Part shown: piece by piece, positions 1-64,000 of the stretch | Position numbering within the stretch: position 1 is the first letter of the stretch | Layout of the letters: the number at the start of each line of letters is the position of its first letter | IMG/VR virus record: IMGVR_UViG_3300007759_000001 | Source: an uncultured virus (IMG/VR IMGVR_UViG_3300007759_000001) | Taxonomy: Duplodnaviria > Heunggongvirae > Uroviricota > Caudoviricetes | Reading direction: 5' to 3' (one strand) | Length of the DNA stretch: 64,000 nucleotides | The notes under the pieces: generated by a model | Told to the model about the DNA's origin: nothing | What the model saw: the letters and a program-made list of their open reading frames with translations, nothing else | The model's database searches: none | Program-made: the position numbers and the translations under genes

Positions 1-227
1 CATCAACACAGTTGGAAGCGCTTTCTTCCGTTGTCATGACATGGGGCGATGTCGGTGTCCCACCCGGTAGTGGACATAAGCCCTCTTTCGATGAGCCACC
101 AGAGATACGCATCTTTCGTACCATCGACGCTTATCTCAGCGAATTCTGCGAAGTCCTAAACATTGATACAGATTTATTTGATGACGCCGAAACAGGCGAC
201 GGTCCCGGCGAAGAAGTTATCCATTAA
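1..227 (+). CDS. 3' part of a hypothetical acidic protein, probably starting left of the window
   Basis: Frame is open back to the window edge; stop overlaps the stop of the convergent giant gene. Confidence 0.45.
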   Translation, partial: STQLEALSSVVMTWGDVGVPPGSGHKPSFDEPPEIRIFRTIDAYLSEFCEVLNIDTDLFDDAETGDGPGEEVIH

Positions 228-3200
228 ACGCCAACCAGCATTGCCAAAACGTGACCGATCCAAGAACTGCTTCGATCTTCCGCTAAGGCATCCGCTAGCG
301 TATACTCCTGAGGTATTCCATTAGCATCTCTCTGCTGATCTTTGGGACGGTGTCCGGCACCAACCTTCCCTCCAAGCAAAAGTTCTACACCTGTAGAACT
401 TACCTCTATTCTTAGATCACCACGCCGTGACTTATAGGCTTTACCCATGTAAGGCAAAGAAAAGTGATCTTCAATAGCAGACTCACTACCCATACCAGTC
501 CTACCTAGAATTGTATTGAAGGTTCGCTTTCTAAACTTCGGAGATCTTGCTTCTGCCTCAGTAGCAGGAGTTTGCCTTCGCCGTGCAAACGCATCATCCT
601 GCAACAGCAAGAATACGTTTACGGACTGAATCCTGTGGACTATTTCATGACCACCATCTGTAATAGTGAAATCCTTTCTAGTGATATCTATAGCGCCGTC
701 ACTAGTGCCTACACCTTCAGGCATGGCAGCCTCAAGGCCAAGTGTTGTCTTACTACCAAACGAAGCACGGTCCAGATCTTGCTTATACAGAACAACTCTG
801 CCGGATGAATTGCTAAGGTCAATCCAATCATCTGGCAACAACAGGGCAGCGGCTGCCTCAATCTCATTGGCTGCTGCCTGCTGTTCTGAAGGATTCAATT
901 GATACTTTCGTCCCCGACTTGTTATAGGAGGCTCCCATTTTAACGATCCTCCGTCCGCTGCGGTGCCGAACGATACGGGCACATCTGTAATTACCCGGAA
1001 CTTTCTGATCAAGCCAGCAACGACTTCTGTCTCAGTCAACGGCATTTGAACATCAATAACTCCATCCAACGCCAAATGTCTGAGATCTCCCTCTTCAGCC
1101 GACTTAAACAGCGCTAACTTGACTCCAGCATCAAACATTTCTCTAGCGGATGCTTCGTCGGCTGCTCCAATCTTCCCAAAAAGTGCTGTCGCCATATCCC
1201 TATGGAGTCTTGCGCCCGGACCTGATCGGGATGCTGCTAATCCCGCTGTCGCGTGCTTCCTGTAACCCTTTGCCAAGTCAGCAGGAAGGCTCTTAAGATT
1301 ATTAACAAAAGTCGCTTCGTCAATAGCGCCGCTACTCAGTTGCCTAGCGTAAGCCTGAATTATACCCTGAATAAGCAAATCGGGATTATGGAGCATATTC
1401 TGCGGAACAAAACCAACATCAAGATCTTCAACTATGAGACGACCAATTTCGCCCATACCCTTACCAACATTCGGAGCGCCTATAGTTATCCGCAACAAGT
1501 CAGCACTATGCATACGACCGTACCCATCCGGCGACCAGAGATCGTCCATGAATGAATTTCGCGTATTCATGGCATCAATACCGGTAGGAGGACCACCCAT
1601 CGGCAGTATCAAATTCAGAAGGAAAGGATCAGCCGTACCGCCTAATTCTTCACTACCCATTCGTTTTATCTGACGATCCAATTCGGCTCTCATCGCCTCC
1701 CCAAGCGGAGCCGCAAAATTTACTTCTAGTTCTGACATTGCTTCGGCTACCTGTTCATCAGTAACCACTGTTCCATCTGCTTGCATCTTGTCCTGCATAC
1801 GTTTAACTGCCAACGCTACTATTCCCGAAGGAATGTCCCGATTGTCGAAGTCATCATAAAAGTCCATCCTTGACCAATTGGGATCGTAAGGAACATTACC
1901 CAGCATGTTTGTGTTTGGATTAAGTGCGTCTATTACTCTGCTCAAATCGGCTTGATCTAACTTGTCGAAAATATGGGCAGCAAGAATTTGTCTAGCCGAA
2001 ATATCGCCGGTAAACGCATGTTGCTCTTGAACGGAATGATCTATACCCCCCAACGTGCCAGACATATCCCTTCGTGCCAACAACTGAAACGTGGCTTCCT
2101 TCGCATTCAGGTACGACTGCTGCAAGGCAGAGATCTCCCTCTCTTCCGGCGTAGCATCATCCGGAAGTGGAGGCACAGTTACAGCAGACTTGCCGCGGTA
2201 CCCGTCAATCAATCCTTGTTCAAGTTTCGCTACTTCAGTATCTACGAAATGAAGGGCTAAATACTCTTTCTCTTCTGGAGAATAACCGTCCCAATCCCGC
2301 CTTATGGCTTCCTCTGCCTCAGCGACCTCCGGGGTCTTACCCTCTAAAGGGTCAGGAAGATCCGCCTCCGGCGAATCATCAACCGGATCAGGATCGGGAT
2401 CTAACAAGCCACGTTTCTGGGCCTCCGCGTACACATTCAAATACTTTTGATTATTTTCATAATGCTCATGGGATGGACCCCCGTCTTCCCTCGCCTTCGC
2501 TCCATCCTTATATTCATGTTCGGTCAGATACCGCAAGATTTCAGCATCATGCTCATGCCTCATAATTTCACGGTGAGTTCCGATCAAACCGCCGTCGTCC
2601 TCTAACAATTCTTCCCGTCTGAGCAAGTAGCCCAAAACTTGTTCGTCATCACCGGCAGCCATCGCTGCATGTATGTTCCAATCCAAACTATCCAGTTTGT
2701 CTTCCAACTCAGCGAAACGATCATCGGCTGGATCTGCCGCCTCATCCGCATCCGTCCACTCGCCATTCGGACCCGAACCACCTTCATCGGGCATACCGGT
2801 TCGGTCCGGTGTCTCGTCCTCTTCCGGAATTGGCCTCGCGCCAGACTCATCAATATCATCTTCTTCATCTTCTTCGTCCGGAGGCGGAGTCGTCATATCC
2901 CTTTCCATCTCCGCGTAAGGATCAATCAAATCCCCATCCGTTGGGCCTCCAGCATCCTCTTCGTCCTCGTCGGAATAATCAGGCTCTACTTCCGGCAGGA
3001 GAATTTCTTCGTCATCTTCTCCCTCTCCTTCATACTCGCGCTGTTCCGCCGCTTCCAACTCGTCTGTGCGTTCACGGGTACGTTCCCTTGTGCGCCGACT
3101 CCGTTGCGTTTCCCGACGATCCAATTCGGCTTCAAGCGCATCCATACGAGCCTCATCGGCGTCAGGATCCTCCATCAACTCGTCTAGTTCTTCCTGAAGA

Positions 3201-6200
3201 CTTTCATCATCGCGGAACCTCAGGCTTCTACTACGTTCACCCCTATTGGAATCTTCACGCCTAGCCGCCGCTTCCATACGACGTTCAACTTCGGCTTCAA
3301 GATCATTCAAACGATCCCTATCAAGATCATCCATGATTTCCGAATCACTAAGTTCGGCTATCTCATTAGCAAGATCTTCTTCAGAAAGACTGCTCGGAGG
3401 ATTGTTCTCATGTTCATCGACACGAACCTGACGTTCTTCGGCTTCTATCTCCGCTTCTCGGGCTGCTTCGGCTTCGGCTGCCTCTTCGGCTTCTCGTTCT
3501 TCCGCTTCACGGATGCGATCCTCCTCAGCATCCTCTTCAGCCTGCCGCTCGTCTAACGCATCCGACAGATCCCGTTCATCCTGTTCTCTTTCCCGTTCAC
3601 GCCTGTCCTGTTCGGCTGCCAACAACTCCCATCGCTGCCTAGCCTGTGCCCGCGCTTCCTCGTTGTAATCTTCATCTTCGGAAATATCAAACAGTTCAGA
3701 CATCTCTTCACCGATGTCCTCATCCCGCATCTCCGTAGGATCATCCTGCTCAGCAATACGATCCTCAATCTCTTCCTGATCACGATCTCTAGCATCCTGC
3801 TCTTCGCGCTCACTAAGCGCATCCTGCAAAACGTTGTAACGATCCATCGCCGCTTCAGACGAACCCCAATGCTCATTTAACTCATCTTCATCAGCCTCGT
3901 TAATGGCGTTGATTTCTTCAGCCATTTCCTCAGGAGTCATATCCCGTGGATCTCGCTGCTCTTCAATTAGTTCAGCCTGACGGGCTTCCTCCGCCGCTTC
4001 CGCTTCTGCCGCTTCTTGATCCTCTTGTTCATTTCGGGCTTTCTGCCGCCTGTCATCCTCCTCAGAAAGTTTGGTCAACCACGCCATTGCATCGTCGTCC
4101 AAATCCGATTCAGAATTCAGTTCATTGATTTCAGTTTGAAGTTCCTCATCGGAAAGACTTGCAGGATCAGTCTCGTACCATTCCAACCGCTCCTCGCGCT
4201 CCATGTCTTCAACATCTGCTTCTGTTCCAAACCGTTCGTCATACTCATTACCCAAAGCCTCTAAACGCGCCTCCTGATCCGGGGAGCGATCCTCAATATT
4301 CTCAAGATCATCTATATGGCGTTGAAGATCTTCATCGCTCATAAACCCGAATTCGTCATCTCCATAGGGATCAACGTCCCTTGGCGGCACCGTCCTAGTC
4401 GGACGCTCCCTCTCCTCACGCCTACGATCCAAAATCGCTTGAATTTCCCGATGCCGACGACCCTTAGCGCCACGCCACTCGCTCGTAGTCATATCGTACT
4501 TATACCTTTGAAGCGAGCGTTCTATTCCTTCTATAGTCCTCGTATCGTCAGTAGCAAGAGCAACATTGATCGCGGCGTCAATAGCATCATCGTCCCAAGC
4601 GAAGTCGCCTTCAATCCAACCCTCGTTATCGAAGAACGCATCGCCCGGAAGATCGTCGTCAGATTCTTCATATTCATCTAGATCTCTCTGCATCCCCGCT
4701 AATACTTCACGCCTAATCCGTTCGCTCTCCAGCCGTTCAAGTTCTGTCCTAATTGCCGAATCGTTGCCAACTGGATCCAAAGCAACCAGTTCTGCACGAC
4801 GACGTTGCAATTCCTCATCGGACGCACCTGTTATTCGTTCGTCACTCCAACGAAGACCCCGTGCCGCCCTAGCCTCATCCCTTTCCGCAAGACGCTCACG
4901 AATCCTCTCATTGAAAGCCTTCACCGCCTCTTCCGAACGTGGGTTGTCCACCATGTCCCGCGGGTAAAGATGTAGGGGCAGTACGCCCCCAACCGCTTGG
5001 TCTAAATCCTCTTCAGATACAGCGTCAGCGAGGGCGATCATCGCTTCCGGGCTGTTCCGCTCTTCCCTTTGCTGAACAAGACGACGACGATGCTCCTGCA
5101 ACGCCAAAGCAAACCGTTCAGGCCCATCATTTCTTGGGAACCTGTCCTCCAAATCATCAGCGTTCAGCGCTTCTCGCAGTTCAGCAAGTTCTTGAGCCAA
5201 GTCTTGATCACTCAATTCTGGCAGTACGGTATCCCTGTAATGTTCAATGCTTTCGATTACCTCATCGGGTAATTCAAACCCCGGTTCAACATCTGCCTCT
5301 GGATCATCCGGCTCTGGGCGGCGGGGTCGCGGACCCTCGCCCCGCAGCCAACGGTTATTACGCTCCTCATACAGCGCATCCAACTCCGCCTGATGTGCCG
5401 GTGACAAATCATCCAGAGACATGTCATCATTGATGTCTTGCAATGCCTCAATCCGAGCCTGTAACTCGTCGTCGGTCAAATCAGTCAACGGCTTCCCGGC
5501 CTCTGGAGCATCCGTTGGTGGCTTGGGATCAATTCGGGGTCGGGGTCGGTCGGGATCGCGATCCCCGCCATCGGGAATCGGCCTCAAACCTTCCTTCTCA
5601 ATAAACTGATCTACCTTGCCCTCACGCAACGCACGATTCCACCGCTTGCGATACTCAGGATCCTCTCTAAGTTTCCTGTGATGCTCTTCAATCGCAGAAG
5701 GCATCACACCCTTACCGTCTAATGCCTCCTCATCGAACTCCTTTTCCCTGTCATGATCAGGCTCATTACCGTTCTCGTCGCCAGCCGTCCGCCGGTTTCC
5801 CTCCATCTGAAGAGCCTTGCGAATAGCGCTCCTACCACGCGCCTTGTCACGGGAATTGCGATCCTCCCTCCCCCCCTTCATGCCCGTGAACGCTTCCATG
5901 AACGTGTCCCAGAATGAACGGAAAGGTCCGTCCATCGGCGCATCGCCGCGCTGCTTCTCTGCTTCGATCAGCCGCTCTTGACTTGCAGCATTAGCGGCGT
6001 TTTCCAAAGTTTCAATTAACTTGTCGTATTCTTCAGGAGCCTTACGCTCCCTGTCCTCTTCGCGCCTTTCCGCTGCACGACGCCGACGTTTACCTGCCCG
6101 ACGCAACCGGCGACGAGCCAACAGACCACGAAGTTTCGCCCGTCCACCCTGTGCTTTATCTCCGGGCTTGTAATCAACATCGTTGCCGTCTTTATCCACA

Positions 6201-6490
6201 ATCTTGGAGTTACCCGGAATGGCACGCAAGCCAGAAGAAAGAGCGCTACCCAACTTGCTCACCCAACGGGTACCAGCAGGACGCTCCCAGATTGTCCCCT
6301 CTTGAACTAGACCATCGCCATCAGCATCACGGGCATCGTTGTCATACGGAACCACCTTCGGAACGCGTCTGATTATGCTCCCTATCCCTTTTTCAAGAGG
6401 GATATGGTTTACATCATATAAACGAGCGCGAAAACCGACCTCGTTCAGACGGTATTCCGGATATCTCATGAATTGCCTTCCTCCATCCAA
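224..6490 (-). CDS. Giant acidic probable virion/head-associated protein (2088 aa) with C-terminal HExxH zincin-like domain
   Basis: Long ORF in head operon; N-terminal DARDADGDGLVQEGTIWERP module; many L(S/T)DEEL helical repeats; C-terminal GHEIVH...DHFSLPYMGKAY...EVSSTGVE. Confidence 0.8.
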   Translation of the reverse strand: MDGGRQFMRYPEYRLNEVGFRARLYDVNHIPLEKGIGSIIRRVPKVVPYDNDARDADGDGLVQEGTIWERPAGTRWVSKLGSALSSGLRAIPGNSKIVDKDGNDVDYKPGDKAQGGRAKLRGLLARRRLRRAGKRRRRAAERREEDRERKAPEEYDKLIETLENAANAASQERLIEAEKQRGDAPMDGPFRSFWDTFMEAFTGMKGGREDRNSRDKARGRSAIRKALQMEGNRRTAGDENGNEPDHDREKEFDEEALDGKGVMPSAIEEHHRKLREDPEYRKRWNRALREGKVDQFIEKEGLRPIPDGGDRDPDRPRPRIDPKPPTDAPEAGKPLTDLTDDELQARIEALQDINDDMSLDDLSPAHQAELDALYEERNNRWLRGEGPRPRRPEPDDPEADVEPGFELPDEVIESIEHYRDTVLPELSDQDLAQELAELREALNADDLEDRFPRNDGPERFALALQEHRRRLVQQREERNSPEAMIALADAVSEEDLDQAVGGVLPLHLYPRDMVDNPRSEEAVKAFNERIRERLAERDEARAARGLRWSDERITGASDEELQRRRAELVALDPVGNDSAIRTELERLESERIRREVLAGMQRDLDEYEESDDDLPGDAFFDNEGWIEGDFAWDDDAIDAAINVALATDDTRTIEGIERSLQRYKYDMTTSEWRGAKGRRHREIQAILDRRREERERPTRTVPPRDVDPYGDDEFGFMSDEDLQRHIDDLENIEDRSPDQEARLEALGNEYDERFGTEADVEDMEREERLEWYETDPASLSDEELQTEINELNSESDLDDDAMAWLTKLSEEDDRRQKARNEQEDQEAAEAEAAEEARQAELIEEQRDPRDMTPEEMAEEINAINEADEDELNEHWGSSEAAMDRYNVLQDALSEREEQDARDRDQEEIEDRIAEQDDPTEMRDEDIGEEMSELFDISEDEDYNEEARAQARQRWELLAAEQDRREREREQDERDLSDALDERQAEEDAEEDRIREAEEREAEEAAEAEAAREAEIEAEERQVRVDEHENNPPSSLSEEDLANEIAELSDSEIMDDLDRDRLNDLEAEVERRMEAAARREDSNRGERSRSLRFRDDESLQEELDELMEDPDADEARMDALEAELDRRETQRSRRTRERTRERTDELEAAEQREYEGEGEDDEEILLPEVEPDYSDEDEEDAGGPTDGDLIDPYAEMERDMTTPPPDEEDEEDDIDESGARPIPEEDETPDRTGMPDEGGSGPNGEWTDADEAADPADDRFAELEDKLDSLDWNIHAAMAAGDDEQVLGYLLRREELLEDDGGLIGTHREIMRHEHDAEILRYLTEHEYKDGAKAREDGGPSHEHYENNQKYLNVYAEAQKRGLLDPDPDPVDDSPEADLPDPLEGKTPEVAEAEEAIRRDWDGYSPEEKEYLALHFVDTEVAKLEQGLIDGYRGKSAVTVPPLPDDATPEEREISALQQSYLNAKEATFQLLARRDMSGTLGGIDHSVQEQHAFTGDISARQILAAHIFDKLDQADLSRVIDALNPNTNMLGNVPYDPNWSRMDFYDDFDNRDIPSGIVALAVKRMQDKMQADGTVVTDEQVAEAMSELEVNFAAPLGEAMRAELDRQIKRMGSEELGGTADPFLLNLILPMGGPPTGIDAMNTRNSFMDDLWSPDGYGRMHSADLLRITIGAPNVGKGMGEIGRLIVEDLDVGFVPQNMLHNPDLLIQGIIQAYARQLSSGAIDEATFVNNLKSLPADLAKGYRKHATAGLAASRSGPGARLHRDMATALFGKIGAADEASAREMFDAGVKLALFKSAEEGDLRHLALDGVIDVQMPLTETEVVAGLIRKFRVITDVPVSFGTAADGGSLKWEPPITSRGRKYQLNPSEQQAAANEIEAAAALLLPDDWIDLSNSSGRVVLYKQDLDRASFGSKTTLGLEAAMPEGVGTSDGAIDITRKDFTITDGGHEIVHRIQSVNVFLLLQDDAFARRRQTPATEAEARSPKFRKRTFNTILGRTGMGSESAIEDHFSLPYMGKAYKSRRGDLRIEVSSTGVELLLGGKVGAGHRPKDQQRDANGIPQEYTLADALAEDRSSSWIGHVLAMLVGV

Positions 6491-6711
6491 CTGACAGCAT
6501 CCGGATACAACGCTTTCAAATCTTCTGTTCCCCTATCCGTAGACAGGTGATAGCGCGACAGAATCAAAGCCTCTTCTTTATCTTCTTCTGGAGGAAGATC
6601 GGATAGAACATACTGAGACACCATTTCGACAATGCCCAACCGCTCCGGCGTATTGCGCGCCTCTATGTAGTTCTGCATCTTGCCAATCGTCTCTGCACTT
6701 ACATTACCCAT
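6466..6711 (-). CDS. Hypothetical protein (81 aa) between the two giant genes
   Basis: Overlaps both neighbours, same strand. Confidence 0.6.
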   Translation of the reverse strand: MGNVSAETIGKMQNYIEARNTPERLGIVEMVSQYVLSDLPPEEDKEEALILSRYHLSTDRGTEDLKALYPDAVSWMEEGNS

Positions 6712-6985
6712 CGCTATTCATCCACTTTTTTTTATACTCGTTGAGTATCTTTCTATCATCTGGATTATCTGTGTCTCCTAGTTTATGCGACCTCATGATG
6801 CCCGTAGAACCATGAATCAAAGCAGCCAATCTTTTTTCTTCATCAACGTCATAACTATCCATGGCTTCAACTAGTTGTGCTGCCATTCGTTCATTCCCGC
6901 CAATATCAAAATGATTATCGTTGTTCTCAACAATAATCGCAGGCTTAACTGAATGTTGGTAAGGAGTGATTAAAAATTTAGCCAT
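6704..6985 (-). CDS. Hypothetical protein (93 aa), coupled to the stop of the 2846-aa gene
   Basis: ATG at 6985 overlaps upstream TAA. Confidence 0.6.
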   Translation of the reverse strand: MAKFLITPYQHSVKPAIIVENNDNHFDIGGNERMAAQLVEAMDSYDVDEEKRLAALIHGSTGIMRSHKLGDTDNPDDRKILNEYKKKWMNSDG

Positions 6986-9900
6986 TAGAACGTCCGCTGC
7001 CCTTCCCCATACCATGGTTCTTCATCTTCATCATTTTCCAAAAGTTCCATCACTAGCATTTCTCCACCGGAAAGGGTGGCTAATGTCATCTCCAGATGGT
7101 TGCTAACGTTCGTCGCGTGAGTCTCCACATCGTCCGGCCCACGACGAGCAGCACCCATAGTTGACATGTCTCGCCCACCCAAAGCGTGGACTTCGGGAAG
7201 ATCCCCAAAGATTCTTTCCAAGTGAACATCTTTGATGTTTCTCATCTGATCATGGACTTCCTGAACTACTCCCCCCAACTCTGATTCGCTCAACTTGCCC
7301 TCCCTAACCGCCTGTCGCAATTCACTAAGCAATCCAAATCCGGGGAAACCGCTGCCTTCAGCCATATGCCCATCTATGTAACCACGAAGATCTGTTGTCG
7401 CTCCCCAAGCCCGCTGGAAGTCGATATTGGTCACGCCTGTCTGGTTTGTTCCGCCCGTGTATTCGCTCTGACCAACCAACAAGTTGCCGCCGTGCCTATC
7501 TCCCAGACCCATGCTGTAACCGATCAGTAAAGCCCTAAGGCGAGACTTCAACATTTCCGGTTCGTTGCGCTCCTCAAAACTCATATGTGCTAGAGGGATT
7601 TCAAGTCCGATATCCGCAGTTACATTATTGAACTCCATAACGATATAAGGATTACCCCGTGGGTCTTCTCCATCTACCATCACGCCACCGGTCGGATCTC
7701 CAAGCAATTGACTTATCTGTCGTCCAATAATCTCGTTGTATTGGCTGACATTTGCAATGCCTCCCCCGTCGCTTCCGGGCGTTTCAAATGCATAGTCCGG
7801 GCTTTTGATAATAAATCCTTGTTCCGTCCCCGGCTCACTATCGGACCTGCCGTCTGGATCCCTCTTAAGGAAAACATACGATGTACCAAAAGTGCCACCA
7901 CTGACGTTCGCGCCGGGATTGCCATCTTCGTCAACGGTCACCAGTCTGAAAAGTTTTGACTCGTCTTTTTCGTCTCCGCTGGAATTTTTCAACGCTGCTT
8001 CCAGAATCAACTCGCGAGGAACATCAGAGATATTTCCTCCATTACGAATATGTTCAGCAGCGGCTGCGGGCGTTTTGATGTCGCTATCTTCCATCGAAGT
8101 TGAAACCAACCCAGAACGACCCAGTTCGTCTGAAGTGCCAATCGTCAAGTTCGACCGCCCCCTCCTCAATCCCCTATACAAAGGAACTTCTGCTGGTCCT
8201 TCCTCTCCTCTGCCTCTCGCCCTACGCTCCGCTGCCCGATCCCGTCGTCGTGGAGAATCCGGCGTATCAACATCAGCATCCGGCGGACCACCCCTAATTT
8301 CATCAGCAGCCTCCGCCATAATCTTGCCGATAGGATCGTCCGACCCGACACCTAAATCTCCACCGCCGAAGAGTCCATTCGATGCCCACCAATTGCCATA
8401 AGCGTTTTTAAGCATCCCGGCTTCTAGGGGATCGTCTTTGTTAATCTTCTTGGATAGATCTTTTTCAATAGCATCAATATCCTTGTCTCTAGACAACACA
8501 TCTGTGCTAATACCAGAAGGACGATCATCAGTATGTGCAATGTCTTCCCAAGGATGTTTGCCGCCCCCTCGTAAAACATGATGAATCATTTGAAGAGTGA
8601 CAGGAGAGTCGTTTTCATTGGCGGAATGAATGTTGTAAAGCCTCTTCAAGTCTTCGTGCATTTGATCATTGCGAATCAAACCGGGCTTACGATCCGTCTC
8701 ATAGGCAATCAATTCTTTGAGGATGTTAGACATCGCTGTTTTAACCACAGTAGGGTCATTGAATCCCTGTATACCCCAAACCACCTTTCCATCATCAGCA
8801 GCAGTAACACCAATATATGAATCAGGTCCACCCAACTGGTTGACATGTATCCAAGTATTGCTGTTATAGAAGGTTGCGAAACCTTTTCCTCTAACACCGT
8901 ATGTTGAGTATGTATCAACAAACATTTCACTATTCTTAACATGAATCTTTGGCGGATTACCTCCCCTGCTTCTGTTGATCGTAATAACCCGATCAGTGTT
9001 ACCGCTCGCAACCCATTCGCCGCCCTTTACTGTTTGACCATTGCGATCCTCAATGTCTCTAGGGGCTTTAAATTCGATAGAAGCATTAAAACTGGCAGTG
9101 ATCTGTCCCCCAGTCTGCTGAATAGTTATATTCGGTATGTCATCATCATCATTCCCCCACTGGTTTCGCAGCCGCCACATGAAACTATCTGTTCCAGCAA
9201 ACTGATTGGCATCACCCAACGAAAACGCTGAAATAACCCACTTCTTGATAATTTCATCTTCTTCTGGAGTCGTACTACCCCTAGCCAAAATCTCATCTAC
9301 ATTGATACCCAACTCTTCAAAGGAACGAGGCATCGTCTCCGGCGGCTTGCCGCGACGCTCATATTCCTTTTTCACAACCTTGAGCCGCTTGTTCCAAATC
9401 CTGTCAACAATCTTCTGCAAGAACGTTTGTTCATCTTCGGGCACATCTACTTCGCCTTCACCCGGAACCGGATCAAACCTTCTTTCCATCGACGCATCTT
9501 CCAACGGTGCGGTAAGAGCCTTGCGTCGCCGTTCGTTTTCCGACTTCCGATCACTCAAAAATCGTTGAGTCAACTTCACAAGAATCTTGCGTTGACGACC
9601 ATGCCACGGCTCTCTATCACGATCCCTATTATTCAACTTGTTTAGTTCGTAACGGTTCATCATGCCGTCCCATACCGAAAGATTGTCCAACATCGCCGTC
9701 AAGTTCTCTTGGAAAACTTCCGGGTTGTCCATATCTTCACGATGAAACAACATGGCCTCAACTATGGCCGAAACTCGTTCAACCGGATCACGATTCCAAC
9801 CATGATCATTTTGCAGTTCAAGCAAAACTCCCTCAGGAATGTCGCCGTCATACACGCCAGCCAGCAATCCCTTTTCAATTCCTTCCCTAGTGAACATTTC

Positions 9901-12900
9901 CTCTGCCCCAAGTTCGGCATGTAGGAAGCCTTCCGGCCAATTTGCACTAGGTTCAATGAAGTCAGCAAACTTGAGATCTCCACCATTCTTTGCCCTAATC
10001 AGCAATATGGCATCACTCATTGCTTTTTCAAGTTCATGATCTTCAAAAGCATCAAAATAATCTTCGCCCAACCACTTATCTACCGCAGCAGACAAACTCC
10101 TAACAATCCGCTCATCCCGACCCGGACGAAGCGGATCATCGTGGTATGTGTCAGGATCAATATCAATCTCTGGATCGAACCTGTCGGGAGGCGCACTCAA
10201 GATTCGTTCTACCGAAGGCATCCCCCGAACCATTTGGGAGTTCAGGTCGCCACCTACACCGCTGCTACCGAAATCAGCCCTCGTTCCATCACCATATTCA
10301 ACAGACTCAACATCAACGGGATAACCCCGACTATTGCGAACCGATCCTAAATCCTTGCCGGGATTCTTCTCATGCCACGCAATTTGCAGGTTGTCGAAAC
10401 GAATCATGTCTTCGACTGGGATGACATCTGCGCCATCCCACCTTTCCTTAATCATCGCCATTTCGTCAATTAGTCCCTGTGAAGTGAAATCTTCAACTGG
10501 TATCGCCCCATCTGGGTAAAAGTGTCGTTCAACTCCTTCAGCACGACGCTTGCGCCTCAAGTCCGAATCCCCCGTCACCCGATACATGGGGAAAGATTCG
10601 CTATGTCCATCTTCAAATTGGACTACATAGAAGGGTCCGCGACCACCGCCACCCGGATCGCTGCGAACCACCGTGCCCCAGCGGTTTCCAATCTTGACCT
10701 CATCGCCCTGCCGATACCGAATCAGAACATCTTCACCGGGAAGATCCGAATCGTTTGGCGTCGGCACCAAGTTCTGTATCGGCTGACCGACAAGCGCAGG
10801 CGATACACCAGCATCCCTAACTTCTCTAGCCTCCGCTTCCTTTCGTTTCCGAATGTCCCTCAAACGTTCACGCCGCGCCATTGCCCTCTCATGCATCTCT
10901 TCAGCCCGAACCATCTCTTCGACAGAAGGCATCCCCCGAATCTGCTGATCCAAATCAAATATGCCACCCGCCGGAGAGCCTTCGTCATGCCATTCGTCTG
11001 GATCAATATCATCTGGATCGAAGTCTGCATCTCTGGCTTTTGCCTCCGCAATGCGACGTTCCCGAATGGCCTCCAAACGTTCACGCCTAGCCTTCACGCG
11101 CTCCTGTGCAGAAATTCCACTTATCCTGTCCTCTAGTGATTCCTGCCATTCGTTGACAACGGGAACACCCCGAACCGGTTCATTAAATATTTCTGCTGGA
11201 TCTACTTCTTCGCCCGCTTTGACTCGTCTCCGAATGTCCCTCAAACGTTCACGCCGCTCCTTCGCCCTCTCAAAAATCTCTTCAGATCGAACCATCTCAT
11301 TGACAGAGGGCATCCCCTGAATCATCCCTCTATCCAACACTATCGGTCGATCTAGTTCATCAAGCCTCGCTCGTATCGCCTCAAACCGTTCACGATGTAC
11401 ATCTGATACGCCCATCCAGTCTGTCTCTGCATATAACGCTTCGATTTCACCACTAATTTCATAAATCCTCGCTTCCTCCTCATCGGTCAACATCCAACGC
11501 TTATCGAAAAGTGCTTCACGTTCAGCAATCAATTCGTCATATTTGCGCCCGACTGCATTCCCGCCACCCTGAGATATCCGATCCCCGAATCGGCTATCCA
11601 TATAAACGCCAGACGTAATGTTGTACCCGTCCGCATCCAAATCCCAATACTTGTCGAAGAACACATCGTTCAACTCTGTAATAAGAGCGTCGATCTCCTC
11701 AATCCTCGCTGTCCAACTAATAACAGGCTCCTTGTCGCTCCCCAGACTCTGGAGCGTTTGCCCAAACATATTTCTTCGTGACCGACGTTGACCCATAAGC
11801 GCTTCGGGGTCGTCATAGAAGGAGTTTTCGACAATACCCCTAATTGTTGCTTTCCAATCTTCAGGAAAGTCCCTGATCGGCGTCTCAAGTCGTGCGTCAA
11901 CTTCCGGGTCTTCCCAGTCGAAAGCCTCCTCCAATTGACGGTTACCAGCATTTGAAAGCGCGTCGCCAAGATCTACAAGCGTGTAATCTTGCATATCTAC
12001 ATAGAAGCGTTCCAAAGTGCGCTCAAAGTCACGCTGGAACTCTGGATCATCATCCGGTTCGTAGTATCTATCGGAACTCGGCATCCCACGCAACGATTCC
12101 TGCCTAACACGGATTTCATCGAACCTTCTAGACACCCCTGCCGACCGGTCGTTCCTAGCCCTTGCCGCTTTCCTGCCCACCTCGCGGGTTTCAGGAGTCC
12201 TATCAGCATTGATTTCTCTGACCCGACGGGCAAAATCACGGACCCGTTGACGCCGCATCTCGCGCCGCAATTCGATCTCAGTGAAATCGGCTCGCGCTCC
12301 TTCCTCCCGATCCCTCAGCCTGATCGCTGCTTCTTGGCGCTCTCCGAACGTTTCAACCCGGCGACGAATCCGTTCCCGACGCTGATCACGAACCGCTTGT
12401 CGATCCAATTCTCGCTTAACACGGGCATCCGCACGGGCTTTACGTTCACGTTCCAAAATCTGGAAGTCGGCTCGCGCTCCTTCTCGCCGGTCCCTACGAC
12501 GAATTGCTTCCTCGTTCCGCTCCCTAAACCTTTCAGTTGCCTCTGCCAAACCACGGCCACGCTGCGCGCCACGCTCAGCGCGTCGCTGTCGTCTGGCTTC
12601 ACGCTCGCGTTCCAAAATGCCAAAGTCGGCTCGCGCACCTTGTTCACGATCCCGACGACGAATCGCTTCCTCGTTACGCTCCCTGAGCCTGTCTGCTGCG
12701 CCAGCCGCCCGACCGCGCTGCTCCCCCGGAGTCCTCTCGCTCCTCCTCGTTGGGCCGCGACGATCCCTGCGACGACTCTCACGTTCCCGATCCAACTTCC
12801 CAAAATCTGCCCTAGCGCCACGACGACGATCTTCGGCACGGATACCTTCTTCTCTGCGTTCACGGAAGCGTTCAGCCGCGGCAGCAGCACGCTCCGCAAT

Positions 12901-15525
12901 ACTTGGACGACGCCTCCCGAAGTCAACCCTCGCCCCCTCCTCACGGTCACGACGACGGATGGCCTCCTCGTTCCGCTCCCCAAATTCAGTAAGTCTCTCC
13001 TGCATCCTCCGACGGCGTTCATCACGACGCTGCGTCCTGCGTTCACGACGCGGAGAACGCCGATCAAGTTCTTCTCGTTCAGCACGCTGCCTACCGCGCA
13101 TATCCCGCCGTGACCTATCGAACTCGTCACGGTCGCGTCGTTGACTAGTCAGTTCCCTAGCCCGTTCAGTATGTCTCCCTGCGGCAGCCTCATCTCGCTC
13201 AGCGCCACGCTCCATTCGCGCTGTCCGACGCTCACGGACACCAGCCCCCCTCTGTCTAATCCTTGCAAGTGCCCGCTGCCTGCGTGCCTTTCGTGCCTGA
13301 CGCCGCAATTCGACCTCAGTGAAGTCGGCTGTAGCATCCAACTCCTGATCCCTGCGACGAATGCCCTGTTCGCGTCGTCCACCAAAACGTTCAGACGCTC
13401 CCGCCAAACGACGCTTCAGAGGATCAAAGCGGGAAGTCCGAAGCGGAGAACGCTGGTTTTCACCCGGCTTGTAATCAACATTCTTGCCATTTCCATCAAC
13501 AAGTTGAACAGAACCAGCCAGTTTCCTAGCGCCAGCCTTCAAACCACGGAAAATAGTTCCCGACGGTCGCTCCCAGATAGTTCCTTCCTGAACCAGACCA
13601 TCACCATCAGCATCCCGTGCCCGTGGGTTGTAAGGAACAACCTTGGGAATCCGGCGGGCAAAGCGAGACAGACGCACGCCACGCATCCGACGGCGACCAA
13701 ACACCTTGACTGCCATATCTTCATCAAGTTGGGCTAATACAAACCGGGCTGCCTTTAGATCAACTAGCGAATCTCTGCTCATACCATCGGTGTCGCTAAT
13801 CCGAAGGTCTGCCAAACTCGGCTTTCCGAACTGATCGGAAAGATCCGGCCTCAACGCCAGATTCTTTTTCTCCACAGAAAACACTGCATACTGCTCACGG
13901 TTGAACCGTTGCTCACGCAGAGTTTTAGTTCCAGATTCTTTTGCAATGTTGTAAGGCTTGACGCCCGCCAGACGACGAGGAGCGCGAGGTGACAGAAACA
14001 TGTGATGAATCCATCTTGAAACCACACGCTTCTGACCATCACTAGAAGTAACGACAACGCGCTCGTTCGGCTTTTTGACACCGTCAAACTTTGGTTTGAT
14101 TTCCACAAACTCTGGAAATTCTTGAACGAACTTTTCAACATGGGCAAACGGATTGATGATGATGTCGGGATCCCTAGAAATAGACGCCCAGCGGGTACGC
14201 ATCTTTGCTCCAACCCCAACCGGAATGTCCGTCTTGCGTTCCACCCGGACAGAACCCTGACCGAACGCATACTCAATAGCCTCAACACCCTTGCTCAATA
14301 GGCGTATCTCGTCTCCTGCGATTGCACCCTTCCCGATCTTTGAAGTCACATACACGGCACCCTTGATCGCGTCATGATCCTTCATCTTCACTAGTTCTTC
14401 TGGAGTCAGCGTGGGTTCATACACCACACCGTCACGCCGAACCAAACGAGTGGTTCCAACATTCTTGCCAACAAAATCAACAACATCATTTACAACAGAC
14501 TCGCGGCGGGCAGGGCTACCTGCACGATTAGGACGAATCGCCGCTTCGCGTACAACGGCGAAAGGATCGCCCTTAGGCTTCTTGACAACCACATCACGAA
14601 CCACATCTGGAACGTCCTCTGCCGTAATGCTTTCAAAACGACGAGTCATCTTGGAAACATCACCTGATGTGACCGCTCCCGGCCCCTTTGCCGGAACGTC
14701 AAACACCAAACCACCACAGTTGCTCAACTTGGGATCAGTGAACCTGCCACCGTTGATGTACCCCGTGGGACAACGCAGCGCCCCACCGCCAATAGACGGC
14801 CTAGCGCCACCACCACCAATGCCACCACTCGGTCCAATACCTCCACCGCCGGGGAACAAAGCCCCCCACAGGGCGGAGCGGATCGGACTGCGATATTTGC
14901 TCATATCGCCCGGTGTAAAATAAGAAGCGATACTTGAAAGCGTCCGCCCAAGGCGACCGTGACCACGGCCCTTTACCTCAATTGGTTGTTTAGTCCAGTC
15001 GAACGAACCCGGCATTGGAACCGATTGCAGACCCTGCACAAACCGTGCCGCCTTATAGGCGACAGCATTTTGATCCCCATCAATAGGACGAGTCGTGATA
15101 CCTCCGTCCATGCGGGCCACTCGGCGGTACACCCTCCAACTTGCTATCTCCACCCCGTCTTCGCTTTTGCCACGACGGCGACGACGCTTGCCGGGGATAG
15201 CGCGACGGGCCACCCGGCCTGCTGCCCGCGCCGCCCCACCACCACCGTGATGGTTGCCTTCATTCGGCCACTTGCCAGTTGTTTCATGGTGCAACCACGC
15301 GCACAACGGTTGGAGCGGATACAACTCTGGATGATTCGCAAGAATGACAATGCACCGCCGAAAACCACCCGGCTTCCGCATAATCGGTCGCCAGAATTTG
15401 AGCAGGTGTTCCAACCCACCTCTACGCGGTCCATGACCACGCAAAATATCGCCGGTAATTCTCTCCTGCGGGATTACGTCGATTAAGTCCTGCGGCCCTT
15501 TGACCTCAAGAGGCTTATCACTCAT
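6985..15525 (-). CDS. Giant multidomain probable virion protein (2846 aa): Arg-rich repeats, SH3/KOW-like segment, GNAT-like domain, C-terminal PI3/4-kinase/HipA-like domain
   Basis: Motifs VRGKGFAT...A..G..W...GF (GNAT-like); FIIKS...NEIIG...GLGDRHGGNLLV...IDF (atypical kinase); ARADF and RGMPS repeats. Confidence 0.8.
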   Translation of the reverse strand: MSDKPLEVKGPQDLIDVIPQERITGDILRGHGPRRGGLEHLLKFWRPIMRKPGGFRRCIVILANHPELYPLQPLCAWLHHETTGKWPNEGNHHGGGGAARAAGRVARRAIPGKRRRRRGKSEDGVEIASWRVYRRVARMDGGITTRPIDGDQNAVAYKAARFVQGLQSVPMPGSFDWTKQPIEVKGRGHGRLGRTLSSIASYFTPGDMSKYRSPIRSALWGALFPGGGGIGPSGGIGGGGARPSIGGGALRCPTGYINGGRFTDPKLSNCGGLVFDVPAKGPGAVTSGDVSKMTRRFESITAEDVPDVVRDVVVKKPKGDPFAVVREAAIRPNRAGSPARRESVVNDVVDFVGKNVGTTRLVRRDGVVYEPTLTPEELVKMKDHDAIKGAVYVTSKIGKGAIAGDEIRLLSKGVEAIEYAFGQGSVRVERKTDIPVGVGAKMRTRWASISRDPDIIINPFAHVEKFVQEFPEFVEIKPKFDGVKKPNERVVVTSSDGQKRVVSRWIHHMFLSPRAPRRLAGVKPYNIAKESGTKTLREQRFNREQYAVFSVEKKNLALRPDLSDQFGKPSLADLRISDTDGMSRDSLVDLKAARFVLAQLDEDMAVKVFGRRRMRGVRLSRFARRIPKVVPYNPRARDADGDGLVQEGTIWERPSGTIFRGLKAGARKLAGSVQLVDGNGKNVDYKPGENQRSPLRTSRFDPLKRRLAGASERFGGRREQGIRRRDQELDATADFTEVELRRQARKARRQRALARIRQRGAGVRERRTARMERGAERDEAAAGRHTERARELTSQRRDRDEFDRSRRDMRGRQRAEREELDRRSPRRERRTQRRDERRRRMQERLTEFGERNEEAIRRRDREEGARVDFGRRRPSIAERAAAAAERFRERREEGIRAEDRRRGARADFGKLDRERESRRRDRRGPTRRSERTPGEQRGRAAGAADRLRERNEEAIRRRDREQGARADFGILEREREARRQRRAERGAQRGRGLAEATERFRERNEEAIRRRDRREGARADFQILERERKARADARVKRELDRQAVRDQRRERIRRRVETFGERQEAAIRLRDREEGARADFTEIELRREMRRQRVRDFARRVREINADRTPETREVGRKAARARNDRSAGVSRRFDEIRVRQESLRGMPSSDRYYEPDDDPEFQRDFERTLERFYVDMQDYTLVDLGDALSNAGNRQLEEAFDWEDPEVDARLETPIRDFPEDWKATIRGIVENSFYDDPEALMGQRRSRRNMFGQTLQSLGSDKEPVISWTARIEEIDALITELNDVFFDKYWDLDADGYNITSGVYMDSRFGDRISQGGGNAVGRKYDELIAEREALFDKRWMLTDEEEARIYEISGEIEALYAETDWMGVSDVHRERFEAIRARLDELDRPIVLDRGMIQGMPSVNEMVRSEEIFERAKERRERLRDIRRRVKAGEEVDPAEIFNEPVRGVPVVNEWQESLEDRISGISAQERVKARRERLEAIRERRIAEAKARDADFDPDDIDPDEWHDEGSPAGGIFDLDQQIRGMPSVEEMVRAEEMHERAMARRERLRDIRKRKEAEAREVRDAGVSPALVGQPIQNLVPTPNDSDLPGEDVLIRYRQGDEVKIGNRWGTVVRSDPGGGGRGPFYVVQFEDGHSESFPMYRVTGDSDLRRKRRAEGVERHFYPDGAIPVEDFTSQGLIDEMAMIKERWDGADVIPVEDMIRFDNLQIAWHEKNPGKDLGSVRNSRGYPVDVESVEYGDGTRADFGSSGVGGDLNSQMVRGMPSVERILSAPPDRFDPEIDIDPDTYHDDPLRPGRDERIVRSLSAAVDKWLGEDYFDAFEDHELEKAMSDAILLIRAKNGGDLKFADFIEPSANWPEGFLHAELGAEEMFTREGIEKGLLAGVYDGDIPEGVLLELQNDHGWNRDPVERVSAIVEAMLFHREDMDNPEVFQENLTAMLDNLSVWDGMMNRYELNKLNNRDRDREPWHGRQRKILVKLTQRFLSDRKSENERRRKALTAPLEDASMERRFDPVPGEGEVDVPEDEQTFLQKIVDRIWNKRLKVVKKEYERRGKPPETMPRSFEELGINVDEILARGSTTPEEDEIIKKWVISAFSLGDANQFAGTDSFMWRLRNQWGNDDDDIPNITIQQTGGQITASFNASIEFKAPRDIEDRNGQTVKGGEWVASGNTDRVITINRSRGGNPPKIHVKNSEMFVDTYSTYGVRGKGFATFYNSNTWIHVNQLGGPDSYIGVTAADDGKVVWGIQGFNDPTVVKTAMSNILKELIAYETDRKPGLIRNDQMHEDLKRLYNIHSANENDSPVTLQMIHHVLRGGGKHPWEDIAHTDDRPSGISTDVLSRDKDIDAIEKDLSKKINKDDPLEAGMLKNAYGNWWASNGLFGGGDLGVGSDDPIGKIMAEAADEIRGGPPDADVDTPDSPRRRDRAAERRARGRGEEGPAEVPLYRGLRRGRSNLTIGTSDELGRSGLVSTSMEDSDIKTPAAAAEHIRNGGNISDVPRELILEAALKNSSGDEKDESKLFRLVTVDEDGNPGANVSGGTFGTSYVFLKRDPDGRSDSEPGTEQGFIIKSPDYAFETPGSDGGGIANVSQYNEIIGRQISQLLGDPTGGVMVDGEDPRGNPYIVMEFNNVTADIGLEIPLAHMSFEERNEPEMLKSRLRALLIGYSMGLGDRHGGNLLVGQSEYTGGTNQTGVTNIDFQRAWGATTDLRGYIDGHMAEGSGFPGFGLLSELRQAVREGKLSESELGGVVQEVHDQMRNIKDVHLERIFGDLPEVHALGGRDMSTMGAARRGPDDVETHATNVSNHLEMTLATLSGGEMLVMELLENDEDEEPWYGEGQRTF

Positions 15526-15543
15526 AGCACTCCCTAAGGTGAT

Positions 15544-15762
15544 TTACTTGTTCGATTTGCCCTTTTTCTTGGGGGTCTTCCCGTCCTTATACGCTTCATT
15601 CACATCAGGGGTGCTTTCGTCATCTTTAACGAAATGGCCCTTCGCTGTCCGCGCCCGTTCGCCCGTGGCCGCAGCCTCAGGAGCGGGAGCAGGAGCCTCT
15701 GGCTCTTCTCCCACATGCACAACCCGTCCCAAGTTGGGATCAAAATAACTTTTCTTGTCCAT
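15544..15762 (-). CDS. Small phage protein with RAR..KG.F..DD.STPDVNEAY motif
   Basis: Intact ORF in operon; motif familiar from environmental phage head operons. Confidence 0.7.
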   Translation of the reverse strand: MDKKSYFDPNLGRVVHVGEEPEAPAPAPEAAATGERARTAKGHFVKDDESTPDVNEAYKDGKTPKKKGKSNK

Positions 15763-15771
15763 GACATTTAC

Positions 15772-17415
15772 CTATTCTGTTGTCGATTCGTCAGAGTCAA
15801 TTTCCAACATCTGAAGTTCCATCAAGGAAGCCATGAACTCATCTGTTTCTGCTTGCTTCGTTTCGACCCATTCAGAAGGAATGATGTCTGTTCGTTCCAA
15901 TTCTTCTGCACGACGCTCAATATGAGACTTCGCCTCAACGTGCCTGTAGGCAGCCTTGACTGCAAGTTCAAGATCGTTGGCATCCACAATCGGGAAAGAT
16001 CCATCTTCTAGCGCAGCGCCTTCCTCTACAAGACCCTGCAACGCCTCGCCTTCATAATTGGACTTGAGAGCCAACTCGGCTTCCAAAGCATCCTTTTCCC
16101 GACGCAGTTCGGTGAGGTCGTCCTGCTCATCATCGGTAAGTTCGATCATGTCGGTTCCAAGAACCTTCCCATCAATCGACACATAAACGTCATATGACTT
16201 GCCGTCTACACCGTCAATCTCAACGACGTAAGCGTCTTCGCCGTGGAACAAGTCAACATCCACTCCGTATGACTTTCCATTGACATACTTGAGAGCCGTC
16301 ATTTCGGCTTCCTCAAATGAAACGATCAACGGGTTTGAAGCACCTTCGTCTTCAAGACTCTTTACGCTCAAGCCCTCGTCCAAGGCGATCCAACCCAATC
16401 GGGTTCCGTTGCCTGCGTAGTACGCCTCTTTGTAACCGTCTGCGGTCTTCAAATCCAGAACGAACATGTCGTCCTTAGGCGCATATCCGGAGTCAACAAC
16501 CTCGCCACCAAACTCGGCTTCGGCAGAAACCTCAATCTCCAGCAATCCGGGCAAACCCTTCTCACTGGCACACCCACCGCGGCAGAAGTTACACACATCA
16601 CCGCTTCGGATGGTCCGCTCAATGGCACACATGAAGTCAAAATTGCCTAGAGATTTGACGCCCATGCGCTCCAAACGCTTTTCCATACCATTGGTGTTTG
16701 CATCATCTTCTTTGCCAATCAGAACAGCCGTCGGGAGAGCAGGAACCATGTTCTTTTCGTCATCGTCCTCCTCTTCCTCAGCGTCCGGATCTTCGCCATT
16801 AGCCAATGCCATCAAGCGGGCCAGTCGGCCCTTACCCGGCTTGCCATAGCCCTTGAGATCGTCATCATCCTCTTCAGGAACAAACGGCGGACCGACAGCA
16901 CCAGCACCAACAGGCGTCATCGGAGAAGTGTTAGGCACTGCCTCCGTTGGTACAGCCTGCATGGGTGAGATCGGACGACGGCGCAATTCTGGACCCTCTT
17001 CTTCGTGGTCCGGAACATGCGCCTTGGGATACTCGTCATCTTCGTCAGGAACCTCAACGACATAAGCCTTCATGTCGTCAGTGATCTGTTCCGGATCCAT
17101 CTCAACAACGACAACCCGCTTTTTCGGACCCATCTCTTTGGCCTGTTCAACGCCACCCGGAGGCTTCAACAAGCCCTCGGCGTCATCCTCCTGATCGTCG
17201 TCATCGACCACGACCATGTCGTAAGGATGACCGGTGATGGTGGCAGCCTTGGTTCCATGCTCTTCACAATCCTCGTCGTCACAGTCCTCTTCGGGATGAT
17301 CACCCGACTTGGTTTCCGTCAAAGAGGCTGCTACCTCTTCTAGAGCAGATAGTTCGTCCTCAAGAGTCTTCTCTTCAGGCTCCACTGCTTCTGTTTCTTT
17401 ATCGTTTTTAGCCAT
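15772..17415 (-). CDS. Acidic head-associated/scaffold-like protein with PepSY-like domain
   Basis: SFEEAEMTALKYVNGK...YVVEIDGVDGKSYDVYVSIDGKVL resembles PepSY; lies directly after the prohead protease; GGAG RBS. Confidence 0.65.
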   Translation of the reverse strand: MAKNDKETEAVEPEEKTLEDELSALEEVAASLTETKSGDHPEEDCDDEDCEEHGTKAATITGHPYDMVVVDDDDQEDDAEGLLKPPGGVEQAKEMGPKKRVVVVEMDPEQITDDMKAYVVEVPDEDDEYPKAHVPDHEEEGPELRRRPISPMQAVPTEAVPNTSPMTPVGAGAVGPPFVPEEDDDDLKGYGKPGKGRLARLMALANGEDPDAEEEEDDDEKNMVPALPTAVLIGKEDDANTNGMEKRLERMGVKSLGNFDFMCAIERTIRSGDVCNFCRGGCASEKGLPGLLEIEVSAEAEFGGEVVDSGYAPKDDMFVLDLKTADGYKEAYYAGNGTRLGWIALDEGLSVKSLEDEGASNPLIVSFEEAEMTALKYVNGKSYGVDVDLFHGEDAYVVEIDGVDGKSYDVYVSIDGKVLGTDMIELTDDEQDDLTELRREKDALEAELALKSNYEGEALQGLVEEGAALEDGSFPIVDANDLELAVKAAYRHVEAKSHIERRAEELERTDIIPSEWVETKQAETDEFMASLMELQMLEIDSDESTTE

Positions 17416-17424
17416 TTTGGACTC

Positions 17425-18771
17425 CTATTGGGAAGGCTCGTTAACTAACCAGTCGATATGTAGCAAAGCCTTACCCATGATTCGGGCAACGCTCTTTTTT
17501 TCATTTTCGCCTTCAGGCATCAAGACCTCTACGGTCTTGTAACCCAAGGCAACAGATTCTGGGGTTGGACATTGAACTGGAACCCCAACTTTCACCAATG
17601 CCTCTACGACATCAGCAATCTCTTCTTCCGTAGCGCACTCAAACGGAATGGACTCCTCGTAATTTGAATAGGTGCCCGGAATCAAAACCTTTTGTTCAAC
17701 AGGTTCTTTCCGCTCCAACGGACCCTCAGATGGCATTACCTCGTTACAAACACTCTGAAGAATTTCAATAGCGTTAGAGATTTTTTGAATGTTCCTAGAA
17801 GAAATCTTGCGACCAGCCTTGACCTCAACATCTTCCTCTAAGGACTTTTCTTCGTGGGTGCAGCCGCACGATCCGTCTACCTTTTCGCAGCCACATGCCG
17901 TTTCCTCCTTTTCGCAGCCACATGCCGTTTCCTCCAGCACGCGAACGAAAGTTTCCAAAACCGCAGCCTTGGGCTGAGCGAACAGAAACTCGGAACTGTC
18001 CTTGTTGTAGTGGTAACTCACAACCCACGCTTCGTCACCCTTAGTGACGGCAGCCTGCTCCGCGTCAAAGTCCCACAACTTGACATCTTCGTCATCGAAG
18101 GATCCCTTAACCGCCGTCTCAAGCAATGACGCAAATACGGTTACCTCTTCATCGACTTCATCGACCTTTTCTTCAACCTCATCCGCTGCCAAATTCTTGA
18201 CGGTACACAACTCCCCCTCTGTGCCACACTCGGACGCCTCGTTGTCCTTCACGGACAGCGTGCCGGTCAACTGGTTTGCTCCATGGAGGACGGGCGAAAC
18301 CTCGTACAGTTCCACCTCTTTCAGAACGTTTGCCTGATGAGTGGAGTCATAATCGGCATCAATTGTCTTGTAGCCGATGCTCCACTCCTGCTCATCGCCA
18401 AAAAAGGCAACATTGGCAAAGGCTTCCTTGCCACGCTGGGAGTTCAAATTGAACTGAACCCGTGCATACAGGCCACCTACTCCAGCATCGAACATCTTCT
18501 TCGGAAGCCGACTGTCCTTGGGCTTGACCTCTTCAATCGTCAACACTTTGCCGATTGGCTCATTCCAGTTATGTCCCCAAACCACACGCGGCTTGCGACG
18601 TTTCAATGAGCCACTGAACGCCCCCGGAATAATGATGTCGCCCACGGAATCCTTGTTCCCAATCGCGGCGACAAAACATTCAACAATGCCCTGTGCTTTG
18701 TCAATATTGACCTGACCAGCACGGGTTTTAAACTGAATATCTGTATCTTCTATAACAGTCAATGTAGGCAT
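17425..18771 (-). CDS. HK97-family prohead (maturation) protease with acidic C-terminal extension
   Basis: GNKDSVGDIIIPGAF...WGHNWNEPIGK...WSIGY...LKEVELYEVSPV. Confidence 0.93.
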   Translation of the reverse strand: MPTLTVIEDTDIQFKTRAGQVNIDKAQGIVECFVAAIGNKDSVGDIIIPGAFSGSLKRRKPRVVWGHNWNEPIGKVLTIEEVKPKDSRLPKKMFDAGVGGLYARVQFNLNSQRGKEAFANVAFFGDEQEWSIGYKTIDADYDSTHQANVLKEVELYEVSPVLHGANQLTGTLSVKDNEASECGTEGELCTVKNLAADEVEEKVDEVDEEVTVFASLLETAVKGSFDDEDVKLWDFDAEQAAVTKGDEAWVVSYHYNKDSSEFLFAQPKAAVLETFVRVLEETACGCEKEETACGCEKVDGSCGCTHEEKSLEEDVEVKAGRKISSRNIQKISNAIEILQSVCNEVMPSEGPLERKEPVEQKVLIPGTYSNYEESIPFECATEEEIADVVEALVKVGVPVQCPTPESVALGYKTVEVLMPEGENEKKSVARIMGKALLHIDWLVNEPSQ

Positions 18772-18860
18772 GGTGACTCCAGATAGATGAACTGTCCGGA
18801 GTATACAACCACACCATAATCTGAAATGGCAAGTTTACTAAAAGTAGTTTACTAAAACCC

Positions 18861-21086
18861 TTAATCCCCGAATTTTAACAAGCACCGACAATTGATTGTC
18901 AGGGACGGCGGAGCCAAAGGATCACCGGGGAACCTCAAAGTCACACCCTTTTTAAAACTATCCCCAATAGGAATGGTCTGACTTTCAATCACCGCATGAC
19001 CAGTACGAACTTTGTCATCCTTGCGAGTCAACCAAGTCTTAGTAGCAGCCCCAGCACGGCGACCACCAAAATACAGACCAGCATTATACGCGCCGTTACT
19101 CTCAACCTCCGCAATCCGCTTCAAGCGTTTCGTCTGCAACGCAACAAATACTGCCGCCACAGAAGTCGCCAACAAAGCAACTTTTGCCGAAATCGGAGCC
19201 GAATCGTCATCGTCACCCAAAAGCATCATTGCCAACAAAATTGCTGCTGCAAGTTCCTTCTTTGTGGTTTCATTTGCTTTTTCGGTTCGCACCAACTGAG
19301 ATTCAATATACTTTTGAATCTCTTCCTCTGAAGGATCCACCTTTTCATCAGATTCCTTCATCGCTGTAGCCGTTGCTTCCAGCATCGCCCCTTCAATAAC
19401 CGGAGCCATGTCTTCCCGCAATTGCTTGTTCCAAGTATCAGCATCCCATATAGCGTCAACAGTGAGATCGCCACTGCCCAATAAGCGCTTGGCCTTGGCT
19501 CCGGAAATCTTCTCAGTGATTACTCGCTCTTGACGCTGAAAATAGCGTTCCAACGACCGGGCGAAAATGGCTTCCCAACGATCCACATCCTGTGCGGCTT
19601 TGTTTTCCCACTCGCCACCCAATTCAAAATGCTTAACTTCGATTCCTTCCGGTGTTCCCTCTTTCGGCATCGGGAACTCGCCAATAGGTAGTTCCGGTTC
19701 AGGAACACCCTCCGTGGGTGCGGGAATCGGGGGAGCGGCACCCGGCGGAGGAGCCTCGCCCGGAGGAGCCTCACCTTCAGGTGGCGGCATACCCTCAGCG
19801 CCCGGAGGCATCGGTCCGCCCGGACCTTGCGCTCCGCCCATCGCCTCTTCCTTGGTCATCGGCTCTTCGGTGTTTCCAATCGGAGCCAAGTTCGGGTTCG
19901 CCAACATCGAATCCGCCAGATAGGAATCGACCTTTTCTTTTCCAGTTTTATCCCGATACTCATTAGCGGTGATCAAACCCTGCTGATGCTCCGTCAAATA
20001 GAACCGATCACGTTCCTGCTTACCCATAGTCAAAATGGGCACCGTAGAAGTGTCAAACGTTACATAGTAGTTGTCATCCAAAACATCTAGTCCTCTAGAC
20101 AACAGTTCCAGATGTGGGTCCATTGTCTCCGACCAGAACACACGCCCCTCTTCGGAGGCGTTGGCAAACGTCCTACCGGACGCGTTGCCGATTACGGATT
20201 CGGGGACTCCGAAGGAGGCGAGGATTTCTTCCTTCGTAATCTGTCTAAGAGCCTCATACGCCGCGTCACGCGGGGAGGCACCAGTATCGACAAAGTCCGC
20301 GCCGTCATCAGATGCAATAACTCCGATACCACCTGCTCTTGAGAGGCTTCCTCGGAATCGGGCTTGGAGTTCCTGTTTGTCGTCATCATCAATCTGCCCT
20401 CGCAAGACGAGCAGCCCACCGGGCCGACCGTCATTCAAAAGAAAGTTTCTATTATACAACTTTGCTAGTGTTTCAGTTTCTATCGCAATACCCGATGATT
20501 CCATTGGGGTCATAGACAGATACGGATCCAATGGATGTGGGCGACGGATCCAAATAACATTCTTCGGATTCAGATTTTGTTTCTTGCCGTTCGGCAACTC
20601 AACCTCAAACGCCGATACAAACTTCTTTTCGTGGGGGATCGGAGCCGTGTTCTGAGGAGGAAGCAAATGTAACGCCACCGGGTCACCGCCGCGGCCACGA
20701 ACGATCTCAATAAACGCTCCACGGGTACTCATCAACAACTGAGCAGAAAGCCGATACCGAAAAGCGAAAGAGTTCTCGCCATCATTAGATTGCTGGTTCA
20801 GAATTTTCGTAACGCTCGCATTTTCATCTTCACGTTCCACCCGCTCCCCAAACGGAGAGTTGTCCCGAAGAAACATGATAGGCAATCGCGCCTGATTACT
20901 AGCGATAGCATCAATAGCACGATAGACCCAAGTGACTTTCGCTACTCCTTCGCGATAGGCTCTCTCAATGTCCCAACCGTCGGTGTAAGGTTTGCCTACA
21001 AGACCGGCGTTATAGGCAACCGGCGCTCCGATAGAAACAGCCTTTTTACCGTCAGGTTGGATTGCCTTATTGTTATTCCAAGCCAT
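18861..21086 (-). CDS. HK97-type portal protein fused to C-terminal MuF/gp7-like head morphogenesis domain
   Basis: WVYRAIDAIA...NDGRPGGLL...EEILASFGVP portal motifs; Pro-rich linker; KTWLTRKDDKVRTGH...FPGDP...INCRC MuF motif. Confidence 0.92.
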   Translation of the reverse strand: MAWNNNKAIQPDGKKAVSIGAPVAYNAGLVGKPYTDGWDIERAYREGVAKVTWVYRAIDAIASNQARLPIMFLRDNSPFGERVEREDENASVTKILNQQSNDGENSFAFRYRLSAQLLMSTRGAFIEIVRGRGGDPVALHLLPPQNTAPIPHEKKFVSAFEVELPNGKKQNLNPKNVIWIRRPHPLDPYLSMTPMESSGIAIETETLAKLYNRNFLLNDGRPGGLLVLRGQIDDDDKQELQARFRGSLSRAGGIGVIASDDGADFVDTGASPRDAAYEALRQITKEEILASFGVPESVIGNASGRTFANASEEGRVFWSETMDPHLELLSRGLDVLDDNYYVTFDTSTVPILTMGKQERDRFYLTEHQQGLITANEYRDKTGKEKVDSYLADSMLANPNLAPIGNTEEPMTKEEAMGGAQGPGGPMPPGAEGMPPPEGEAPPGEAPPPGAAPPIPAPTEGVPEPELPIGEFPMPKEGTPEGIEVKHFELGGEWENKAAQDVDRWEAIFARSLERYFQRQERVITEKISGAKAKRLLGSGDLTVDAIWDADTWNKQLREDMAPVIEGAMLEATATAMKESDEKVDPSEEEIQKYIESQLVRTEKANETTKKELAAAILLAMMLLGDDDDSAPISAKVALLATSVAAVFVALQTKRLKRIAEVESNGAYNAGLYFGGRRAGAATKTWLTRKDDKVRTGHAVIESQTIPIGDSFKKGVTLRFPGDPLAPPSLTINCRCLLKFGD

Positions 21087-21088
21087 AT

Positions 21089-21256
21089 TTATTCAGCACC
21101 TAACAGATAGCCGTATATGCCTAGCCCAAGTCCCCATGCCGTAATCCCCCAGCCGATGTGAAATTGACCCAGTCCTAAACCCAATAGTATTACAGACAAC
21201 ACCATGAACAGATGAGCAATATTAGAACGTCCCAAAGAAGCGATAATCTTTCTCAC
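21089..21256 (-). CDS. Small two-TM membrane protein upstream of the portal (55 aa)
   Basis: Read manually: MRKIIASLGRSNIAHLFMVLSVILLGLGLGQFHIGWGITAWGLGLGIYGYLLGAE; stop 2 nt before portal ATG. Confidence 0.7.
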   Translation of the reverse strand: MRKIIASLGRSNIAHLFMVLSVILLGLGLGQFHIGWGITAWGLGLGIYGYLLGAE

Positions 21257-21307
21257 ATTTATATCCTGTCACGTTCAGACAAAGGTTTCAAGGTATCATA
21301 ACCCATC

Positions 21308-22612
21308 ATGAAAGATTGGTCCGACATCTATGAGTTCCTTCAACCGAAGGAACCACATTTTTGCCCAGAAACCCCATCACTGACTCAAAAGACCTTTTTG
21401 CGCGCTGGGCACCTTGAAGGACTCTTTGGTGGAGCCGCTGGTGGCGGAAAATCCTCTGCACTTTTAATGGCTGCTCTCCAATACGTTGACGTTCCCGACT
21501 ACTCCGCCATTCTTTTCCGACGCACATATGCCGACCTCGCACTTCCCGGCGCACTCATGGACAGATTTCTTTCGTGGGTTAAAGAGTACGACGAGATCAG
21601 GTGGAATGGCTCCACCTATGTAGCCACCTTTCCATCTGGTGCAAGAGTCACTTTCGGTTATCTAAACAATCAAAATGACTACCTTCGTTACAAGTCTTCA
21701 GAATTCCAGTTCATTGGAATGGACGAAGTAACTGAAATTCGTGAATTTGATTATCGTTACCTTTTCTCTCGGTTGCGTAAACCGAACTCTGGCGAACTCT
21801 CTAAAGTACCACTAAGAATGCGTGCAGCATCCAACCCTGCGCCTAACTGGGTAAGACAACGTTTCATCGAAGAGGGAGAAAAAAGTCCTGATCGAATCTT
21901 TGTTCCCAGTTTCCTAGACGACAACCCCGGCATCGACCCTGAGTCGTATCGGCGTGCCCTGCAAGAAATCGACCCCATCGAACGTCAACGATTGGAAAAC
22001 GGCGACTGGTGGGCGGTGTCCTCAGGAAGCCTGTTCGACCGTGAAAACTTTGTCATCATGGAGCCAAGCGACCTTCCCGATTTCGTGGACCCTGAGTGGT
22101 GCCGCTTCTGGGATCTTGCTGCCACCGAACCATCCCATGTGAACCCGGACCCCGACTGGACCGTCGGTGTCCTTGGAGCATTCGACCAAGGGGTGTTCTA
22201 CATCATCGACATCCAGAGGTGCAGGAAGAACGGAGCGGACATAGAAAAACTAATCGCACAGACTGCCCAACTGGACGGTCCTCATGTCGCCGTCCGGATG
22301 GAACAGGAGCCGGGGAGCAGCGGCAAAAACCTGATCGACCAATACGCCCGCTACGTCCTACCCGGCATCGACTTCATCGGTATTCGTTCCACGGGCGACA
22401 AAGTTACCCGTGCCAAACCTCTGTCTGCTGCGGTTGCCAACGGAAACGTCAGGCTTGTCAGAGGACCATACATTTCAGACTTCCTTGACGAAGTGGCAAC
22501 CTTCCCAGAGGCGGCATGGCACGACGATCAGGTAGATGCCACCTCTTCTTGCTTCAACGAGGTGGCCGGTCTGGGTCATCGCCAGCGTGGCCGGGTGTCA
22601 ATTATTATCTAG
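21308..22612 (+). CDS. terL: Terminase large subunit
   Basis: Walker A GGAAGGGKS, Walker B FIGMDE, ASNP, nuclease WDLA...HDDQVDA. Confidence 0.95.
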   Translation: MKDWSDIYEFLQPKEPHFCPETPSLTQKTFLRAGHLEGLFGGAAGGGKSSALLMAALQYVDVPDYSAILFRRTYADLALPGALMDRFLSWVKEYDEIRWNGSTYVATFPSGARVTFGYLNNQNDYLRYKSSEFQFIGMDEVTEIREFDYRYLFSRLRKPNSGELSKVPLRMRAASNPAPNWVRQRFIEEGEKSPDRIFVPSFLDDNPGIDPESYRRALQEIDPIERQRLENGDWWAVSSGSLFDRENFVIMEPSDLPDFVDPEWCRFWDLAATEPSHVNPDPDWTVGVLGAFDQGVFYIIDIQRCRKNGADIEKLIAQTAQLDGPHVAVRMEQEPGSSGKNLIDQYARYVLPGIDFIGIRSTGDKVTRAKPLSAAVANGNVRLVRGPYISDFLDEVATFPEAAWHDDQVDATSSCFNEVAGLGHRQRGRVSIII

Positions 22613-22616
22613 GGCT

Positions 22617-22920
22617 TGACATCTTCCAGCGACGGGGATATGTTCTGCCTTCCGGTTCCCCGGCGTCGCCTGACCAGCGTCGTTCGCCCGTTAGAGGGGC
22701 TTGGAATTTTCACGCCCAGTGGTAGGGCGCACTGACCTACACTTCATGGTGGAACTCGGCAGCAGTCAGCACCAGTACCAGAACGAAATCGGATGAAGTG
22801 CGGATGCCCGCTGACCGACCGCTTCTGTTCAAAGCGCAAGGTGCCATTTACGACAGTCCGACTGTGACCGGAGTAAATCTTGGCTCTCCGCTTGGAGGGC
22901 CAAGAACTCTCGCCCTCCTG
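22617..22920 (+). ncRNA. Candidate structured non-coding RNA with its own promoter
   Basis: TTGACA...TATGTT right after terL, ~260 nt without a credible ORF, ending in hairpin TCTTGGCTCTCC-GCTT-GGAGGGCCAAGA. Confidence 0.35.
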
Positions 22921-23069
22921 CTCCCAGAGTAACGATTCTCTTACTTGTTAAGTATTACTACTTAAAAGGTACATTAGTAAAAACGCGAAAAATCGTTCGC
23001 CCACCCGCCGGTTGCGCTTGTCTCACCACTGTGCTATCTTGTTTTCAACTACTACTAGGAGAGGAACCC

Positions 23070-23564
23070 GTGGGGATCCAAGAGGAACTTTCGGAAATGC
23101 TAAACAAGTTGGACGACTCTGTCCACTTGGAGAAGACGACTGAAGACCCGGAACGAATTTACCGTTTGATGCATTTGGGGTTCATACTGTCTGAGGCAAA
23201 AAAAATTATCGCTTCTTTGCAGGAAGAGGCCAAGACAATCCTGTTGGATTCCGATTGGGATCGAAGCCCGTTTCACGCTCAACAGTTCAACATGGAAACC
23301 AAAACTGGTGCGCCGCGCAAAAAGTGGGACCATGACAAATTGGCGGAACTGGTCGCTCAACGAATTTCTGACACCGCTATCGACATGGACACTGGAGAGA
23401 TAACCAAAACTCCCCGACAGATGATCAAGGAGTTGCTGCAATACGGAGCCGTCTCTTATTGGAGGGTGCAGGCTTTGCGTGATTTAGGAATTGATGCCGA
23501 CGAGTATTGCGATGTCGGAGAACCGAATACGAACCTTATCTATAGGAGTAATGAGAATGGCTGA
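23070..23564 (+). CDS. Hypothetical phage protein (recombination cluster)
   Basis: AGGAGAGG RBS before GTG; coupled to SSAP gene. Confidence 0.75.
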   Translation: MGIQEELSEMLNKLDDSVHLEKTTEDPERIYRLMHLGFILSEAKKIIASLQEEAKTILLDSDWDRSPFHAQQFNMETKTGAPRKKWDHDKLAELVAQRISDTAIDMDTGEITKTPRQMIKELLQYGAVSYWRVQALRDLGIDADEYCDVGEPNTNLIYRSNENG

Positions 23565-24201
23565 GAAGTCGCAAGCCGATCAACTAGCAGAACCGTTTGA
23601 CGAGACACTTATTTATCAGCGCTCTCTTGGGGGGCGCAACTTTGACTACGTCGCCGTGGCGGAATACATCGCCCGGTTGAACAAGGTGCTTGGTACGGGC
23701 GGATGGAACTACGAAGTTCTTAAGTGCCATGTCCAGCCCGAATACAAAGAGCATGTGATTTCTCATGTTCGGGTTGTCGCTTCTGTCGATGGAGTAACTG
23801 CCGTTAAGGAAGCATATGGCGGAACCAAAATCAAGATGCTCAAGGGCGGCGGGGTGATGGATCTTGGAAACGATTTCAAGATTGCAACCAGCGATGCCTT
23901 CAAGAAGGCGTGTCAAGGTCTTGGCATTGCCTTGCATCTGGCACGAAGCGAAGAAGCCTTGACGTTGGAGTTGGAAGAGTCTTATCCAATAGAGGGAGAT
24001 CATTGGCAGGTTTTTGCTGAAAATTTCCGATCTTTGGACGACGCCAAGAAAAACCTATTCCGTACATGGTTCGCTGAGAACGTTCCGGGTGAGAGTAAGC
24101 CCAACCGACACATGGATTCCGACCTGTTCGCCAAATGTCAAGTAGAGGTCATTCGACTGTCGTTGGATGCCGAATATGTAGAAGAGGAGGAAACCTACTG
24201 A
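23557..24201 (+). CDS. Rad52/Rad22-like single-strand annealing protein (Sak-like)
   Basis: DYV....YIARLNKVLG..GWNYEV...KIATSDAFKKAC..LGIALHL. Confidence 0.85.
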   Translation: MAEKSQADQLAEPFDETLIYQRSLGGRNFDYVAVAEYIARLNKVLGTGGWNYEVLKCHVQPEYKEHVISHVRVVASVDGVTAVKEAYGGTKIKMLKGGGVMDLGNDFKIATSDAFKKACQGLGIALHLARSEEALTLELEESYPIEGDHWQVFAENFRSLDDAKKNLFRTWFAENVPGESKPNRHMDSDLFAKCQVEVIRLSLDAEYVEEEETY

Positions 24202-24313
24202 TGGGCATTGATCATCAACCTGACACCTTTACGCACAAGCAGATCATGGACGAGCGGCAAAAGGAATATGAGAAATACCTGTCAGAAAAGGAGGAGAAAC
24301 GGAAGCGTGAGCA

Positions 24314-25072
24314 ATGACACAATTGCCGCTGCCCACCCACTTATCGGCCTCCAGCATTACAACCTACGAGCAATGCCCTCTTCGGTTCAGATTTTCTCGC
24401 ATAGATCGAATACCGGAACCCACCTCAGAGGCAATGATTTTGGGAACGTTCGTTCACGAAATTCTGGAAGGGTTCTATGCGCTGGATCCAGAAGATCGAA
24501 CAGTTTCGGAGGCAAGGCGGATCGCTCGGGAACTATGGGAAAATAAGTTCATAGAAGAAACCAGTACGGTTCGGATCAAGAACCTAAATGACTTCCGCTG
24601 GCAGGCATGGTGGTGTGTCGAAAACGTTTTCGGCATGGAGAACCCGCCAGATGTCAAGATCCGTGGGATAGAGGACAAGTTCTCTGCTTCCATCAACGAT
24701 GTTCCTCTCTTGGGGTTCATTGATCGTTGGACTGAGGAAGAGGACGGATCATTAACTGTTACGGACTATAAAAGCGGAAAAGTTTCTAAGCCTCAATACG
24801 AGGGTGATAAGATCTTTCAAATTGTTCTTTATGTAGAGATGCTTGAACGTTTGAATGATTTAGAAGTTAATAACGCTGAAATAATGTATGTGAAATTCAA
24901 AGAAAGAAAAAGGTATGCCCCTACACCCAAGCGACGAAAGACGGTTTTAAAACTAATTGATCAAACTTGGGAGGGAGTCATGGCCGGATGTGAAAGCGGC
25001 CATTTTTCTACGCAGACAGGCCCACTGTGCAATTGGTGCGCCTATAAAAATATTTGTCCAGCATGGAACTAA
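24314..25072 (+). CDS. PD-(D/E)XK RecB-family/Cas4-like exonuclease
   Basis: LSASSI..Y.QCP, G.IDR, VTDYKSG, Q..LY, C.WC.Y..IC Fe-S ligands. Confidence 0.9.
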   Translation: MTQLPLPTHLSASSITTYEQCPLRFRFSRIDRIPEPTSEAMILGTFVHEILEGFYALDPEDRTVSEARRIARELWENKFIEETSTVRIKNLNDFRWQAWWCVENVFGMENPPDVKIRGIEDKFSASINDVPLLGFIDRWTEEEDGSLTVTDYKSGKVSKPQYEGDKIFQIVLYVEMLERLNDLEVNNAEIMYVKFKERKRYAPTPKRRKTVLKLIDQTWEGVMAGCESGHFSTQTGPLCNWCAYKNICPAWN

Positions 25073-25084
25073 GGAATAAAACTA

Positions 25085-25579
25085 ATGGATCAACAAGAAT
25101 TCGACCGCATCGTCTCAGAAGATGTCAAAAACGTATTATCCTCTGAGAAGCAAGACTATCTTCGTCTTAACGAAAATCTAGAAAGATGGAAGAAGTCCCT
25201 TCTTAGGTTATTGGAAAACCTTGACGAACAGATTTCTGGACTGGGTCAAGACGAGGCCGTGGTTACGGAGAAACTTCCAACCTCTTTGGTTTCCTCATAT
25301 AGAATAGAAACGGACGAGAAGAAAACCAAGATTGGTAGATTTCGTTTCTATGTCACTCAGAAACTTTCTGAGGCAGAGAGAATGATCGCCTTGGGTGAAA
25401 GCGGTCAAGAAGAAGACCTACGCCTTGCCAGTTTCTATCGAAACGCCATTCTAGAACATCGCTCTGTTATGCAGCAGTACGACTTTGAGCCAACACCCAT
25501 AGATCATGCGTTGTGGAATTCCATTGACGGCGTGTGGAGTTTCGTGGACCTAGAAAAACAGTTGAGTCAGTGGAACTAA
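25085..25579 (+). CDS. Hypothetical protein
   Basis: Intact ORF with RBS in operon. Confidence 0.75.
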   Translation: MDQQEFDRIVSEDVKNVLSSEKQDYLRLNENLERWKKSLLRLLENLDEQISGLGQDEAVVTEKLPTSLVSSYRIETDEKKTKIGRFRFYVTQKLSEAERMIALGESGQEEDLRLASFYRNAILEHRSVMQQYDFEPTPIDHALWNSIDGVWSFVDLEKQLSQWN

Positions 25580-26649
25580 AAGTCGGGTTTGCTTCTGGCG
25601 ACTGGTCTGGTTCGATCAACGAACCAGACGGCTCTCCCTGTATGGGGGGATCGGGTTGGATCCGCTTCGGCCAATATACAAAATACCTGACGATGCCCCA
25701 CGTTATTGGTGTGCTTGTATTCAATAACGATTTGGGAATCTTTGGCGTAACAGATTGGAACAACAATCATCATTTTGATTGCAACGTTATTTATATGCAA
25801 CGCTGGATGGTAAAAGGCATTCCAGAAAATATTAAGATAGCACAACAAAACGGTCAAACTATTGTAAACGATTTAGATGACTGGTATTGGGGTCTTCATG
25901 AACGTCATCAGGCTAAAACAAAAATTGACCCTAAAAACAATAAAGAACAAAATACAGCCATTTATGGAAATGTTCTTGCAGCATCAGACTTGGTAATTAT
26001 TTCTACACCATTTCTATATGAACGAGCAAAAGATAAACTAAGAGTGTCGAACGTACAAATGTTAGAAAATCATGTTGATTTTAGTGCCTTCAAGCCACGA
26101 CAACATAACGACGATGGAAAAACTATTATCGGATGGCACGGCTCCACAGGACACAGAAGTGGAGATTTGGAAGAAGTTAAACAAGTTTTTCCACAATTGC
26201 CTGAAGACCGATTTTCTTTCCACCATACGGGACACTACGGAGGTCATCCCACATTTTGGGAAGAGACTGGAATAACGCAAGATCGGGTCAGTTTGTATCC
26301 CATGGTGTCACCGACCATCATCGGCAAGATGCTTCCATTTGATATAGGTATTGCTCCCCTCAATGACATACCTTTCAACCATGCTAAATCGTGGATCAAA
26401 CCACTTGAATACGCTGCGGCTGGCATTCCTTTTGTTATGTCCAAGTCTCCTGAATATATTCGGTTCAAAGAAGAATACGGGGTTGGCAGGACAGCCAAGA
26501 GATTCAGAGATTGGGTCAAACACTTTGAAGCCCTTTCTGATCCTGAAATCAGAAACGAAGAATCTGAAAAGAATCTGAAAGCATTAGAAGCCCTAGACGC
26601 GAGGTACGGCGCACTAAGATTGCAGAAGATCTTAGAAAGCGTGCGATGA
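25570..26649 (+). CDS. GT-B fold glycosyltransferase
   Basis: DLDD, IGWHGS..H..DL, DIGIAPL...FN.AKS.IK.LEYAAAGIP. Confidence 0.88.
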   Translation: MELKVGFASGDWSGSINEPDGSPCMGGSGWIRFGQYTKYLTMPHVIGVLVFNNDLGIFGVTDWNNNHHFDCNVIYMQRWMVKGIPENIKIAQQNGQTIVNDLDDWYWGLHERHQAKTKIDPKNNKEQNTAIYGNVLAASDLVIISTPFLYERAKDKLRVSNVQMLENHVDFSAFKPRQHNDDGKTIIGWHGSTGHRSGDLEEVKQVFPQLPEDRFSFHHTGHYGGHPTFWEETGITQDRVSLYPMVSPTIIGKMLPFDIGIAPLNDIPFNHAKSWIKPLEYAAAGIPFVMSKSPEYIRFKEEYGVGRTAKRFRDWVKHFEALSDPEIRNEESEKNLKALEALDARYGALRLQKILESVR

Positions 26650-27009
26650 ATGAGCAACATCTATGGCAAGGGGGCAAAGGGCAAGGCGACCAAACTGCAC
26701 GCCCTGATTGTCAGATCCCGTGGGAGATGTGAGAAGTGTGGATCTAAGCATGTTCTACAGTGCGCTCATATTATCTCTAGAAAATATTCATGGACCCGAA
26801 CGGACTTGGATAATGCGTTCTGTTTGTGCGCCTCATGCCATCGGTTCTTCACCGACAACCCCGTGGAGTTTGGGATCTTCACAATCGACAAGATCGGTGA
26901 CGACATGTTTGACGAACTTATTCTCAAACGAAACTCAATAGATAAGTTTGATTGGGAAGAAGAAGCGAAACGCTTGAATGCCATAGCGAAAGAAGAAGGA
27001 CTGCTGTGA
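26650..27009 (+). CDS. NinG/HNH-like endonuclease
   Basis: C..CG....LQCAHI.SR....TR.DLDN...LC..CH. Confidence 0.8.
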   Translation: MSNIYGKGAKGKATKLHALIVRSRGRCEKCGSKHVLQCAHIISRKYSWTRTDLDNAFCLCASCHRFFTDNPVEFGIFTIDKIGDDMFDELILKRNSIDKFDWEEEAKRLNAIAKEEGLL

Positions 27010-27341
27010 GAACATCCCCCATAGCCCTAGCCGACGTTGAAGACAACATCATCAGGCTGGTTGAAGACTTAGAGGAACACACCGAAGCCTTTGAAGTTCT
27101 TGCTGTGGATCACTCCAAAAAAGATGCTCGCTACAAGTCTTCTTGGGCTAAGGAATATCTCGCCGCAAACGGCTCCATCAAGGAGCGTGAGTCATGGGCC
27201 GATTACAAACTCTCCGATGAGAACTATGAAGTCAAGGTGGCAGATGCTCTCCTCAAAGCCAAGAAGGAGAAACTAAACTCTATTCGCACAGCGCTTGATT
27301 CTCTCAGGACGCTTGCGGCAAACGTGAGGGCGCAAACATGA
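27006..27341 (+). CDS. Hypothetical coiled-coil protein
   Basis: GTGA overlap with upstream gene; helical. Confidence 0.7.
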   Translation: MRTSPIALADVEDNIIRLVEDLEEHTEAFEVLAVDHSKKDARYKSSWAKEYLAANGSIKERESWADYKLSDENYEVKVADALLKAKKEKLNSIRTALDSLRTLAANVRAQT

Positions 27342-28084
27342 ACCATGGCGTAAGTCCAGACTTGGAAAATCTTCTTGTTCCGATAGAACAATTACAAACG
27401 CTTCCCAACAACCCACGCAAAGGAAACATTTCTTCTATTGCGGCTTCGTATAAAAAGTTCGGACAAGTCAAACCCATCGTGGCCGTGGATAACGAGGACG
27501 GCACGGGCACCGTCATTGCCGGGAATCACCAATTGGCGGCAGCCAAGCAATTGGGGTGGACCCACATGGCGGTGCTGTACGTTCCGTTCGACCACGACAA
27601 GGCCATAGCGTTTGCCTTGGCCGACAACCGAACCTCAGAGTTGGGAGAAGATAATCAGGAACTTCTCCACGACATGCTGATTTCGGTGGTGGAAGACATG
27701 CCGGATTTCTTTGAGGAACTTGGCTGGGATGATTTTGAGATTGCCACCATTTCAACCCCGGCTGCTGGAGCAGAATCTGCCGTGGAATCCAACGACGGAT
27801 GGACCGCTCCGACCCTGATCGCTCCGCCTCCAACGGAAGCAGACGAAGAGACGATGAGGTCTTTAGTGACCCAAGGCGCTACAGCCACCGGTTCTGCTGG
27901 GGCCAAAACAGTGGTTCAATACACTTTGGTATTCAACGACGCTGAACAGCAGGCGGTGTGGTATTCGTTCCTAAGATATTTGAAGGCAAACCCAGCCTAT
28001 GCAGGTTTAGCCACAACCTCAGAGCAAGTGACAGCCTTTTTAAATCGTCACATCAGTCCTGAAGGTTCGACATCAACTGAATAG
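27338..28084 (+). CDS. ParB/Srx-like N-terminal domain protein
   Basis: L...PNNPRKG...FGQVKPIV...VIAGNH.L.AAK.LGW...ADNRTSEL. Confidence 0.88.
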   Translation: MNHGVSPDLENLLVPIEQLQTLPNNPRKGNISSIAASYKKFGQVKPIVAVDNEDGTGTVIAGNHQLAAAKQLGWTHMAVLYVPFDHDKAIAFALADNRTSELGEDNQELLHDMLISVVEDMPDFFEELGWDDFEIATISTPAAGAESAVESNDGWTAPTLIAPPPTEADEETMRSLVTQGATATGSAGAKTVVQYTLVFNDAEQQAVWYSFLRYLKANPAYAGLATTSEQVTAFLNRHISPEGSTSTE

Positions 28085-28280
28085 TGCAGTTGAAAATCGT
28101 GGAGTCCTCTGACTCTTTGGTTTCTGTGATCTTCAAATCCAAGGACTCAAGAATCAGATCGACCATCTGTTCAAAATCTTCTTGAACCTCAGCCTCGTCT
28201 TCTTCACCAATTTCGACTAAATCCATACAGACCTGAATCAGATGTTCCCGAATAGTCAGAATGGAATCTGAATTACTCAC
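28053..28280 (-). CDS. Small acidic hypothetical protein
   Basis: GAGGAG RBS before GTG at 28280. Confidence 0.6.
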   Translation of the reverse strand: MSNSDSILTIREHLIQVCMDLVEIGEEDEAEVQEDFEQMVDLILESLDLKITETKESEDSTIFNCTIQLMSNLQD

Positions 28281-28364
28281 GGTACTCCTCCCCTTGCGGT
28301 GGCGTGCCCACCACGCTACACTACGGGCTTCGGGCAATCAACCATTTTGTATTAGGAGAGAACC

Positions 28365-28817
28365 GTGGCTCGTTCAGGAACAGAAGTAACCGTCAAGGGT
28401 AATAACGTCATCGACGTTGAACTCAAGTACAGCAGCAACGGCAACGGCATGTTGAAGTTGCGACTGGCGACCGAACGCTGGCGCAAGCAGGGTGATTCTT
28501 GGGAAAAGACCAACACCTCATTCTTTAACGTTCAGGTCTGGGGCGACTTGGCTGAAGCGGCAGCAGGAATCGTTCAGAAGGGCCAGCGGATCATCGTTAC
28601 TGGTTACTTAGAAGAGCGCAGTTGGGAAGATAAGAATACAGGCGAGAAGCGTTACGCTACTCAGGTCGTTGCCAACGATATTTCGATTCCCGTTGAGGAC
28701 ATCGAAAGCCTCGTTCGGGTGAAGCGCGAAAAGCGCGACGACGCCGCCCAGCCAGCAGCGGTTGCGGCCAAGCCTGCCGCTTCGCAGGATCCGTTCGATG
28801 AGGAACTAGACTTCTGA
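28365..28817 (+). CDS. ssb: Single-stranded DNA-binding protein
   Basis: OB-fold motifs (FFNVQVWG.LAE, KGQRIIVTG.L..RSWED) and acidic tail DPFDEELDF. Confidence 0.93.
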   Translation: MARSGTEVTVKGNNVIDVELKYSSNGNGMLKLRLATERWRKQGDSWEKTNTSFFNVQVWGDLAEAAAGIVQKGQRIIVTGYLEERSWEDKNTGEKRYATQVVANDISIPVEDIESLVRVKREKRDDAAQPAAVAAKPAASQDPFDEELDF

Positions 28818-28870
28818 CACACATAGTTGGTGTAAACTCTGAATATTAGCGCCTAGTTTCAGAGGTCAAC

Positions 28871-29587
28871 ATGATAGAAGTCCTTACAGAAATATTGTCC
28901 GATTCGTACAAGCGCGGACCAGAACTTCCCTTCATCAACCCCAAGTTGATCCTAGAGGCCACAGGTACACCGACCGGAGAACAAGCGCTTTGGTCCTATG
29001 GGCGAGATTCTAGATCTCATCGCCCCCACTATGTGATTGATCCAGATGAGTTGAAGATCCATAAGATCCTCAATACGGATTATGGGGTTATAGGCGATTT
29101 TCATCCCACTCAACCACAATGGTCATCTCGTTGCATTTTTGTCGCCATTGTCAAAGAGGAAAACGTGAGCCTGACAGCGGAGCAAGAAGAATCTGCTGGT
29201 CGTCTTTTAAGACTTCTGTGTGACACAGAGGCCGTCCCCGCCATCACCTACGAAGGTGGGGAAATGGGAACACAAACTTTTACTACCTTTGAAGGGATTC
29301 TACTTTGGTCCTCCATGCCGAGTGGGCGGACATCTCCGGGCAAAATCAACTGGACAAACCTGAACAAAGGTTTGCAGGACTTTAAAACTCCTAAACTGTT
29401 GGGCGTCGGCGGAGAAGACACAAGGGTCTACGAAGATGAAGAAGAGGCAGCGGTAGAAACCCCAACAGAAGATTTGGATTCACTGACCGTGGCAGAACTC
29501 AAAGAAATCGCTTCCGAAGCAGGTGTTGCATATCGGAATTTGCGAAAAGCAGAACTAATAGAGGCCATTGAAGCCGCACGCGCCTAA
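28871..29587 (+). CDS. Degenerate amidase-like domain plus C-terminal Rho-N/HeH-like nucleic-acid-binding motif
   Basis: PHYVID...; C-terminal DLDSLTVAELKEIA...LRKAELIEAI. Confidence 0.55.
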   Translation: MIEVLTEILSDSYKRGPELPFINPKLILEATGTPTGEQALWSYGRDSRSHRPHYVIDPDELKIHKILNTDYGVIGDFHPTQPQWSSRCIFVAIVKEENVSLTAEQEESAGRLLRLLCDTEAVPAITYEGGEMGTQTFTTFEGILLWSSMPSGRTSPGKINWTNLNKGLQDFKTPKLLGVGGEDTRVYEDEEEAAVETPTEDLDSLTVAELKEIASEAGVAYRNLRKAELIEAIEAARA

Positions 29588-29732
29588 CACTATTAGTTGC
29601 AGTAAGCAGTATTTGCGGTTGTGGTATGCTAAGCCCCCCTGCCGGGGGATGCTTATCGGTTGTGGCGCGGGGCCGGAGGTTGGCATGAGGACCATCCCTC
29701 CTCCCGTCCCGCGTTACAACTAGAGTAATCCT

Positions 29733-30887
29733 ATGCCGCGTAAGCGTCTATTCCTAGATATGAACGTAGTCGAAGCAGCCCGTGAACGGCTCCGACACGT
29801 TTACGATACTTTCGACACGGTTTGTGTCCAGTTCAGCGGAGGCAAAGATTCTTCTGCCGTCCTACTTCTTGCGAAAGAAATCCATGAAGAACGAGGACTT
29901 GGACCCGTCAAGACCATCTTCCGTGATGAAGAAATGGTCAGTCCTGCCGTTATCCGTTACATGGAATGGGTCAAAGATCTTCCGTGGGTTGACATGGAGT
30001 GGTACTGCCTGCCGATGGGGCAGGAAATTTGGGTGCTTGGTCGCAGAGAGTACGTTCTGCTCTGGTCAAAACAGCGACAAGAAGAAGGACGCTTGGTTCG
30101 GGAGATACCCCCGTGGGCTATCACCGCCCAAGATTTCGGACTAGATAATAGCGTGGTGGTTCCGCAGCCTGTTGATTATTACACGATGCAAGGGAAGGAA
30201 GGTCGAACCGCCTTCCTCACGGGTATTCGGGCAAACGAATCCATGATTCGATATCGGTCCGTTGTCCAAAAACTCCATGAGAACTACATCAATCGTCCAT
30301 ACCGGCTGAGCAAGGCCATTCCGTTGCGACTCATCAAACCTATTTACGATTGGATTACAGACGATGTTCTCAAGTATGTATCCGTGGACAACAACTTCCC
30401 CTATTGCGAGTATTACGACTACGCAGCAATGTCGGGAGCAAACACACGGGTGGGAATTCCGTTACACTCTGTTGCTGCTCGCAGGCTCAATGATGTAGTT
30501 ACAACGGAGCCAGAGTTTTATGACGCTCTAGTGACGGCATTTCCACACATAGATGCCCAGCGTCGGCTGTGGAAGGATTTCAATATCGAATCCCTGATTG
30601 CTTCTTACGCTCAGGAAAGTTGGGACGGCGTTCGTCGTTGCATCAACGAGAACATGCTTTCACCGGGAAAACACCAAGACGCTATGAAATTCGTAGCAGA
30701 ATTTCGCAAAAAGCGTAATAACGATCCCTATGGCTATCCGATTGATCACTTGATTCGGATACTGCTGCTAAATGAATTTCGCCATACAGCCCCATCACCG
30801 GTCGGTCCGAAAACGAAAGCCCACAGGATGCGCGTCGCTGCCTTACAGGAAGCCGACGACTTAGATAAGGTAGATGATCTTTTATGA
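29733..30887 (+). CDS. PAPS-reductase-family (PP-loop) protein, IbrA-like
   Basis: AARERL, VQFSGGKDS, GIRANES..RY, PIYDW...DV. Confidence 0.88.
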   Translation: MPRKRLFLDMNVVEAARERLRHVYDTFDTVCVQFSGGKDSSAVLLLAKEIHEERGLGPVKTIFRDEEMVSPAVIRYMEWVKDLPWVDMEWYCLPMGQEIWVLGRREYVLLWSKQRQEEGRLVREIPPWAITAQDFGLDNSVVVPQPVDYYTMQGKEGRTAFLTGIRANESMIRYRSVVQKLHENYINRPYRLSKAIPLRLIKPIYDWITDDVLKYVSVDNNFPYCEYYDYAAMSGANTRVGIPLHSVAARRLNDVVTTEPEFYDALVTAFPHIDAQRRLWKDFNIESLIASYAQESWDGVRRCINENMLSPGKHQDAMKFVAEFRKKRNNDPYGYPIDHLIRILLLNEFRHTAPSPVGPKTKAHRMRVAALQEADDLDKVDDLL

Positions 30888-31396
30888 ACTTGGAACTTCT
30901 CAAAACGGAAAACCTCAAGGTTCCCGACTGGAGAACCACTCATATTCTAAAACCCAACCTGATTGGGCTGATGAAGTCTATAGAAGAATACGGAATGATC
31001 AATCCAATTCTCACTATGACAGATGGCACCATCATCGACGGTTTCGCCCGCTGGGTCGCCGCACAGTCGCTGGGTCTTAAAAAGATTCCCGTTCAAAGGC
31101 GCGATTGTGGAAAGACAGAAGCAATGATGCTTCACATCCAACTCAACAGGGCCAGAGGAGAGATTGTCCCACATCGTCTCAGTAAAACGATTCGTCTATT
31201 GAGCGTAGCCATGGACGAACAGGTCATCTTGAATTCATTCAATATGAAAATAGATGAACTGGATGTGCTGCTGGATGGATCCCTCGTCAAGAAGAGGAAA
31301 GTTTCAGAGCATTCTTACAGCAAGGCGTGGATCCCTATCGAATCCACGGCCAGTGAAGATTTCAGTATAGAGCGACCGCCTACGCCAGACGCATAA
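30884..31396 (+). CDS. ParB-like protein, IbrB-like
   Basis: SIEEYG.INPI...IIDGFAR...LNRARG; ATGA-coupled to the IbrA-like gene. Confidence 0.85.
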   Translation: MNLELLKTENLKVPDWRTTHILKPNLIGLMKSIEEYGMINPILTMTDGTIIDGFARWVAAQSLGLKKIPVQRRDCGKTEAMMLHIQLNRARGEIVPHRLSKTIRLLSVAMDEQVILNSFNMKIDELDVLLDGSLVKKRKVSEHSYSKAWIPIESTASEDFSIERPPTPDA

Positions 31397-31431
31397 AAAG
31401 GGGCGGGCCGGAAGTCCGACCCGCCCCTTTC
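31397..31431. terminator. Bidirectional intrinsic terminator
   Basis: AAAAGGGGCGGG-CCGGAAGTCCGA-CCCGCCCCTTT between convergent genes. Confidence 0.7.
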
Positions 31432-31500
31432 GGTGTAGCGGTCGCACCTCCTAACCTAAGTCGGAGATTCCCTGCCGGGGAACCTGAACCATTGTGACTT

Positions 31501-33441
31501 CTAGATCTTACCTCTAGTGTCTGCCTCAGAAAGAAAGTCTTCCATCAGACTTGCGGCAGTTACGCCTTCCGACCCTTCTGCCGTACCTTCAGTGGCCGCA
31601 TCCACTACGGAACGCTTGTGGTTGATGAGGCTATAGACCGATTCATCAATAGTTCCAGCCGCCAAAGCATGAGTTATCTGTACGCTTCCCTTGGTTCCTA
31701 TGCGGTGTATTCGCGCAGACACCTGATCCACATCTGCGGGTGTCCAAGGATGCTCAATAAAAAGCATGTCCTGTGCAGCCGTCAGAGTGTGTCCAGCCTT
31801 GGAAGCCTGAATGGACAGCACAATCACAGGAGCATCTTCCGCCGATTGCTCCATGAATGCGCTCTTGGCCTTCTCTACATCGTCTACTTTCATCCCGCCT
31901 TGGATTTTCAACCCGCCATATTCATCCGCTAAGGCATCAACGATTTCACGATGATGGGCAGCCAACACCACCTTGCGTCCTTCGTTGATGCGGATCTGAA
32001 CCCATTCGTCCACTGCTTTGAGTTTTGACTTGGCTGCGATTTTCTTTAGAACGGAAAGCCTGACCAAATGTTCGTGTGCTTCTGCTTTGAATCTGGCCCG
32101 CACCGCAGCGCTCCTTGGATCCTGACCTAGTTCGGCAGCCAACTCAGCAGCCCGGTCAGCAAGGAACTGAACGATGTCCTCTTCTGCCTGTTTGTATTCC
32201 TTTGCGTATTTGGGATCAGGTTCGATCATCCATTCAGAATGCCGGATGGGTGGAAGATCCTTGAGGACTTGATCTTTAGTCCTTCTTATATAGCACGATC
32301 CCCTGAGGCGTTCGTTGAGTTCATCTAGGTTGGTGGCTCCGTCGATGTGCCATTGCTTGAACCGGTCTTGGAAGGCTCCGCAGTACCTCTTGTAGAAGGC
32401 CCAGAGTCCTCCGAATTCCTTAAGTCTTCCGATGATTTCCAGTTGGGGTCCGTACTCAGCCGGACGAGATGTAATAGGCGTTCCAGTAAGGCAAAAAACC
32501 AACCCTGTATTCGGTACTGTTTTTGCGAGTTTCTGGGCACACTTTGTTCTCTTCGCTTTGGGATTTTTGAGATAGTGGCTTTCGTCAAATATGTAGGACT
32601 GGTATCCCTTCAACGCTTCGGGGTGATAGTCGATGTTGGAATACCCAATGATAGTGAAGTCTGCTTCTTCCTCTGGAAACTCGCTTCGGTTGATCACCCG
32701 TCGCCATGTTCGACTTGGAAAGAACTTGTCGATTTCCGTGGCCCAATTCAACGCCAAGTTGGGTGGACATACGATGAGAGAGGGGTACGCATTTTCGCAT
32801 TGGACCGCAGCCAACGACATGACTGATTTTCCGGTTCCCATTTCGTCTGCTAGGAACAGTTTCTTATGATCTACGAGGTATTGAACTCCGGCCTTCTGGT
32901 AGGGGAGCAATTCACCAACAAGGTCTGGAACTTCAATCTCAGCGTTCAGTGAACGGGAAGCAGCAATCTTCTGTGCTTGCTCCTCAATAACCTTGAGTTC
33001 CATCGACTCAAGTTCTTCGGGAACATTCATCCGGAAGTTTCGTGCGAACTGAAGTGCTTGGGAAAGACTGGATCTTGGAGCCTCCCAAACCTTCTTCTTC
33101 GTGTTCCACCACGAACCTGCGATTTGACGAACAGCAGCGACCTTCACGGAATCATAGGCAAACCTGATGATCAGACTTTCGTCAACCAGTTCTATTCCCT
33201 GCATCTCATAAGGAGGGTCAGGCAGATCCAACACGCGCAGATCAGGATCAAGCCAATAATCGAACTGAACGGCAAAGATCTTCAAGGGCTTCAAACTGGA
33301 AACTGGGATTCTCCACACTTGGCCCAGTCGATCCCACTTAGCGCCCGGAACCCCCTTGATAGCAGCCACTTCATTGGCCTCATAGGGGCTGTTCAGAACT
33401 ATTTGGTCATCGTTGAGGCGAATCGCCTTTTCGGTGGTCAT
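31501..33441 (-). CDS. SNF2-family helicase (two HARP-like N-terminal repeats)
   Basis: LADEMGTGKS, IFDESH, LTGTP, ARIHRIG. Confidence 0.92.
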   Translation of the reverse strand: MTTEKAIRLNDDQIVLNSPYEANEVAAIKGVPGAKWDRLGQVWRIPVSSLKPLKIFAVQFDYWLDPDLRVLDLPDPPYEMQGIELVDESLIIRFAYDSVKVAAVRQIAGSWWNTKKKVWEAPRSSLSQALQFARNFRMNVPEELESMELKVIEEQAQKIAASRSLNAEIEVPDLVGELLPYQKAGVQYLVDHKKLFLADEMGTGKSVMSLAAVQCENAYPSLIVCPPNLALNWATEIDKFFPSRTWRRVINRSEFPEEEADFTIIGYSNIDYHPEALKGYQSYIFDESHYLKNPKAKRTKCAQKLAKTVPNTGLVFCLTGTPITSRPAEYGPQLEIIGRLKEFGGLWAFYKRYCGAFQDRFKQWHIDGATNLDELNERLRGSCYIRRTKDQVLKDLPPIRHSEWMIEPDPKYAKEYKQAEEDIVQFLADRAAELAAELGQDPRSAAVRARFKAEAHEHLVRLSVLKKIAAKSKLKAVDEWVQIRINEGRKVVLAAHHREIVDALADEYGGLKIQGGMKVDDVEKAKSAFMEQSAEDAPVIVLSIQASKAGHTLTAAQDMLFIEHPWTPADVDQVSARIHRIGTKGSVQITHALAAGTIDESVYSLINHKRSVVDAATEGTAEGSEGVTAASLMEDFLSEADTRGKI

Positions 33442-33532
33442 GTTGATTCCAACCTACTACAAATCTAAATGCTTGACAAATGACTCCGGATGGGATAGTA
33501 TTATCTCAACGACCTTTGAGGAGGTAGAAAAT

Positions 33533-34537
33533 ATGAGTCACGAATTAGAAGTATCAGGAAGCGGCGAAGCCAGTTTCGCCTATCGTAAAGAAGGTGGTGC
33601 GCCATGGCACCGGCTGGGCGTAGCCCTGTCGGGATACCAGACGGCACCAGCCATCCTAGAGGCAGCGAAGGCCGACTATGAGGTTACCCTCCTGCCCGTA
33701 AAGTACATCACCCCCAATGGGATCTTGATGGAAATGGAAGACAGGCACATCACGGCCCGTCTGAACGATGACGGTGGCGTCGTTCCGTTTGAGGTTGTGA
33801 AAGACCGATACCGGATCGTACAGAACTCCACGGTCTTGGAGAAGGCTTTGAATGTTGTCGGAGCCTCCGCAGGCGATGCCATTATGGATACAGCAGGCGT
33901 CCTCAAGGACGGTCGTGAGTTCTTCGCGACCATTGACTTGGGAACCCTCGTTCTGGATCCCATGGGCGTAGCCGACAGGATCCAGCGGTTCCTTGTCGTT
34001 CATACAAGCCACGATGGCACCACGCCGATCACCTATGCGAATACCGACATTCGGGCCGTCTGTGCAAACACGGTTCGCATGGGATTGAAGTCTGCACGAT
34101 CCGTAGTGACTGCTCGTCATACGGCCAATTACAACAGGGCTTTGGAAGAGGCCAACGAGGTTCTCCAGATCTCACGGGATTGGGCGAGTGAATTCAGCGC
34201 CAAAGCGGAGAGGCTGCTTGCGGCTCCTATGCCTGCTTCCAGCAACAAGATTGACAGCGTTCTGAATGGTCTGTGGCCTGAGAGGGATGCAGATACCGAC
34301 CGTAAGAAGGTCAACCGCGACGAAACCATTTCGATGGTTCGTTCCCTGTACGGGAATGCGAAGAACGCAGGTGGTTATGGCTACAACGGTTGGAGCCTGT
34401 TGAACGCAGTTGGGGAATACTACGACCATCATTGGTTCGATGACCCGAAGCGCAACGCAATGGCTGCGATGACGATTGGGAACAAGTCCCATCTGATGAA
34501 GGCCAAAGCAACAGATTTGATTCTACAGACTGTTTAG
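33533..34537 (+). CDS. DUF932-family phage/plasmid protein
   Basis: PWHRLG, Y.IVQN, TSHDG, IRAVCANT, HT, WSLLNAV.EY.DH; preceded by TTGACA promoter and GAGGAGG. Confidence 0.88.
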   Translation: MSHELEVSGSGEASFAYRKEGGAPWHRLGVALSGYQTAPAILEAAKADYEVTLLPVKYITPNGILMEMEDRHITARLNDDGGVVPFEVVKDRYRIVQNSTVLEKALNVVGASAGDAIMDTAGVLKDGREFFATIDLGTLVLDPMGVADRIQRFLVVHTSHDGTTPITYANTDIRAVCANTVRMGLKSARSVVTARHTANYNRALEEANEVLQISRDWASEFSAKAERLLAAPMPASSNKIDSVLNGLWPERDADTDRKKVNRDETISMVRSLYGNAKNAGGYGYNGWSLLNAVGEYYDHHWFDDPKRNAMAAMTIGNKSHLMKAKATDLILQTV

Positions 34538-34548
34538 AATCGTCTCCG

Positions 34549-34878
34549 ATGCCAAGGCCAAAGTTCAGGGTTATCCCTATGGATCAAGAGGAACCAAAAC
34601 AAACGCAACTGGATTTCATGCTAGATGAACTCCAAGAATCGAATCCCAAAGCATTGCGTTTTGTTGATCCAACTTTTGACGAAGCCATTATCGGCATCGG
34701 TTGCCAATACTCAAAAGACCCAGTCCTCGTCTATGACGAACAAAAGATGGTAGAACATCTCGTCTGGACAGAGGGCTGGGACTTTGAGGATGCTTGGGAC
34801 TTCCTAAGTCACAACACGTTCAACGCGTGGTTGGGCGAGGGAACCCCAATTATTCTTAAAACAATTCACGATTGGTAA
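34549..34878 (+). CDS. Conserved hypothetical phage protein
   Basis: FDEAIIG...VYD..KM...A.DF..HN...AW.GEGTP. Confidence 0.75.
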   Translation: MPRPKFRVIPMDQEEPKQTQLDFMLDELQESNPKALRFVDPTFDEAIIGIGCQYSKDPVLVYDEQKMVEHLVWTEGWDFEDAWDFLSHNTFNAWLGEGTPIILKTIHDW

Positions 34879-34882
34879 AATT

Positions 34883-35479
34883 ATGTGGTTACCTCCAAAC
34901 AAGGTCGTTCTGACCGAAGAGATGAAAGCGGAGGCCCAACAGATGGCTGACGCCATGGGCGACGGGACAGGTCGTCGTGGTTCTATTCTGGAAGGTGGGG
35001 GCGACCTCTTGGGTTGTCTTGGAGAACTCGCCTTCAAGGAAGTTCTGACAACACACCAGTACCAGTTCCCGTTAGAGATCGAACACAAGCCCAACCCCCA
35101 TTACGATCTAGATGTCAACCAGATCAAGATCGACGTAAAAACCAAATGGGCCAAAACCATGCCCGACAAACTTTGGGAGGGCAGCGTTGCCATGGGTCGT
35201 GAAGACAACCAAGACGTAGATGCTTTCGCCTTTATGCGTATCGGCTACCACGAAGAAGCAATGGTTGACGGAGTGAAGGTGCCGGGGAACGTCGGCTGGT
35301 TCATAGGATGGTTATCGAAGAAGGACTTCTACGACCGTGCCACCCCTTTGAAAAAGGGTGAAGTGGATCCTCGTCCATCAAACAACAATCAGTTCAGGTC
35401 ACACAAAGACCAGTGGAACGTTTATCATTACCAAATGAATCGTTATCTCAAGGATTTGGTCGGCCCGGAACTATTTTAG
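34883..35479 (+). CDS. PD-(D/E)XK nuclease-like hypothetical protein
   Basis: G.LGELAF...YDL....IDVKT. Confidence 0.6.
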   Translation: MWLPPNKVVLTEEMKAEAQQMADAMGDGTGRRGSILEGGGDLLGCLGELAFKEVLTTHQYQFPLEIEHKPNPHYDLDVNQIKIDVKTKWAKTMPDKLWEGSVAMGREDNQDVDAFAFMRIGYHEEAMVDGVKVPGNVGWFIGWLSKKDFYDRATPLKKGEVDPRPSNNNQFRSHKDQWNVYHYQMNRYLKDLVGPELF

Positions 35480-35534
35480 TGGACTTACAACCTACTATTA
35501 GTAGTAGTGGTACCTTGGTTGTGGGAGGTTAATC

Positions 35535-35714
35535 ATGATTCACTGTCCCAAATGTTCTAACGATTTAAGCGAAGAAGCCGAAAGCGGCGCTACAACCGGG
35601 ATGTGGACATTCCGGATTGTCTGCGAATGCGGCAGACATTACCTGTGGCGACAAGGCAGAATATTTGCTATGCGAACTGCGAGTACCCCTTCACCTTCGC
35701 CCGTTTCTCGCTGA
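35535..35714 (+). CDS. Small zinc-ribbon protein (59 aa)
   Basis: GGAGG RBS; MIHCPKC...VCECG read manually. Confidence 0.55.
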   Translation: MIHCPKCSNDLSEEAESGATTGMWTFRIVCECGRHYLWRQGRIFAMRTASTPSPSPVSR

Positions 35715-35964
35715 GTGGTGTCCAATTTCTGCGGATAATCCTCCGCTCTCTGTCGGTCGTCCCACCCCATATGCCTAGTTCGTGGTTGACGATGGCGTAG
35801 TCAAGGCAGTCTCGCTTCACCGGACAACCTCTACAAATTGCATACGCCCGAATTCTTTTTACCCGCTGCTGCGGGTCACCACGAAGGATGAAAAAGTCGG
35901 CAGTGTCCTGATCCCGACACGCCGCACCCTTCATCCAATCGTCAATACCGCTAACATTTTCCAT
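35668..35964 (-). CDS. whiB: WhiB-family transcription factor
   Basis: W...AAC...FF...C..CPV...CL.YA....GIWGGT...ER. Confidence 0.92.
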   Translation of the reverse strand: MENVSGIDDWMKGAACRDQDTADFFILRGDPQQRVKRIRAYAICRGCPVKRDCLDYAIVNHELGIWGGTTDRERRIIRRNWTPLSEKRAKVKGYSQFA

Positions 35965-35973
35965 AGCGACCCC

Positions 35974-37659
35974 TCACATAGTGGTGAATTCAAGAACAAT
36001 AAACGGCCACTCATCGTCGTTGCCACGACGCATCCGAACCGGCCATTCCCGCTGATCTCTCATTCCACGGTAATGATTGACTTCCATTGTGTTGGGATCT
36101 GTCGGGTCAGGGCTGATAGCAATACCGAACTCAGACCATCGACTCCAAACGGCTGAACCAAACGGCCTCAAATCCCTGCTGGTACCTGACCCCAATGGGG
36201 CATGATGTTCCAACCAGAGAGCGCAATCATATTCATATCGGATGTAATCAAAAAACTTTGCCACTTCTGTAGTTACCGATTCAGAGGTACGTCCACCCGG
36301 ATCCAAGAACGCTTTGTACAGCGGACCCAAAACCAGTAGGTCTGGTTGAGTCTCATCAATCCAACCAATAAGTTTGTTGCGGTCCTCAACCTTGAGCAGA
36401 TCCAGTCCGTCGGGTTTTACGACGAGATTGGCTTCCATCTCTTTCGCCTTCCCTACCATGTCGATCCGATGGTAGATACGACGGGCTGTCCTGCGAATGA
36501 TTCGTTCAGGGTTTTCCAAGTCGATAAACAAGGTCTTTATCGGAGGCATCTTGTCTCGTTTGAATGGATGAATCCCTGCTGCCGCCATTAACGCAACTTG
36601 TCTTGCTAGGAAGGTTTTCCCAACTCCCTCCGCTGCAACAACGATGACCCGTTCTTGACGTTCCAACAGGTGAGGGATCAACCATTCATATTGGTCACTG
36701 GCTTCCTCTTGCAGCAGGGTTGCCCAATCAACCAGTCGCCCCGGTTCCTCCAAGGAGTTATCGACATTGAAACCGTCCAGTAATCGTTGAGCCTTGTTGA
36801 CCCGTTGAGCCAGTGGGAGACTGTGGTCTAGATCCATGAGCGATTCGACAAAGTTCGTGAACTCGTCACGGATCTCACCTGCCACAATCTCAAGATCTGA
36901 AAGTTCCAAACCGGATCCGATGTGATCCGAAATATCCTTACCTCGGGTGGGCTTAAATACCTTTACCTTCGATCCGGCTTTACGAAGTTGAGCGGCAACA
37001 TTGCTTGCGTGAATCTCGCCGGGTCTGTCATTATCGGCAATAATGACAACCTTTGCTCCAGCCAACGCCTTTGTATGGTTTGGCAACCACTTCTCTTGAC
37101 CTTCGGCTCCTGCCCCACCGGGATTACAGGTAGCAACCTTCCCTAGTCGCTCCAGAGTGGCAACATCCTTTTCACCCTCTACGACGTAAACGATCCTATC
37201 GTTTTTGATCTGCTCAATAATCTCAGGCAATCGGTACAGGGGTTTTTCTATTCCCTGAGTCCCCCAAACCCATTCACCATTTTCGTAACGTTGCTGACGG
37301 AAAGTTTTCCCGCCATCGTCTTCACGGAAACGAAGCACTTGCATCACCGGATCTCCGGCAGCGTTCTTGTAGACGTAGGTATCTTCTAGTTTCATTTTAC
37401 CTTTAGACTTCTTTTCCCCTGAATCCGGAAACAACTCGTTTGGCTTGAGTCCCATGGATTCACAAATTTGACCAAAATCACAGCCGTCGCCACGATGGCA
37501 ATTGAGCAGAACCTGTCCTTCACGGCCCAACCCAACAGTAAGGGAAGGATTTTGATCATCTCCCCGGCAGGGACAAGCAGCGTTCCAGCCGGTTCCAGAA
37601 CTTGTTACCTTGTTCAAACGAGAAAGAACGAGATCTATTTCAGGTGTTCTATCAGCCAC
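35974..37659 (-). CDS. Primase-helicase (Zn-binding + TOPRIM + RepA/DnaB-like AAA)
   Basis: ACPC..D..PSL; VEGEKD, DND..G; Walker A AAEGVGKT; FGS..W. Confidence 0.9.
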   Translation of the reverse strand: MADRTPEIDLVLSRLNKVTSSGTGWNAACPCRGDDQNPSLTVGLGREGQVLLNCHRGDGCDFGQICESMGLKPNELFPDSGEKKSKGKMKLEDTYVYKNAAGDPVMQVLRFREDDGGKTFRQQRYENGEWVWGTQGIEKPLYRLPEIIEQIKNDRIVYVVEGEKDVATLERLGKVATCNPGGAGAEGQEKWLPNHTKALAGAKVVIIADNDRPGEIHASNVAAQLRKAGSKVKVFKPTRGKDISDHIGSGLELSDLEIVAGEIRDEFTNFVESLMDLDHSLPLAQRVNKAQRLLDGFNVDNSLEEPGRLVDWATLLQEEASDQYEWLIPHLLERQERVIVVAAEGVGKTFLARQVALMAAAGIHPFKRDKMPPIKTLFIDLENPERIIRRTARRIYHRIDMVGKAKEMEANLVVKPDGLDLLKVEDRNKLIGWIDETQPDLLVLGPLYKAFLDPGGRTSESVTTEVAKFFDYIRYEYDCALWLEHHAPLGSGTSRDLRPFGSAVWSRWSEFGIAISPDPTDPNTMEVNHYRGMRDQREWPVRMRRGNDDEWPFIVLEFTTM

Positions 37660-38134
37660 CTAGATACCTGCTTCTTTCTGCCTTTAGAACTATCGCTTCA
37701 TAAGCCTTTAGAAATAGTTCTCTATCAGAATTCGTTCTTAGACCTGCACCATTCTTGGGAAATGAACGCATAGTTTCTCCCACCAAATCGTGGGGCTTGT
37801 TGAAACTGGTTCCAGATTCAGCCGCATCTATGGCAGCACGAAACTGTGACCAAGCCTGAGGCGCAGCCGGGATTTCATCTCCCAACGCAAGGTCAATAGC
37901 CAATCGCCTGACCTGTCCCACCCGCGGCAGGCGCTGCTGATCCAAAACTATTATTTGGTCAACTGCTTCATTCACTGAATCGGCTGACAAGTCTTCAAGG
38001 AACTTCCACCATAATGAACACCGTTCCTTGAACGGAGGACCGCCCGTGGCAGCATCCCAGTTGATGCACACCTTTTTTAAGATAGGGACGAGATCTGACT
38101 TTTCCACTGTCAGATTAGAACATTGTGTCTTCAC
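37652..38134 (-). CDS. Helicase loader/inhibitor-like protein
   Basis: W...L.DL....V..A......P.V..VR, AW..., directly upstream of primase-helicase. Confidence 0.55.
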   Translation of the reverse strand: MKTQCSNLTVEKSDLVPILKKVCINWDAATGGPPFKERCSLWWKFLEDLSADSVNEAVDQIIVLDQQRLPRVGQVRRLAIDLALGDEIPAAPQAWSQFRAAIDAAESGTSFNKPHDLVGETMRSFPKNGAGLRTNSDRELFLKAYEAIVLKAERSRYLGG

Positions 38135-38462
38135 CGTTGGCGAAGGCTTCTAAGACTTCAAAGCCATCTTCCGCCTTGTCGCAAAGTTCCAAAAACATTT
38201 CAATGTGCTGCTCGTCTCTTAAGATCAATTCGATATCGTCGTACTTTTTTCCCTGCGGGTTATGCCCCATATGCCATGGAGAGTTGGTGCATCCACGGAT
38301 AGCGTCCTTGCAGTCTTGAATGCCATACATTCTGATAGCCTGCTTGATTTTCCTGCGACGCTTTTCCCCAAGAACCGGTTTACGTCCTTTGGGAGAGGTT
38401 CGGCAGAGAAGCACCCATTCTTGGAATACCTCAAAGACTTCTTCTGGCGATGGTTCGGACAT
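38115..38462 (-). CDS. Phage replication-initiator C-terminal-like protein
   Basis: RR.KI..A...YG...CK.AI.G....PWHMG.N....YDDIELILR. Confidence 0.55.
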   Translation of the reverse strand: MSEPSPEEVFEVFQEWVLLCRTSPKGRKPVLGEKRRRKIKQAIRMYGIQDCKDAIRGCTNSPWHMGHNPQGKKYDDIELILRDEQHIEMFLELCDKAEDGFEVLEAFANGEDTMF

Positions 38463-38526
38463 GGGTACCCTTCCTTCCGTCCTGTCCGTCCATCATAGAT
38501 CATGGATTCAGGTTCCGCAAATGGGG

Positions 38527-38598
38527 TGGGAGTGGCGGGGATCGAACCCGCGCTCTTCGGATTAAAAGTCCGCTGCCTTACCGCTTGGCTACACTCCC
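38527..38598 (-). tRNA. tRNA-Lys (anticodon UUU)
   Basis: Cloverleaf GGGAGTG TAGCCAAGCGGTAAGGCA GCGGA-CTTTTAA-TCCGA AGAGC GCGGG-TTCGATC-CCCGC CACTCCC A. Confidence 0.93.
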
Positions 38599-38600
38599 GC

Positions 38601-39002
38601 CTATGGGGTGGTGTCTCGTATCTGCCTTCTCGTTAAAGAGATCGTTGCGGAATCTACGACCATTCGTCCCCACTGATCAGGTCGGATCACTACATCAACC
38701 TGCTCGGGAGGAACCTTGAACCGACCAGCCAGAAGCGCTCTCATCTTTGACGCTTCCAACTCAGCGCCGGACAGATCGTCGTCGTAAGGACTCTCCACAG
38801 GGATGGCAAGAGACTGACTCATATCTTCAAACCTTTCAGCGTCGATGCATTTGATGCATCCAAGGACACCAGTCGGAGACTTGCGTTTTCTAACCACGCT
38901 ATGCCCGCACACCAACTGATGAACCCATTGGACATGACCATATTTGCCCAATTTGGTAACACTGACCATTTCCCGACGAGGGGCATTACGCGGACTGGGC
39001 AT
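38601..39002 (-). CDS. Hypothetical protein with Zn-ribbon (LVCGH...CIKC)
   Basis: Intact ORF in operon. Confidence 0.7.
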   Translation of the reverse strand: MPSPRNAPRREMVSVTKLGKYGHVQWVHQLVCGHSVVRKRKSPTGVLGCIKCIDAERFEDMSQSLAIPVESPYDDDLSGAELEASKMRALLAGRFKVPPEQVDVVIRPDQWGRMVVDSATISLTRRQIRDTTP

Positions 39003-39336
39003 CGCACCATTGGTGGGCAGATTGGATTGCTACTTCAAGGTTAGAGGACCAAGGCATACAGAGTGACATCCACCAGTCGGTATAAATCCATGGAAACTCT
39101 TCGGAGTGGATGTCAACGGTTTCATGCAACTTGATGATTACTTCATCCACTTTAGGCCACAAGCCCTTTTGAATCTCAATCCAGTCTTCTACCTTTTGCT
39201 GAAGTTCCTTGTCATCAGGTGTCATCAGGTAACGATGGACACAGGAATCTCCCTGTTTGGGCAACTGGCGTTCAAACGAAGAGATCTCAATGGCTTGAAC
39301 TAAATCTTCTGGAATTGAAAAGGTTGTTTCTGACAT
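38986..39336 (-). CDS. Hypothetical protein
   Basis: Intact ORF overlapping downstream gene. Confidence 0.6.
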   Translation of the reverse strand: MSETTFSIPEDLVQAIEISSFERQLPKQGDSCVHRYLMTPDDKELQQKVEDWIEIQKGLWPKVDEVIIKLHETVDIHSEEFPWIYTDWWMSLCMPWSSNLEVAIQSAHQWCDAQSA

Positions 39337-39470
39337 GTTTTGAAACCCTTTGTAATAACTGTTATGAAATTCTTGCGGACTGACCCCTTTAGATGTTACA
39401 CTGTACGACATCGGTGCCGGTCGTGCAACATTACTAACAGCGACTGCAACTGTCAGAGGAGGGATTTGGA

Positions 39471-40412
39471 ATGCCGCTACCCAGAATACTCAAAATCGGG
39501 ATCGCTTTCATTTGTGCTGCTTTGGTTTCTCAGGCCCACATCAACAATGCATCACCGTCTGATCATCCCATGGCGCGTGCAGCGACAACAAACGTTAATC
39601 CAGAACTACTATTTGCCATAAGTACGACGACGACCAGTACGACTACCACGACGACGACTACGACCAGTACGACTACTACGACGATTGTTCACAAAGCGGT
39701 CGAACCACGCCACTCCACCAATTTCGCCAACCCGAACAACACCAATTTCGCCAACCCGAACAAAACGTATGAAGCCTCATTGCCTCCCGCTGGTTCAGCA
39801 AGCGACATTTGGTATGAGTCCTATCCTCCCGGCGGTTCTTTTGATTCGATCCCCTTCCTCATCGACAACCAATACGGCTTCTACGAGAAGGGTTCCCACA
39901 TCGCAGAATTGCAGCGCCTACTGGGGATGCGATATGTAGACGGCATCTATGGACCCGATACCCGCAAAATCCACATGGAATGGTTCGGTTCCACAGAAGC
40001 GGCCCAGAGATACTTCTACAACCGGAGCAACTGGTGGGTAGAAACCCACGATCCAGAAATAGATTGGCAGCACAACTGGATGAACTGGGAAGAACCTCCC
40101 ACGTTGCAAGAGTTGGTTGACATCTATTTCCTACCAGAAGACAGGGAATGGGCACTCAAGGTTGCCTTTTGTGAATCCAGTGGGCTACCCTCAGACTCCT
40201 ATTCAAACTCTGTCTCGTCGGCTCTGGCCGTAGGATGGTTCCAACATCTAAGCAAATTCTGGTTGGACAGAAGCACCGCTGCCGGATGGCGCGGCTATGA
40301 CATATTCGATACTGAGCCAAATGTTGCCGTAGCAGCATGGCTGTTCTATAGGAGCGGGGATTCCCACTGGAACCCGTCAAAAGCGTGCTGGGGAGGAACC
40401 GCACATGGCTAA
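39471..40412 (+). CDS. Secreted lytic-transglycosylase-like protein with Thr-rich linker and peptidoglycan-binding-like domain
   Basis: Signal peptide, poly-Thr, LQRLLG...VDGIYGP.T, CESSG...A.G.FQ...N..AAWL....HW. Confidence 0.8.
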   Translation: MPLPRILKIGIAFICAALVSQAHINNASPSDHPMARAATTNVNPELLFAISTTTTSTTTTTTTTTSTTTTTIVHKAVEPRHSTNFANPNNTNFANPNKTYEASLPPAGSASDIWYESYPPGGSFDSIPFLIDNQYGFYEKGSHIAELQRLLGMRYVDGIYGPDTRKIHMEWFGSTEAAQRYFYNRSNWWVETHDPEIDWQHNWMNWEEPPTLQELVDIYFLPEDREWALKVAFCESSGLPSDSYSNSVSSALAVGWFQHLSKFWLDRSTAAGWRGYDIFDTEPNVAVAAWLFYRSGDSHWNPSKACWGGTAHG

Positions 40413-40599
40413 TAAGATACTTGAAGAGGACGACACGAAGATCGTGTATCGGACTTCCTTTGGAATCCTCACCGTTTTCAAGAAAGACGCACCGGGCTTG
40501 AAGGACGGTAAAGCCGGAACGAGCCAGATGGTTCCCCATGAGGGTCAGCCAGTCGCCCGCCGGATGAAACTAAAGAAGAAATACCGGAACCAGTCATGA
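40405..40599 (+). CDS. Hypothetical protein
   Basis: GGAGGA RBS, coupled on both sides. Confidence 0.65.
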   Translation: MANKILEEDDTKIVYRTSFGILTVFKKDAPGLKDGKAGTSQMVPHEGQPVARRMKLKKKYRNQS

Positions 40600-41324
40600 G
40601 TTACGATCCCAACGCAGTAGATACCGACGCCGATTATCCGCTGCCCGCTCCCCATCCAGCGAAGTTCACCCCTAGACATCTGAACGCAATCACCGAAATC
40701 CTTGAAGACCTCTATGGACCCGGTAATGACGTTTCAATTTTGGATCCTTTCGCCGGTATAGGCACAATCCACGAACTGCCATTCACCACACGGGGCATCG
40801 AACTTGAACCAGAATGGGCAAACCAGCATCAACTAACAGACGTAGGAAGCGCCCTCAACACCAAATTCCCAAATGGGTGTTTCGACGCAGTCATAACCTC
40901 GCCCTGCTTCGGTAACAGGATGGCCGACCACCACGACGCTAAAGACGACAGCAAACGACACACCTACAGGCATTATTTGGGCAGACCTCTCACAGATGGA
41001 AGTTCTGCTGTCATGCAATGGGGCGAGGACTACCAACATTTCCACACAGAAGCATGGTCGGAAGCAAAGCGTGTCCTAAAACCCGGTGGAATTTTGATCA
41101 TCAACATCAAAGACCACGTTCGGGGTGGAGTAATTCAACATGTAACAAAATGGCATAGCGATACCTGTGTCCGTGTCGGATTCAAGCAGGTCGATACGAT
41201 CATTATTCCTGTTACGGGTTTAACACATGGAGAGAACTTCAATCAACGAATACCTCATGAGTCATTGCTAGTCTTTGAGAAACCATTGCTAAGAGCAGAA
41301 GCATCTGATATCATGGCGGGTTGA
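40596..41324 (+). CDS. DNA amino-methyltransferase-like protein (N4/N6 type)
   Basis: HPAKF, ILDPFAGIGT, variant motif IV TSPCF, RVLKPGG. Confidence 0.85.
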   Translation: MSYDPNAVDTDADYPLPAPHPAKFTPRHLNAITEILEDLYGPGNDVSILDPFAGIGTIHELPFTTRGIELEPEWANQHQLTDVGSALNTKFPNGCFDAVITSPCFGNRMADHHDAKDDSKRHTYRHYLGRPLTDGSSAVMQWGEDYQHFHTEAWSEAKRVLKPGGILIINIKDHVRGGVIQHVTKWHSDTCVRVGFKQVDTIIIPVTGLTHGENFNQRIPHESLLVFEKPLLRAEASDIMAG

Positions 41325-41731
41325 AGAGAGGAGTATTAGTGAGTAGAAACGCTGTTCGGGCTAAAATCCGACATAAGAATAAAGACATTCACTTGGGTTA
41401 TTATCAAACTCAAGCCCAAGCGACCGCAGCGAAGGCTGGAGCGCACGCGGCTTTGGACAAGTGGGAAGAACTCAACCCTCCTAAGCCCCCGCCGAAGCGG
41501 AAGTTGCCTAGCGTTGAAACGTTAAAGCACTTTATTTCTCAAGGTGTTTACGATCCTGTGATCGAACAACTCAAAGAGATCATTGTGGCTAGGTCTAATC
41601 TTGTTAAGCGAATGGAACAGGCCAGCAAGGCTGCAACTTGGTTTGGCAAAGGTGTAGATAGAACCATCGCAGAAGAAGATTTCAATGATATCCACGACCG
41701 ATACGGTAAGGATGGATATCTAATAGGTTAG
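41321..41731 (+). CDS. Hypothetical protein with AP2-like N-terminal DNA-binding motif
   Basis: RAKIRH....IHLGYY.T...A..A. Confidence 0.6.
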   Translation: MKRGVLVSRNAVRAKIRHKNKDIHLGYYQTQAQATAAKAGAHAALDKWEELNPPKPPPKRKLPSVETLKHFISQGVYDPVIEQLKEIIVARSNLVKRMEQASKAATWFGKGVDRTIAEEDFNDIHDRYGKDGYLIG

Positions 41732-42466
41732 ACACGGCAGTCTGGGTCAAGCAAGGACAGGCCCGGTTCGGCATGTTAAGGCACGGATAGCGCGGCAGGC
41801 TAGGCACGGTTCGGCGTGTTTAGGCAAGGTCTGGTTGGGTTCGGCAGCGCAGGCTAGGACAGGCTCGTCACGGCGCGGCCCGGTTCGGCATGGCGCGGTC
41901 AGGTTTAGCACGGCAGGCGCGGTCAGGCGGGCTAGGCGCGGCGCGGCAGAGTTGGGTGGGGTCTGGTTAGGCACGGCAGGCTCGGTGTGGTTGGGATTGG
42001 TTAGGCTGGTCAAGGTATGGTTGGGCATCGCAGGCATGGATCGGTGAGGCTGGGCGCAGCGCGGTGAGGCTGGGAGCGGCGAGGTAAGGCAGGCACGGTT
42101 GGGCTTGGCGCGTTCCGGAAGCGTAAGGCACGGCAAGGCAGGATCGGTTAGGTTTGGCCTCGTTGCGTTTGGTGAGGCAGGGTTTGGTCCGGCACGGCAG
42201 GCAGGGATCGGCAAGGCTCGGCATGGAGCGGTACGGCATGGCGGGGTTGGGCAGGCATGGCGTGACACGGTCGGGCTAGGTGCGGCGCGGTCTGGTGCGG
42301 CGCGGTCAGGCATGGAGAGGCGAGGCGACGCTAGGAACGGTGCGGTAGGGTAGGATCGGTTAGGCGTGGCCGGGATCGGTGAGGCGTGGCAGGAAAGGCA
42401 TGGCATGTTACGGCAGGGCGAGGAGAGGAGAGGCGTGGCAGGCGTGGTTAGGCAGCGTGGCTGCTA
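41731..42466 (+). repeat. Non-coding GG(Y)NN pentamer array of about 11-12 units separated by GGCA/CGCA; candidate guide-RNA array
   Basis: 5-nt periodicity, e.g. GGCTA GGCAC GGTTC GGCGT GTTTA GGCAA GGTCT GGTTG GGTTC GGCAG CGCA; leader GACAC-GGCA-GTC; terminal hairpin GCAGC-GTG-GCTGC. Confidence 0.9.
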
Positions 42467-42563
42467 TATGACACCCCTCAAGGCAAAGACCATTGGTGGC
42501 CGTCACGATCCTGTTGGGAAGATACAGTGTGATGGCCAAGCCACATTTTTATAGGAGGGCACC

Positions 42564-43262
42564 ATGAGTGTTGGTTGCACCATCTGTGGGGAGATTTGTT
42601 ATTGCGAGCCCGATGCTGCTATTGGCGTAGGGCCAGAGGCGTGGGACGACTTCGTGGAAATGGTTGAATCTGACCGGCCACGGTTCCTGCCCGGCTTGAA
42701 ACGGCTGTTCGACCGGGTGGCCCCGTGGCTGATTGGCAATGTCAGCGAAGCGGGTAGTACATCTCAGGATGTGGATGTACAGGCTGCACCTTGTGGAACA
42801 GACGAAAAGTTACAGGCTGCACCTTGTAGTTGCGGCAAGTACCGCTTCCCAGCGTTCGAGTTGGAGACATTGGACTGGTCGTGGGGGCCAATCACGGACG
42901 ACGACGGCGTGCATGAGGCCGACAGGTGCCTGTTCGGGTTGCGGGAGCCGTCCGTTCAGGAGTCTGGAACCCGTCCATCTGATATCGCAGTAGAGATTGT
43001 TGGGCGATCATTCGACACCATCGAAGTTGCGCCAGAAAATGTCGTGCAATGGGATGAGCAGATGTTCACCCTTCAGGTGAACTGGGATGACTGGTGCAGA
43101 ATCGAACGAGGCTTAGACGATGCCTTCGATCACACCCTCAACACATCTGTGGACATGGAGCGTACCGAAAACCACGAACTGGCGGAGTGGTTTACGACTG
43201 AGGCTGATCTGTGTCAGGAGTTGAAGCGCAGGCTGCTCCTTGATGTGGAGGCCCAGCAATGA
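42564..43262 (+). CDS. Hypothetical Cys-containing protein
   Basis: AGGAGG RBS; internal duplicated QAAPC. Confidence 0.65.
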   Translation: MSVGCTICGEICYCEPDAAIGVGPEAWDDFVEMVESDRPRFLPGLKRLFDRVAPWLIGNVSEAGSTSQDVDVQAAPCGTDEKLQAAPCSCGKYRFPAFELETLDWSWGPITDDDGVHEADRCLFGLREPSVQESGTRPSDIAVEIVGRSFDTIEVAPENVVQWDEQMFTLQVNWDDWCRIERGLDDAFDHTLNTSVDMERTENHELAEWFTTEADLCQELKRRLLLDVEAQQ

Positions 43263-43398
43263 TCGTTAGTGCATTACTTATCGACCTACAAAAAAACTGG
43301 AGTTTCTTTGCACCTCCTGTCAGAAATGAAACAACCGTTGCCTACATGACGGCTAAGACACGGTTGCACATTGCTGCCGCTAGCGGAAGGGATATGAA

Positions 43399-43575
43399 AT
43401 GACCGATGAGCCGTTCCCGTGGGAGGCTGTGTATCGGGCACTCGTCAACCGTGTCTGCGAACTAGCCGACCAATACCCGGTGTCAGCCAACCGCCTCCAC
43501 CCCGAACTCGCTACACTAGCGAGAATCCACGGCGAAATCTGCGACCGTGAACCCAACGAAAGGAACACCCCGTGA
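43399..43575 (+). CDS. Hypothetical protein (58 aa)
   Basis: MTDEPFPWEAVY... read manually, purine-rich RBS. Confidence 0.5.
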   Translation: MTDEPFPWEAVYRALVNRVCELADQYPVSANRLHPELATLARIHGEICDREPNERNTP

Positions 43576-43623
43576 GCATCAAAGCACGCCCACAAATACG
43601 CCTAGCAGCACCCTAGAGGAGAT

Positions 43624-43809
43624 ATGACCGACAAAGCCATGGTCAAGTTGGTGGCCATGTACCGCCAACACCACAACAACATTACTGAGTTAGACAGTGA
43701 AGATATTGAGTCCGATGCCATCATGTGGATGATGGAAGAGGTTTGGGCTCTGCGTGCAGAGATCAGAGAGTTACGAATAGCAACATGGGCATTCCAGCCC
43801 AAAACTTAG
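43624..43809 (+). CDS. Hypothetical protein (61 aa)
   Basis: GAGGAG RBS. Confidence 0.65.
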   Translation: MTDKAMVKLVAMYRQHHNNITELDSEDIESDAIMWMMEEVWALRAEIRELRIATWAFQPKT

Positions 43810-43828
43810 ACCTTAGAAGGAGGTCATC

Positions 43829-43984
43829 ATGCCATTACCAGCAGCAGCGTGTGCTAACTATCGGCCCGAGGGTGTCGGTGCTTGTTCCGGGGATGTGAAA
43901 TTCCATGTCCGATACCGTGACGGGCGACACTATCCCCGATGCGAGATCCATGCAAAGGCATGGTATCGCAGGCTAGGCTTGTAA
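43829..43984 (+). CDS. Small Cys/His protein (51 aa)
   Basis: AAGGAGGT RBS; MPLPAAACANY...RCEIH. Confidence 0.6.
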   Translation: MPLPAAACANYRPEGVGACSGDVKFHVRYRDGRHYPRCEIHAKAWYRRLGL

Positions 43985-44006
43985 TAGAACCGCAACATTC
44001 AAATAC

Positions 44007-44035
44007 TTGACACGAACCCAAAGGTTCGATACACT
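44007..44035 (+). promoter_or_regulatory. Sigma70-type promoter of the RAMP-like operon with palindromic spacer
   Basis: TTGACA-17 bp-TACACT; spacer contains CGAACC-CAAA-GGTTCG. Confidence 0.75.
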
Positions 44036-44100
44036 ACCCCTACTGGCACGGAAATCCTTCCGGTCAGTTACCGTAAATACACGAACAGAGGATAACTATT

Positions 44101-44736
44101 ATGGCTACGTCAGTAGCAACAGAGTTGACCAAGATCGTTCCTACGGTTGTTGAGATCGAAGTTGAGGGTCTTACGCCCTTGATCTGCAATAACTTTTCGG
44201 AAAAGATCAAAGAGCAGATCAGGCAGGCACAGGCTGGCAAGAAAAAGTTGCAGTTGCCGAAGAACCCTGCGGAACTGTTTGAGGGTGCGAAGTACCTGCT
44301 CCCCGACGGCTCCTACGGCTTCCCGGCTGCGGGTTTCAAGGGCGCTTGTGTAAGCGCCGGTCGTTTCTTCAACGGCGTCACCATGACGGCATTGCGTCAG
44401 GGCATCTTTGTCCACGGCGAGGGTCCGGACCAGTTGGTTCGCCTCACCGGGTTCACCGATGAACCGATCATGCGCGAGGACGCCGTCCGCAACGCTACCG
44501 GGGTCGTTGACCTTCGGTACCGTCCCATGTTTGAGAAGTGGGGCGCAACCATCAAGGTTGAGTTCATTCCTTCGATCCTGTCGTTGGACAGCGTCATCTC
44601 CATCGTGGATGCAGCCGGTATCGGCGGTATCGGTGAGTGGCGTCCCACGGCTCCGAAGAGCAACGGCGACTACGGGCGTTTCCAGACCGTAGACGGTGGT
44701 GTGAAGGTTCTCACCGAAGAGGAAGCGGCTGAGTAA
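44101..44736 (+). CDS. Stand-alone RAMP/Cas7-like RNA-binding protein (Vipr-like)
   Basis: RAMP hallmarks: N-terminal strand VEIEVEGLTPL, FPAAGFKGAC (cf. IPGSSLKGA), C-terminal Gly loop AGIGGIGEWRP...GDYGRF. Confidence 0.82.
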   Translation: MATSVATELTKIVPTVVEIEVEGLTPLICNNFSEKIKEQIRQAQAGKKKLQLPKNPAELFEGAKYLLPDGSYGFPAAGFKGACVSAGRFFNGVTMTALRQGIFVHGEGPDQLVRLTGFTDEPIMREDAVRNATGVVDLRYRPMFEKWGATIKVEFIPSILSLDSVISIVDAAGIGGIGEWRPTAPKSNGDYGRFQTVDGGVKVLTEEEAAE

Positions 44737-45212
44737 TGCGCGAAGTAACGGACACAACAGAAGAGGTTGTTGTTCCTCGCAAGACAAACGTTGACCACAT
44801 CAACGATATCATCACAGACCTTCAGTCTGCTGGTGTCACCCCGGAGGAACTGGTTGAGGTCGCACGCGACCCGGAGCATCCGCTCCACGACCGGTTCACA
44901 TGGGATGTTGATGAGGCTGCCTACCAGTACAACATCATTGAGGCTCGCAAGATTCTCCGTGAAGTCCTGCTGATTCAGGCAGGCGGATCAGAAACGGTCC
45001 GTGCGTTCGTGCCCATTGAGGTCGTGACGGGTCGCAAGGAGTACGTTCCCACGAACGTAGCCTTGAAGAACGCTGTCGGTCGGGCACAGTTGTTCAACCG
45101 GTACCGTTCCACCTTGCGTGGATACCGGGCGGCTCTCTCCGCCTTTGAAGAGTTCACACCAGTCCTCGCAGCAATTGAGGATCTGCCAGAACTCCCCAAG
45201 GACGAAGAGTAA
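44736..45212 (+). CDS. Partner protein translationally coupled to the RAMP-like gene
   Basis: TAATG overlap; TPEELVEVARDPEHPLHDRFTWD..AA..Y...AR.I motif. Confidence 0.8.
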   Translation: MREVTDTTEEVVVPRKTNVDHINDIITDLQSAGVTPEELVEVARDPEHPLHDRFTWDVDEAAYQYNIIEARKILREVLLIQAGGSETVRAFVPIEVVTGRKEYVPTNVALKNAVGRAQLFNRYRSTLRGYRAALSAFEEFTPVLAAIEDLPELPKDEE

Positions 45213-45281
45213 CAACAGAATAATGGGGAATGTGGGGAGAGGGTGGTTTGCTGAGAGCGCCACCCTCTCCCTTCCCCCGTT

Positions 45282-45368
45282 GACACGGCAGTCGGGGCAT
45301 CGATGGGCGAGGTAAGGCAAGGCCGGGTCAGGCATGGCAGGCACGGTTGGGTAGCATAGTCGCTACCC
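45282..45368 (+). ncRNA. Single-unit GG(Y)NN mini-array directly downstream of the RAMP operon
   Basis: GACAC GGCA GTCGG GGCAT CGATG GGCGA GGTAA GGCAA GGCCG GGTCA GGCAT GGCA GGCAC GGTTG then hairpin GGGTAGC-ATAGTC-GCTACCC; preceded by strong hairpin 45224-45278. Confidence 0.85.
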
Positions 45369-45399
45369 GGATAAAACTATCTGAAAGAGGGGAACCATT

Positions 45400-45648
45400 A
45401 TGGGTTTTACACCAAGCGGTGGACCTAAGAACCGGTTCAAGAAAGCCAACAAACAAGCAAGCCGCGCCCAAAAACGGGCCGAATTCATAAAAGAAGCAGA
45501 AGCCAAGAACGCCGAAGGCCAATACTTGTGCGCCGACTGCCGACTGTGGTACACAATCGAAGACTTCAAATATAAGCACAACGGCGAAACCAAAGTCGCC
45601 CGACGATGCGAATCCTGCCGACGGGACAGAAGAAGAGGAAGAAGATGA
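45400..45648 (+). CDS. Basic zinc-finger protein
   Basis: LCADC...RRCESCR; GAGGGG RBS. Confidence 0.7.
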   Translation: MGFTPSGGPKNRFKKANKQASRAQKRAEFIKEAEAKNAEGQYLCADCRLWYTIEDFKYKHNGETKVARRCESCRRDRRRGRR

Positions 45649-46601
45649 AACTCAAAGCATTCGTGCTACTAGCAATAATCTCAACCATCGTCATGGCAGC
45701 CCCAGTAAGCGCCCATCACGATCAGGTCTACGCGCCATGCGACCCCGAAGACACCCGACCGCTAAACGAACAGGTCTGGTATCAGGACTACCAAAGCGGA
45801 ACCGCTCTCCGATACGACGACCCGTGGTGGGGAGAAAAGCCGGGATCAGGTGGCTACACAAACTGGGAACACCAATGCCGCCTCGGCCAAACCGGCGTAT
45901 GGCAAGCAGCCCCAATCCCGCCAACGGTTCACCCACCCGACTACGAAGTCGAAACCCGGCAAACAAAAACGCCATGCATCAGAAAACTAGAAACAACAGT
46001 TGACCGCCTGATCGCTGAAGGCTCCATCGCGTCCACAAACATCACCGTCACCGACCACGGCGTATTCCTCTACGGCGGCACTTCACCCATACCACTCGTA
46101 GAAACAGGCATAGTGACCGAATGGGCGTTGGGTCACGACGGATACGGGCGGCACTATCAGAACACCTACTGGGAGCATTTGTTCGACGGCGTGTCGAACT
46201 GGAACTTCTGGAAACTCCAATGCACCCCAAGCATCCCCACAACAACTACAACCAGCACCCCACCCACGACAACTACACAGCCTGCGGTGGAGGATCCGGC
46301 CCCGGAACCGACCCCCTCTATTCCGGAAGAGCCAGATCCTTCACCGCAACCCCCACCCGAACCACAACTAGAACCCGAAGAAGCCCCAACACCCGAACCG
46401 CCAGCCAACATAGACGACTACGACCTATTCGACGCCGAATGGGACGGATACCCCTTTGAACAAACAATCCTCCTACTAGAAGAACGATACCCACCCGGCA
46501 CACCCAACAAAAATCACTTCCGCCTATCCGTAGCCGTGGAATTCCTACGCAACGGAGGCATGATCAAAGGACTAGACAACCTATGGGACAGCCCCGCATA
46601 A
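45645..46601 (+). CDS. Secreted/surface protein with Thr- and Pro/Glu-rich linker
   Basis: Signal peptide MKLKAFVLLAIISTIVMAAPVSA; ATGA overlap. Confidence 0.75.
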   Translation: MKLKAFVLLAIISTIVMAAPVSAHHDQVYAPCDPEDTRPLNEQVWYQDYQSGTALRYDDPWWGEKPGSGGYTNWEHQCRLGQTGVWQAAPIPPTVHPPDYEVETRQTKTPCIRKLETTVDRLIAEGSIASTNITVTDHGVFLYGGTSPIPLVETGIVTEWALGHDGYGRHYQNTYWEHLFDGVSNWNFWKLQCTPSIPTTTTTSTPPTTTTQPAVEDPAPEPTPSIPEEPDPSPQPPPEPQLEPEEAPTPEPPANIDDYDLFDAEWDGYPFEQTILLLEERYPPGTPNKNHFRLSVAVEFLRNGGMIKGLDNLWDSPA

Positions 46602-46715
46602 CCAACAACACACATCACTAAAAAATATTTTTCAAACAAGGCCACCCAGCCCCGGCTGCTACCCTACAACGTAACCCTTAAACACACAAGACCGCTACCC
46701 TCAGACAGGACCAAC

Positions 46716-46943
46716 ATGACAGAAGCACCAGCACTAGAAGAAGAAACCCAAACAGAAGGATGGATCGCCCAAGCAACCACACCCATAGACACCCTCCTAC
46801 AAGAAATCCAAGACCTCCTAGCCCTAACCAACACCAGAGACATCTTCACCAGCAACGACATCCAAGACCGAATGCTAGACATGCACAACACAGCAACAAA
46901 AATCGCGCCCAAAATACCAAAAGCCCCCCACGACCAAAACTAA
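46716..46943 (+). CDS. Hypothetical protein in A/C-rich tract
   Basis: AGGA RBS, plausible helical protein. Confidence 0.55.
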   Translation: MTEAPALEEETQTEGWIAQATTPIDTLLQEIQDLLALTNTRDIFTSNDIQDRMLDMHNTATKIAPKIPKAPHDQN

Positions 46944-47220
46944 TGGAAACAAAACAAGTCAAAGAACTACAAATAGGCGACAAACCCATAGGACCACAAA
47001 CAGGCAACACCTAACCATCACAGGATGAAAACAATCAGTCATCTTCGGATGGATAGCAGCCAACACCAAATACGGCCAACTCTACCTAGACCCCGAAGCC
47101 ACCGTCCAAATAGCAACCGGATAAAACTATTCTAGAAAAAGCGAACACAAAAAAAATGCCACAAACCTCCCCCCCCACTGTTGGAAGTTCGGAAATGTTC
47201 GGGGCTGATTCGGTTTTGCT

Positions 47221-47375
47221 ATGTTACTCGTCGGTAACTTGAGATGTTACTCGTCGGTAACTTGAGATTTCGCTGGTTATGGCGAGCGATTTTTTGGTCG
47301 AACAAGTGTTCGGTTACCGGTCGGTAACTTGTCGGTTGGACTTGGTTCGCTTCCCGTAAGTTACTCGTCGGTAAC
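47221..47375. repeat. Four GTTAC-N6-GTAAC palindromes (two in a perfect 23-bp tandem) with an interposed LexA-like box
   Basis: Copies at 47223, 47246, 47313, 47360; TCGAAC-AAGT-GTTCGG at 47298. Confidence 0.85.
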
Positions 47376-47459
47376 CTGCGGCTCAACCGGGGCTACATAC
47401 CTTCATGTTTGATCGTCAATGCTTTGACCATCTCTCCGAACGTATGTTCGGCCTTGTCC

Positions 47460-47594
47460 TCAGCCCCTTCGGATCGCCTCTCGCAGCGCCTCACCGTGGG
47501 TCTTATGCTTCGACACTTCGACGTTTCGATTGCCGGTGTCGATGACGAGCCATCCGCCGTCGGGGTTTGGTTTGATATCGTATCGTTCTGACAT
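47460..47594 (-). CDS. Small DUF2188-like protein
   Basis: YDIKPNPDGGWLV......SKHKT..EA.REA. Confidence 0.5.
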   Translation of the reverse strand: MSERYDIKPNPDGGWLVIDTGNRNVEVSKHKTHGEALREAIRRG

Positions 47595-47722
47595 GCCCGG
47601 TAGTTTAGCAAACCCTGATCGTCTTGTCAAGTCTCTTGCTAGTTGAATCGCCTCGCAATAGGCGAGCGTATAGGCGAGCATAACCCTTGATATTCTCTAT
47701 CCCTTCTGCTATACTAATACTC

Positions 47723-48004
47723 ATGACATACGAACCGCTTATCTCATACGAGACACTACACATGTTGGTACTCGCCATGCTCATGACTTGCTTTGCTATC
47801 CCTATCGGTAGTTTGCTTTGGTCATGGATCGTGAGGCTCACCAAACTAGACCACGACAAGATCATCGTTCCCTCACACGACTTCGGTCCTGAGGAAGATC
47901 ACATCCGAATCATCGACACCGATAGGCAGCCCTACGACTGGGCGAAGGAGCGAATCATCGACACCGATAGGCAGCCCTACGACTGGGCGAAGGAGATTGA
48001 CTAA
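47723..48004 (+). CDS. Membrane protein with perfect 45-bp internal duplication
   Basis: Hydrophobic segment; RIIDTDRQPYDWAKE x2 (47906-47995); ATG just after TGCTATACT (leaderless-like). Confidence 0.6.
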   Translation: MTYEPLISYETLHMLVLAMLMTCFAIPIGSLLWSWIVRLTKLDHDKIIVPSHDFGPEEDHIRIIDTDRQPYDWAKERIIDTDRQPYDWAKEID

Positions 48005-48477
48005 TGTTGCCCGAAGAACTACAGGAACGCATGGACAACTTTGCCCAATGGAAGGCGATGTCATCCCGACAACGCATCGACCTATGGGCATGGAACAAGA
48101 CGGACACCGATCACTTCTCGCACAAGTGGTCTTTCCCCATGTTCTCCACATCCACATCGACCATCGTGTCAGCGATCTCTCGTCGCCGGGACGCCATGAC
48201 AGCAGGCGAGCATGACTGACGAGGAAGAGCCTTGCGAGGAATGCGAAGGCGCAGGATGCAAATACTGTGATGCTCAAATGGCATACGACGACTACTGCGA
48301 CCGTGATGAACAGGCGATGAAGGATGGAGAACGATGACCTATTCCACCTACGACTTGACAAAGTATTACCAGACTGGCATACTAGAGCAAACAACTAACT
48401 TAGAAGAGGAGTGCCCGTACTGTCACGGCGAGTCGCCATCCGGCGACGGCCTGACCGAATGCGGCTTCTGCACATGA
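48004..48477 (+). CDS. Three coupled small ORFs (48004-48219, 48212-48337, 48334-48477), the last two with CxxC pairs
   Basis: Overlapping start/stop codons; PCEECEGAGCKYC and ECPYCHG...ECGFC. Confidence 0.55.
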
Positions 48478-49121
48478 ACAACCTAGAACAACGACAACGA
48501 TGCTTCCCACCTGAGCCTTCGGGACTACTCAACACCGAAGGTGCTAAGTGGTGGAGGACCGTCTGTCAGATCACACCGAACATCTACCTATCCGGCGATC
48601 TGCCGCACGGCGAGCGTGCGTTGCCGCATCTCCGAACTTGGGTAGAGGACCACGGCATCACGCACATCCTAGATGTTCGTGAGGAATACTCGGACGAGGC
48701 TTTGGTAGCAGAGGCGTACCCCGATGTGGGATACGTCTACCTTGGCACGCACGACGACGGCGGGAGTCAAGCCCCGTCATGGTTCCATGCGGGCTGGGAT
48801 GCGTACAAAGCCATCATTGACGAGAACCCCACGGCGAAGGTCATGGTGCATTGCCACATGGGGATCAACAGGGCACCGTCAATGGTGTTCTACCTGATGC
48901 TCATGGAAGGCTACGGGACTACACAGGCTCTAACCATGATCCGTCACAACCGTCCCATCGCTGCCTGCTTCTACGCAGAGAGTGCTTGGGAAACATACTT
49001 CAAAGTAGAACCAGAGAACGCTGACGAAGACGGCGATCTCCTTATCGAATGCTTCTTCTTTGAGAACGACATAGACTTGCACAAGGTGATCCATGAGATC
49101 CGGCAGGTCGAATACTTGTAG
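48474..49121 (+). CDS. Dual-specificity (Cys-based) protein phosphatase
   Basis: QITPNIYLSG, GITHILDV, HDD, VMVHCHMGINRA (HCxxGxxR), IRHNRP. Confidence 0.9.
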   Translation: MNNLEQRQRCFPPEPSGLLNTEGAKWWRTVCQITPNIYLSGDLPHGERALPHLRTWVEDHGITHILDVREEYSDEALVAEAYPDVGYVYLGTHDDGGSQAPSWFHAGWDAYKAIIDENPTAKVMVHCHMGINRAPSMVFYLMLMEGYGTTQALTMIRHNRPIAACFYAESAWETYFKVEPENADEDGDLLIECFFFENDIDLHKVIHEIRQVEYL

Positions 49122-49214
49122 CAAATAGTTGCGTTTCGCAACCGGCTACGATAGCCTCAAGATCTGAGGCACGGACCAGTATCGGTCCGGCACAAGCAAG
49201 AAGAGGAAAGAACC

Positions 49215-49481
49215 ATGCAGGAAGTATCACACTTCAGGTTCCCAACGAATACAGGTGGTAAGTCCAAGTACGATTGGGACACCATCTTGAACGGCAAGAC
49301 TTGGGAACTGTCTCAGGGCGTTGACTTTGAGATGGCTCCCCGGACTTTCGTGGCGCATGTCCACGGGACTGCCAAGCGTCGTGGCCTCAAGGCCCGCACG
49401 CACACGAAGGACGAGCGCACGATCATCGTGCGAGCGTACAAGGAGAAGGTCGAAGATACCGGCGCTGTCAACGTCGCCTGA
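49215..49481 (+). CDS. Small DNA-binding-like protein
   Basis: KYDWD...G..WEL.QG.DF; GAGGA RBS. Confidence 0.7.
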   Translation: MQEVSHFRFPTNTGGKSKYDWDTILNGKTWELSQGVDFEMAPRTFVAHVHGTAKRRGLKARTHTKDERTIIVRAYKEKVEDTGAVNVA

Positions 49482-49683
49482 TCTTCGGTCCCATGTTCGT
49501 CGGGGGTGTAGGGTTGGCACATGTCAACCCGCATCCCCACGAACATCTCCGAACCCCTGTTTGACAGCCTCTCCGACGCGTATCACGCGACAACCGAAGC
49601 CTTCCTTTCCGGCGACCATGACTTGATGGCCGAAGGCTTGACATCGTTGCAAAGATGTGTTACACTATGCAACAAGAGGATAG

Positions 49684-50061
49684 GTGAGTATCTTGGACTT
49701 CAAGATTCAAGGTTATCGTGACGACCCCGACATTCTAGCCAAGGCGCAGTTTGTCTCCGATGGTCAGAAATACGAAGTCATGGTCGTAGCCGCGCCCGCC
49801 CCGGCTGTGAACCAACAAGTCGTCCCCGAAGTGATCGACTTGGAAGAAGAGGGCGATGTGAAACGACTGCTTGTCACTTTCGACGGCGACCGAATGAGTC
49901 AAGAACTTGACCGAGCCATTCGTCAAGCGAAAGAAGAACTAGCCAATGTCGGAAACACGGACGACTACGACACTCATGTCGGGACTGCCGGGGCTTCGGT
50001 GATCACGTTGTGGTTGAATCGAAGCATGGAAGCAGCGAAGTCTCACATCCGAAATGGCTAA
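49684..50061 (+). CDS. Hypothetical protein
   Basis: Promoter TTGACA...TACACT and GAGGA RBS upstream. Confidence 0.7.
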   Translation: MSILDFKIQGYRDDPDILAKAQFVSDGQKYEVMVVAAPAPAVNQQVVPEVIDLEEEGDVKRLLVTFDGDRMSQELDRAIRQAKEELANVGNTDDYDTHVGTAGASVITLWLNRSMEAAKSHIRNG

Positions 50062-50260
50062 AGTAATCTGCGAGTTTTGCAGCGAAGAACTTGATTCTCG
50101 TTATTCAGCAATGAAGCGTGTGCTGTGCTGGATCAAACCGGGCAAGAAGTCGGGGATGAAACTCGTCCAAGAATGGGACGGTTGGGCGCACGTTACTTGC
50201 ATCGACATCGAAGCAAAGAAGTCGAAGAACCCCCAAGGTGAGGGACCGACCCTCTTCTGA
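50054..50260 (+). CDS. Small Cys/His protein
   Basis: CEFC...HVTC; overlaps upstream stop. Confidence 0.65.
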   Translation: MAKVICEFCSEELDSRYSAMKRVLCWIKPGKKSGMKLVQEWDGWAHVTCIDIEAKKSKNPQGEGPTLF

Positions 50261-50302
50261 CCGGGACTTGACAAGTCAGTTCCAATCTGCTATACTACAG
50301 TC

Positions 50303-50758
50303 ATGGACACTTCAATACTAAAAGAATTTCCCCAACTTTTGAACTCCCCGTGCGAACGGAAAACCAAGTTCGGCATGGCCCGATGCGGGTATTGCACCAC
50401 GGCTCGTTCGATAGCGAACGGTATGGCATTCGTCGTGAAGGGCGAGCGCCTTTCCATGAGGGACGGCATTGCCTACAACCTTGCCATTTGTGCAAAGCGT
50501 CTGGAGCAGTCCCGTCTTGACGACCCCGGCGATCCGATTGACGAGATCCGACGCGAAGGCGGGCGTATTCTAAAGAAGGGCACCAACGTTTTCGTGCAAC
50601 TCAAAGCGAAGAAGGGGACTGCCCGTTCCGAAGGTTACGTTGTCGAATGCTACGAGAACAACAAGGTTCGCATCTTTGTCAACGAACTCGGGACTACCAA
50701 GGTTGTTCCTGCCGATGAGTTCGTGATCGGACGCAAAGGCACCACGAAGAAGGACTAA
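50303..50758 (+). CDS. Hypothetical protein (Zn ligands + SH3-like C-terminus), leaderless-like
   Basis: ATG shortly after TTGACA-17-TATACT. Confidence 0.7.
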   Translation: MDTSILKEFPQLLNSPCERKTKFGMARCGYCTTARSIANGMAFVVKGERLSMRDGIAYNLAICAKRLEQSRLDDPGDPIDEIRREGGRILKKGTNVFVQLKAKKGTARSEGYVVECYENNKVRIFVNELGTTKVVPADEFVIGRKGTTKKD

Positions 50759-50794
50759 CTTGACAAGTCGTAAACCGTGTGCTATACTTATAGT

Positions 50795-50965
50795 ATTGCA
50801 ATCGGGATGACCGGATGAGTTTGTCCGTATCTGGTGAAGGCCACCCGTTATGAAAGGAAAAACGGACGAGTTACGCAGTTTCTGCATCGGTAAGTCCAAG
50901 TGCATTGGTTGATGCAGGAGAGAAGCCCCCGCCTATGACCTCTGGTCCCGTGCGGGGGCTTCTTT
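50795..50965 (+). ncRNA. Candidate structured ncRNA
   Basis: Own consensus promoter (50760-50788), stems TTTGTCCGT/ACGGACGAG and CTGCATC/GATGCAG, terminal hairpin AAGCCCCCGC/GCGGGGGCTT; no credible ORF. Confidence 0.55.
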
Positions 50966-51108
50966 ATTTGTTGTCCCACCAAGTCAGCACAAACAACACG
51001 GCGAGGGGAGCGATACACGCAACTGTAATGATTTCTAACCACACGGTAAGCCCCGGACTTGACAAACGACTTGCTTTGTGCTATACTAATACACAGGAGG
51101 AATAACTT

Positions 51109-52038
51109 ATGACTACTATTTACTACGATGACGCCTATGTCGGGACTGGTGCGGACTTCGATACCACCCGTAAGTCGGCAGATATCGCCAAACTCATCAA
51201 TAAAGATTGCTGGGTTGACATCGAACTGGCCGAACCGACAGCACAATCGTTGGCACGGGCCGAAAGTTTGATCCTTTCGATGCTTGATTCCGAATACGCC
51301 CACGCGTTGGCGACTGGCGAACCACGGAATCTTGCTGAATCCAACGGATTTTCGTGGGACGAAGGCATCTGGAACATGGCCGTGCATTCCACGGCGGGAG
51401 TTCTGAGTGCAACCGACGACGCCCTCGCTGGCGGACGCAATCACAGAATCCACGGAAGCCTTTCTTCGGGACTGCATCACGCAACCCCGTATGCGGGCGA
51501 GGGATTCTGCACGGTCAACGGACTTGCGATTGCTGCCTACTTTGCTCGCCATTACCTTGGCTTGAAGAAGAAGGTGTTTATCCTTGACTTCGACGCGCAT
51601 TGCGGCGGGGGAACGATGCAGTTCATGAACGAGTTTGGGATGGACTGGGTGGAACAGTACGACGTTTCAACCCAAGCGTTCGACACCTACAGGCCGACGA
51701 GTCCCGATGAACTCATCATCGTCAACGACAAAGAGGAATACCTGTCTACTATAACAGACTTGCTGAATCGTGTCAACTTTGACAACTGCGGCTTGGTGTT
51801 GTATAATGCAGGAGTTGACCCGTTTCCTTGGATCGGCTTCGACACGTTGGCAGAACGTGAGCAGATTGTGTTCAATCACCTGCGGGGCTTGGGCATCCCG
51901 ACGGCATTCGTGCTGGCGGGTGGCTACGTCATGTCCGGTTACAGCCGGAACTCGTTGGCCCACGCGCATCTGAACACGATTCTGGCTGCAAATGGTGATA
52001 CGTCGGTCGGTAACCCTGACTTGACATTGACTGGCTGA
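51109..52038 (+). CDS. Zn-dependent histone-deacetylase-family (AcuC/HDAC-like) protein
   Basis: GLHHA...GEGFC.VN, ILDFDAHCGGGT, YNAGVDP, LAGGY; promoter and AGGAGG RBS. Confidence 0.9.
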   Translation: MTTIYYDDAYVGTGADFDTTRKSADIAKLINKDCWVDIELAEPTAQSLARAESLILSMLDSEYAHALATGEPRNLAESNGFSWDEGIWNMAVHSTAGVLSATDDALAGGRNHRIHGSLSSGLHHATPYAGEGFCTVNGLAIAAYFARHYLGLKKKVFILDFDAHCGGGTMQFMNEFGMDWVEQYDVSTQAFDTYRPTSPDELIIVNDKEEYLSTITDLLNRVNFDNCGLVLYNAGVDPFPWIGFDTLAEREQIVFNHLRGLGIPTAFVLAGGYVMSGYSRNSLAHAHLNTILAANGDTSVGNPDLTLTG

Positions 52039-52056
52039 TCTGCTATACTAGAACTA

Positions 52057-52192
52057 AGGAAGTAGGAGGGTGTACGCACACCGAATAACGGTACGGCCAA
52101 AAGCGGTACTGCGGGTGCTTAGCCCAGCCGTGCCTGTAGTGGGTCGAAATCACTAGACGTATCTAGTTAGGTGGCACCCTCCTGCCTCCCCC
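52057..52192 (+). ncRNA. Candidate structured ncRNA / leader upstream of whiB
   Basis: Consensus promoter at 52021; closing stem GGAAGTAGGAGGGTGT / GCACCCTCCTGCCTCC. Confidence 0.55.
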
Positions 52193-52222
52193 TACCCCAT
52201 AAGCCCCGAAAGAGAGAGAACG

Positions 52223-52528
52223 ATGGAACCTAGACAAAGACACATCGGTGAAGAACGAGACTTTGAAGAAACAGCATGGGCCGACGACGCAGCATGTGCG
52301 GGCCATCCAACTGAAGTATTCTTCGTTGATGTTGGGAAGTCATCCAACATTCCGATTGCGAAAGCAATCTGTCGGAGTTGCCCAGTTCAGAAGGAATGCT
52401 TGGATTACGCCTTGCGCCAGAAGGAAGAGTTTGGCGTTTGGGGCGGGGCTACACCGGCTGAACGTAACAACATCCTGCGTTTGAGGGCCATTGACTTGAG
52501 TCATGTGGCTGACTTGACAAACGACTAG
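52223..52528 (+). CDS. whiB: Second WhiB-family transcription factor
   Basis: W...AAC....VFF...AKAIC..CPV..ECLDYAL...EFGVWGG.T..ER. Confidence 0.93.
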   Translation: MEPRQRHIGEERDFEETAWADDAACAGHPTEVFFVDVGKSSNIPIAKAICRSCPVQKECLDYALRQKEEFGVWGGATPAERNNILRLRAIDLSHVADLTND

Positions 52529-52549
52529 AAAGATGCTATACTAATACGC

Positions 52550-53068
52550 ATGAACAACTACAACGCTAACCTAATCAAATGGGCGTGCGAGGAAGTGGAC
52601 AAGCAGGGCGATAGTGCCCTATCTGTCCCCGGCTTCCTCACCGCATGGGACTTTGCCCATGCCACGCCGTATCCGTTACAGAAAACCATCAAGTGTCTAA
52701 ACGCAAGGGTTCGCGATTCGGTTCGGATCGCAACCTATCGGACCACACCGGTCACGTTCCTAAACGGAAACACCGGAGCGAAAGCCGATCAGATTCCACG
52801 ACTGATGGATCAACTTTGTGATTCAGACTTGTGGGACACGGATCGTCAGGCATTCGTTCTGGAGTTTCTAAAGATTCATCCGTTTGAGGATGGAAATGGA
52901 CGAGTGGCAGCGATTCTGATGAACATGGAGCGGTCGTCCTTTACCTTTCTCCCCGTTCCCACCGAAGATGGTTGGGACGAGGGTTACGGTAGTCAGGTCG
53001 AACTCATTGACTTTGAGGACGATGAGCATGGCTGTGGACGGCCCGTCATCACGATGAAGAACGTCTAA
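52550..53068 (+). CDS. Fic/Doc-family protein
   Basis: IHPFEDGNGRVA; YR...V. Confidence 0.88.
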   Translation: MNNYNANLIKWACEEVDKQGDSALSVPGFLTAWDFAHATPYPLQKTIKCLNARVRDSVRIATYRTTPVTFLNGNTGAKADQIPRLMDQLCDSDLWDTDRQAFVLEFLKIHPFEDGNGRVAAILMNMERSSFTFLPVPTEDGWDEGYGSQVELIDFEDDEHGCGRPVITMKNV

Positions 53069-53150
53069 AGGAGAGGGTGGGGAGAAATCCCCACCCCTTC
53101 TTTACATTCCTAGACCTAAGCCTCCTTGTAAAGAACATGGAGAGGAAACT

Positions 53151-53630
53151 ATGAGATTCATTAAGAACTATCAGACAGGTGAACACCTGTGGACTAAACC
53201 CATGAAACTCCCGCGCACAGTGCGGGGCCAACTCGCCTTTGTCAACGATCTCCACACCAAGATGATGATCGACTTTCACGACAAAGATCACGAACTGTAC
53301 AACCCCGAATACGGGTACGGTCGTGGAGCGAAGGGAATCAGCAGGGATCAGGTTGCCACATGGCTTCAGGAGTGTATGGAGAAGAGCGTGCGTTCCAAGA
53401 AGAAGGGCAAGCGTCCATCTTGGAGGAACTTGTGGCTGATGAACTCCCCCGTTTACGTCTGGTTTATGGGACGGAAGCCTTGGTGGGGACTTTGCTTGGA
53501 CTGCGGGCGAGGCTTTGAGGGCAAAGCCCTGCGTCGAAAGGAAATGTATTCGATGATGGGTGCCCGTCAACCCGGCAAGTGGATGACCGCACCCGGCGCC
53601 TGCTTGGAATGCGCGAAAGCCCCGGCATGA
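53151..53630 (+). CDS. Hypothetical protein with CxxC pairs
   Basis: GGAGAGG RBS. Confidence 0.7.
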   Translation: MRFIKNYQTGEHLWTKPMKLPRTVRGQLAFVNDLHTKMMIDFHDKDHELYNPEYGYGRGAKGISRDQVATWLQECMEKSVRSKKKGKRPSWRNLWLMNSPVYVWFMGRKPWWGLCLDCGRGFEGKALRRKEMYSMMGARQPGKWMTAPGACLECAKAPA

Positions 53631-53836
53631 CGCACAGCCAAAGCAATGTGGACGTTATCTTCTTTGAGGAAGAGGATCTTCTTACCAGAATCCAGATTCG
53701 TGAGTGGATCGAAGCAATCTCAGACGACGGCGAAGATCCACGGGACTACTTCATCTCTGTGATGGAGGATCAGCATGTGTTCCCGCCGATTTGGTGTGAG
53801 AACTTGTTCGGCAAGGATGACTTGGATCGGACTTGA
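53627..53836 (+). CDS. Small acidic hypothetical protein
   Basis: ATGA overlap. Confidence 0.6.
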   Translation: MTHSQSNVDVIFFEEEDLLTRIQIREWIEAISDDGEDPRDYFISVMEDQHVFPPIWCENLFGKDDLDRT

Positions 53837-53914
53837 CTTTGTCACACCCGAATGATAGACTATTGGTTCGTGGGGGAGAACCCTCCACTTGACAACAGAA
53901 TAGAAGGAGCAATC

Positions 53915-54175
53915 ATGCTTTACAAAGGTGCGTTTCTTGACGGAAACCCCTGCACATGGCTGGTTCTGGTTCGCAACACCACCCGTGAAATCGACTTCCC
54001 GTCTGATCTTTACGACGAGGTGGAATGCGGCGCACCACGAACGGCGGTTCATGAGAACGGTTCCGATGGTTGGACTTGCGAAGCGGGTCATCATCATTGG
54101 GAATACGGTTCTCCGATGCAGGCAGCCGAAGAAGCCGAAGAGGCTTGGGCAGAACGAGCCGGAATGGCTTGGTGA
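53915..54175 (+). CDS. Early microprotein
   Basis: Promoter, leader motif, AAGGAG RBS, terminator at 54185-54208. Confidence 0.7.
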   Translation: MLYKGAFLDGNPCTWLVLVRNTTREIDFPSDLYDEVECGAPRTAVHENGSDGWTCEAGHHHWEYGSPMQAAEEAEEAWAERAGMAW

Positions 54176-54324
54176 TCCGATCTAGCCCCCCACATCGGGG
54201 GGCTTTTTCGCGTGCGGAGTCGAATAGTCCCGAGTTTCGGTCGGGTTGGCGGGGCTTGCGGTGTCTAAAGGGGTGTAGACGCGAGAAAACCCCCGCCGAA
54301 GCGGGGGCGTTCTTCACTCGTTAG

Positions 54325-54439
54325 TGATCGGACAGGGAGTCGAACCCTGCAATACTTGGGCAACACGGTTTCACGCTGTAATACGCCACGCCGTGCAGTT
54401 ACATTACCCAAGGACACCGTGCCTCATCTTTGGCCGACC
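54325..54439 (-). ncRNA. tRNA-like RNA with greatly extended anticodon-position arm
   Basis: Acceptor-like GGTCGG/CCGATC-A, T arm CAGGG-TTCGACT-CCCTG, long stem CTTGGGTAA/TTGCCCAAG; own leftward promoter and terminator. Confidence 0.65.
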
Positions 54440-54578
54440 TCGTAATACTAAGTATAGCACAAGGGTGAGGCAATGTCAAGTCTGATTCGACTTGACAGGG
54501 GCTAGTGACTATGCTATAATACTTGTAGTGGGAGAAAGTACCCCGCTTAGTTGACAACTAAATAGAAGGAGAATCCCA

Positions 54579-54752
54579 ATGGGAATCACAACCGACCTCC
54601 GTAGCCGTAACGGGCGACCAGTAGGGACCGGATTCACCGGCCTAGTCCAATGTGACGAATGTAGCGATTACGGCCACATCGACACATTCGATGAGATGGT
54701 GGCCGGGGGGTGGTACACAAACATTGCAGGATGCGCCTGCCCCAAGGATTGA
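54579..54752 (+). CDS. Early microprotein (57 aa, Cys-containing)
   Basis: AAGGAG RBS; terminator follows. Confidence 0.65.
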   Translation: MGITTDLRSRNGRPVGTGFTGLVQCDECSDYGHIDTFDEMVAGGWYTNIAGCACPKD

Positions 54753-55131
54753 GGATTGGCCCCCGGCTTCGGTCGGGGGCTTTTCCGCGTCCGAAGTTGG
54801 ACTAAAGGCGTCGGCCCCGGCGGTAACCAGTCCCGGCATATGCCTTCATGAGTTCCCGTTCCAGTTCATCAGTCATAACTTGATTATGATAGTAATAATG
54901 GTTAGTTCTTGGCTTTAGAAGATGCTTTACTTTATTGAATAGAGTTTTCATTATTCTTTCTTGCTTGTCGGTCAGCCTTTATTCTACCGGATGAACTTGT
55001 GAATCGGTTCACTTGTTCTATGGCAGGCGTCACTAAGCCCCGAACATTCGTTCGACCATCGGGACTAAACGGGGGGCGGAACCCTAGACGCGAAGAAACC
55101 CCGACCGATTGGCCGGGGTTCCCTCTTGAGA

Positions 55132-55269
55132 TTAGATGAACTCTAGGAGATCACCGTCAGCGATTTCGTCGTATTCGACGCCGTTCGCTTCAGCGATTGC
55201 CTCCCAGAGATCGTCCTCGTCCACTGGGGCTTCCCAGTCTACGAGGTCCATCCAGTTTATGACTGTCAT
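55132..55269 (-). CDS. Acidic microprotein (45 aa)
   Basis: MTVINWMDLVDWEAPVDEDDLWEAIAEANGVEYDEIADGDLLEFI; AGGAGG RBS, promoter, terminator. Confidence 0.7.
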   Translation of the reverse strand: MTVINWMDLVDWEAPVDEDDLWEAIAEANGVEYDEIADGDLLEFI

Positions 55270-55482
55270 GGATTGCCTCCTAAGGCTATTTAGTTGTCAA
55301 TGAAGGGGTTTCCCTCCATGAAGTAAGTATAGCACACTAGGATGACATTGTCAAATCCGACTGACTTGACATTGTCTCACGGGTATGCTATACTTATTCT
55401 ATCAAGAAGGGATGGCGCAGATGCCCGTAAAGCGCCCCCGCCGCGGCTACGGCCCCAGCGGGGAACGAACGAAGGAGAAGCA

Positions 55483-55638
55483 ATGAAGATCGAACATGAT
55501 CTCATGCTTGTCGAACATAAAGGCACGCTTGCCGAGTTTCAGGCCCAGATGGAAGAACTCCATCGTTGGGCTAGGGGCGAGGGCGAGTGGAACGACGAAG
55601 CATGGGAAGCGTTGGATGAACCGACGCTAAACTACTAG
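55483..55638 (+). CDS. Early microprotein (51 aa)
   Basis: AAGGAG RBS; terminator follows. Confidence 0.65.
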   Translation: MKIEHDLMLVEHKGTLAEFQAQMEELHRWARGEGEWNDEAWEALDEPTLNY

Positions 55639-55736
55639 AAGCAGCCCCCACTCCGGTGGGGGTTTCTTCGCGTCCCCAATCAGTCCCGAAACTGTCATCC
55701 ACTTGCGGGGCTGCGGCGGATGAGATAGAATAAGAC

Positions 55737-55952
55737 ATGGCCCGAGAGAAGTACCGCCCGGAATCAAACTACGAAAACTTGACTAATCCTATTTATTGGG
55801 TAGAATGGGTTGATTCCGAGGGCGAGATTCGTCATTGCCTTCGTTCTTTGATCGGGATTCTCCCCGAAGGCACCAAGATCATCTATCCTCCGTCCCCGCA
55901 AGCCCCGAGGGCGCGAGAAAGCCCCCCACCGAAGCGGGGGGCTGACCACTAG
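55737..55952 (+). CDS. Hypothetical protein
   Basis: ORF track; C-terminus runs into terminator. Confidence 0.4.
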   Translation: MAREKYRPESNYENLTNPIYWVEWVDSEGEIRHCLRSLIGILPEGTKIIYPPSPQAPRARESPPPKRGADH

Positions 55953-56053
55953 GCCGGATCTGCCGGATCCTCGTAGCCCTCTCCGAAGAGATCCCATTGT
56001 TCGGGATGCTCCGCGTAGAAGTCCTCCGGGTAATCCTCGTAGAAGTCGTCCAT
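55949..56053 (-). CDS. Acidic microprotein (34 aa)
   Basis: MDDFYEDYPEDFYAEHPEQWDLFGEGYEDPADPA; AAGGAG RBS. Confidence 0.65.
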   Translation of the reverse strand: MDDFYEDYPEDFYAEHPEQWDLFGEGYEDPADPA

Positions 56054-56177
56054 GATGGCTCCTTGCCGTCGTGTGGGAGGCGGCCCCCTCCCACTAACCA
56101 CAAGTATAGCACAGGGCTAGGACAATAGCAAATCGGCCCGACTTGACATTGTCGTAAGGGTGTGGTATACTTATTGT

Positions 56178-56310
56178 GTTGAGTGAAAGCAGCGGAAAGA
56201 CCGCCGGGGACGCGAAACCCCGCACGGGCAGCACAAAGAAATGACCGACCGGCCCGCAGCAAAAAGTCTCCACCAATGGGTTATCCCGACAGGTGGGGGC
56301 TTTTTTTTGT
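56178..56310 (+). ncRNA. Candidate small structured RNA
   Basis: Promoter at 56143, hairpins GCGG-AAAGA-CCGC and CGGGG..CCCCG, terminator with T8. Confidence 0.45.
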
Positions 56311-56441
56311 CCCTCGTTACGTCCCGGCGGGCTGCGCCCCCTTCGGGACTCGCGCAGGTGCGCGGCTGCGCCCGCATAACGCCGACTTGACACTGTCATG
56401 CTGGTGTGCTAGAATACTGGTATCACGAAGGAGGTGATTTT

Positions 56442-56576
56442 ATGAGTTACATCCCTTGTGGCTGGCACGAACCCAGCGCCACTCAAATGAAGTGGCTGAA
56501 GGAAGAGCAGCGACGGCGCAACGCCGAAGCGGCTGCCGACTTCGCACGCGAGGTGGAAGAGGCTGATTTAGCCTAA
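56442..56576 (+). CDS. Early microprotein (44 aa)
   Basis: AAGGAGGTGA RBS, promoter, terminator. Confidence 0.7.
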   Translation: MSYIPCGWHEPSATQMKWLKEEQRRRNAEAAADFAREVEEADLA

Positions 56577-56819
56577 CCCACCACCGCCCCCCCCGCAAGG
56601 GGGGGCTTTTTCGCGTCTACACCCGCCCGAACCCCCGCGCCAGCCCCGAGGGCTGCGGCCCTATTCGGGACTCGCGCGCCCACGCGTGCGTGCGCGCCCA
56701 CGCGTGCGTGCGCCTGCGTGCGTGACTTGCCCCTGACTTGCCCCTGACTTGACACCGTCACAAGCGTCTGGTAAAGTATTGCTCGTCGGGGATCGTCCCC
56801 GATAATCCAAGGAGGCGTT

Positions 56820-57125
56820 ATGTATTTCAAAAATGCTCCTATCGTGGATTCTTGCTGGTACTGCGGGTGCGATTTGTACCTGCGTTACTCCTCGCACATT
56901 GAGGGTAGCAAGATCACGGGTAGGAAGTTTTACGGCCTAGTGGACCGTCATGGTCACGGTACCTGCTCCGTTTCACGGCCTTTCGCTCCAAACTGCAAGT
57001 GGCAGGACCACGAACCCATCATGGGTCGCGTGGGTGAACCCTTCGATTCGGATCGCGTGGATCGCTGCGTGACCGTGAAGGGCAGGACGCTCCTAGACAG
57101 AGCGAATCGCTACGTCGTAGCGTAA
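56820..57125 (+). CDS. Cys-rich hypothetical protein
   Basis: AAGGAGG RBS, promoter, terminator. Confidence 0.7.
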   Translation: MYFKNAPIVDSCWYCGCDLYLRYSSHIEGSKITGRKFYGLVDRHGHGTCSVSRPFAPNCKWQDHEPIMGRVGEPFDSDRVDRCVTVKGRTLLDRANRYVVA

Positions 57126-57167
57126 TCTTGGAAACCCCCCGAAAGGGGGGTTTCTTCGCGTCTGGGG

Positions 57168-57920
57168 TCAAACGGATTTAGGGCCATTCTGACCCCCCCC
57201 ACCGTAGGTGTAGGTCACTTTGGGGGCTGGGACGGGCTTGGGGGGGCTGTACAAGGCTGTGACGGCATTCCACGCAACAGGTGTGACCCTTGTTTTCGAT
57301 GCGAGTTCCGCAAATCCATCCAACGACATGTCTGCGCCACCGTAAACAACAATGTTTCGGTGCTCATTTCGGGGATAACCGTACGGCAAACGTACCCCGT
57401 TGCCTAGTCCTTGCCCTGTTAGCACCAACTGTTTCGGGTTGACCTCCACTGTCGGTGCATCAACTACGTTGCATGCACCGATCAGTCCTTCTCGTACTTT
57501 GCGCGCCGGGAGTGGTTCCTCAAAAAATACCCACAGGTGGTAGCCTTTGGATCGGGAGCGTTCTATCCATGAAGTTACTTGAAGTTGTTGTAGTACAGTC
57601 TGGAGGTTGACGGCGTGGGCTAGTGAGGCTTCTTCGCCTTCGTCAAAGTCTACGCACCCCCATTGGGTGACGTAGACGGCTGCGTCGTCTTCGGTGTTGT
57701 GTCGTGTCAACGGGTAAACACCGATGTTGGGTTTGTCTGCGTTGGTGAGGTGGTCTTCAACAGCCGTTGTGTAGCCTGCTCCTGTTGCTTTGTGCCATCC
57801 TCCGGCAGGGTTTTCCCATGGGCGAAACCCTTTATTGTCCGTGGGGTCGTCGGTGGCGATGTGTCCGCCTGCGAATAGGGCGGCGAACAGGTTTATTGTG
57901 TGGCGTGAGACATCTTCCAT
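57168..57920 (-). CDS. AEP-superfamily primase-polymerase domain protein, probably C-terminally truncated
   Basis: IGVYPL...WGCVDFD...ERSRSKGYHLWVFF...EVNPKQ...GNGVRLP. Confidence 0.8.
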   Translation of the reverse strand: MEDVSRHTINLFAALFAGGHIATDDPTDNKGFRPWENPAGGWHKATGAGYTTAVEDHLTNADKPNIGVYPLTRHNTEDDAAVYVTQWGCVDFDEGEEASLAHAVNLQTVLQQLQVTSWIERSRSKGYHLWVFFEEPLPARKVREGLIGACNVVDAPTVEVNPKQLVLTGQGLGNGVRLPYGYPRNEHRNIVVYGGADMSLDGFAELASKTRVTPVAWNAVTALYSPPKPVPAPKVTYTYGGGGQNGPKSV

Positions 57921-58217
57921 TGTTTCCTCTCCATCCCAGATGCTCTGTCGAAGTATTGGACGAGTTGCCCTGCTTCGATGATGTCTTTATTTGTTGTGAT
58001 TTGGTCGGAGCCGTGCAGGTAGTGTAGTGCTTGGGCGATGAGGCGTGTTTCGTCGGGGGACAGTATCGCTGTCGTGTATTCAGTCGTAGTCATCGATGAG
58101 TCTTTCTAGCAGGTCGATGGCTTCGATGGCGAGTTTGACGTTGTTGTCGTCGTTGCCTAGTCGCCGTAAGGCTCTCAGTATGAGCCATCGTTCACGGTTT
58201 TCTACTTCAAGCATCAT
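57893..58217 (-). CDS. Two small coupled ORFs (58080-58217, 57893-58093)
   Basis: Overlapping starts/stops upstream of the primase gene. Confidence 0.55.
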
Positions 58218-58379
58218 TTGTGGTACAACCGTTTCTTATAAGGAAGAGGTGCAAAGAAACTCCAGTTATTTTGTAGGTCGATAAGTATTCGACTAACGGT
58301 CATCGTCGGGCTCGGCTCACGCGACTGATCGCTTTGGCGCAGTCGTCGCCCATGGCCCACAGAGGCGCTAATACGGGGT

Positions 58380-58820
58380 TTAGGGGCCAAGATAGTTCTC
58401 TTCATTCACTATGGATTCGCACTGGCACTCATCATGACACGGGTAACCCAACGCGTGAATATGAAGTTGCGCCGTCCCTATCACCGCTTTCACACTCTTC
58501 GTCATCTGTCGATAAAGAAGTTCAGGATCATCACCACGCATCAGATCAAACGGCCCCATCATCACAGCGAACTCCGCCTGCTCCAATCTGTTGTCCGAAT
58601 CCACGATTGCCATGTGTAGCCCCGCATGGGCGCACAACATGCGGGACGAAGGGAGATGTTCTTCATCACAGTCAGCCCAAAGTTGATAAGTATCTAAACG
58701 ATAAGAGAACTGATAATAGTTTTCTACTTCAACTTGTTCCGACAACATTTGGTTGAACGAGATGAACTTGCCAAAGAGTTTGCGCGCCTTCTCGTAACTG
58801 ATCGCCATGAAGGACATCAT
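58380..58820 (-). CDS. Hypothetical protein
   Basis: 146-aa ORF. Confidence 0.6.
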   Translation of the reverse strand: MMSFMAISYEKARKLFGKFISFNQMLSEQVEVENYYQFSYRLDTYQLWADCDEEHLPSSRMLCAHAGLHMAIVDSDNRLEQAEFAVMMGPFDLMRGDDPELLYRQMTKSVKAVIGTAQLHIHALGYPCHDECQCESIVNEENYLGP

Positions 58821-58917
58821 AAGCCCCGCAGTCTGTTGAGTAGTGGACCTCCTTGAAGAAGCGGGGCTAAAGGGGTGGAGGGGAGGCTTTCGCCCCCCCC
58901 TCCGAACACCTGTTCGA

Positions 58918-59157
58918 TCAGACGATCACTTCCGTCTGAACGATGTGGCCCTCGTTCTCAAGATAGGTGTAAATCCACTCCCTGACCGCTGTGTCAGTCA
59001 CCTCAGGGTGACCACACGCTGTCACCTCCGCTTCGACTCGCCCTACCAGCGCCTCCGCAGTGACTGCGTGGGTGAAGGACAGGACGATCTCCAGTTGGCG
59101 CTGGAGGGACGCTAGGACCATCCTGTCGCCCTCATGGGTGTACATGCTGAACTGCAT
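58918..59157 (-). CDS. Early microprotein (79 aa)
   Basis: GAGGAG RBS, leader motif, promoter, terminator. Confidence 0.7.
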   Translation of the reverse strand: MQFSMYTHEGDRMVLASLQRQLEIVLSFTHAVTAEALVGRVEAEVTACGHPEVTDTAVREWIYTYLENEGHIVQTEVIV

Positions 59158-59281
59158 GTTGTCTCCTCTTGTTGTCAACAAGTGGGGCGCTTCCCCACTA
59201 AGAAACAGTATAGCACACTGGTATGACAGTGTCAAATCGGGCTGACTTGACAATGTCACACAGGGGTGCTATAATACCTAC

Positions 59282-59497
59282 ATGGCAACGAAGCAGAACA
59301 CCGACGCAGTCGCAGCGATGTTCGCAACCCTCGCCACGCTTGGAGGCAATCACGCCTACCGGGCAGCGAAAGCGACCTACCGTCGCACTTGGGGAGCGGA
59401 GCGGGCACGCAAGGCGCAAGTACGGGCCGTGGAAGCGGAACGGGCGAGGCGCTACGCAGCGCTTGGCATCACGCCACGCGACATCTTCACTGACTGA
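59282..59497 (+). CDS. Ala/Arg-rich leaderless microprotein
   Basis: ATG about 7 nt after TGCTATAAT. Confidence 0.65.
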   Translation: MATKQNTDAVAAMFATLATLGGNHAYRAAKATYRRTWGAERARKAQVRAVEAERARRYAALGITPRDIFTD

Positions 59498-59645
59498 GAA
59501 TCGGCCCTGACCGGGGGTGGCAACAGAACCGGTCGAAACACCTTCCAGTCATGTAGAGGAGTGGGCAACGCCAGTATGGGTTGTAGGAGTTCGATTCTCC
59601 GCTGGAGGACTTGACAGTGTCGCACCTATGTGCTATACTATTACT

Positions 59646-59930
59646 AACAGATCGAAGCCCTGCCAATAGGCAGGCGAATCGGAGGGGGACATAGCCTGAG
59701 TCGCGCTCAAGGCGAGTCCGTGACAGGATGGTATCTGTCACTCAGTCACCACGGCTGAGTAAAGCGGCTCTCCCCCAATGTCTAAGTGCTGGCGAATACC
59801 ACGCCAGCCGAGAACCGGCCAGCAACCCTGAAATGGCGTTGTTGCGAAGAACCGGCGCATTCGCGGAAGCGGTGATCCAGAGATGGACGCCGACTAGCCC
59901 CCGAGCCAGATCCCCCGAAAGGGGGTTTCT
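59646..59930 (+). ncRNA. Candidate ~270-nt multi-stem ncRNA
   Basis: Consensus promoter at 59611; stems CCTGCC/GGCAGG, GTGACAG/CTGTCAC, ACTCAGTC/GGCTGAGT, GCTGGCG/CGCCAGC, CAGCAAC/GTTGTTG; terminator CCCCC-GAAA-GGGGG. Confidence 0.65.
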
Positions 59931-60019
59931 GCGCGTCTAGCCCCGCTTTTTGTTGCGACTTCCGGGGCGGACTGAGGGGGGACGCGAAAGAGGGGAGCCT
60001 TTCGGCTCCCCCCGTTTCT

Positions 60020-60145
60020 TTAGACTCTTGGGTCCGTAGACCAGTGGTAATCTTCGGCCAGTATGGCATCGCATCTATGGCAACCGCCGTCGCATTCGCA
60101 CCCTTCTTCCATGTAGGGCGCTTCTAGCCAAGCGTCGTAGTCCAT
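60020..60145 (-). CDS. Acidic Cys microprotein (41 aa)
   Basis: AGGAGA RBS; MDYDAWLEAPY... Confidence 0.65.
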   Translation of the reverse strand: MDYDAWLEAPYMEEGCECDGGCHRCDAILAEDYHWSTDPRV

Positions 60146-60318
60146 CGTGTCTCCTAAGTTGTAGTTGTCGTGGCCGGTAGCCACTGAGAATAAGTATAGC
60201 ACATGGGTATGACACTGTCAAACCGGCCCCCGACTTGACACTGTCACACTGGTATGCTATACTTGTTTCTAGTGGGAGCAACTGCTACCCACGTTGACAA
60301 CTAAATAGGAGACAGAGG

Positions 60319-60534
60319 ATGCACATCCCAATGTGTACCATCCAGCACCCCACCACAAGCGGTGCCCGTCTGATCACCCTCTGGGTGAACGGCGACGCAG
60401 CGATCCTGTGGGGCGACACGGAGTACCGTTACGAGAATCTCAACGCTTTCGCAGCGATGGCGACTTTCACGGTCACGAAGTCGATGGGCCAACTGGCTAA
60501 CTACATCAAGCGCAACAGCGACTTGGTGGGCTGA
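60319..60534 (+). CDS. Early microprotein (71 aa)
   Basis: Leader motif, RBS, terminator. Confidence 0.7.
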   Translation: MHIPMCTIQHPTTSGARLITLWVNGDAAILWGDTEYRYENLNAFAAMATFTVTKSMGQLANYIKRNSDLVG

Positions 60535-60664
60535 GCGAAAGGGGAGGGGCGAAAGCCTCTCCCCTTCGTCGCGTCTAGAGCCAAGTCAATCAGCCCCGCC
60601 CCCCCAACTGCCTGCGGGGCGCACCCGGACGCGGGAAAACCCCCCTTTCGGGGGGTTCACCGGC

Positions 60665-60784
60665 TTACTCCTCAGAGTAAGTCCCCGCGTAGGGCGACGG
60701 ATCGTCGTCCCAACGGCTGGGGTCCGGCCCGTACCACTCAGCCGCGAGGGCTTCGTAGTCCAGTTCGTCTCCTGCTGGATTCAT
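60665..60784 (-). CDS. Acidic microprotein (39 aa)
   Basis: MNPAGDELDYEALAAEWYGPDPSRWDDDPSPYAGTYSEE; AAGGAGGTGA RBS. Confidence 0.7.
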   Translation of the reverse strand: MNPAGDELDYEALAAEWYGPDPSRWDDDPSPYAGTYSEE

Positions 60785-60960
60785 GTCTCACCTCCTTGGG
60801 TGAATCAGTGGGGCACTTTCTGGCCCCTCCAACAACAATAAGTATAGCACATGGGTAGGACAGTGTCAAACTGGGCCGAGTTGACAGTGTCACACCAGTA
60901 TGCTAGACTCTCTCTTAGTGGCCGACCCGGTCACGTTGACAACTAAATAGGAGACACATC

Positions 60961-61251
60961 ATGGCTCGTAAGACCAATCCGTTCGGGCGCATCGTCCCAC
61001 AAGACGATCCCTACGCCACCTACGTCAATGACGCAGGATGGACTTGGTACGTCGTAAAGACCTACCAGCATCCGGACAACGAGGATGGCTACTCCCGGTG
61101 GTTCTGCTACGTCTCGTCCCCGCACACATTCGGTGGATTCGACTTGGGAGACGTTTACCGGAAGGACGTTCTAGAGAACGCCCGACTGCTGAACGGCACC
61201 GACGAGTGGATCGTGAACTACTCACGATTCGTTCACGGAGTTACAGTCTGA
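60961..61251 (+). CDS. DUF2958-like protein
   Basis: GWTWYV...WFCYV.....DLGDVY. Confidence 0.6.
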   Translation: MARKTNPFGRIVPQDDPYATYVNDAGWTWYVVKTYQHPDNEDGYSRWFCYVSSPHTFGGFDLGDVYRKDVLENARLLNGTDEWIVNYSRFVHGVTV

Positions 61252-61560
61252 GAAGGGGGAGGGCGAAAGCCCTCCCTTTTCCGCGTCCTGAATCAGTCCC
61301 GATCCCCGCTGCTGGCTGCGGGGCTAAACAAGACGCGAAAAAAGCGACGAGATCGAAAGGACGTATTCGCCTGTTGCTAGTTCCCTAATCGGGTCGAATG
61401 GCGCTGATACGCATTGTCTCATCGCTTTCTTCACAAGTAAGTATAGCATACCAGTGTGACATTGTCAAACTGGGCCGATTAGACGCTGTCACACCTATCT
61501 GCTATACTTGTATCTAGTGGATGGGACACCATCTGCGTTGACAACTAAATAGGAGACACC

Positions 61561-61875
61561 ATGCTGAACTACAGCAATGTGATCGGATTCGATCTGGGCT
61601 GCCACGTTGATGGCACTCACGGCTGGCGTGCGATTTCGCATCTGGTTCTGAACGTGTTGGACGACTACGCCACGGAATCGCAGAAGCGCATCATGCGTGC
61701 CTACGACCGTGGTTGGACGATTGCCAACATTCCAGACGTAGCGATGGAGATCGTGGACGAAGTGGAAGATGCTTTCCATGAGCATGTTTCATCGTTTGGA
61801 GTGACTTCGATGTGGATGGACGGAGAATGGTTCGTCGTCACGGAAGAAGATGCTCTGGCAGCGTCAGGCTGGTAG
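61561..61875 (+). CDS. Early hypothetical protein
   Basis: Leader motif, AGGAG RBS, terminator. Confidence 0.75.
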   Translation: MLNYSNVIGFDLGCHVDGTHGWRAISHLVLNVLDDYATESQKRIMRAYDRGWTIANIPDVAMEIVDEVEDAFHEHVSSFGVTSMWMDGEWFVVTEEDALAASGW

Positions 61876-62239
61876 GTCGAAGAAATAGGAGCGCCATCCG
61901 AAAGGGTGGCGCTTCTGCGCGTCTGGAGTCAAGTCGATCAGCCCCGACTCCCGCTCCAGTACCGGGGCTAAATGGCTGCCCCCCCGTGAAGGGGGGCGGT
62001 GGACTAACCGGTGAACCGGTCAGAACACACCAACCAAAGCGCCGCGCAAACGGTCACGATGGGCAGTAATGGTAGGAATACCATCGTTTCCTTTCTGTAT
62101 CCGCTCCTTGCGGAATAAAACTATTCTATTACACGGATGAGACATAGTCAAGTCAGGCCGATTTGACACTGTCACACTAGTCTGCTATACTTGTTCTAGT
62201 GGCCGAGGGGCCATTGACAACTACATAAAGGAGCATCCG

Positions 62240-62392
62240 ATGGCAAAGCGCCTACGGAATACCGCTCGCATTCAGTACGAGTGCGAGGGGAACTGCGACG
62301 GCAACATGATGGGACCATACCCGTGTGTTGTTTGTACGAAGTACGTCGATGGCGTACCGGTCGGGATGGAAATGTTCCCGGCTAGCAAGTAG
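62240..62392 (+). CDS. Cys microprotein (50 aa)
   Basis: AAGGAG RBS, leader motif, terminator. Confidence 0.65.
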   Translation: MAKRLRNTARIQYECEGNCDGNMMGPYPCVVCTKYVDGVPVGMEMFPASK

Positions 62393-62483
62393 GGAGAAGG
62401 AGGGCTTCGGCCCTCCTTTTTTCGCGCCCCGACACGCCCCGGCCCTCGCACCAACCGGCGGGGCTAAATAAGACCAGACGCGC

Positions 62484-62745
62484 AAAAACCCCCCGCTTCC
62501 GTGTCAGGACTTCTAGTTCGTTTCACGCTTTCGTGCGTGGGGTGGAGGAACTGCGTTGCGGACCCAGCGTTTGGCCTCAAACCCTACAATCGGGCTACTG
62601 TCTCCGTGGCGGACTTTCGTCCTTTCTGTCCCTGTCCCATCGACACTGGCGGTTCTGGTAAAGAACTAGCCTAGTTCCTGTGGAATCGGGGGGTTTCTGT
62701 GGTTTCTAGAAACCCTCGCGTTGGGGTTTTCTCTCCCCAACAACA
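62484..62745 (-). ncRNA. Candidate ~215-260-nt structured ncRNA
   Basis: Leftward promoter at 62748; closing stem AAACCCCCCGATTCC / GGAAGCGGGGGGTTT; GNRA hairpins GGAC-GAAA-GTCC and CACGC..GAAA..GCGTG. Confidence 0.6.
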
Positions 62746-62870
62746 ATAAGTATAGCATACTGGTGCGACATTGTCAAACCGGCCCCCGACTTGGTGACTG
62801 TCATACCGGGGTGCTAGACTTGTTCTCAGTGGCCGGAAGGGTCACGTTGACAACTGAATAGGAGACTGTC

Positions 62871-63077
62871 ATGGCGCACAAGCATGACATTGACGACACC
62901 AACGGCGACGTTATGGATCGGGTCTACTTCTGCGGCGATTACTGCCACCGGAGTTGGTGCCAGAACCAGAACGTGGACTACGCCGGTTGGGACGGCTGCC
63001 ACGAACTGGAGTTCGACACCCCCTGCGATTCGTGCGGGGATACGATCCCCGGCGTCGAAGGGCCGTATGTCTACTGA
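62871..63077 (+). CDS. Cys/acidic microprotein (68 aa)
   Basis: Leader motif, RBS, terminator. Confidence 0.7.
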   Translation: MAHKHDIDDTNGDVMDRVYFCGDYCHRSWCQNQNVDYAGWDGCHELEFDTPCDSCGDTIPGVEGPYVY

Positions 63078-63342
63078 GAACTGGGGGGCTTCGGCCCCCC
63101 CTTTTCCGCGTCCCGAATCAGCCCCGAACCCACGCACCAACAGCGGGGCTAAATAAGGCGGGACGCGCAAAGCAGTGACGTATCGCTGTGATACAGCAGG
63201 TCCGTTGACCCGATAAAGTAAGTATAGCACATGGGTGAGACAATGTCAAATCGGGCTGACTTGACAGTGTCACACCCGGCGTGTATACTTGTGGTTAGTG
63301 GATGGGACAAGCCATCCCTTGACAACAGAATAAGGAGACATC

Positions 63343-63582
63343 ATGACCCGCAAGGATTATGAAGCCTTCGCTACAATCGTAAAGGATCTCAACGAGTTCC
63401 GGTTCGATACGGCGATGGTACTGGTTGCCGCAAAGATGGCAGCCGTGTTCGCAGCCGATAACGAGCGCTTTGACGCTCTGCGGTGGTACAACGCCTGTGG
63501 CGTTGACGGCGAACTGGCCGTGCGACTTCTTCGGATTGAGGAAGGCCACGGCGCAACGGCTCACCACCCGGTGAGCCTGTAA
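63343..63582 (+). CDS. Conserved small phage protein
   Basis: MTRKDYE..A...FAADN.RFD..R...AC motif; RBS. Confidence 0.75.
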   Translation: MTRKDYEAFATIVKDLNEFRFDTAMVLVAAKMAAVFAADNERFDALRWYNACGVDGELAVRLLRIEEGHGATAHHPVSL

Positions 63583-63657
63583 GACGCAAGTCGGTGGGGG
63601 GCTACGGCCCCCCACTTGACAAGCAGGCACCGGTATGCTATACTAGTGCCAAGCACC

Positions 63658-63736
63658 GGGGGTGATCGGTGTAGACGGAAGTGAAAGCCGCATGTCGGAA
63701 CGCTTTCGGACCGGAGTTCGATTCTCCGCACCTCCA
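63658..63736 (+). ncRNA. Miniature tmRNA-like RNA (tRNA-like domain only)
   Basis: GGGGGTG/CACCTCC-A acceptor with G3:U70; unpaired D loop ATCGGTGTAGAC; helix GGAAGTG/CGCTTTC; GGAC linker; T arm CGGAG-TTCGATT-CTCCG; own promoter and terminator. Confidence 0.78.
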
Positions 63737-64000
63737 CGAAGTTGTCAACACGGCAATCGCCGGACAGAACCCCTGACCAATCGGTTGGGGGTTTTGTCGC
63801 GTACCCGTTTAGCCCCGGCCTCCCGAGGCGGGGAAGCCCCGAAAAATAACTAAAAAAAACGGGACGGTCCGAGTTGGTTCTAAAAAAACGGGACGGTCGG
63901 GGGTTTGGGTCGGATCGGGTGTGGTTGCGGTGTCTATGTAATAAGAAGGCAAATGCGGTGATCGAACACATGTTCTATGTCACACCGGTAGGGATGGTCT

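Follow-up and report, generated by a model that had tools for sequence, protein, structure and literature searches.

What kind of system is made of a stand-alone RAMP gene flanked by long tracts of G-rich pentamers in a phage? This question was raised by a 64,000-nucleotide stretch of an uncultured Caudoviricetes virus (IMG/VR IMGVR_UViG_3300007759_000001), hereafter the window, which belongs to a marine phage and carries genes for portal, terminase, protease, primase, and helicase. An initial annotation had noted a likeness to VIPR (Viral Interference Programmable Repeat) systems and had stated that the window held neither cas1, cas2, or cas3 nor CRISPR repeats. The latter statement was correct: a PADLOC scan of 51 ORFs gave no full-length cas1 and no cas2 or cas3 match, and TRF found no CRISPR-like repeat in the window. 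Cas-family matches were limited to a PD-(D/E)XK exonuclease (24314-25072) and a PrimPol-like protein (57168-57920). The sole match named Cas1, a Cas1g row (E 1e-7), fell on the Cas4-like nuclease domain of 24314-25072.

We then considered the RAMP gene itself, which, like all features of the locus given below, lies on the plus strand unless stated otherwise. The ORF at 44101..44736 encodes a protein of 211 aa and contains the three RAMP signatures that had been claimed for it, VEGLTPLICNNF, YGFPAAGFKGACVSAGRF, and AAGIGGIGEWRPTAPKSNGDYGRFQ. It matched phrog_4652 (E 7.8e-28). Searched alone with phmmer, it showed a weak pairwise similarity to 36pp_D, "SUSP1 Vipr protein", over a single 51-residue stretch (E 0.013). 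A profile built from 32 homologues retrieved the same protein from the PDB sequence set with E 1.4e-9 over profile positions 73-201 of 210, and SUSP1 Vipr was the sole family below E 0.8, the next best match standing at E 0.89. The fold check suggested in the initial annotation gave a concordant answer. The AF2 model (pLDDT 87.6, pTM 0.83) had 104 Foldseek PDB matches at E<=1e-3, and those listed were all Cas7-type chains (Csm3, type VII Cas7, Cas7-11, Cmr), with E 3.7e-6 to 1e-4 and TM ~0.45-0.5. Thus, homology and fold both identify a Vipr-type RAMP protein, and we refer to the gene as vipr. In SUSP1 Vipr, GGY is held by H17, R138, D177, W178, and R179, the last four being among its G-binding residues (10.64898/2026.04.26.720927, section 5). 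These four pair with R141, E179, W180, and R181 of our protein, and H17 lies outside the aligned stretch. R141, R181, and P182 were invariant in the 32 Vipr sequences and W180 was found in at least 90% of them. The G-loop, GIGGIGEWRP, spans residues 173-182, and the β-hairpin 123-144, which bears R141, would be the thumb, judging from its alignment to SUSP1 R138.

The partner gene that had been described next to vipr is indeed present and overlaps it. This vap-like accessory gene (44736..45212, 158 aa, motif HPLHxRFxWD; phrog_15946, E 1.3e-21) starts inside a TAATG and shares one base with the vipr stop codon. A homologue accompanied vipr within 75 of the 80 IMG/VR loci and lay directly downstream of vipr in the 36 sequences aligned. 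The AF2 model of the accessory protein (pLDDT 85.4) bore a weak winged-helix likeness (Z 5-6), and the PDB sequence set yielded no sequence relative. Upstream of vipr, a promoter-like site, TTGACA-17-TACACT (44007..44035), had 10/12 matches.

Both pentamer arrays that the initial annotation had reported, with a common grammar, proved real and far above shuffled controls. The large array (41731-42470) consists of a leader, GACAC-GGCA (41731..41739), 14 units of 2-19 GGYNN pentamers (u1-u14, 41740..42455), and a short terminal stem, GCAGC-GTG-GCTGC (42451..42470). Its units are joined by 4-nt words, namely GGCA nine times, CGCA twice, and GGAT, GGCG, and GGTA, each of which makes a -1 phase slip. 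Eleven units, with 7-19 pentamers, are candidate guides. The array closes an early-looking operon that includes a methyltransferase and an HNH-like gene, and its leader starts on the final stop-codon base of ORF 41321-41731. Because it abuts this stop codon, the array is probably transcribed with the upstream operon. Between the large array and vipr stand four ORFs of 232, 58, 61, and 51 aa (42564..43984), for which no Pfam or PHROG family was found. They are probably an insertion outside the system; L002, an 86% relative, is devoid of them and has its array 131 nt from vipr. Downstream of the genes lies a mini-array (45282..45349, or 45282-45368 with its hairpin) made of GACAC-GGCA, a 9-pentamer unit (d1), GGCA, and two pentamers. 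Exact copies of GACACGGCAG were found only at the two array starts, 41731 and 45282. As for the hairpins said to end both arrays, the claim held for the mini-array, whose terminal hairpin (UU)GGGUAGC-loop-GCUACCC(GG) (45347..45369, -13.9 kcal/mol) was modestly more stable than shuffles (z -2.07) and is kept in L002 (z -3.05); it failed for the large array, whose terminal stem folded no better than shuffles (z -0.24). A strong stem-loop (45225..45282, -39.2 kcal/mol, z -6.2) also lies between vap and the mini-array, and none of 200 shuffles was equally stable.

Taken together, the two arrays comprise 142 pentamers in 16 units. GG opens 124 of these pentamers and is missing from 18. The third base of the 124 is C in 66, T in 42, A in 16, and never G, so that C/T accounts for 108, and all 16 NN dinucleotides are used. 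Pentamers in runs of at least three numbered 107, whereas 500 mononucleotide shuffles averaged 14.9 and reached at most 30, and G autocorrelation at lag 5 was 0.57. Over the whole window, runs of at least four numbered 21 on the plus strand, 17 of them inside the two arrays, and one on the minus strand, for a shuffle mean of 0.7. We noticed that A occupies position 3 in 13% of the window's GG pentamers, which runs counter to the published GGY pocket, said to exclude purines (10.64898/2026.04.26.720927).

Co-occurrence of vipr homologues with 5-nt periodic arrays had also been put forward as a check, and it was observed in 74 of 80 viral loci from IMG/VR. Here, a locus was scored positive when its vipr strand had at least 8 pentamers belonging to runs of no fewer than 4; the opposite strand gave 9 of 80. 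Pentamers over the 80 loci totaled 3580 on the vipr strand versus 195 on the other. Arrays also adjoin the vipr genes of Mycobacterium phage Quico, Gordonia phages UmaThurman and ODay, and cyanophage Cy-LDV1. Position 3 was a pyrimidine in 95% of cases across the 80 loci and the modal unit length was 10 pentamers. Gaps between in-phase runs were 4 mod 5 in 403 cases, 0 in 205, and other values in ~54, and GGCA made up 437 of the 510 four-base words. This punctuation matches the "staggered arrays" depicted in the legend of Fig. S18 of the discovery preprint (10.64898/2026.04.26.720920). The NN content of the arrays was hypervariable. Both arrays of L002 begin with the same leader GACAC-GGCA and its flanks are 81-83% identical to those of the window, yet the array alignment covered only 46 nt. 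The mosaic relative G002 has an identical mini-array and no large array. Overall, array content was wholly replaced between phages sharing flanks of 81-99% identity.

Collectively, these data make us highly confident that the window carries a phage-borne VIPR system whose vrRNA arrays are staggered. The VIPR identity proposed at first was right: the type, a non-CRISPR RNA-guided device for silencing DNA, is already in print (10.64898/2026.04.26.720920), and we regard the locus as a further member, since it agrees with VIPR in protein homology, RAMP fold, G-loop and thumb arginine, same-strand YNNGG arrays, accessory gene, and phage context. The initial annotation had also proposed guides informative in their dinucleotides, with binding or repression as the output, and this reading is supported. 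The locus couples a Vipr-family RAMP gene to a conserved accessory gene that overlaps it, with same-strand GGYNN arrays on both sides; GG plus a pyrimidine is fixed, NN is free, and the pairing with arrays holds family-wide. The mini-array probably rides on the vipr-vap transcript. By analogy with what has been published on SUSP1 and P. fulva, both arrays would be transcribed, and one Vipr protomer would bind each pentamer, sequestering GGY via the thumb arginine and the G-loop (R141, E179, W180, R181) and presenting NN. By the same analogy, the filament would read double-stranded DNA, skipping one base between dinucleotides, and its binding would silence transcription of a competing mobile element, with the help of the accessory protein. 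In this clade, the one-base-short GGCA found about every 10 pentamers may break the filament register, and such breaks would delimit guides of ~45-60 nt with no structured 3' tail between them. The large array would then yield ~11 guides and the mini-array one. That the missing base (GGCA for GGCAN), about every ten pentamers, ends one Vipr filament and starts the next, thereby acting as a frameshift ruler, is a tentative proposal, to which we give somewhat less than even chances. It would concern a large Vipr clade of marine phages, cluster-F-like mycobacteriophages, and Gordonia phages. Staggered arrays are drawn in the preprint, which does not report testing them (10.64898/2026.04.26.720920). 

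Hints of expression came from RNA libraries. A 1346-nt metatranscriptome contig of a relative, from one library, covers 44021-45354, starting at the promoter-like site and ending at the last pentamers; along ~1280 aligned bases it shows 100 letter differences and 23 gaps relative to the window. Three other studies contributed shorter contigs over parts of vipr or vap, and none of the RNA-library contigs lies over the large array. Since these contigs are assemblies, strand, ends, and true transcription cannot be read from them. Scans of IMG/VR, metagenomes, and relative genomes revealed no natural target of the guides. Exact scans of IMG/VR with five guides gave zero matches for four of them, and one guide scanned besides d1 had zero exact matches in the metagenome collection. 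Guide d1 had exact matches in 2 IMG/VR contigs and 19 metagenome rows, about the chance expectation. In the single d1 match in a viral contig, the skipped base fell at codon position 1, versus the wobble base in the published case. Guides run against the 64-kb window with skip rules 0-3 gave nothing above permuted-guide controls, and against the window, G002, G003, and G004 nothing exceeded controls except the d1 site itself. Systems in the preprint likewise avoid self-matches (10.64898/2026.04.26.720920).

A possibility was that the same parts serve another use, the guides regulating genes of the phage itself or of its host, as a temporal switch or for host takeover. The position of the large array, at the end of the early-looking methyltransferase and HNH-like operon, would suit such a role, and no scan yielded a competitor target. 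Yet no guide rose above permuted controls within the window, and the published clades target satellites and prophages, according to the preprint (10.64898/2026.04.26.720920). Moreover, the turnover of array content between phages with similar flanks and the absence of the large array from G002 are more in keeping with an arms race than with a fixed regulatory circuit. We therefore consider regulation unlikely. Another reading keeps interference and changes the substrate: the Vipr filament of this clade would act on RNA, not on double-stranded DNA. As a matter of structure, VIPR aside, the nearest solved folds belong to Cas7 subunits that target RNA (type III and type VII) and to Cas7-11, ssRNA ternary complexes are among the datasets named in the figure legends of the structural preprint (10.64898/2026.04.26.720927), and the guide scans found no DNA target. 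Against this, the published systems bind dsDNA and silence from either strand, with natural targets on both strands (10.64898/2026.04.26.720920), and vipr keeps four of the GGY-holding residues (R141, E179, W180, and R181). An RNA substrate is thus very unlikely in our opinion.

We also asked whether the tract might be a coding low-complexity region or a structural G-rich DNA repeat, lying near the RAMP gene incidentally. An uninterrupted minus-strand ORF of 219 aa (41747-42406) does run across the tract, and a CDS, gp40, is annotated on the equivalent tract of Gordonia phage UmaThurman. However, the minus-strand ORF stays open for the simple reason that stop codons seldom arise in the complement of GGYNN, and a reading frame cannot survive a 5-nt period with -1 slips. 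The strand bias of the arrays across the 80 loci and a fixed GGY next to a free NN also speak against this reading, and the same repeat type is bound RNA in SUSP1 (10.64898/2026.04.26.720920). This explanation is extremely improbable, and the VIPR reading is the one we retain.

The locus leaves the VIPR concept itself unchanged. As a class of RNA-guided DNA recognition, VIPR is only months old, and every locus that is described well helps to define its range. What is new here is a staggered-array grammar quantified across 80 loci, and the finding of near-identical phages with ~15 guides in one and a single guide in another, a pattern expected of an arms race between relatives. If the frameshift ruler were true, one transcript would give a dozen tail-less guides without ribozyme, repeat hairpin, or dedicated processing nuclease, a guide biogenesis differing from that of CRISPR and from SUSP1-type vrRNA. 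The closest isolated relatives are phages of Mycobacterium smegmatis and Gordonia terrae, that is, laboratory systems suited to testing the staggered form; the discovery preprint (10.64898/2026.04.26.720920) and its supplement PDF name neither genus. A practical consequence is the risk of mis-annotation, as ORFs are called across such arrays.

How does the locus compare with known systems? It shares with VIPR, as described in the discovery preprint (10.64898/2026.04.26.720920), a small stand-alone RAMP of ~20 kDa with G-loop and thumb, a phage-borne two-gene vipr-vap operon without CRISPR array or cas1/2/3, and long flanking non-coding YNNGG tracts in which GGY is fixed and NN free. The preprint defines vrRNA tracts by at least 4 tandem YNNGG units, with 9-16 per guide (10.64898/2026.04.26.720920), as compared with ~8-12 repeats per unit here. 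As in its staggered arrays, unit boundaries share one base, which corresponds to the -1 slip; this form is the one architecture for which the preprint reports no confirmation from small-RNA sequencing (10.64898/2026.04.26.720920). Unlike the VIPR systems published there, no structured invariant tail separates the units, and 1.6 kb with four extra ORFs stands between the large array and vipr. With the type II systems of SUSP1 and P. fulva (36pp; 10.64898/2026.04.26.720927), it has in common a homologous protein that keeps the thumb Arg and the (D/E)-W-R of the G-loop, an accessory gene downstream, and guides on both sides of the genes. The type II trait, an invariant structured 3' tail on each vrRNA, is absent: SUSP1 vrRNAs are ~100 nt long and every one carries a separate 3' tail with pseudoknot, whereas the units here abut, joined by 4-nt words, mostly GGCA, with hairpins only at array ends. 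Finally, like the class 1 Cas7 backbones (Csm3, Cmr4, type VII Cas7, and Cas7-11), Vipr has the RRM/RAMP fold by Foldseek and a glycine-rich loop, and would cover guide RNA in fixed steps, one per subunit. Unlike class 1 CRISPR, the locus is without repeat-spacer array, Cas5, Cas6, large subunit, or adaptation genes, the Cas4-like nuclease being a distant 19 kb off. The step is 5 nt here versus 6 nt in Cas7 backbones, and the guide information is discontinuous.

The window is phage DNA, as seen from its portal, large terminase, head protease, primase, SNF2-type helicase, SSB and ParB-like proteins. It has a GC content of 52%, and the phage recurs in marine and seawater metagenomes from several studies. 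The locus studied here (41731-45368) has all its elements on the + strand. It starts with a 740-nt tract of pentamers, the large array, whose tiling begins at 41731. Four small ORFs of no known function (42564-43984) separate this array from vipr, a 211-aa ORF (44101-44736) preceded by a promoter-like site, TTGACA-17-TACACT (44007-44035). The accessory gene, a 158-aa ORF (44736-45212), starts in a TAATG overlap with vipr, and is followed by a very stable stem-loop (45225-45282; -39.2 kcal/mol, z -6.2) and by a second, short pentamer tract, the mini-array (45282-45368).

This locus is not a CRISPR-Cas locus. A Cas4-like PD-(D/E)XK exonuclease is encoded at 24314-25072 (+) (PF12705, E 2e-34; PADLOC Cas4, E 7e-20); it sits among replication and recombination genes, 19 kb away, and is probably a recombination nuclease rather than an adaptation gene. 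Elsewhere in the window, two giant ORFs of 2088 and 2846 aa (224-6490 and 6985-15525, both on the - strand) adjoin the head genes and matched no family in PHROG, Pfam or PADLOC. Another group of genes (29733-31396 and 27338-28084, both +) includes one for a PAPS-reductase-like protein (phrog_2302, E 2.5e-80), with a ParB-like protein encoded after it and a second one upstream; together they may form a DNA-modification module. Proteins with a dual-specificity phosphatase domain (48411-49121, +; PF00782, E 9.2e-10) and a histone-deacetylase domain (51109-52038, +; PF00850, E 4.8e-19) were also noticed. The window further contains a 313-aa ORF without family match (39471-40412, +), which encodes a Thr/Ser-rich repeat (TTTTSTTTTTTTT) and has tandem repeats of 15-30 nt (39621-39763), and a 45-bp perfect tandem duplication (47906-47995) within ORF 47687-48004, which the relative's locus L001 has too.

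By sequence comparison, the 211-aa protein is a Vipr. It matches no Pfam family, and its PHROG, phrog_4652, is of unknown function. Used as a single query against the PDB sequence set, it matched one chain only, 36pp_D, the "SUSP1 Vipr protein" (E 0.013). With a profile built from 32 homologues, the E-value for this chain fell to 1.4e-9 (profile positions 73-201 of 210), and the next matches came at E 0.89. According to the structural preprint, SUSP1 residues H17, R138, D177, W178 and R179 hold two guanines and a pyrimidine (10.64898/2026.04.26.720927). Residues R138, D177, W178 and R179 align with R141, E179, W180 and R181 of the window protein, H17 falling outside the aligned stretch; R141, R181 and P182 are invariant among the 32 homologues, and W180 nearly so. 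The AlphaFold model is confident (pLDDT 87.6, pTM 0.83), and Foldseek gave 104 matches against the PDB at E<=1e-3. Among the matches listed, all were Cas7-type subunits (Csm3, type VII Cas7, Cas7-11, Cmr). Thus, the RAMP-like identity that the initial annotation had assigned to 44101-44736 was borne out by the structural search it proposed as well as by the profile. The family is large: a library of 1.84 billion yielded 6546 representatives (50% identity) at E<=1e-3. In reference genomes, only distant homologues (<=58% identity) were found. All 33 matching phage records annotate the gene as "hypothetical protein".

The arrays were then analyzed, the large one being read by dynamic-programming tiling. 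It opens with GACAC-GGCA, after which come 14 units, each with 2-19 pentamers. The units are separated by four-base words (GGCA nine times, CGCA twice, and GGAT, GGCG and GGTA once each), so that the GG phase moves by -1 at every unit boundary. The mini-array is built as GACAC-GGCA, nine pentamers, GGCA, two pentamers and a hairpin. Both arrays together contain 142 pentamers, 124 of which start with GG; the third base of these is C in 66, T in 42, A in 16 and never G, and all sixteen NN dinucleotides are present. Pentamers in runs of at least three numbered 107, whereas 500 shuffles averaged 14.9 and never exceeded 30. The G autocorrelation was 0.57, 0.47 and 0.44 at lags 5, 10 and 15. Over the whole window, runs of at least four pentamers occurred 21 times on the + strand, 17 of them in the two arrays, and once on the - strand. 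The periodicity is not an effect of composition. The ten-base leader GACACGGCAG has exact copies only at the two array starts. Pentamer runs, leader and punctuation thus stood as the initial annotation had described them, but not the terminal stem of the large array, which was no more stable than in shuffles (z -0.24); that of the mini-array was modestly better (z -2.07). A search of 41000-46000 with Rfam gave neither hammerhead nor other family at threshold. A sigma-70 promoter before either array was considered and rejected: GACA in the leader is similar to a -35 box, yet no -10 box follows. As a side remark, a 219-aa ORF lying over the large array on the opposite strand (41747-42406, -) is an artefact, of the same kind as gp40 of Gordonia phage UmaThurman (see below).

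We collected 80 IMG/VR loci with Vipr homologues (37-100% identity), taking 3 kb of flank on each side. Arrays, defined as at least 8 pentamers in runs of at least four, were found on the vipr strand in 74/80 loci versus 9/80 for the other strand, with 3580 pentamers versus 195. This answered positively the initial proposal that homologues should co-occur with tracts of 5-nt period. Six loci failed the array criterion (L010, L033, L045, L062, L063 and L087); L010 has just the seven-pentamer mini-array, and the sequence of L033 ends right after the gene. Arrays either precede vipr by 70-200 nt or follow it at ~420-600 nt, past the accessory gene. Homologues of the accessory gene accompany vipr in 75 of the 80 loci, in line with the coupled partner noted at first, and follow it directly in the 36 sequences aligned. 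The linkage of vipr, accessory gene and arrays is family-wide. Grammar statistics were computed on the window and 79 loci. In 4670 GG pentamers, the third base was C (3436), T (988), A (192) or G (54). Unit length peaked at 10 pentamers, mostly 8-13, and the four-base word between units was GGCA in 437/510 cases. Gaps between in-phase runs were 4 modulo 5 in 403 cases, 0 in 205 (degenerate pentamers) and another value in ~54. This indicated that GGCA punctuation is a clade-wide rule.

GGYNN arrays also adjoin the vipr homologues of Mycobacterium phage Quico, Gordonia phages UmaThurman and ODay, and cyanophage Cy-LDV1. In UmaThurman, the gp40 CDS ("hypothetical protein"; 4640-4963 of locus L007) lies wholly over a GGYNN array, whose runs span 4632-4942, and gene callers are likely prone to mis-annotate such arrays as proteins. 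Cheoctovirus (cluster-F-like) mycobacteriophages (Quico, L006, array at 3602-3842; L018-L023) carry vipr, the accessory gene and a GGCNN array of 4-5 units just downstream of repressor/cro/antirepressor genes. All their arrays share a short last unit, GGAAT GGCGG GGCTT GGCTG GGCAA, and one guide is common to three of these phages.

The accessory protein is less easily placed. It has no Pfam family (36 members of its own family gave only scattered single matches, at E>=0.0013) and no sequence relative in the PDB set. Its conserved motif is HPLHxRFxWD, with W56 invariant. The predicted model is confident (pLDDT 85.4). Foldseek returned nothing below E 0.57, the top rows being MarR, PadR and ArsR winged-helix regulators, and VIA-align matched residues 15-110 to winged-helix domains plus a C-terminal helical hairpin at Z 5-6. 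The best Z, 6.1 with winged-helix-like chains, lies under the level that separates real from common arrangements, and the likeness may be just such a common arrangement. As far as the model goes, it would be compatible with the DNA-binding accessory proteins that the discovery preprint describes for some VIPR types (10.64898/2026.04.26.720920).

Metatranscriptome contigs from four libraries of four studies contain parts of vipr or of the accessory gene from close relatives. One of them, 1346 nt long with a depth of 34.6, corresponds to 44021-45354, starting at the promoter-like site and stopping where the mini-array ends; being assemblies, these contigs attest that the sequences are present but do not establish strand, ends or genuine transcription. 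Transcription of vipr probably continues past the stem-loop at 45225-45282 into the mini-array. The large array was covered by none of the contigs, which is no proof of silence. Because it begins on the stop codon of ORF 41321-41731, it probably rides on the transcript of the operon containing that ORF.

Next, we compared the window with longer contigs of its relatives. G001 comes from the same phage: in reverse complement, it matches window 1-43101 at 99.99% identity and includes the large array. G002, the IMG/VR contig behind L001, has 21.4 kb in common with the window (42637-64000, 99.8% identity), including vipr, the accessory gene and the mini-array. Its left arm (1-30848, 30.8 kb) is unrelated to window 1-42636, and it lacks the large array. 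This difference reflects a recent mosaic recombination, whose breakpoint falls within ORF 42564-43262. A more distant contig, G003, which contains locus L002, encodes a Vipr 86% identical to that of the window, with 17 units upstream and 4 downstream. Its leader, GGCA words and terminal hairpin are as in the window, and its flanks are 81-83% identical, the arrays being alignable over 46 nt only. Only 131 nt separate its upstream array from vipr, so the four ORFs that the window has there (42564-43984) look like an insertion.

Targets were searched on both strands by the rule of the discovery preprint, in which each GGY is replaced by one wildcard (10.64898/2026.04.26.720920). Exact scans with large-array units u6, u10, u3 and u7 against IMG/VR, and with u10 against JGI metagenomes, gave 0 matches each, at a sensitivity far below that of the 80% threshold used in 10.64898/2026.04.26.720920. 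The window guides gave nothing over permuted-order controls against the window, at any skip length, nor against nine small loci, G003 and the unique arm of G002. One of the 17 L002 guides matched the window at 15/18 (position 32849), which is marginal after multiple testing. The mini-array guide, d1 (18 specified bases), had exact matches in 2 viral contigs of IMG/VR and in 19 metagenome rows, several of them duplicates; this number is close to chance for an 18-base pattern. In G004, an unrelated viral contig of 24.9 kb, d1 matches 18/18 under the one-base-skip rule at 20647-20672 (-), within the conserved FDDRYLG motif (FDDRYLGQKASN) of a 453-aa tail-fibre-like ORF. Here the skip falls on the first codon position instead of the wobble base, and none of the remaining guides of the window or of L002 converges on G004. 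We regard this putative target as a lead only. As a control, the guide of the three cluster-F-like phages gave 10 IMG/VR matches, all in contigs of 31-46% GC and none extending, which we take as chance matches.

By analogy with the published systems, the arrays would be transcribed and each pentamer bound by one Vipr protomer. The thumb arginine and the G-loop would sequester GGY and leave NN displayed, dsDNA would be read with one skipped base, and a competing element would be silenced at transcription with the help of the accessory protein. In this clade, the missing base at each GGCA might mark the end of one filament and the start of the next, yielding tail-less guides of ~45-60 nt.

VIPR, which the initial annotation had named, is indeed a published system: one group has described it in three preprints, in print since April 2026 (including 10.64898/2026.04.26.720920 and 10.64898/2026.04.26.720927). 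An independent language-model survey reports 99 clusters of five-nt period (10.64898/2026.10.21.760802). What this locus adds is the quantified grammar of staggered arrays, the turnover of guide content between near-identical marine phages, and the link to actinophage relatives that exist as isolates. Neither the main text nor the supplement PDF of 10.64898/2026.04.26.720920 contains the words Mycobacterium, Gordonia or actino-; its PSI-BLAST set of 2,664 proteins may well include such phages. With M. smegmatis as a host, the cluster-F-like mycobacteriophages offer a possible VIPR test bed.

The phase-slipped GGCA arrays described here correspond to the "staggered arrays" of the discovery preprint (Fig. 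S18 legend). Its text reports confirmation by small-RNA sequencing for the hammerhead-interspersed and single-guide architectures, and states no such confirmation for the staggered one (10.64898/2026.04.26.720920). In the SUSP1 type, each guide carries a structured tail; this requirement of the SUSP1 type is the only one from which the window locus departs. It agrees with published VIPR systems in every sequence-level feature that could be tested, and is a real, clean VIPR locus, of a kind already known and correctly called at first reading.

What the first reader, a model, noticed from the sequence alone, without database searches (positions are those of the whole stretch)
45224..45368. Single-unit mini-array behind the RAMP operon, separate from the main array
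Seen: after a strong hairpin, one nine-pentamer unit (NN = GG AT TG GA AA AA CG CA AT) reuses the exact 12-nt leader GACACGGCAGTC of the long array 3.5 kb upstream and ends likewise in GGCA + two pentamers + hairpin. The shared ends show both loci are one RNA family and define a minimal RNA. Inference: a co-transcribed dedicated guide, possibly autoregulatory or for a fixed target. I could not find a convincing target by eye.
Basis: partly seen in the sequence, partly recalled or inferred. Interest (0 to 1): 0.78.

Follow-up and report, generated by a model that had tools for sequence, protein, structure and literature searches.

The report
Single-guide VIPR RNA array in phage
This short repeat tract in a marine phage is a one-guide RNA gene of a VIPR system, a CRISPR-related RNA-guided DNA silencer first described in 2026, so it is a real but already known kind of element whose target remains unproven.

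Summary
GG at period 5 occurs on the + strand at only two places in the window, 41726-42461 and 45276-45371. Both tracts start with GACACGGCAGTC and both end in GGCA, two pentamers and a hairpin.

The element is a VIPR locus, a class published in 2026 preprints.
- The gene at 44101-44736 is a Vipr protein. Its only PDB sequence relative is SUSP1 Vipr (profile E 9e-9), and its model has a Cas7/Csm3 fold.
- The gene at 44736-45212 is a conserved accessory partner.
- The long tract is a "staggered" guide array. The short tract is a one-guide array at the position relatives use most. A relative has four guides there.

No self-target exists in the window under any skip rule. Exact matches in public viral contigs equal those of a reversed control, 2 and 2.

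One hit, a tail-fibre gene on an unrelated phage contig, also has near-matches to three long-array guides. It is a candidate target only.

An RNA-library contig from a relative spans the accessory gene, the hairpin and the guide. This is a new member of a known kind.

The parts
41731..41742 (+). Start motif of the long array (GACACGGCA + GTC). It overlaps the stop codon of the upstream gene 41321-41731.
   Evidence: The same core GACACGGCA starts both arrays of L004, and GACATGGCA starts the Gordonia phage UmaThurman array.
41740..42437 (+). Long 'staggered' vrRNA array: about 13 guide segments of GGYNN units, each ended by a one-base-short unit (mostly GGCA).
   Evidence: There are 14 segments, and 12 of 13 phase shifts are -1. 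The closing short unit is GGCA in 9 of the 14 guide ends listed (13 long-array segments plus the solitary guide).
42437..42465 (+). 3' cap of the long array: GGCA GGCGT GGTTA plus the small hairpin GGCAGC-GTG-GCTGCT.
   Evidence: The hairpin alone is not better than shuffles (z -0.45).
44007..44035 (+). Sigma-70-like promoter candidate (TTGACA-17-TACACT, 10 of 12) ahead of vipr.
   Evidence: The TTGACA context is also present in L004. RNA-library contigs of relatives begin at 44021 and 44051, which says nothing firm about a start.
44101..44736 (+). vipr gene: a 211-aa Cas7-like RAMP protein.
   Evidence: PHROG 4652. SUSP1 Vipr 36pp_D is the only PDB sequence hit: E 0.013 with the single sequence, 9e-9 with a 46-sequence profile. 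AlphaFold2 gives pLDDT 91.8. Foldseek's top matches are Csm3/Cas7 chains, E 1.4e-6.
44736..45212 (+). vap-like accessory gene, 158 aa, with its start overlapping the vipr stop.
   Evidence: PHROG 15946. A homolog follows or neighbours vipr in 7 of 9 relatives' loci. The family has 4022 representatives. The fold is winged-helix-like at best Z 6.0, which is inconclusive.
45222..45281 (+). Strong hairpin between the vap-like gene and the short array, with no U-run after it.
   Evidence: -40.1 kcal/mol, z -5.9. The stem GGGAGAGGG/CCCTCTCCC is conserved in L004. One RNA-library contig of a relative bridges it.
45282..45293 (+). Start motif of the short array (GACACGGCA + GTC).
45291..45335 (+). The single guide: nine GGYNN units with NN = GG AT TG GA AA AA CG CA AT.
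   Evidence: The same array is called in L003, which is 99.3% alike over 6.1 kb.
45336..45349 (+). Junction unit GGCA plus two pentamers GGCAC GGTTG. This is identical to the internal junction at 42088-42103.
45348..45369 (+). 3' cap hairpin GGGTAGC-ATAGTC-GCTACCC.
   Evidence: z -2.3. It is conserved at the end of L004's four-guide array.

Best explanation
The tract 45282-45369 is a one-guide vrRNA array of a phage VIPR system.

Anatomy shown here:
- A Cas7-like Vipr gene (44101-44736) and a conserved accessory gene (44736-45212) sit behind a promoter-like site.
- A strong hairpin, a start motif, nine GGYNN units, a one-base-short junction unit, two more pentamers and a cap hairpin follow.
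- A 13-segment array of the same grammar lies 3.5 kb upstream.

Mechanism inferred from the published SUSP1 and P. fulva work (read):
- The RNA is made either by read-through from the vipr promoter or from an unrecognised promoter.
- One Vipr protomer binds each 5-nt unit and hides GGY.
- The nine NN pairs are then presented to read double-stranded DNA as NNxNNx..., a footprint of 26 bp.
- The filament silences transcription of a competing mobile element.

My own inference: the 4-nt GGCA unit breaks the 5-nt register, so it ends one filament or guide and starts the next. The terminal hairpin would play the capping role of the SUSP1 pseudoknot.

The target is not established.
For: Protein:
- SUSP1 Vipr is the only PDB sequence relative.
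- In that alignment SUSP1 R138, W178 and R179, which the structure paper names as GGY-reading residues, align to identical R141, W180 and R181. D177 aligns to E179. R141 and R181 are invariant and W180 is nearly invariant in 46 homologs.
- The model is confident and its best structural matches are Csm3/Cas7 chains.

RNA grammar:
- GGYNN period 5 occurs at only two places in the window.
- Segments are 5n-1 nt long. This is the '1-nt overlapping' staggered layout of the preprint's fig. S18 legend.

Comparative:
- vipr, the vap-like gene and a pentamer array co-occur in phages of Mycobacterium and Gordonia and in metagenomic relatives.
- In 5 of 9 relatives' loci an array lies just after the vap-like gene.
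- In L004 (Vipr 86% identical) the same hairpin, start motif and cap hairpin enclose four guides instead of one. NN content is almost wholly different, while the flanks are 77-81% alike.

Persistence:
- The module is 99.3% identical in L003, where no other array lies in the 7.8 kb held.

Expression hint:
- RNA-library contigs of relatives cover vipr, the vap-like gene and the guide.
Against: - No RNA ends, strand or Vipr binding are shown for this locus. Contigs from RNA libraries may contain DNA.
- The preprint did not confirm staggered arrays by small-RNA sequencing. It says only ribozyme arrays and single-vrRNA systems were confirmed.
- Two of the nine units have a broken GGY slot (GTC, CGA).
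- No sigma-70-like -10 element follows the TTGACA in the start motif.
- No target was found above chance.
- The cap is a plain hairpin, not the pseudoknot of the studied clade.
- The accessory protein's fold match is weak.
Confidence: 0.85

Rival explanations
1. The short tract is a decaying remnant of a once longer downstream array. It was left by deletion between junction repeats and no longer makes a working guide.
For: L004 has four guides at this position. Two of the nine units have imperfect GGY slots. No target was found above chance. DNA contigs of a related population show array-to-array joints and indels around the arrays.
Against: The start motif, junction, cap hairpin and upstream hairpin are all intact and conserved. 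The tract is kept at 99.3% in L003, where it is the only array in the DNA held. Imperfect slots are also common in the long array. Systems with a single vrRNA are published and were confirmed experimentally.
Confidence: 0.1
2. It is an autoregulatory or self-directed guide that binds the phage's own genome, for example to time gene expression.
For: It sits immediately behind the vipr and vap-like genes and is separate from the main array.
Against: The best match in the 64-kb window is 13 of 18 under the 1-nt-skip rule, which 96% of shuffled guides reach. Skips of 0, 2 and 3 nt give p of 0.35 or more. There is no match with up to 3 mismatches in the contigs of L003 and L004 or in the nearest record G001. 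The preprint also found no self-targets. The window is not the whole genome, so a site outside it is not excluded.
Confidence: 0.03
3. The pentamer tracts are not RNA guides. They would be a DNA-level element (an R-loop-prone G-rich origin or a protein-binding repeat) or coding sequence, as annotated in actinophage records.
For: The tracts are G-rich on the coding-sense strand. A 219-aa ORF is open on the minus strand across the long array. Equivalent tracts are annotated as hypothetical proteins in UmaThurman gp40 and BobaPhett gp51.
Against: There is no period-3 signal, and the 5n-1 phase shifts break any reading frame. The + frames contain stops. The tracts are tightly linked to a Vipr homolog in every isolate record examined. 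Published small-RNA sequencing and cryo-EM show that such tracts are Vipr-bound RNAs in other clades.
Confidence: 0.02

Closest known systems
VIPR systems with 'staggered' vrRNA arrays (bioRxiv 10.64898/2026.04.26.720920, Results and fig. S18 legend; read)
   Same: There is a Cas7-like Vipr gene, an adjacent accessory gene and GGY/NN pentamer guides. Guides abut with a 1-nt overlap, which is the 5n-1 segment length found here. The system is phage-borne.
   Different: The preprint gives only a diagram legend for this layout and no RNA data. Here a long staggered array and a one-guide array coexist in one locus. Both are framed by a start motif (GACAYGGCA) and a plain cap hairpin. I did not find these two features in the text I read; the figures and data files were not visible to me.
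Type II VIPR of Escherichia phage SUSP1 (Vipr, vap1, four vrRNAs; PDB 36pp)
   Same: Guide genes lie on both sides of the protein genes (one vrRNA upstream, three downstream). The GGY-reading residues R138, W178 and R179 are conserved. Guides have 9-16 repeats.
   Different: Sequence similarity is only at profile level (E 9e-9 over about 70 residues). SUSP1 vrRNAs are separate RNAs of about 100 nt, each with its own pseudoknot tail. Here internal guides have no tail, and only the array end carries a hairpin.
Solo vrRNAs of satellites and VIPR-null phages (bioRxiv 10.64898/2026.10.15.759431; sections 8 and 17 read)
   Same: They are one or two guides standing alone.
   Different: Those sit in elements that lack vipr and hijack another element's protein. 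This guide sits directly behind its own vipr gene. It does not match vipr or the vrRNA regions of the relatives I hold.
CRISPR class 1 crRNA with a Cas7 backbone
   Same: It has a RAMP filament on a guide RNA, with periodic bases flipped out by the thumb domain.
   Different: Guide letters are non-contiguous, 2 in every 5. There is no CRISPR repeat-spacer array, and no cas1/cas2 or other cas genes were seen among the ORFs scanned.

Membership tests
VIPR system | Vipr protein: a small RAMP (RRM core, G-loop, thumb) related to Cas7 | tested here: met
   The only PDB sequence hit is SUSP1 Vipr, E 0.013 with the single sequence and 9e-9 with the profile. The model has pLDDT 91.8. Foldseek finds 117 matches at E <= 0.001, led by Csm3/Cas7 chains with TM about 0.5. 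The G-loop GIGEWRP aligns to SUSP1 GVGDWRP.
VIPR system | vrRNA made of tandem GGY/NN pentamers (4 or more units, typically 9-16) next to vipr | tested here: met
   Nine units lie at 45291-45335, 79 nt after the vap-like gene's stop. The period-5 GG signal is confined to the two tracts.
VIPR system | GGY kept while NN is hypervariable between relatives | tested here: met
   Window versus L004: the flanks are 77-81% alike, yet only 1 of the window's 13 guides compared has a clear homolog in L004 (L6/U11, 14 of 16 NN). The solitary guide's best match is weak, 11 of 18 NN over the whole overlap with D3.
VIPR system | Conserved structured 3' tail capping the guide | tested here: inconclusive
   A hairpin is conserved between the window and L004. 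It is not the SUSP1-type pseudoknot. With only two distinct sequences, no covariation test was possible.
VIPR system | Adjacent vipr-accessory (vap) gene with a DNA-interaction fold | tested here: inconclusive
   A conserved partner gene is present in 7 of 9 relatives' loci. Its fold gives no Foldseek match at E <= 0.001, and the best VIA Z of 6.0 is among winged-helix domains. I could not tell which of vap1-6 it is.
VIPR system | Carried by a virus or provirus | tested here: met
   Portal, terminase, protease and replication PHROGs are found in the window.
VIPR system | vrRNA expressed and bound by Vipr | not testable with these tools
   The only data are RNA-library contigs of relatives 90-95% alike that cover 44021-45354 and 45286-45676. 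They carry no information on ends, strand or binding.
VIPR system | Guide matches a DNA target by the 1-nt-skip (NNx) rule | tested here: inconclusive
   There is no self-match. IMG/VR gives 2 exact hits against 2 for the reversed control. Metagenome contigs give 19 hits falling into 15 unrelated sequences. One candidate contig, G002, has extra near-matches.
Staggered vrRNA array (fig. S18 layout) | Neighbouring guides share one base, so each segment is 5n-1 nt | tested here: met
   12 of 13 phase shifts in the long array are -1, and segment lengths include 44, 49, 59 and 104 (= 5n-1) plus near values. The solitary guide is closed by the same GGCA|GGC junction.

The most novel reading that the evidence does not exclude
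The vipr and vap-like genes plus the one-guide array form a self-sufficient minimal module of the staggered VIPR type. It would be bounded by clade-wide punctuation: the start motif GACAYGGCA, the junction GGCAG, and a plain hairpin cap in place of a pseudoknot. Its single retained guide would be aimed at the tail-fibre gene of a competing phage (contig G002). That contig matches the guide 18 of 18, and three long-array guides also hit it at 15/18, 16/20 and 17/22. On this reading the solitary guide is the core weapon and the long array is a movable add-on, since the long array is absent at this place in the 99.3%-identical L003.
Probability: 0.2. Interest if true: 0.5.

Novelty: new member of a known kind. 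Interest (0 to 1): 0.3.

Why it matters
VIPR is a class less than a year old, and its staggered arrays are so far only drawn, not measured. This locus offers a natural one-guide version with clear boundaries: start motif, nine units, junction and cap hairpin. That makes it a convenient construct for mapping how staggered guides are started, ended and capped.

It also shows that guide number at one position changes quickly between close relatives, from 1 to 4. Finally, the same grammar reaches from a marine phage to cultured Mycobacterium and Gordonia phages. In those phages the arrays are currently annotated as hypothetical proteins, and bench work on them is straightforward.

Tried and rejected
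Early ideas, dropped once the VIPR lead was tested:
- I first considered a TRAP-like ring-protein binding RNA, a CsrA-type sponge, G-quadruplex or R-loop DNA, and a coding repeat.

Target searches that found nothing usable:
- Self-target scans of the window used skips of 0-3 nt for 13 guides. None was convincing; the lowest p was 0.05 for L9 at skip 0.
- The exact NNx pattern of long-array guide L3 (24 letters) gave 0 hits in IMG/VR. L004 guide D3 also gave 0 hits.
- The exact NNx pattern of the solitary guide gave 2 IMG/VR hits, equal to the reversed control. Its 19 metagenome hits are 15 mutually unrelated sequences plus identical duplicates.
- In G002 the skip base falls on codon position 1, not on the wobble position that the preprints report.
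- Scanning the relatives' VIPR loci with the guide gave 13 of 18, p 0.95.

Data that were not available or not informative:
- No whole genome is held for this window. The nearest record, G001, does not contain the locus.
- A genome-contig search with the alignment was not possible. The single-protein search gave 3 distant loci.
- Rfam gave only sub-threshold microRNA-like hits on the hairpin.
- No sigma-70-like promoter lies between the vap-like gene and the array.
- RNA-library contigs did not cover 41300-43945. This shows nothing either way.
- The vap-like profile's PDB hits to TALE repeats have no individually significant stretch, so I do not count them.

Full report
**What is in the sequence.**
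The window is a phage. Portal, large terminase, head protease, helicase, primase and ParB-like PHROG families are all found. Public runs that hold it are labelled marine or seawater metagenomes.

On the + strand, GG recurs with period 5 at only two places, 41726-42461 and 45276-45371.

A phase-tracking parse splits the long tract into 14 segments. The register slips by -1 at 12 of 13 boundaries, giving segment lengths such as 44, 49, 59 and 104 nt. The slip is a four-base unit. It is GGCA in 9 of the 14 guide ends listed, and otherwise CGCA, GGCG or GGTA.

The short tract reads as follows:

| Coordinates | Element |
|---|---|
| 45222-45281 | hairpin, -40.1 kcal/mol, z -5.9 |
| 45282-45290 | GACACGGCA |
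| 45291-45335 | nine GGYNN units |
| 45336-45339 | GGCA |
| 45340-45349 | GGCAC GGTTG |
| 45348-45369 | hairpin |

The 12-mer GACACGGCAGTC occurs only at the heads of the two tracts. The motif GGCAGGCRYGGTTRGG occurs only inside the tracts: at both ends, at one internal junction, and at a fourth, one-mismatch site in the long array.

**How the identification was reached.**
My first ideas were a TRAP-like periodic RNA-binding protein or R-loop-prone DNA.

A distant blastn search showed the same kind of tract in 14 Mycobacterium and 2 Gordonia phage records, where it is annotated as hypothetical protein.

A look-up in this scan's earlier notes then pointed to VIPR systems and to 2026 preprints. 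I treated this as a lead and tested it.

I read the Results, several Methods sections and the figure legends of bioRxiv 10.64898/2026.04.26.720920. I also read:
- part 1 of 2 of the Results of 10.64898/2026.04.26.720927;
- the outline and sections 8 and 17 of 10.64898/2026.10.15.759431;
- passages of 10.64898/2026.10.21.760802.

Figures and data files were not visible to me.

**The protein genes.**
*vipr.* The 211-aa product of 44101-44736 has one PDB sequence relative, 'SUSP1 Vipr protein' 36pp. The match is E 0.013 with the single sequence and E 9e-9 with a profile of 46 homologs. The next hit is at 0.81.

In that alignment SUSP1 R138, W178 and R179 align to identical residues, and D177 aligns to E. 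The structure paper names these four residues as the readers of G1, G2 and Y3.

The AlphaFold2 model is confident, with pLDDT 91.8. Its best structural matches are Csm3/Cas7 subunits of type III and type VII complexes and of Cas7-11. The Foldseek library predates the Vipr entries.

*The accessory gene.* The next gene (44736-45212, 158 aa) overlaps the vipr stop. It has homologs beside vipr in BobaPhett (37% identity), in L004 (75%) and in five further loci. It belongs to a family of 4022 representative sequences. Its model (pLDDT 87) resembles winged-helix domains only weakly, with Z at most 6.0, so its class is open.

A TTGACA-17-TACACT site lies at 44007-44035. The 'RAMP operon' is thus one RAMP gene plus one accessory gene.

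**Comparative anatomy.**
Across nine loci with a Vipr relative, the layouts are as follows:

| Locus | Layout |
|---|---|
| BobaPhett (L002) | array before vipr |
| UmaThurman (L001) | array between vipr and the vap-like gene |
| L004 | arrays before vipr and after the vap-like gene |
| L005, L008, L040 | array after the vap-like gene |
| L007 | array after the vap-like gene, with a GTT-type unit |
| L006 | no array found |
| L010 | no array found; only a Vipr fragment |

The short tract therefore occupies the position used most often among these relatives.

In L004 (Vipr 86% identical) that position holds four guides. They are framed by the same upstream hairpin stem, the same CCCCGTTGACACGGCA start and the same GGGTAGCATAGTCGCTAC hairpin.

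The start core GACAYGGCA is present in 5 of the 9 arrays I inspected. These are both window arrays, both L004 arrays and UmaThurman. L005 and L008 have related forms. It resembles the internal junction GGCAY-GGCA.

The pentamer GGCAG marks guide boundaries even in the divergent L007 and L040.

The last unit before a junction is biased: its first N is A in 20 of 29 guides. The truly free letters of the solitary guide may therefore number 16 rather than 18.

NN content turns over fast. Only one long-array guide has a clear homolog in L004 (14 of 16). The solitary guide shares 11 of 14 letters with the 3' part of L004 guide D3. That sub-count is mine, from the units listed.

In L003 the module from 42637 onward is 99.3% identical, but the DNA upstream is different and carries no array in the 3.2 kb held.

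DNA contigs of a related population show variants that lack 42460-43957, as L004 does. They also show joints between the arrays.

**Expression.**
Three metatranscriptome runs from two studies hold contigs 90-95% similar to the locus. One 1346-nt contig spans 44021-45354: vipr, the vap-like gene, the hairpin (with small deletions in its loop) and the guide, up to the start of the cap hairpin. Another contig covers 45286-45676.

Contigs show neither ends nor strand, and DNA carry-over is possible.

**Target.**
*Self-targeting.* Under the published 1-nt-skip rule the guide reads GGxATxTGxGAxAAxAAxCGxCAxAT. Its best match in the window is 13 of 18, no better than shuffled guides. Other skip lengths and the other 12 guides also give nothing convincing. 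Nothing is found in the contigs of L003, L004 or G001, or in the relatives' loci. Autoregulation is therefore unsupported, although the window is not the whole genome.

*Public collections.* Exact-pattern scans gave 2 IMG/VR hits, and a reversed control pattern also gave 2. Metagenome contigs gave 19 hits, which fall into 15 unrelated sequences.

*The G002 candidate.* One hit recurs as an identical sequence in three records. It lies in a tail-fibre gene (PHROGs 38058 and 22284) of an unrelated 24.9-kb phage contig, G002.

On that contig three of the 12 long-array guides also score unusually well:

| Guide | Score | p, shuffled guides | p, Markov surrogates |
|---|---|---|---|
| L8 | 15/18 | 0.007 | 0.025 |
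| L1 | 16/20 | 0.017 | 0.035 |
| L7 | 17/22 | 0.03 | 0.0125 |

In contrast, 0 of 48 guide-by-decoy tests on four equal-sized decoys reached p <= 0.05.

Two things weigh against it. The choice of G002 was post hoc. The skip bases of the solitary guide fall on codon position 1 rather than on the wobble position. I rate it a candidate at roughly one in four.

**Verdict.**
The kind is already published, and this scan has met it before on other DNA.

What this locus adds:
- a natural minimal form of the staggered type;
- start and junction punctuation shared across the clade;
- rapid change in guide number between close relatives;
- a testable but unproven target.

Noticed in passing
L001 3001-3330 (Gordonia phage UmaThurman gp40); L002 2985-3250 (Mycobacterium phage BobaPhett gp51): In cultured actinophage records the GGY/NN guide arrays are annotated as hypothetical protein genes. 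The neighbouring Vipr homologs (gp39, gp52) and vap-like genes are also 'hypothetical'. 33 phage records carry a Vipr homolog: 27 Mycobacterium, 5 Gordonia and 1 cyanophage.
   Followed up: partly
window 42460-43957: The block between the long array and the vipr promoter holds a Cys-rich 232-aa gene (42564-43262) and several small ORFs. It is absent in L004 and in contigs of a related population, and it has a different N-terminal part in L003. It looks like a mobile insert inside the VIPR locus.
   Followed up: partly
L007 2860-3300: A distant relative (Vipr 33% identical) has arrays with a GTT-type unit instead of GGY. It keeps the GGCAG punctuation between guides.
   Followed up: partly
window 44736-45212, residues 17-44 of the product: The accessory protein family has a G-x-LTPE-x-VV-x-x-A motif. 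Its profile gives summed hits to TALE repeat proteins in the PDB, but no single stretch is significant. This is probably a chance helix-turn likeness.
   Followed up: no
window 42244-42344: One segment of the long array runs for 20 units (104 nt) with no junction. It could be two guides fused, or one unusually long guide. Under the NNx rule it scored 26 of 40 (p 0.005) somewhere in the relatives' loci. I did not look at where.
   Followed up: no
window 224-6490 and 6985-15525, minus strand: Two giant ORFs of 2088 and 2846 aa have no PHROG match at E <= 0.001.
   Followed up: no
window 29733-31396: A PAPS-reductase-like gene (PHROG 2302) is followed by a ParB-like gene, and another ParB-like gene lies at 27338-28084. 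From memory, this resembles the IbrA/IbrB-type pairing.
   Followed up: no
window 47906-47995; 47221-47268; 17880-17935: There are perfect tandem duplications of 45, 23 and 27 bp.
   Followed up: no

What the first reader, a model, noticed from the sequence alone, without database searches (positions are those of the whole stretch)
63616..63797. 79-nt tmRNA mimic consisting only of the tRNA-like domain
Seen: the RNA has tmRNA-style ends (GGGGGTGATCGGTGTAGAC... and ...GGAC CGGAG TTCGATT CTCCG CACCTCC A), a G3:U70 pair, A73, and no D stem. Helix 2 is closed by a short 17-nt insert instead of pseudoknots and a tag reading frame. It has its own consensus promoter and terminator; CCA is not encoded. 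Established: G3:U70 is the AlaRS identity element and SmpB binds this domain. Inference: an early phage RNA that sequesters SmpB or enters stalled ribosomes without tagging, altering trans-translation, or decoys tRNA/tmRNA-cleaving defences.
Basis: partly seen in the sequence, partly recalled or inferred. Interest (0 to 1): 0.82.

Follow-up and report, generated by a model that had tools for sequence, protein, structure and literature searches.

The report
Phage tag-less mini-tmRNA gene
This marine phage carries a real 79-base gene for only the alanine-accepting, tRNA-like end of the bacterial ribosome-rescue RNA (tmRNA); one such phage RNA is already published, and this is a typical member of a large phage family that probably interferes with the host's rescue-and-tag system.

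Summary
Window 63658-63736 (+) matches Rfam tmRNA above threshold (59.3 bits, cut-off 47) with only the two ends of the model; 294 internal positions are missing. It has a 7-bp acceptor stem with G3:U70, A73, a T arm, no D stem and no anticodon arm. Helix P2 is closed by a 17-nt insert and CCA is not encoded (CGA). A consensus promoter (63616-63644) and a strong terminator hairpin (63763-63798) flank it.

The kind is not new. A 'TLD only' tmRNA of mycobacteriophage DS6A is published and reported to inhibit E. coli tmRNA (PMC4131195, PMC11915505). My covariance model finds DS6A at 60.6 bits.

A pattern scan of viral contigs returned at least 120 loci and 88 distinct sequences. They show strong compensatory covariation. 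The alanine identity elements were fixed by the pattern, but control scans found almost no variants: 0 hits with G3:C70 and 1 hit with a non-A discriminator.

Most likely the RNA is charged with alanine, binds host SmpB and competes with host tmRNA, so tagging drops. That function is inferred, not shown. No SmpB gene or second tmRNA piece was found.

This scan has already noted the same family on other DNA.

The parts
63616..63644 (+). sigma-70-type promoter TTGACA-17 nt-TATACT with an extended -10 (TGcTATACT). Transcription should start near 63651, which leaves a 5' leader of about 7 nt.
   Evidence: 11 of 12 consensus matches, TG present. It is one of 30 such promoters, all between 44 and 64 kb, against 0.18 expected by chance. 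The start site is inferred, not measured.
63658..63736 (+). Mature mini-tmRNA (tRNA-like domain only), 79 nt from G1 to the discriminator A73.
   Evidence: Rfam RF00023 at 59.3 bits. Own covariance model R1 at 74.1 bits. Fold. Sequence conservation against L085 and L098 starts exactly at G1 and ends just after A73, while the flanks cannot be aligned.
63658..63664 (+). Acceptor stem, 5' strand (GGGGGUG); G3 is at 63660.
   Evidence: Pairs with 63729-63735. In the family, 5 of the 7 pairs never vary (4 of them fixed by the search pattern) and pair 5:68 covaries (AU 31, GC 30, CG 20, UA 5).
63665..63673 (+). D-loop analogue (AUCGGUGUA); there is no D stem.
   Evidence: Aligned to the unpaired tmRNA consensus GAucuGGaUUC. 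The length of this stretch varies in the family.
63674..63683 (+). GAC motif plus the 5' strand of helix P2 (C19 followed by GGAAGUG).
   Evidence: Five of the 6 modelled P2 pairs show compensatory changes across 88 sequences.
63684..63700 (+). 17-nt insert that closes P2: an A-rich internal loop (AAAG / AA) around a 3-bp hairpin, CCG-CAUGU-CGG.
   Evidence: Rfam aligns it to the P2a-bulge-P2b junction of full-length tmRNA. Canonical tmRNAs read GUGAAGC or similar at the same place.
63701..63711 (+). 3' strand of P2 (CGCUUUC) followed by the GGAC motif.
63712..63728 (+). T arm: stem CGGAG / CUCCG with the loop UUCGAUU.
   Evidence: All 5 stem pairs covary in the family.
63729..63736 (+). Acceptor stem, 3' strand (CACCUCC; U70 at 63733) and the discriminator A73 (63736).
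   Evidence: Control scans of viral contigs found 0 hits with G3:C70 and 1 hit with a non-A discriminator, against at least 120 with G3:U70 and A73.
63737..63762 (+). 3' trailer. It begins CGA (no encoded CCA), so trimming and CCA addition are needed.
   Evidence: CGA is kept in the relatives L085 and L098. In the family, CCA is encoded in 28 of 88 sequences, CGA in 19, CTA in 9 and CAA in 5.
63763..63798 (+). Terminator hairpin (16 bp, loop AAUC) whose 3' arm ends in GGGGGUUUUGUC.
   Evidence: -34.3 kcal/mol, z -5.84, 0 of 200 shuffles fold as well.

Best explanation
Window 63658-63736 is a functional gene for a tag-less mini-tmRNA. It is a descendant of tmRNA that keeps the acceptor stem, D-loop analogue, T arm and the base of helix P2, and has lost all pseudoknots and the tag reading frame.

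Host RNA polymerase transcribes it early in infection from a consensus promoter. I infer that RNase P trims the 5' end, that the 3' trailer is removed, and that the host CCA-adding enzyme completes the 3' end.

The mature RNA is then charged with alanine by host AlaRS, using G3:U70 and A73. It binds host SmpB in place of the missing anticodon arm and competes with the host's full-length tmRNA for SmpB, EF-Tu and stalled ribosomes. Because it has no template, no degradation tag can be added. The net effect is less SsrA tagging during infection.

Shown here: the gene, its structure, its family and the selection on the alanine identity elements. Published for the DS6A homologue: inhibition of E. 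coli tmRNA. Inferred: every molecular step in this phage and its host.
For: Identity:
- Rfam tmRNA at 59.3 bits, above the cut-off of 47, with the ends only.
- The fold is as described.

Family:
- On the model-based alignment, 98.0% of cells pair against 71.4% in shuffles. There are 452 double-change cells against 131.7, and the covariation score is 0.673 against 0.145. Versions with the partners slid by 1-3 columns score 0.12 or less. Eleven of 18 pairs are compensatory.
- Model R1 finds the published DS6A RNA (JN698994.1 28478-28557, 60.6 bits) and an unannotated copy in Streptomyces phage Alone3 (55.1 bits).

Selection on alanine charging:
- There are 0 hits with G3:C70 and 1 hit with a non-A discriminator, against at least 120 with G3:U70 and A73. 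Meanwhile pair 5:68 uses four Watson-Crick types.
- C74 is kept in 78 of 88 sequences.

Selection on the RNA itself:
- Against L085 and L098 the RNA is about 91% identical with compensatory P2 changes. The flanks cannot be aligned.

Expression signals:
- A consensus extended -10 promoter and a strong terminator.

Literature (passages read):
[quoted passage not shown] - A truncated TLD-only tmRNA undergoes peptidyl transfer in vitro (PMC3895274).
- A truncated tmRNA with SmpB and EF-Tu has been crystallised on the ribosome (PMC8363625).
Against: - There is no direct evidence of expression. The one RNA run found covers only 62508-62707, not the RNA gene.
- The published inhibition did not need alanylation, as relayed by PMC4131195. 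Simple SmpB titration therefore does not explain why the alanine identity elements are so strictly kept.
- The strict pattern fixed G1-G4, U6, G7, A8, GAC, GGAC, most of the T loop, CUCC and A73, so those features are not independent findings in the 88-sequence set.
- In a looser scan only 24 of 71 well-formed members keep GAC...GGAC. The presumed SmpB site is therefore less constant across the wider family than in this RNA.
- The original experiments (Mao et al. 2009) could not be read.
- The host is unknown, and the phage genome is covered only in part.
Confidence: 0.6

Rival explanations
1. Tag-free rescue helper. The charged mini-tmRNA with SmpB enters stalled ribosomes and takes over the nascent chain, adding one alanine. 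The mRNA-less complex is then resolved by drop-off and peptidyl-tRNA hydrolase, or by alternative rescue factors. Ribosomes are freed, but truncated (phage) proteins are not marked for proteolysis.
For: - The alanine identity elements and C74 are strictly kept. A passive SmpB sponge would not need them.
- TLD-only tmRNA accepts the peptide in vitro (PMC3895274, passage).
- CDS-less tmRNAs persist in jakobid mitochondria together with SmpB, and are thought to help with incomplete mRNAs (PMC11915505, passage).
Against: - No release factor, peptidyl-tRNA hydrolase or ArfB-like gene was seen among 114 window ORFs.
- The published effect of the DS6A form is inhibition, with or without charging (PMC4131195, passage).
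- Nothing here measures rescue.
Confidence: 0.25
2. Decoy or trigger-blocker for a host defence that senses or cleaves tmRNA or tRNA acceptor and T-arm structures, or that uses an SmpB-like sensor domain.
For: - CoCoNuT type II and III-A systems carry SmpB-like (SPB) domains predicted to bind tmRNA (PMC11090510, passages).
- The gene is early and stand-alone, and sits in varied contexts, including tRNA arrays in 15 of 87 viral loci.
Against: - There is no anticodon loop, so it cannot decoy anticodon nucleases.
- No defence target is known.
- Conservation of the alanine identity elements points to the translation machinery.
- No recurrent neighbour gene links it to a counter-defence module.
Confidence: 0.1
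3. Non-functional remnant: a decayed phage tmRNA, or an attachment-site fragment of the host ssrA gene picked up by imprecise excision.
For: Phages integrate into ssrA and can carry fragments of it (PMC9004378, passage).
Against: - Attachment-site fragments carry only the 3' part. Here both ends are present and pair.
- It has its own promoter and terminator.
- Covariation is strong and the boundaries of conservation are sharp.
- No integrase was found among the window ORFs scanned.
Confidence: 0.03
4. An ordinary tRNA, or one half of a two-piece (permuted) tmRNA completed elsewhere in the genome.
For: The Rfam permuted-tmRNA model gives a weak partial match to the T arm (21.4 bits, 16.6 bits). 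Both are below the cut-off of 47.
Against: - ARAGORN calls no tRNA here, and there is no D stem or anticodon arm.
- Both acceptor strands are on one RNA and P2 is closed.
- No further tmRNA-like piece was found in the window or in three related records of 36-54 kb.
Confidence: 0.02

Closest known systems
'TLD only' (standard form, no CDS) tmRNA of Mycobacterium phage DS6A (JN698994.1 28478-28557; Mao et al. 2009 as cited in PMC4131195 and PMC11915505)
   Same: - Same architecture: acceptor stem with G3:U70, A73, a T arm, and P2 closed by an A-rich loop plus a CCG-CACG-CGG-type hairpin.
- No encoded CCA (CTA in DS6A, CGA here).
- Both match my family model R1 (60.6 and 74.1 bits).
- Both are phages of Actinobacteria-type hosts. 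The evidence for the window is only its WhiB gene.
   Different: - DS6A has CA instead of GA after the acceptor stem, and GGCAC instead of GGAC.
- It sits between structural-region genes gp33 and gp34 of a temperate phage that has an integrase.
- The window copy lies in a promoter-dense early region with its own consensus promoter, in a marine phage of roughly 130 kb. That size is inferred from CheckV completeness of 29-41% for related records of 36-54 kb.
Bacterial tmRNA (SsrA; Rfam RF00023)
   Same: The tRNA-like domain is homologous, including G3:U70, A73, the GAC/GGAC pair of motifs, the T loop and the P2a-bulge-P2b junction.
   Different: It lacks about 290 nt: all four pseudoknots, the resume codon, the tag reading frame and its stop codon. 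It cannot template a tag.
CDS-less organellar tmRNAs (jakobid and oomycete mitochondria, Rfam RF02544; Mallomonadaceae plastids of about 65 bp; PMC11915505)
   Same: They consist of the tRNA-like domain only, have no tag frame, and are presumed to work with SmpB.
   Different: The mitochondrial genes are usually permuted, and they are the organelle's own tmRNA. Here a virus adds the RNA on top of the host's full-length tmRNA, so it is a competitor rather than a replacement.
Engineered truncated tmRNA (TLD) used in biochemistry and crystallography (Shimizu and Ueda 2006 as cited in PMC3895274; ribosome crystal structure as cited in PMC8363625)
   Same: The design is the same: P2 capped by a short loop. 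[quoted passage not shown]
   Different: These are laboratory constructs. The window RNA is a natural gene under selection.

Membership tests
tmRNA (RF00023), as a homologue | Score at or above Rfam's gathering threshold, with both ends of the model matched | tested here: met
   59.3 bits against 47; model positions 1-374 matched.
tmRNA (RF00023), as a homologue | Acceptor stem with G3:U70 and A73, a T arm with a T-psi-C-type loop, and no D stem or anticodon arm | tested here: met
tmRNA, as a functional trans-translation RNA | mRNA-like domain with a resume codon, a tag reading frame and a stop codon | tested here: not met
   Only 17 nt lie between the two strands of P2. ARAGORN finds no tag peptide. 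294 model positions are absent.
tmRNA, as a functional trans-translation RNA | Pseudoknots PK1-PK4 | tested here: not met
   There is no sequence that could form them.
tmRNA, as a functional trans-translation RNA | Binds SmpB and is charged by AlaRS | not testable with these tools
   Only the identity elements and the GAC/GGAC motifs can be seen. The complex-prediction tool takes no RNA.
TLD-only (standard, no CDS) phage tmRNA, DS6A type | 5' and 3' tmRNA ends contiguous on one RNA of about 65-90 nt, with P2 closed by a short hairpin | tested here: met
TLD-only (standard, no CDS) phage tmRNA, DS6A type | Detectable homology with the DS6A RNA | tested here: met
   Model R1, built from 88 viral sequences, scores the window at 74.1 bits and DS6A at 60.6 bits. 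R1 was built from an alignment that includes the window's own sequence.
TLD-only (standard, no CDS) phage tmRNA, DS6A type | Inhibits host tmRNA | not testable with these tools
   Reported for DS6A in E. coli (PMC11915505, passage). The original paper is not held.
Two-piece (permuted) tmRNA (RF04321) | Acceptor strands on two separate RNAs from a permuted gene, plus a coding piece | tested here: not met
   Scores are 21.4 and 16.6 bits against a cut-off of 47, covering the T arm only. The gene order here is standard.
tRNA (RF00005) | Cloverleaf with a D arm and an anticodon arm | tested here: not met
   ARAGORN makes no call at this site. The fold has no such arms. Rfam keeps tmRNA as the best model of the clan.

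The most novel reading that the evidence does not exclude
The alanine identity elements are kept with almost no exception, C74 is kept in 78 of 88 sequences, and the tmRNA P2a-bulge-P2b junction is retained in many members. A mere SmpB sponge needs none of these. The RNA may therefore work on the ribosome as a charged, tag-free rescue RNA.

On this reading, phages turn the host's 'rescue and destroy' pathway into 'rescue and keep'. That would protect phage proteins and ribosome supply when phage mRNAs are cut, for example by defence RNases. It would be a widespread RNA-based takeover or counter-defence device.
Probability: 0.25. Interest if true: 0.75.

Novelty: new member of a known kind. Interest (0 to 1): 0.45.

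Why it matters
trans-Translation is the main ribosome-rescue pathway of bacteria and a drug target. A natural RNA inhibitor or re-router of that pathway, encoded by phages, shows how viruses handle it.

The kind is already in print from one phage. The curated tmRNA database of 2025 lists only 9 'standard, no CDS' sequences among 97,179 (PMC11915505). One capped scan of viral contigs here gave 88 distinct strict-pattern sequences, and a looser capped scan gave 71 well-formed ones. ARAGORN made no tmRNA call at 82 of 87 viral loci. The family is therefore much larger than the literature I could search shows, and it goes unannotated.

For this window the practical result is an annotation and a testable prediction. 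It is not a new mechanism.

Tried and rejected
- **Expression evidence.** The run search found mostly marine DNA runs and one small metatranscriptome. When laid, its single contig covers 62508-62707 only, so nothing can be said about expression, RNA ends or CCA addition.
- **Close relatives in cultured phages.** Megablast of 8 kb found none. blastn with the RNA region found only partial matches: Streptomyces phage Alone3 and one faecal phage contig. Of three other family members used as queries, two found nothing and one found two Streptomyces phages. blastn is too insensitive for this family.
- **Own genome.** The assembly is not held, and the nearest record lacks this region. Its 25-bit tmRNA-model hit lies at the tRNA-Lys gene that ARAGORN calls there.
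- **Bacterial genomes.** The strict pattern returned 120 loci and 102 distinct sequences. The 83-90-nt matches carry 3'-end motifs of full-length tmRNA. Four such loci (L134, L135, L160, L185) and the 68-nt L138 were checked with ARAGORN, and all five are ordinary tmRNA genes with ...AA tags. This is a false-positive class of the pattern. Only five short matches (L235, L172, L238, L239, L189) look like mini forms.
- **Canonical tmRNA in the viral set.** One of the 88 viral sequences (L058) is likewise the end of a canonical tmRNA. It was left in the alignment, where it scores lowest (51.3 bits).
- **MAFFT alignment A3** staggered the 5' ends and was dropped. A2 holds the window row shifted by 2 nt. 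It served only as seed for model R1. The counts come from A4, the model-based alignment, which leans towards the model's structure.
- **Conserved partner gene.** Clustering of 964 flanking ORFs from 121 loci gave only lineage-specific neighbours: large terminase, an exonuclease and small unknown proteins.
- **SmpB.** No hit in 0 of 114 window ORFs of 100 aa or more, and none in 3 related records.
- **K-turn in the insert.** I considered this by eye and rejected it, because the GA/AG pairs are not in register. A UAA/GAN-type loop is a recalled idea and was not tested.
- **Immediate stop codon.** I considered that the UGA/UAA often seen at the top of P2 could act as a stop codon. I rejected this on geometry: 8 bp plus a 17-nt cap cannot reach the decoding centre. 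That is inference only.
- **Mao et al. 2009** is not held. One paper search failed because a term was too long.

Full report
**What is there.** Rfam's tmRNA model (RF00023) matches 63658-63739 on the + strand at 59.3 bits (gathering score 47, E about 1e-20). It matches from model position 1 to 374, but 294 internal positions are absent. ARAGORN calls no tRNA or tmRNA here; its only calls in the window are tRNA-Pro at 34760 and tRNA-Lys at 38525.

The 79 nt from G1 (63658) to the discriminator A (63736) fold as follows:
- a 7-bp acceptor stem;
- an unpaired D-loop analogue;
- an 8-bp helix P2;
- a 17-nt cap (AAAG, CCG-CAUGU-CGG, AA);
- a 5-bp T arm with the loop UUCGAUU.

G3:U70 lies at 63660/63733. 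The bases after A73 are CGA, so CCA is not encoded. The fold energy of the single sequence is unremarkable (z -1.19). The case for structure therefore rests on homology and covariation.

**Expression signals.** A TTGACA-17-TATACT promoter with TG before the -10 lies at 63616-63644. This should leave a leader of about 7 nt, which is inferred. Downstream, 63763-63798 forms a 16-bp hairpin that ends in GGGGGUUUUGUC (-34.3 kcal/mol, z -5.84).

The promoter is one of 30 matches to TTGACA-N17-TATACT (at most 1 mismatch). All 30 lie between 44 and 64 kb, against 0.18 expected by chance. That region is a dense array of small genes, typical of an early host-takeover region.

**The phage.** The rest of the window encodes a tailed phage: portal, large terminase, prohead protease, SSB, helicase and primase. 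A WhiB-family gene hints at an actinobacterial host. The runs holding half or more of the stretch's sampled words are seven marine or seawater metagenome runs.

**A family, not a singleton.** These gave 88 distinct sequences of 64-89 nt, most of them 75-80 nt.

RNAalifold on the alignment of the 88 gives the same three helices. A covariance model built from that alignment (R1) scores the window at 74.1 bits and finds no second copy in it.

On the model-based alignment of the 88 sequences:

| Measure | Observed | Shuffled mean |
|---|---|---|
| Cells that form a standard pair | 98.0% | 71.4% |
| Cells with a change on both sides | 452 | 131.7 |
| Covariation score | 0.673 | 0.145 |

- With the 3' partners slid by 1-3 columns, the covariation score is 0.12 or less.
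- Eleven of 18 pairs show compensatory changes: all 5 T-stem pairs, 5 of 6 P2 pairs, and acceptor pair 5:68.

Three caveats apply:
- The alignment is fitted to the model.
- The pattern fixed several columns (G1-G4, U6, G7, GAC, GGAC, most of the T loop, CUCC and A73).
- One of the 88 (L058) is really the 3' end of a canonical tmRNA.

**Close relatives.** Two close relatives (L085, L098) make the point without statistics. The RNA is about 91% identical to the window's. The differences sit in the D-loop analogue and as paired changes in P2: GGAAGUG/CGCUUUC against GAGGGUG/CACUCUU. The flanks on both sides cannot be aligned. Conservation starts exactly at G1 and ends just after A73-CGA.

**Selection on the alanine identity elements.** The pattern required G3:U70 and A73, so I ran controls. 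The same pattern with G3:C70 gives 0 hits. With a non-A discriminator it gives 1 hit. The original gives at least 120.

DS6A and Alone3 were found independently of the pattern, and both also have G3:U70. Meanwhile pair 5:68 uses AU, GC, CG and UA freely.

The base after A73 is C in 78 of 88 sequences. CCA is encoded in 28, CGA in 19, CTA in 9 and CAA in 5.

**The middle of the RNA.** Rfam aligns the window's AAAG-CC...GG-AA to the P2a-bulge-P2b junction of full-length tmRNA. Canonical tmRNAs retrieved here read GUGAAGC or GUGAGAC at the same place. The RNA thus looks like a tmRNA in which everything beyond the first pairs of P2b was replaced by a tetraloop-type cap. Many family members share A-rich loop plus CCN-loop-NGG.

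**How wide the family is.** A looser scan fixed only the 5' GGGGNUGA, the T loop and CUCCA. It gave 105 distinct hits, again capped.
- 71 of them have a perfect 7-bp acceptor stem and at least 4 of 5 T-stem pairs.
- Only 24 of those 71 keep GAC...GGAC; the others read AGAC, GGAA, GAAC and so on.

The family is therefore broader than my strict pattern. The presumed SmpB-contact motifs, intact in the window's RNA, are not universal.

**Annotation and context.** ARAGORN makes no tmRNA call at 82 of the 87 viral loci examined. Four of its five calls have implausible tags, and the fifth is L058. In 15 of the 87 loci the RNA sits next to tRNA genes. Neighbouring protein genes differ from lineage to lineage.

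In bacterial genomes the strict pattern returned mostly 83-90-nt matches that carry 3'-end motifs of full-length tmRNA. The five loci checked with ARAGORN are ordinary tmRNA genes.

**What is known.** Hudson, Lau and Williams 2014 (PMC4131195; passages read) list 'Mycobacterium phage DS6A (TLD only)'. [quoted passage not shown]

The 2025 tmRNA database paper (PMC11915505; passages read) gives these figures:
- 9 'standard, no CDS' sequences among 97,179;
- 79 phage sequences in all, drawn from RefSeq viruses only;

I could not read Mao et al. 2009.

R1 finds the DS6A RNA at JN698994.1 28478-28557 (60.6 bits). It is unannotated in the record, between gp33 and gp34. R1 also finds an unannotated copy in a tRNA array of Streptomyces phage Alone3 (55.1 bits).

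Full-text searches for 'mini-tmRNA', 'TLD-only', 'CDS-less tmRNA', 'truncated tmRNA', 'tmRNA-like' and 'minimal tmRNA', and the searches, found no paper that describes a large phage family of this kind. Subscription journals are mostly outside that library.

Earlier notes of this scan report the same family on other DNA several times. I reached my reading before seeing them. They are not independent evidence.

**How it most likely works.**

*Shown here:* a conserved, structured gene with expression signals, and purifying selection on the alanine identity elements.

*Published for relatives or constructs:*
- The DS6A form inhibits E. coli tmRNA.
- A truncated TLD-only tmRNA accepts the nascent peptide in vitro (PMC3895274, passage).
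- A truncated tmRNA sits with SmpB and EF-Tu in the ribosomal A site (PMC8363625, passage).

*Inferred:* in this phage the RNA is made early, trimmed, given CCA and charged with alanine. It is then bound by host SmpB and competes with host tmRNA, so that fewer stalled products are tagged.

Whether the benefit to the phage comes from starving the pathway of SmpB or from tag-free rescue on the ribosome is open. The reported charge-independent inhibition favours titration. The strict conservation of G3:U70, A73 and C74 favours action as a charged RNA. I put 0.6 on interference with trans-translation in either form, and within that I lean slightly towards a need for charging.

A role as decoy for defence systems with SmpB-like sensors (PMC11090510) is possible but unsupported. 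Remnant, ordinary tRNA and two-piece readings are contradicted.

The phage shows no SmpB gene in 114 window ORFs or in three related records. It must therefore use the host's SmpB.

**Verdict.** This is a real feature, correctly described, and a new member of a known kind. It is of moderate interest. The kind and the leading hypothesis are in print. The size of the family and the strength of selection on alanine charging go beyond what I could find published.

Noticed in passing
window 44007-63644: Thirty matches to TTGACA-N17-TATACT (at most 1 mismatch) against 0.18 expected, all in the last 20 kb. Many are back-to-back divergent pairs about 40 bp apart. Most read TTGACAnTGTCnCAC, a TGACA-n-TGTCA palindrome that overlaps the -35 and may be an operator. 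The mini-tmRNA promoter lacks that palindrome.
   Followed up: partly
window 63848-63900: The direct repeat AAAAAAACGGGACGGTC occurs twice, about 35 nt apart, just downstream of the terminator. Its meaning is unknown.
   Followed up: no
window 63593-63616: The GC-rich inverted repeat GTGGGGGGC-TAC-GGCCCCCCAC lies between the stop codon of the upstream 79-aa ORF (63343-63582, PHROG 19432, function unknown) and the -35 of the RNA's promoter.
   Followed up: no
window 224-6490 (-) and 6985-15525 (-): Two giant ORFs of 2088 and 2846 aa have no PHROG or Pfam match at all.
   Followed up: no
window 48411-53068: A cluster of host-manipulation-type domains sits in the early region: a dual-specificity phosphatase (48411-49121), a histone-deacetylase domain (51109-52038), WhiB (52223-52528) and Fic/DOC (52550-53068). 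An AEP-TOTE primase-like gene lies further on at 57168-57920 (-).
   Followed up: no
window 34760-34839: ARAGORN calls a tRNA-Pro(tgg) of 80 nt that Rfam's tRNA model does not report at its gathering threshold.
   Followed up: no
window 63824-63859: A weak PreQ1-riboswitch-like match (18.2 bits against a cut-off of 39, E 0.4) lies in the A-rich stretch after the terminator. It is probably chance.
   Followed up: no
L126 2979-3055 (Streptomyces phage Alone3, OR725492.1, about 18155-18231): An unannotated mini-tmRNA (55.1 bits, G3:U70 kept, two T-stem mismatches) lies between tRNA-Val and tRNA-Ser in a tRNA array. An RNA ligase gene is 1.6 kb downstream. DS6A also carries an RtcB-like RNA ligase (gp76). 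A possible link between mini-tmRNA and RNA-repair genes was not tested.
   Followed up: partly
L127-L246 (bacterial genome contigs): The last 83-90 nt of many actinobacterial and betaproteobacterial tmRNA genes begin with an internal GGGGNUGAG. They therefore satisfy a 'mini-tmRNA' pattern. This is a trap for pattern-based searches.
   Followed up: yes
L248 upwards (relaxed viral scan): Sub-families of mini-tmRNA replace GAC...GGAC by other motifs, for example GGGAC...AGAC or GAU...AGAA. They may bind SmpB differently or not at all.
   Followed up: partly
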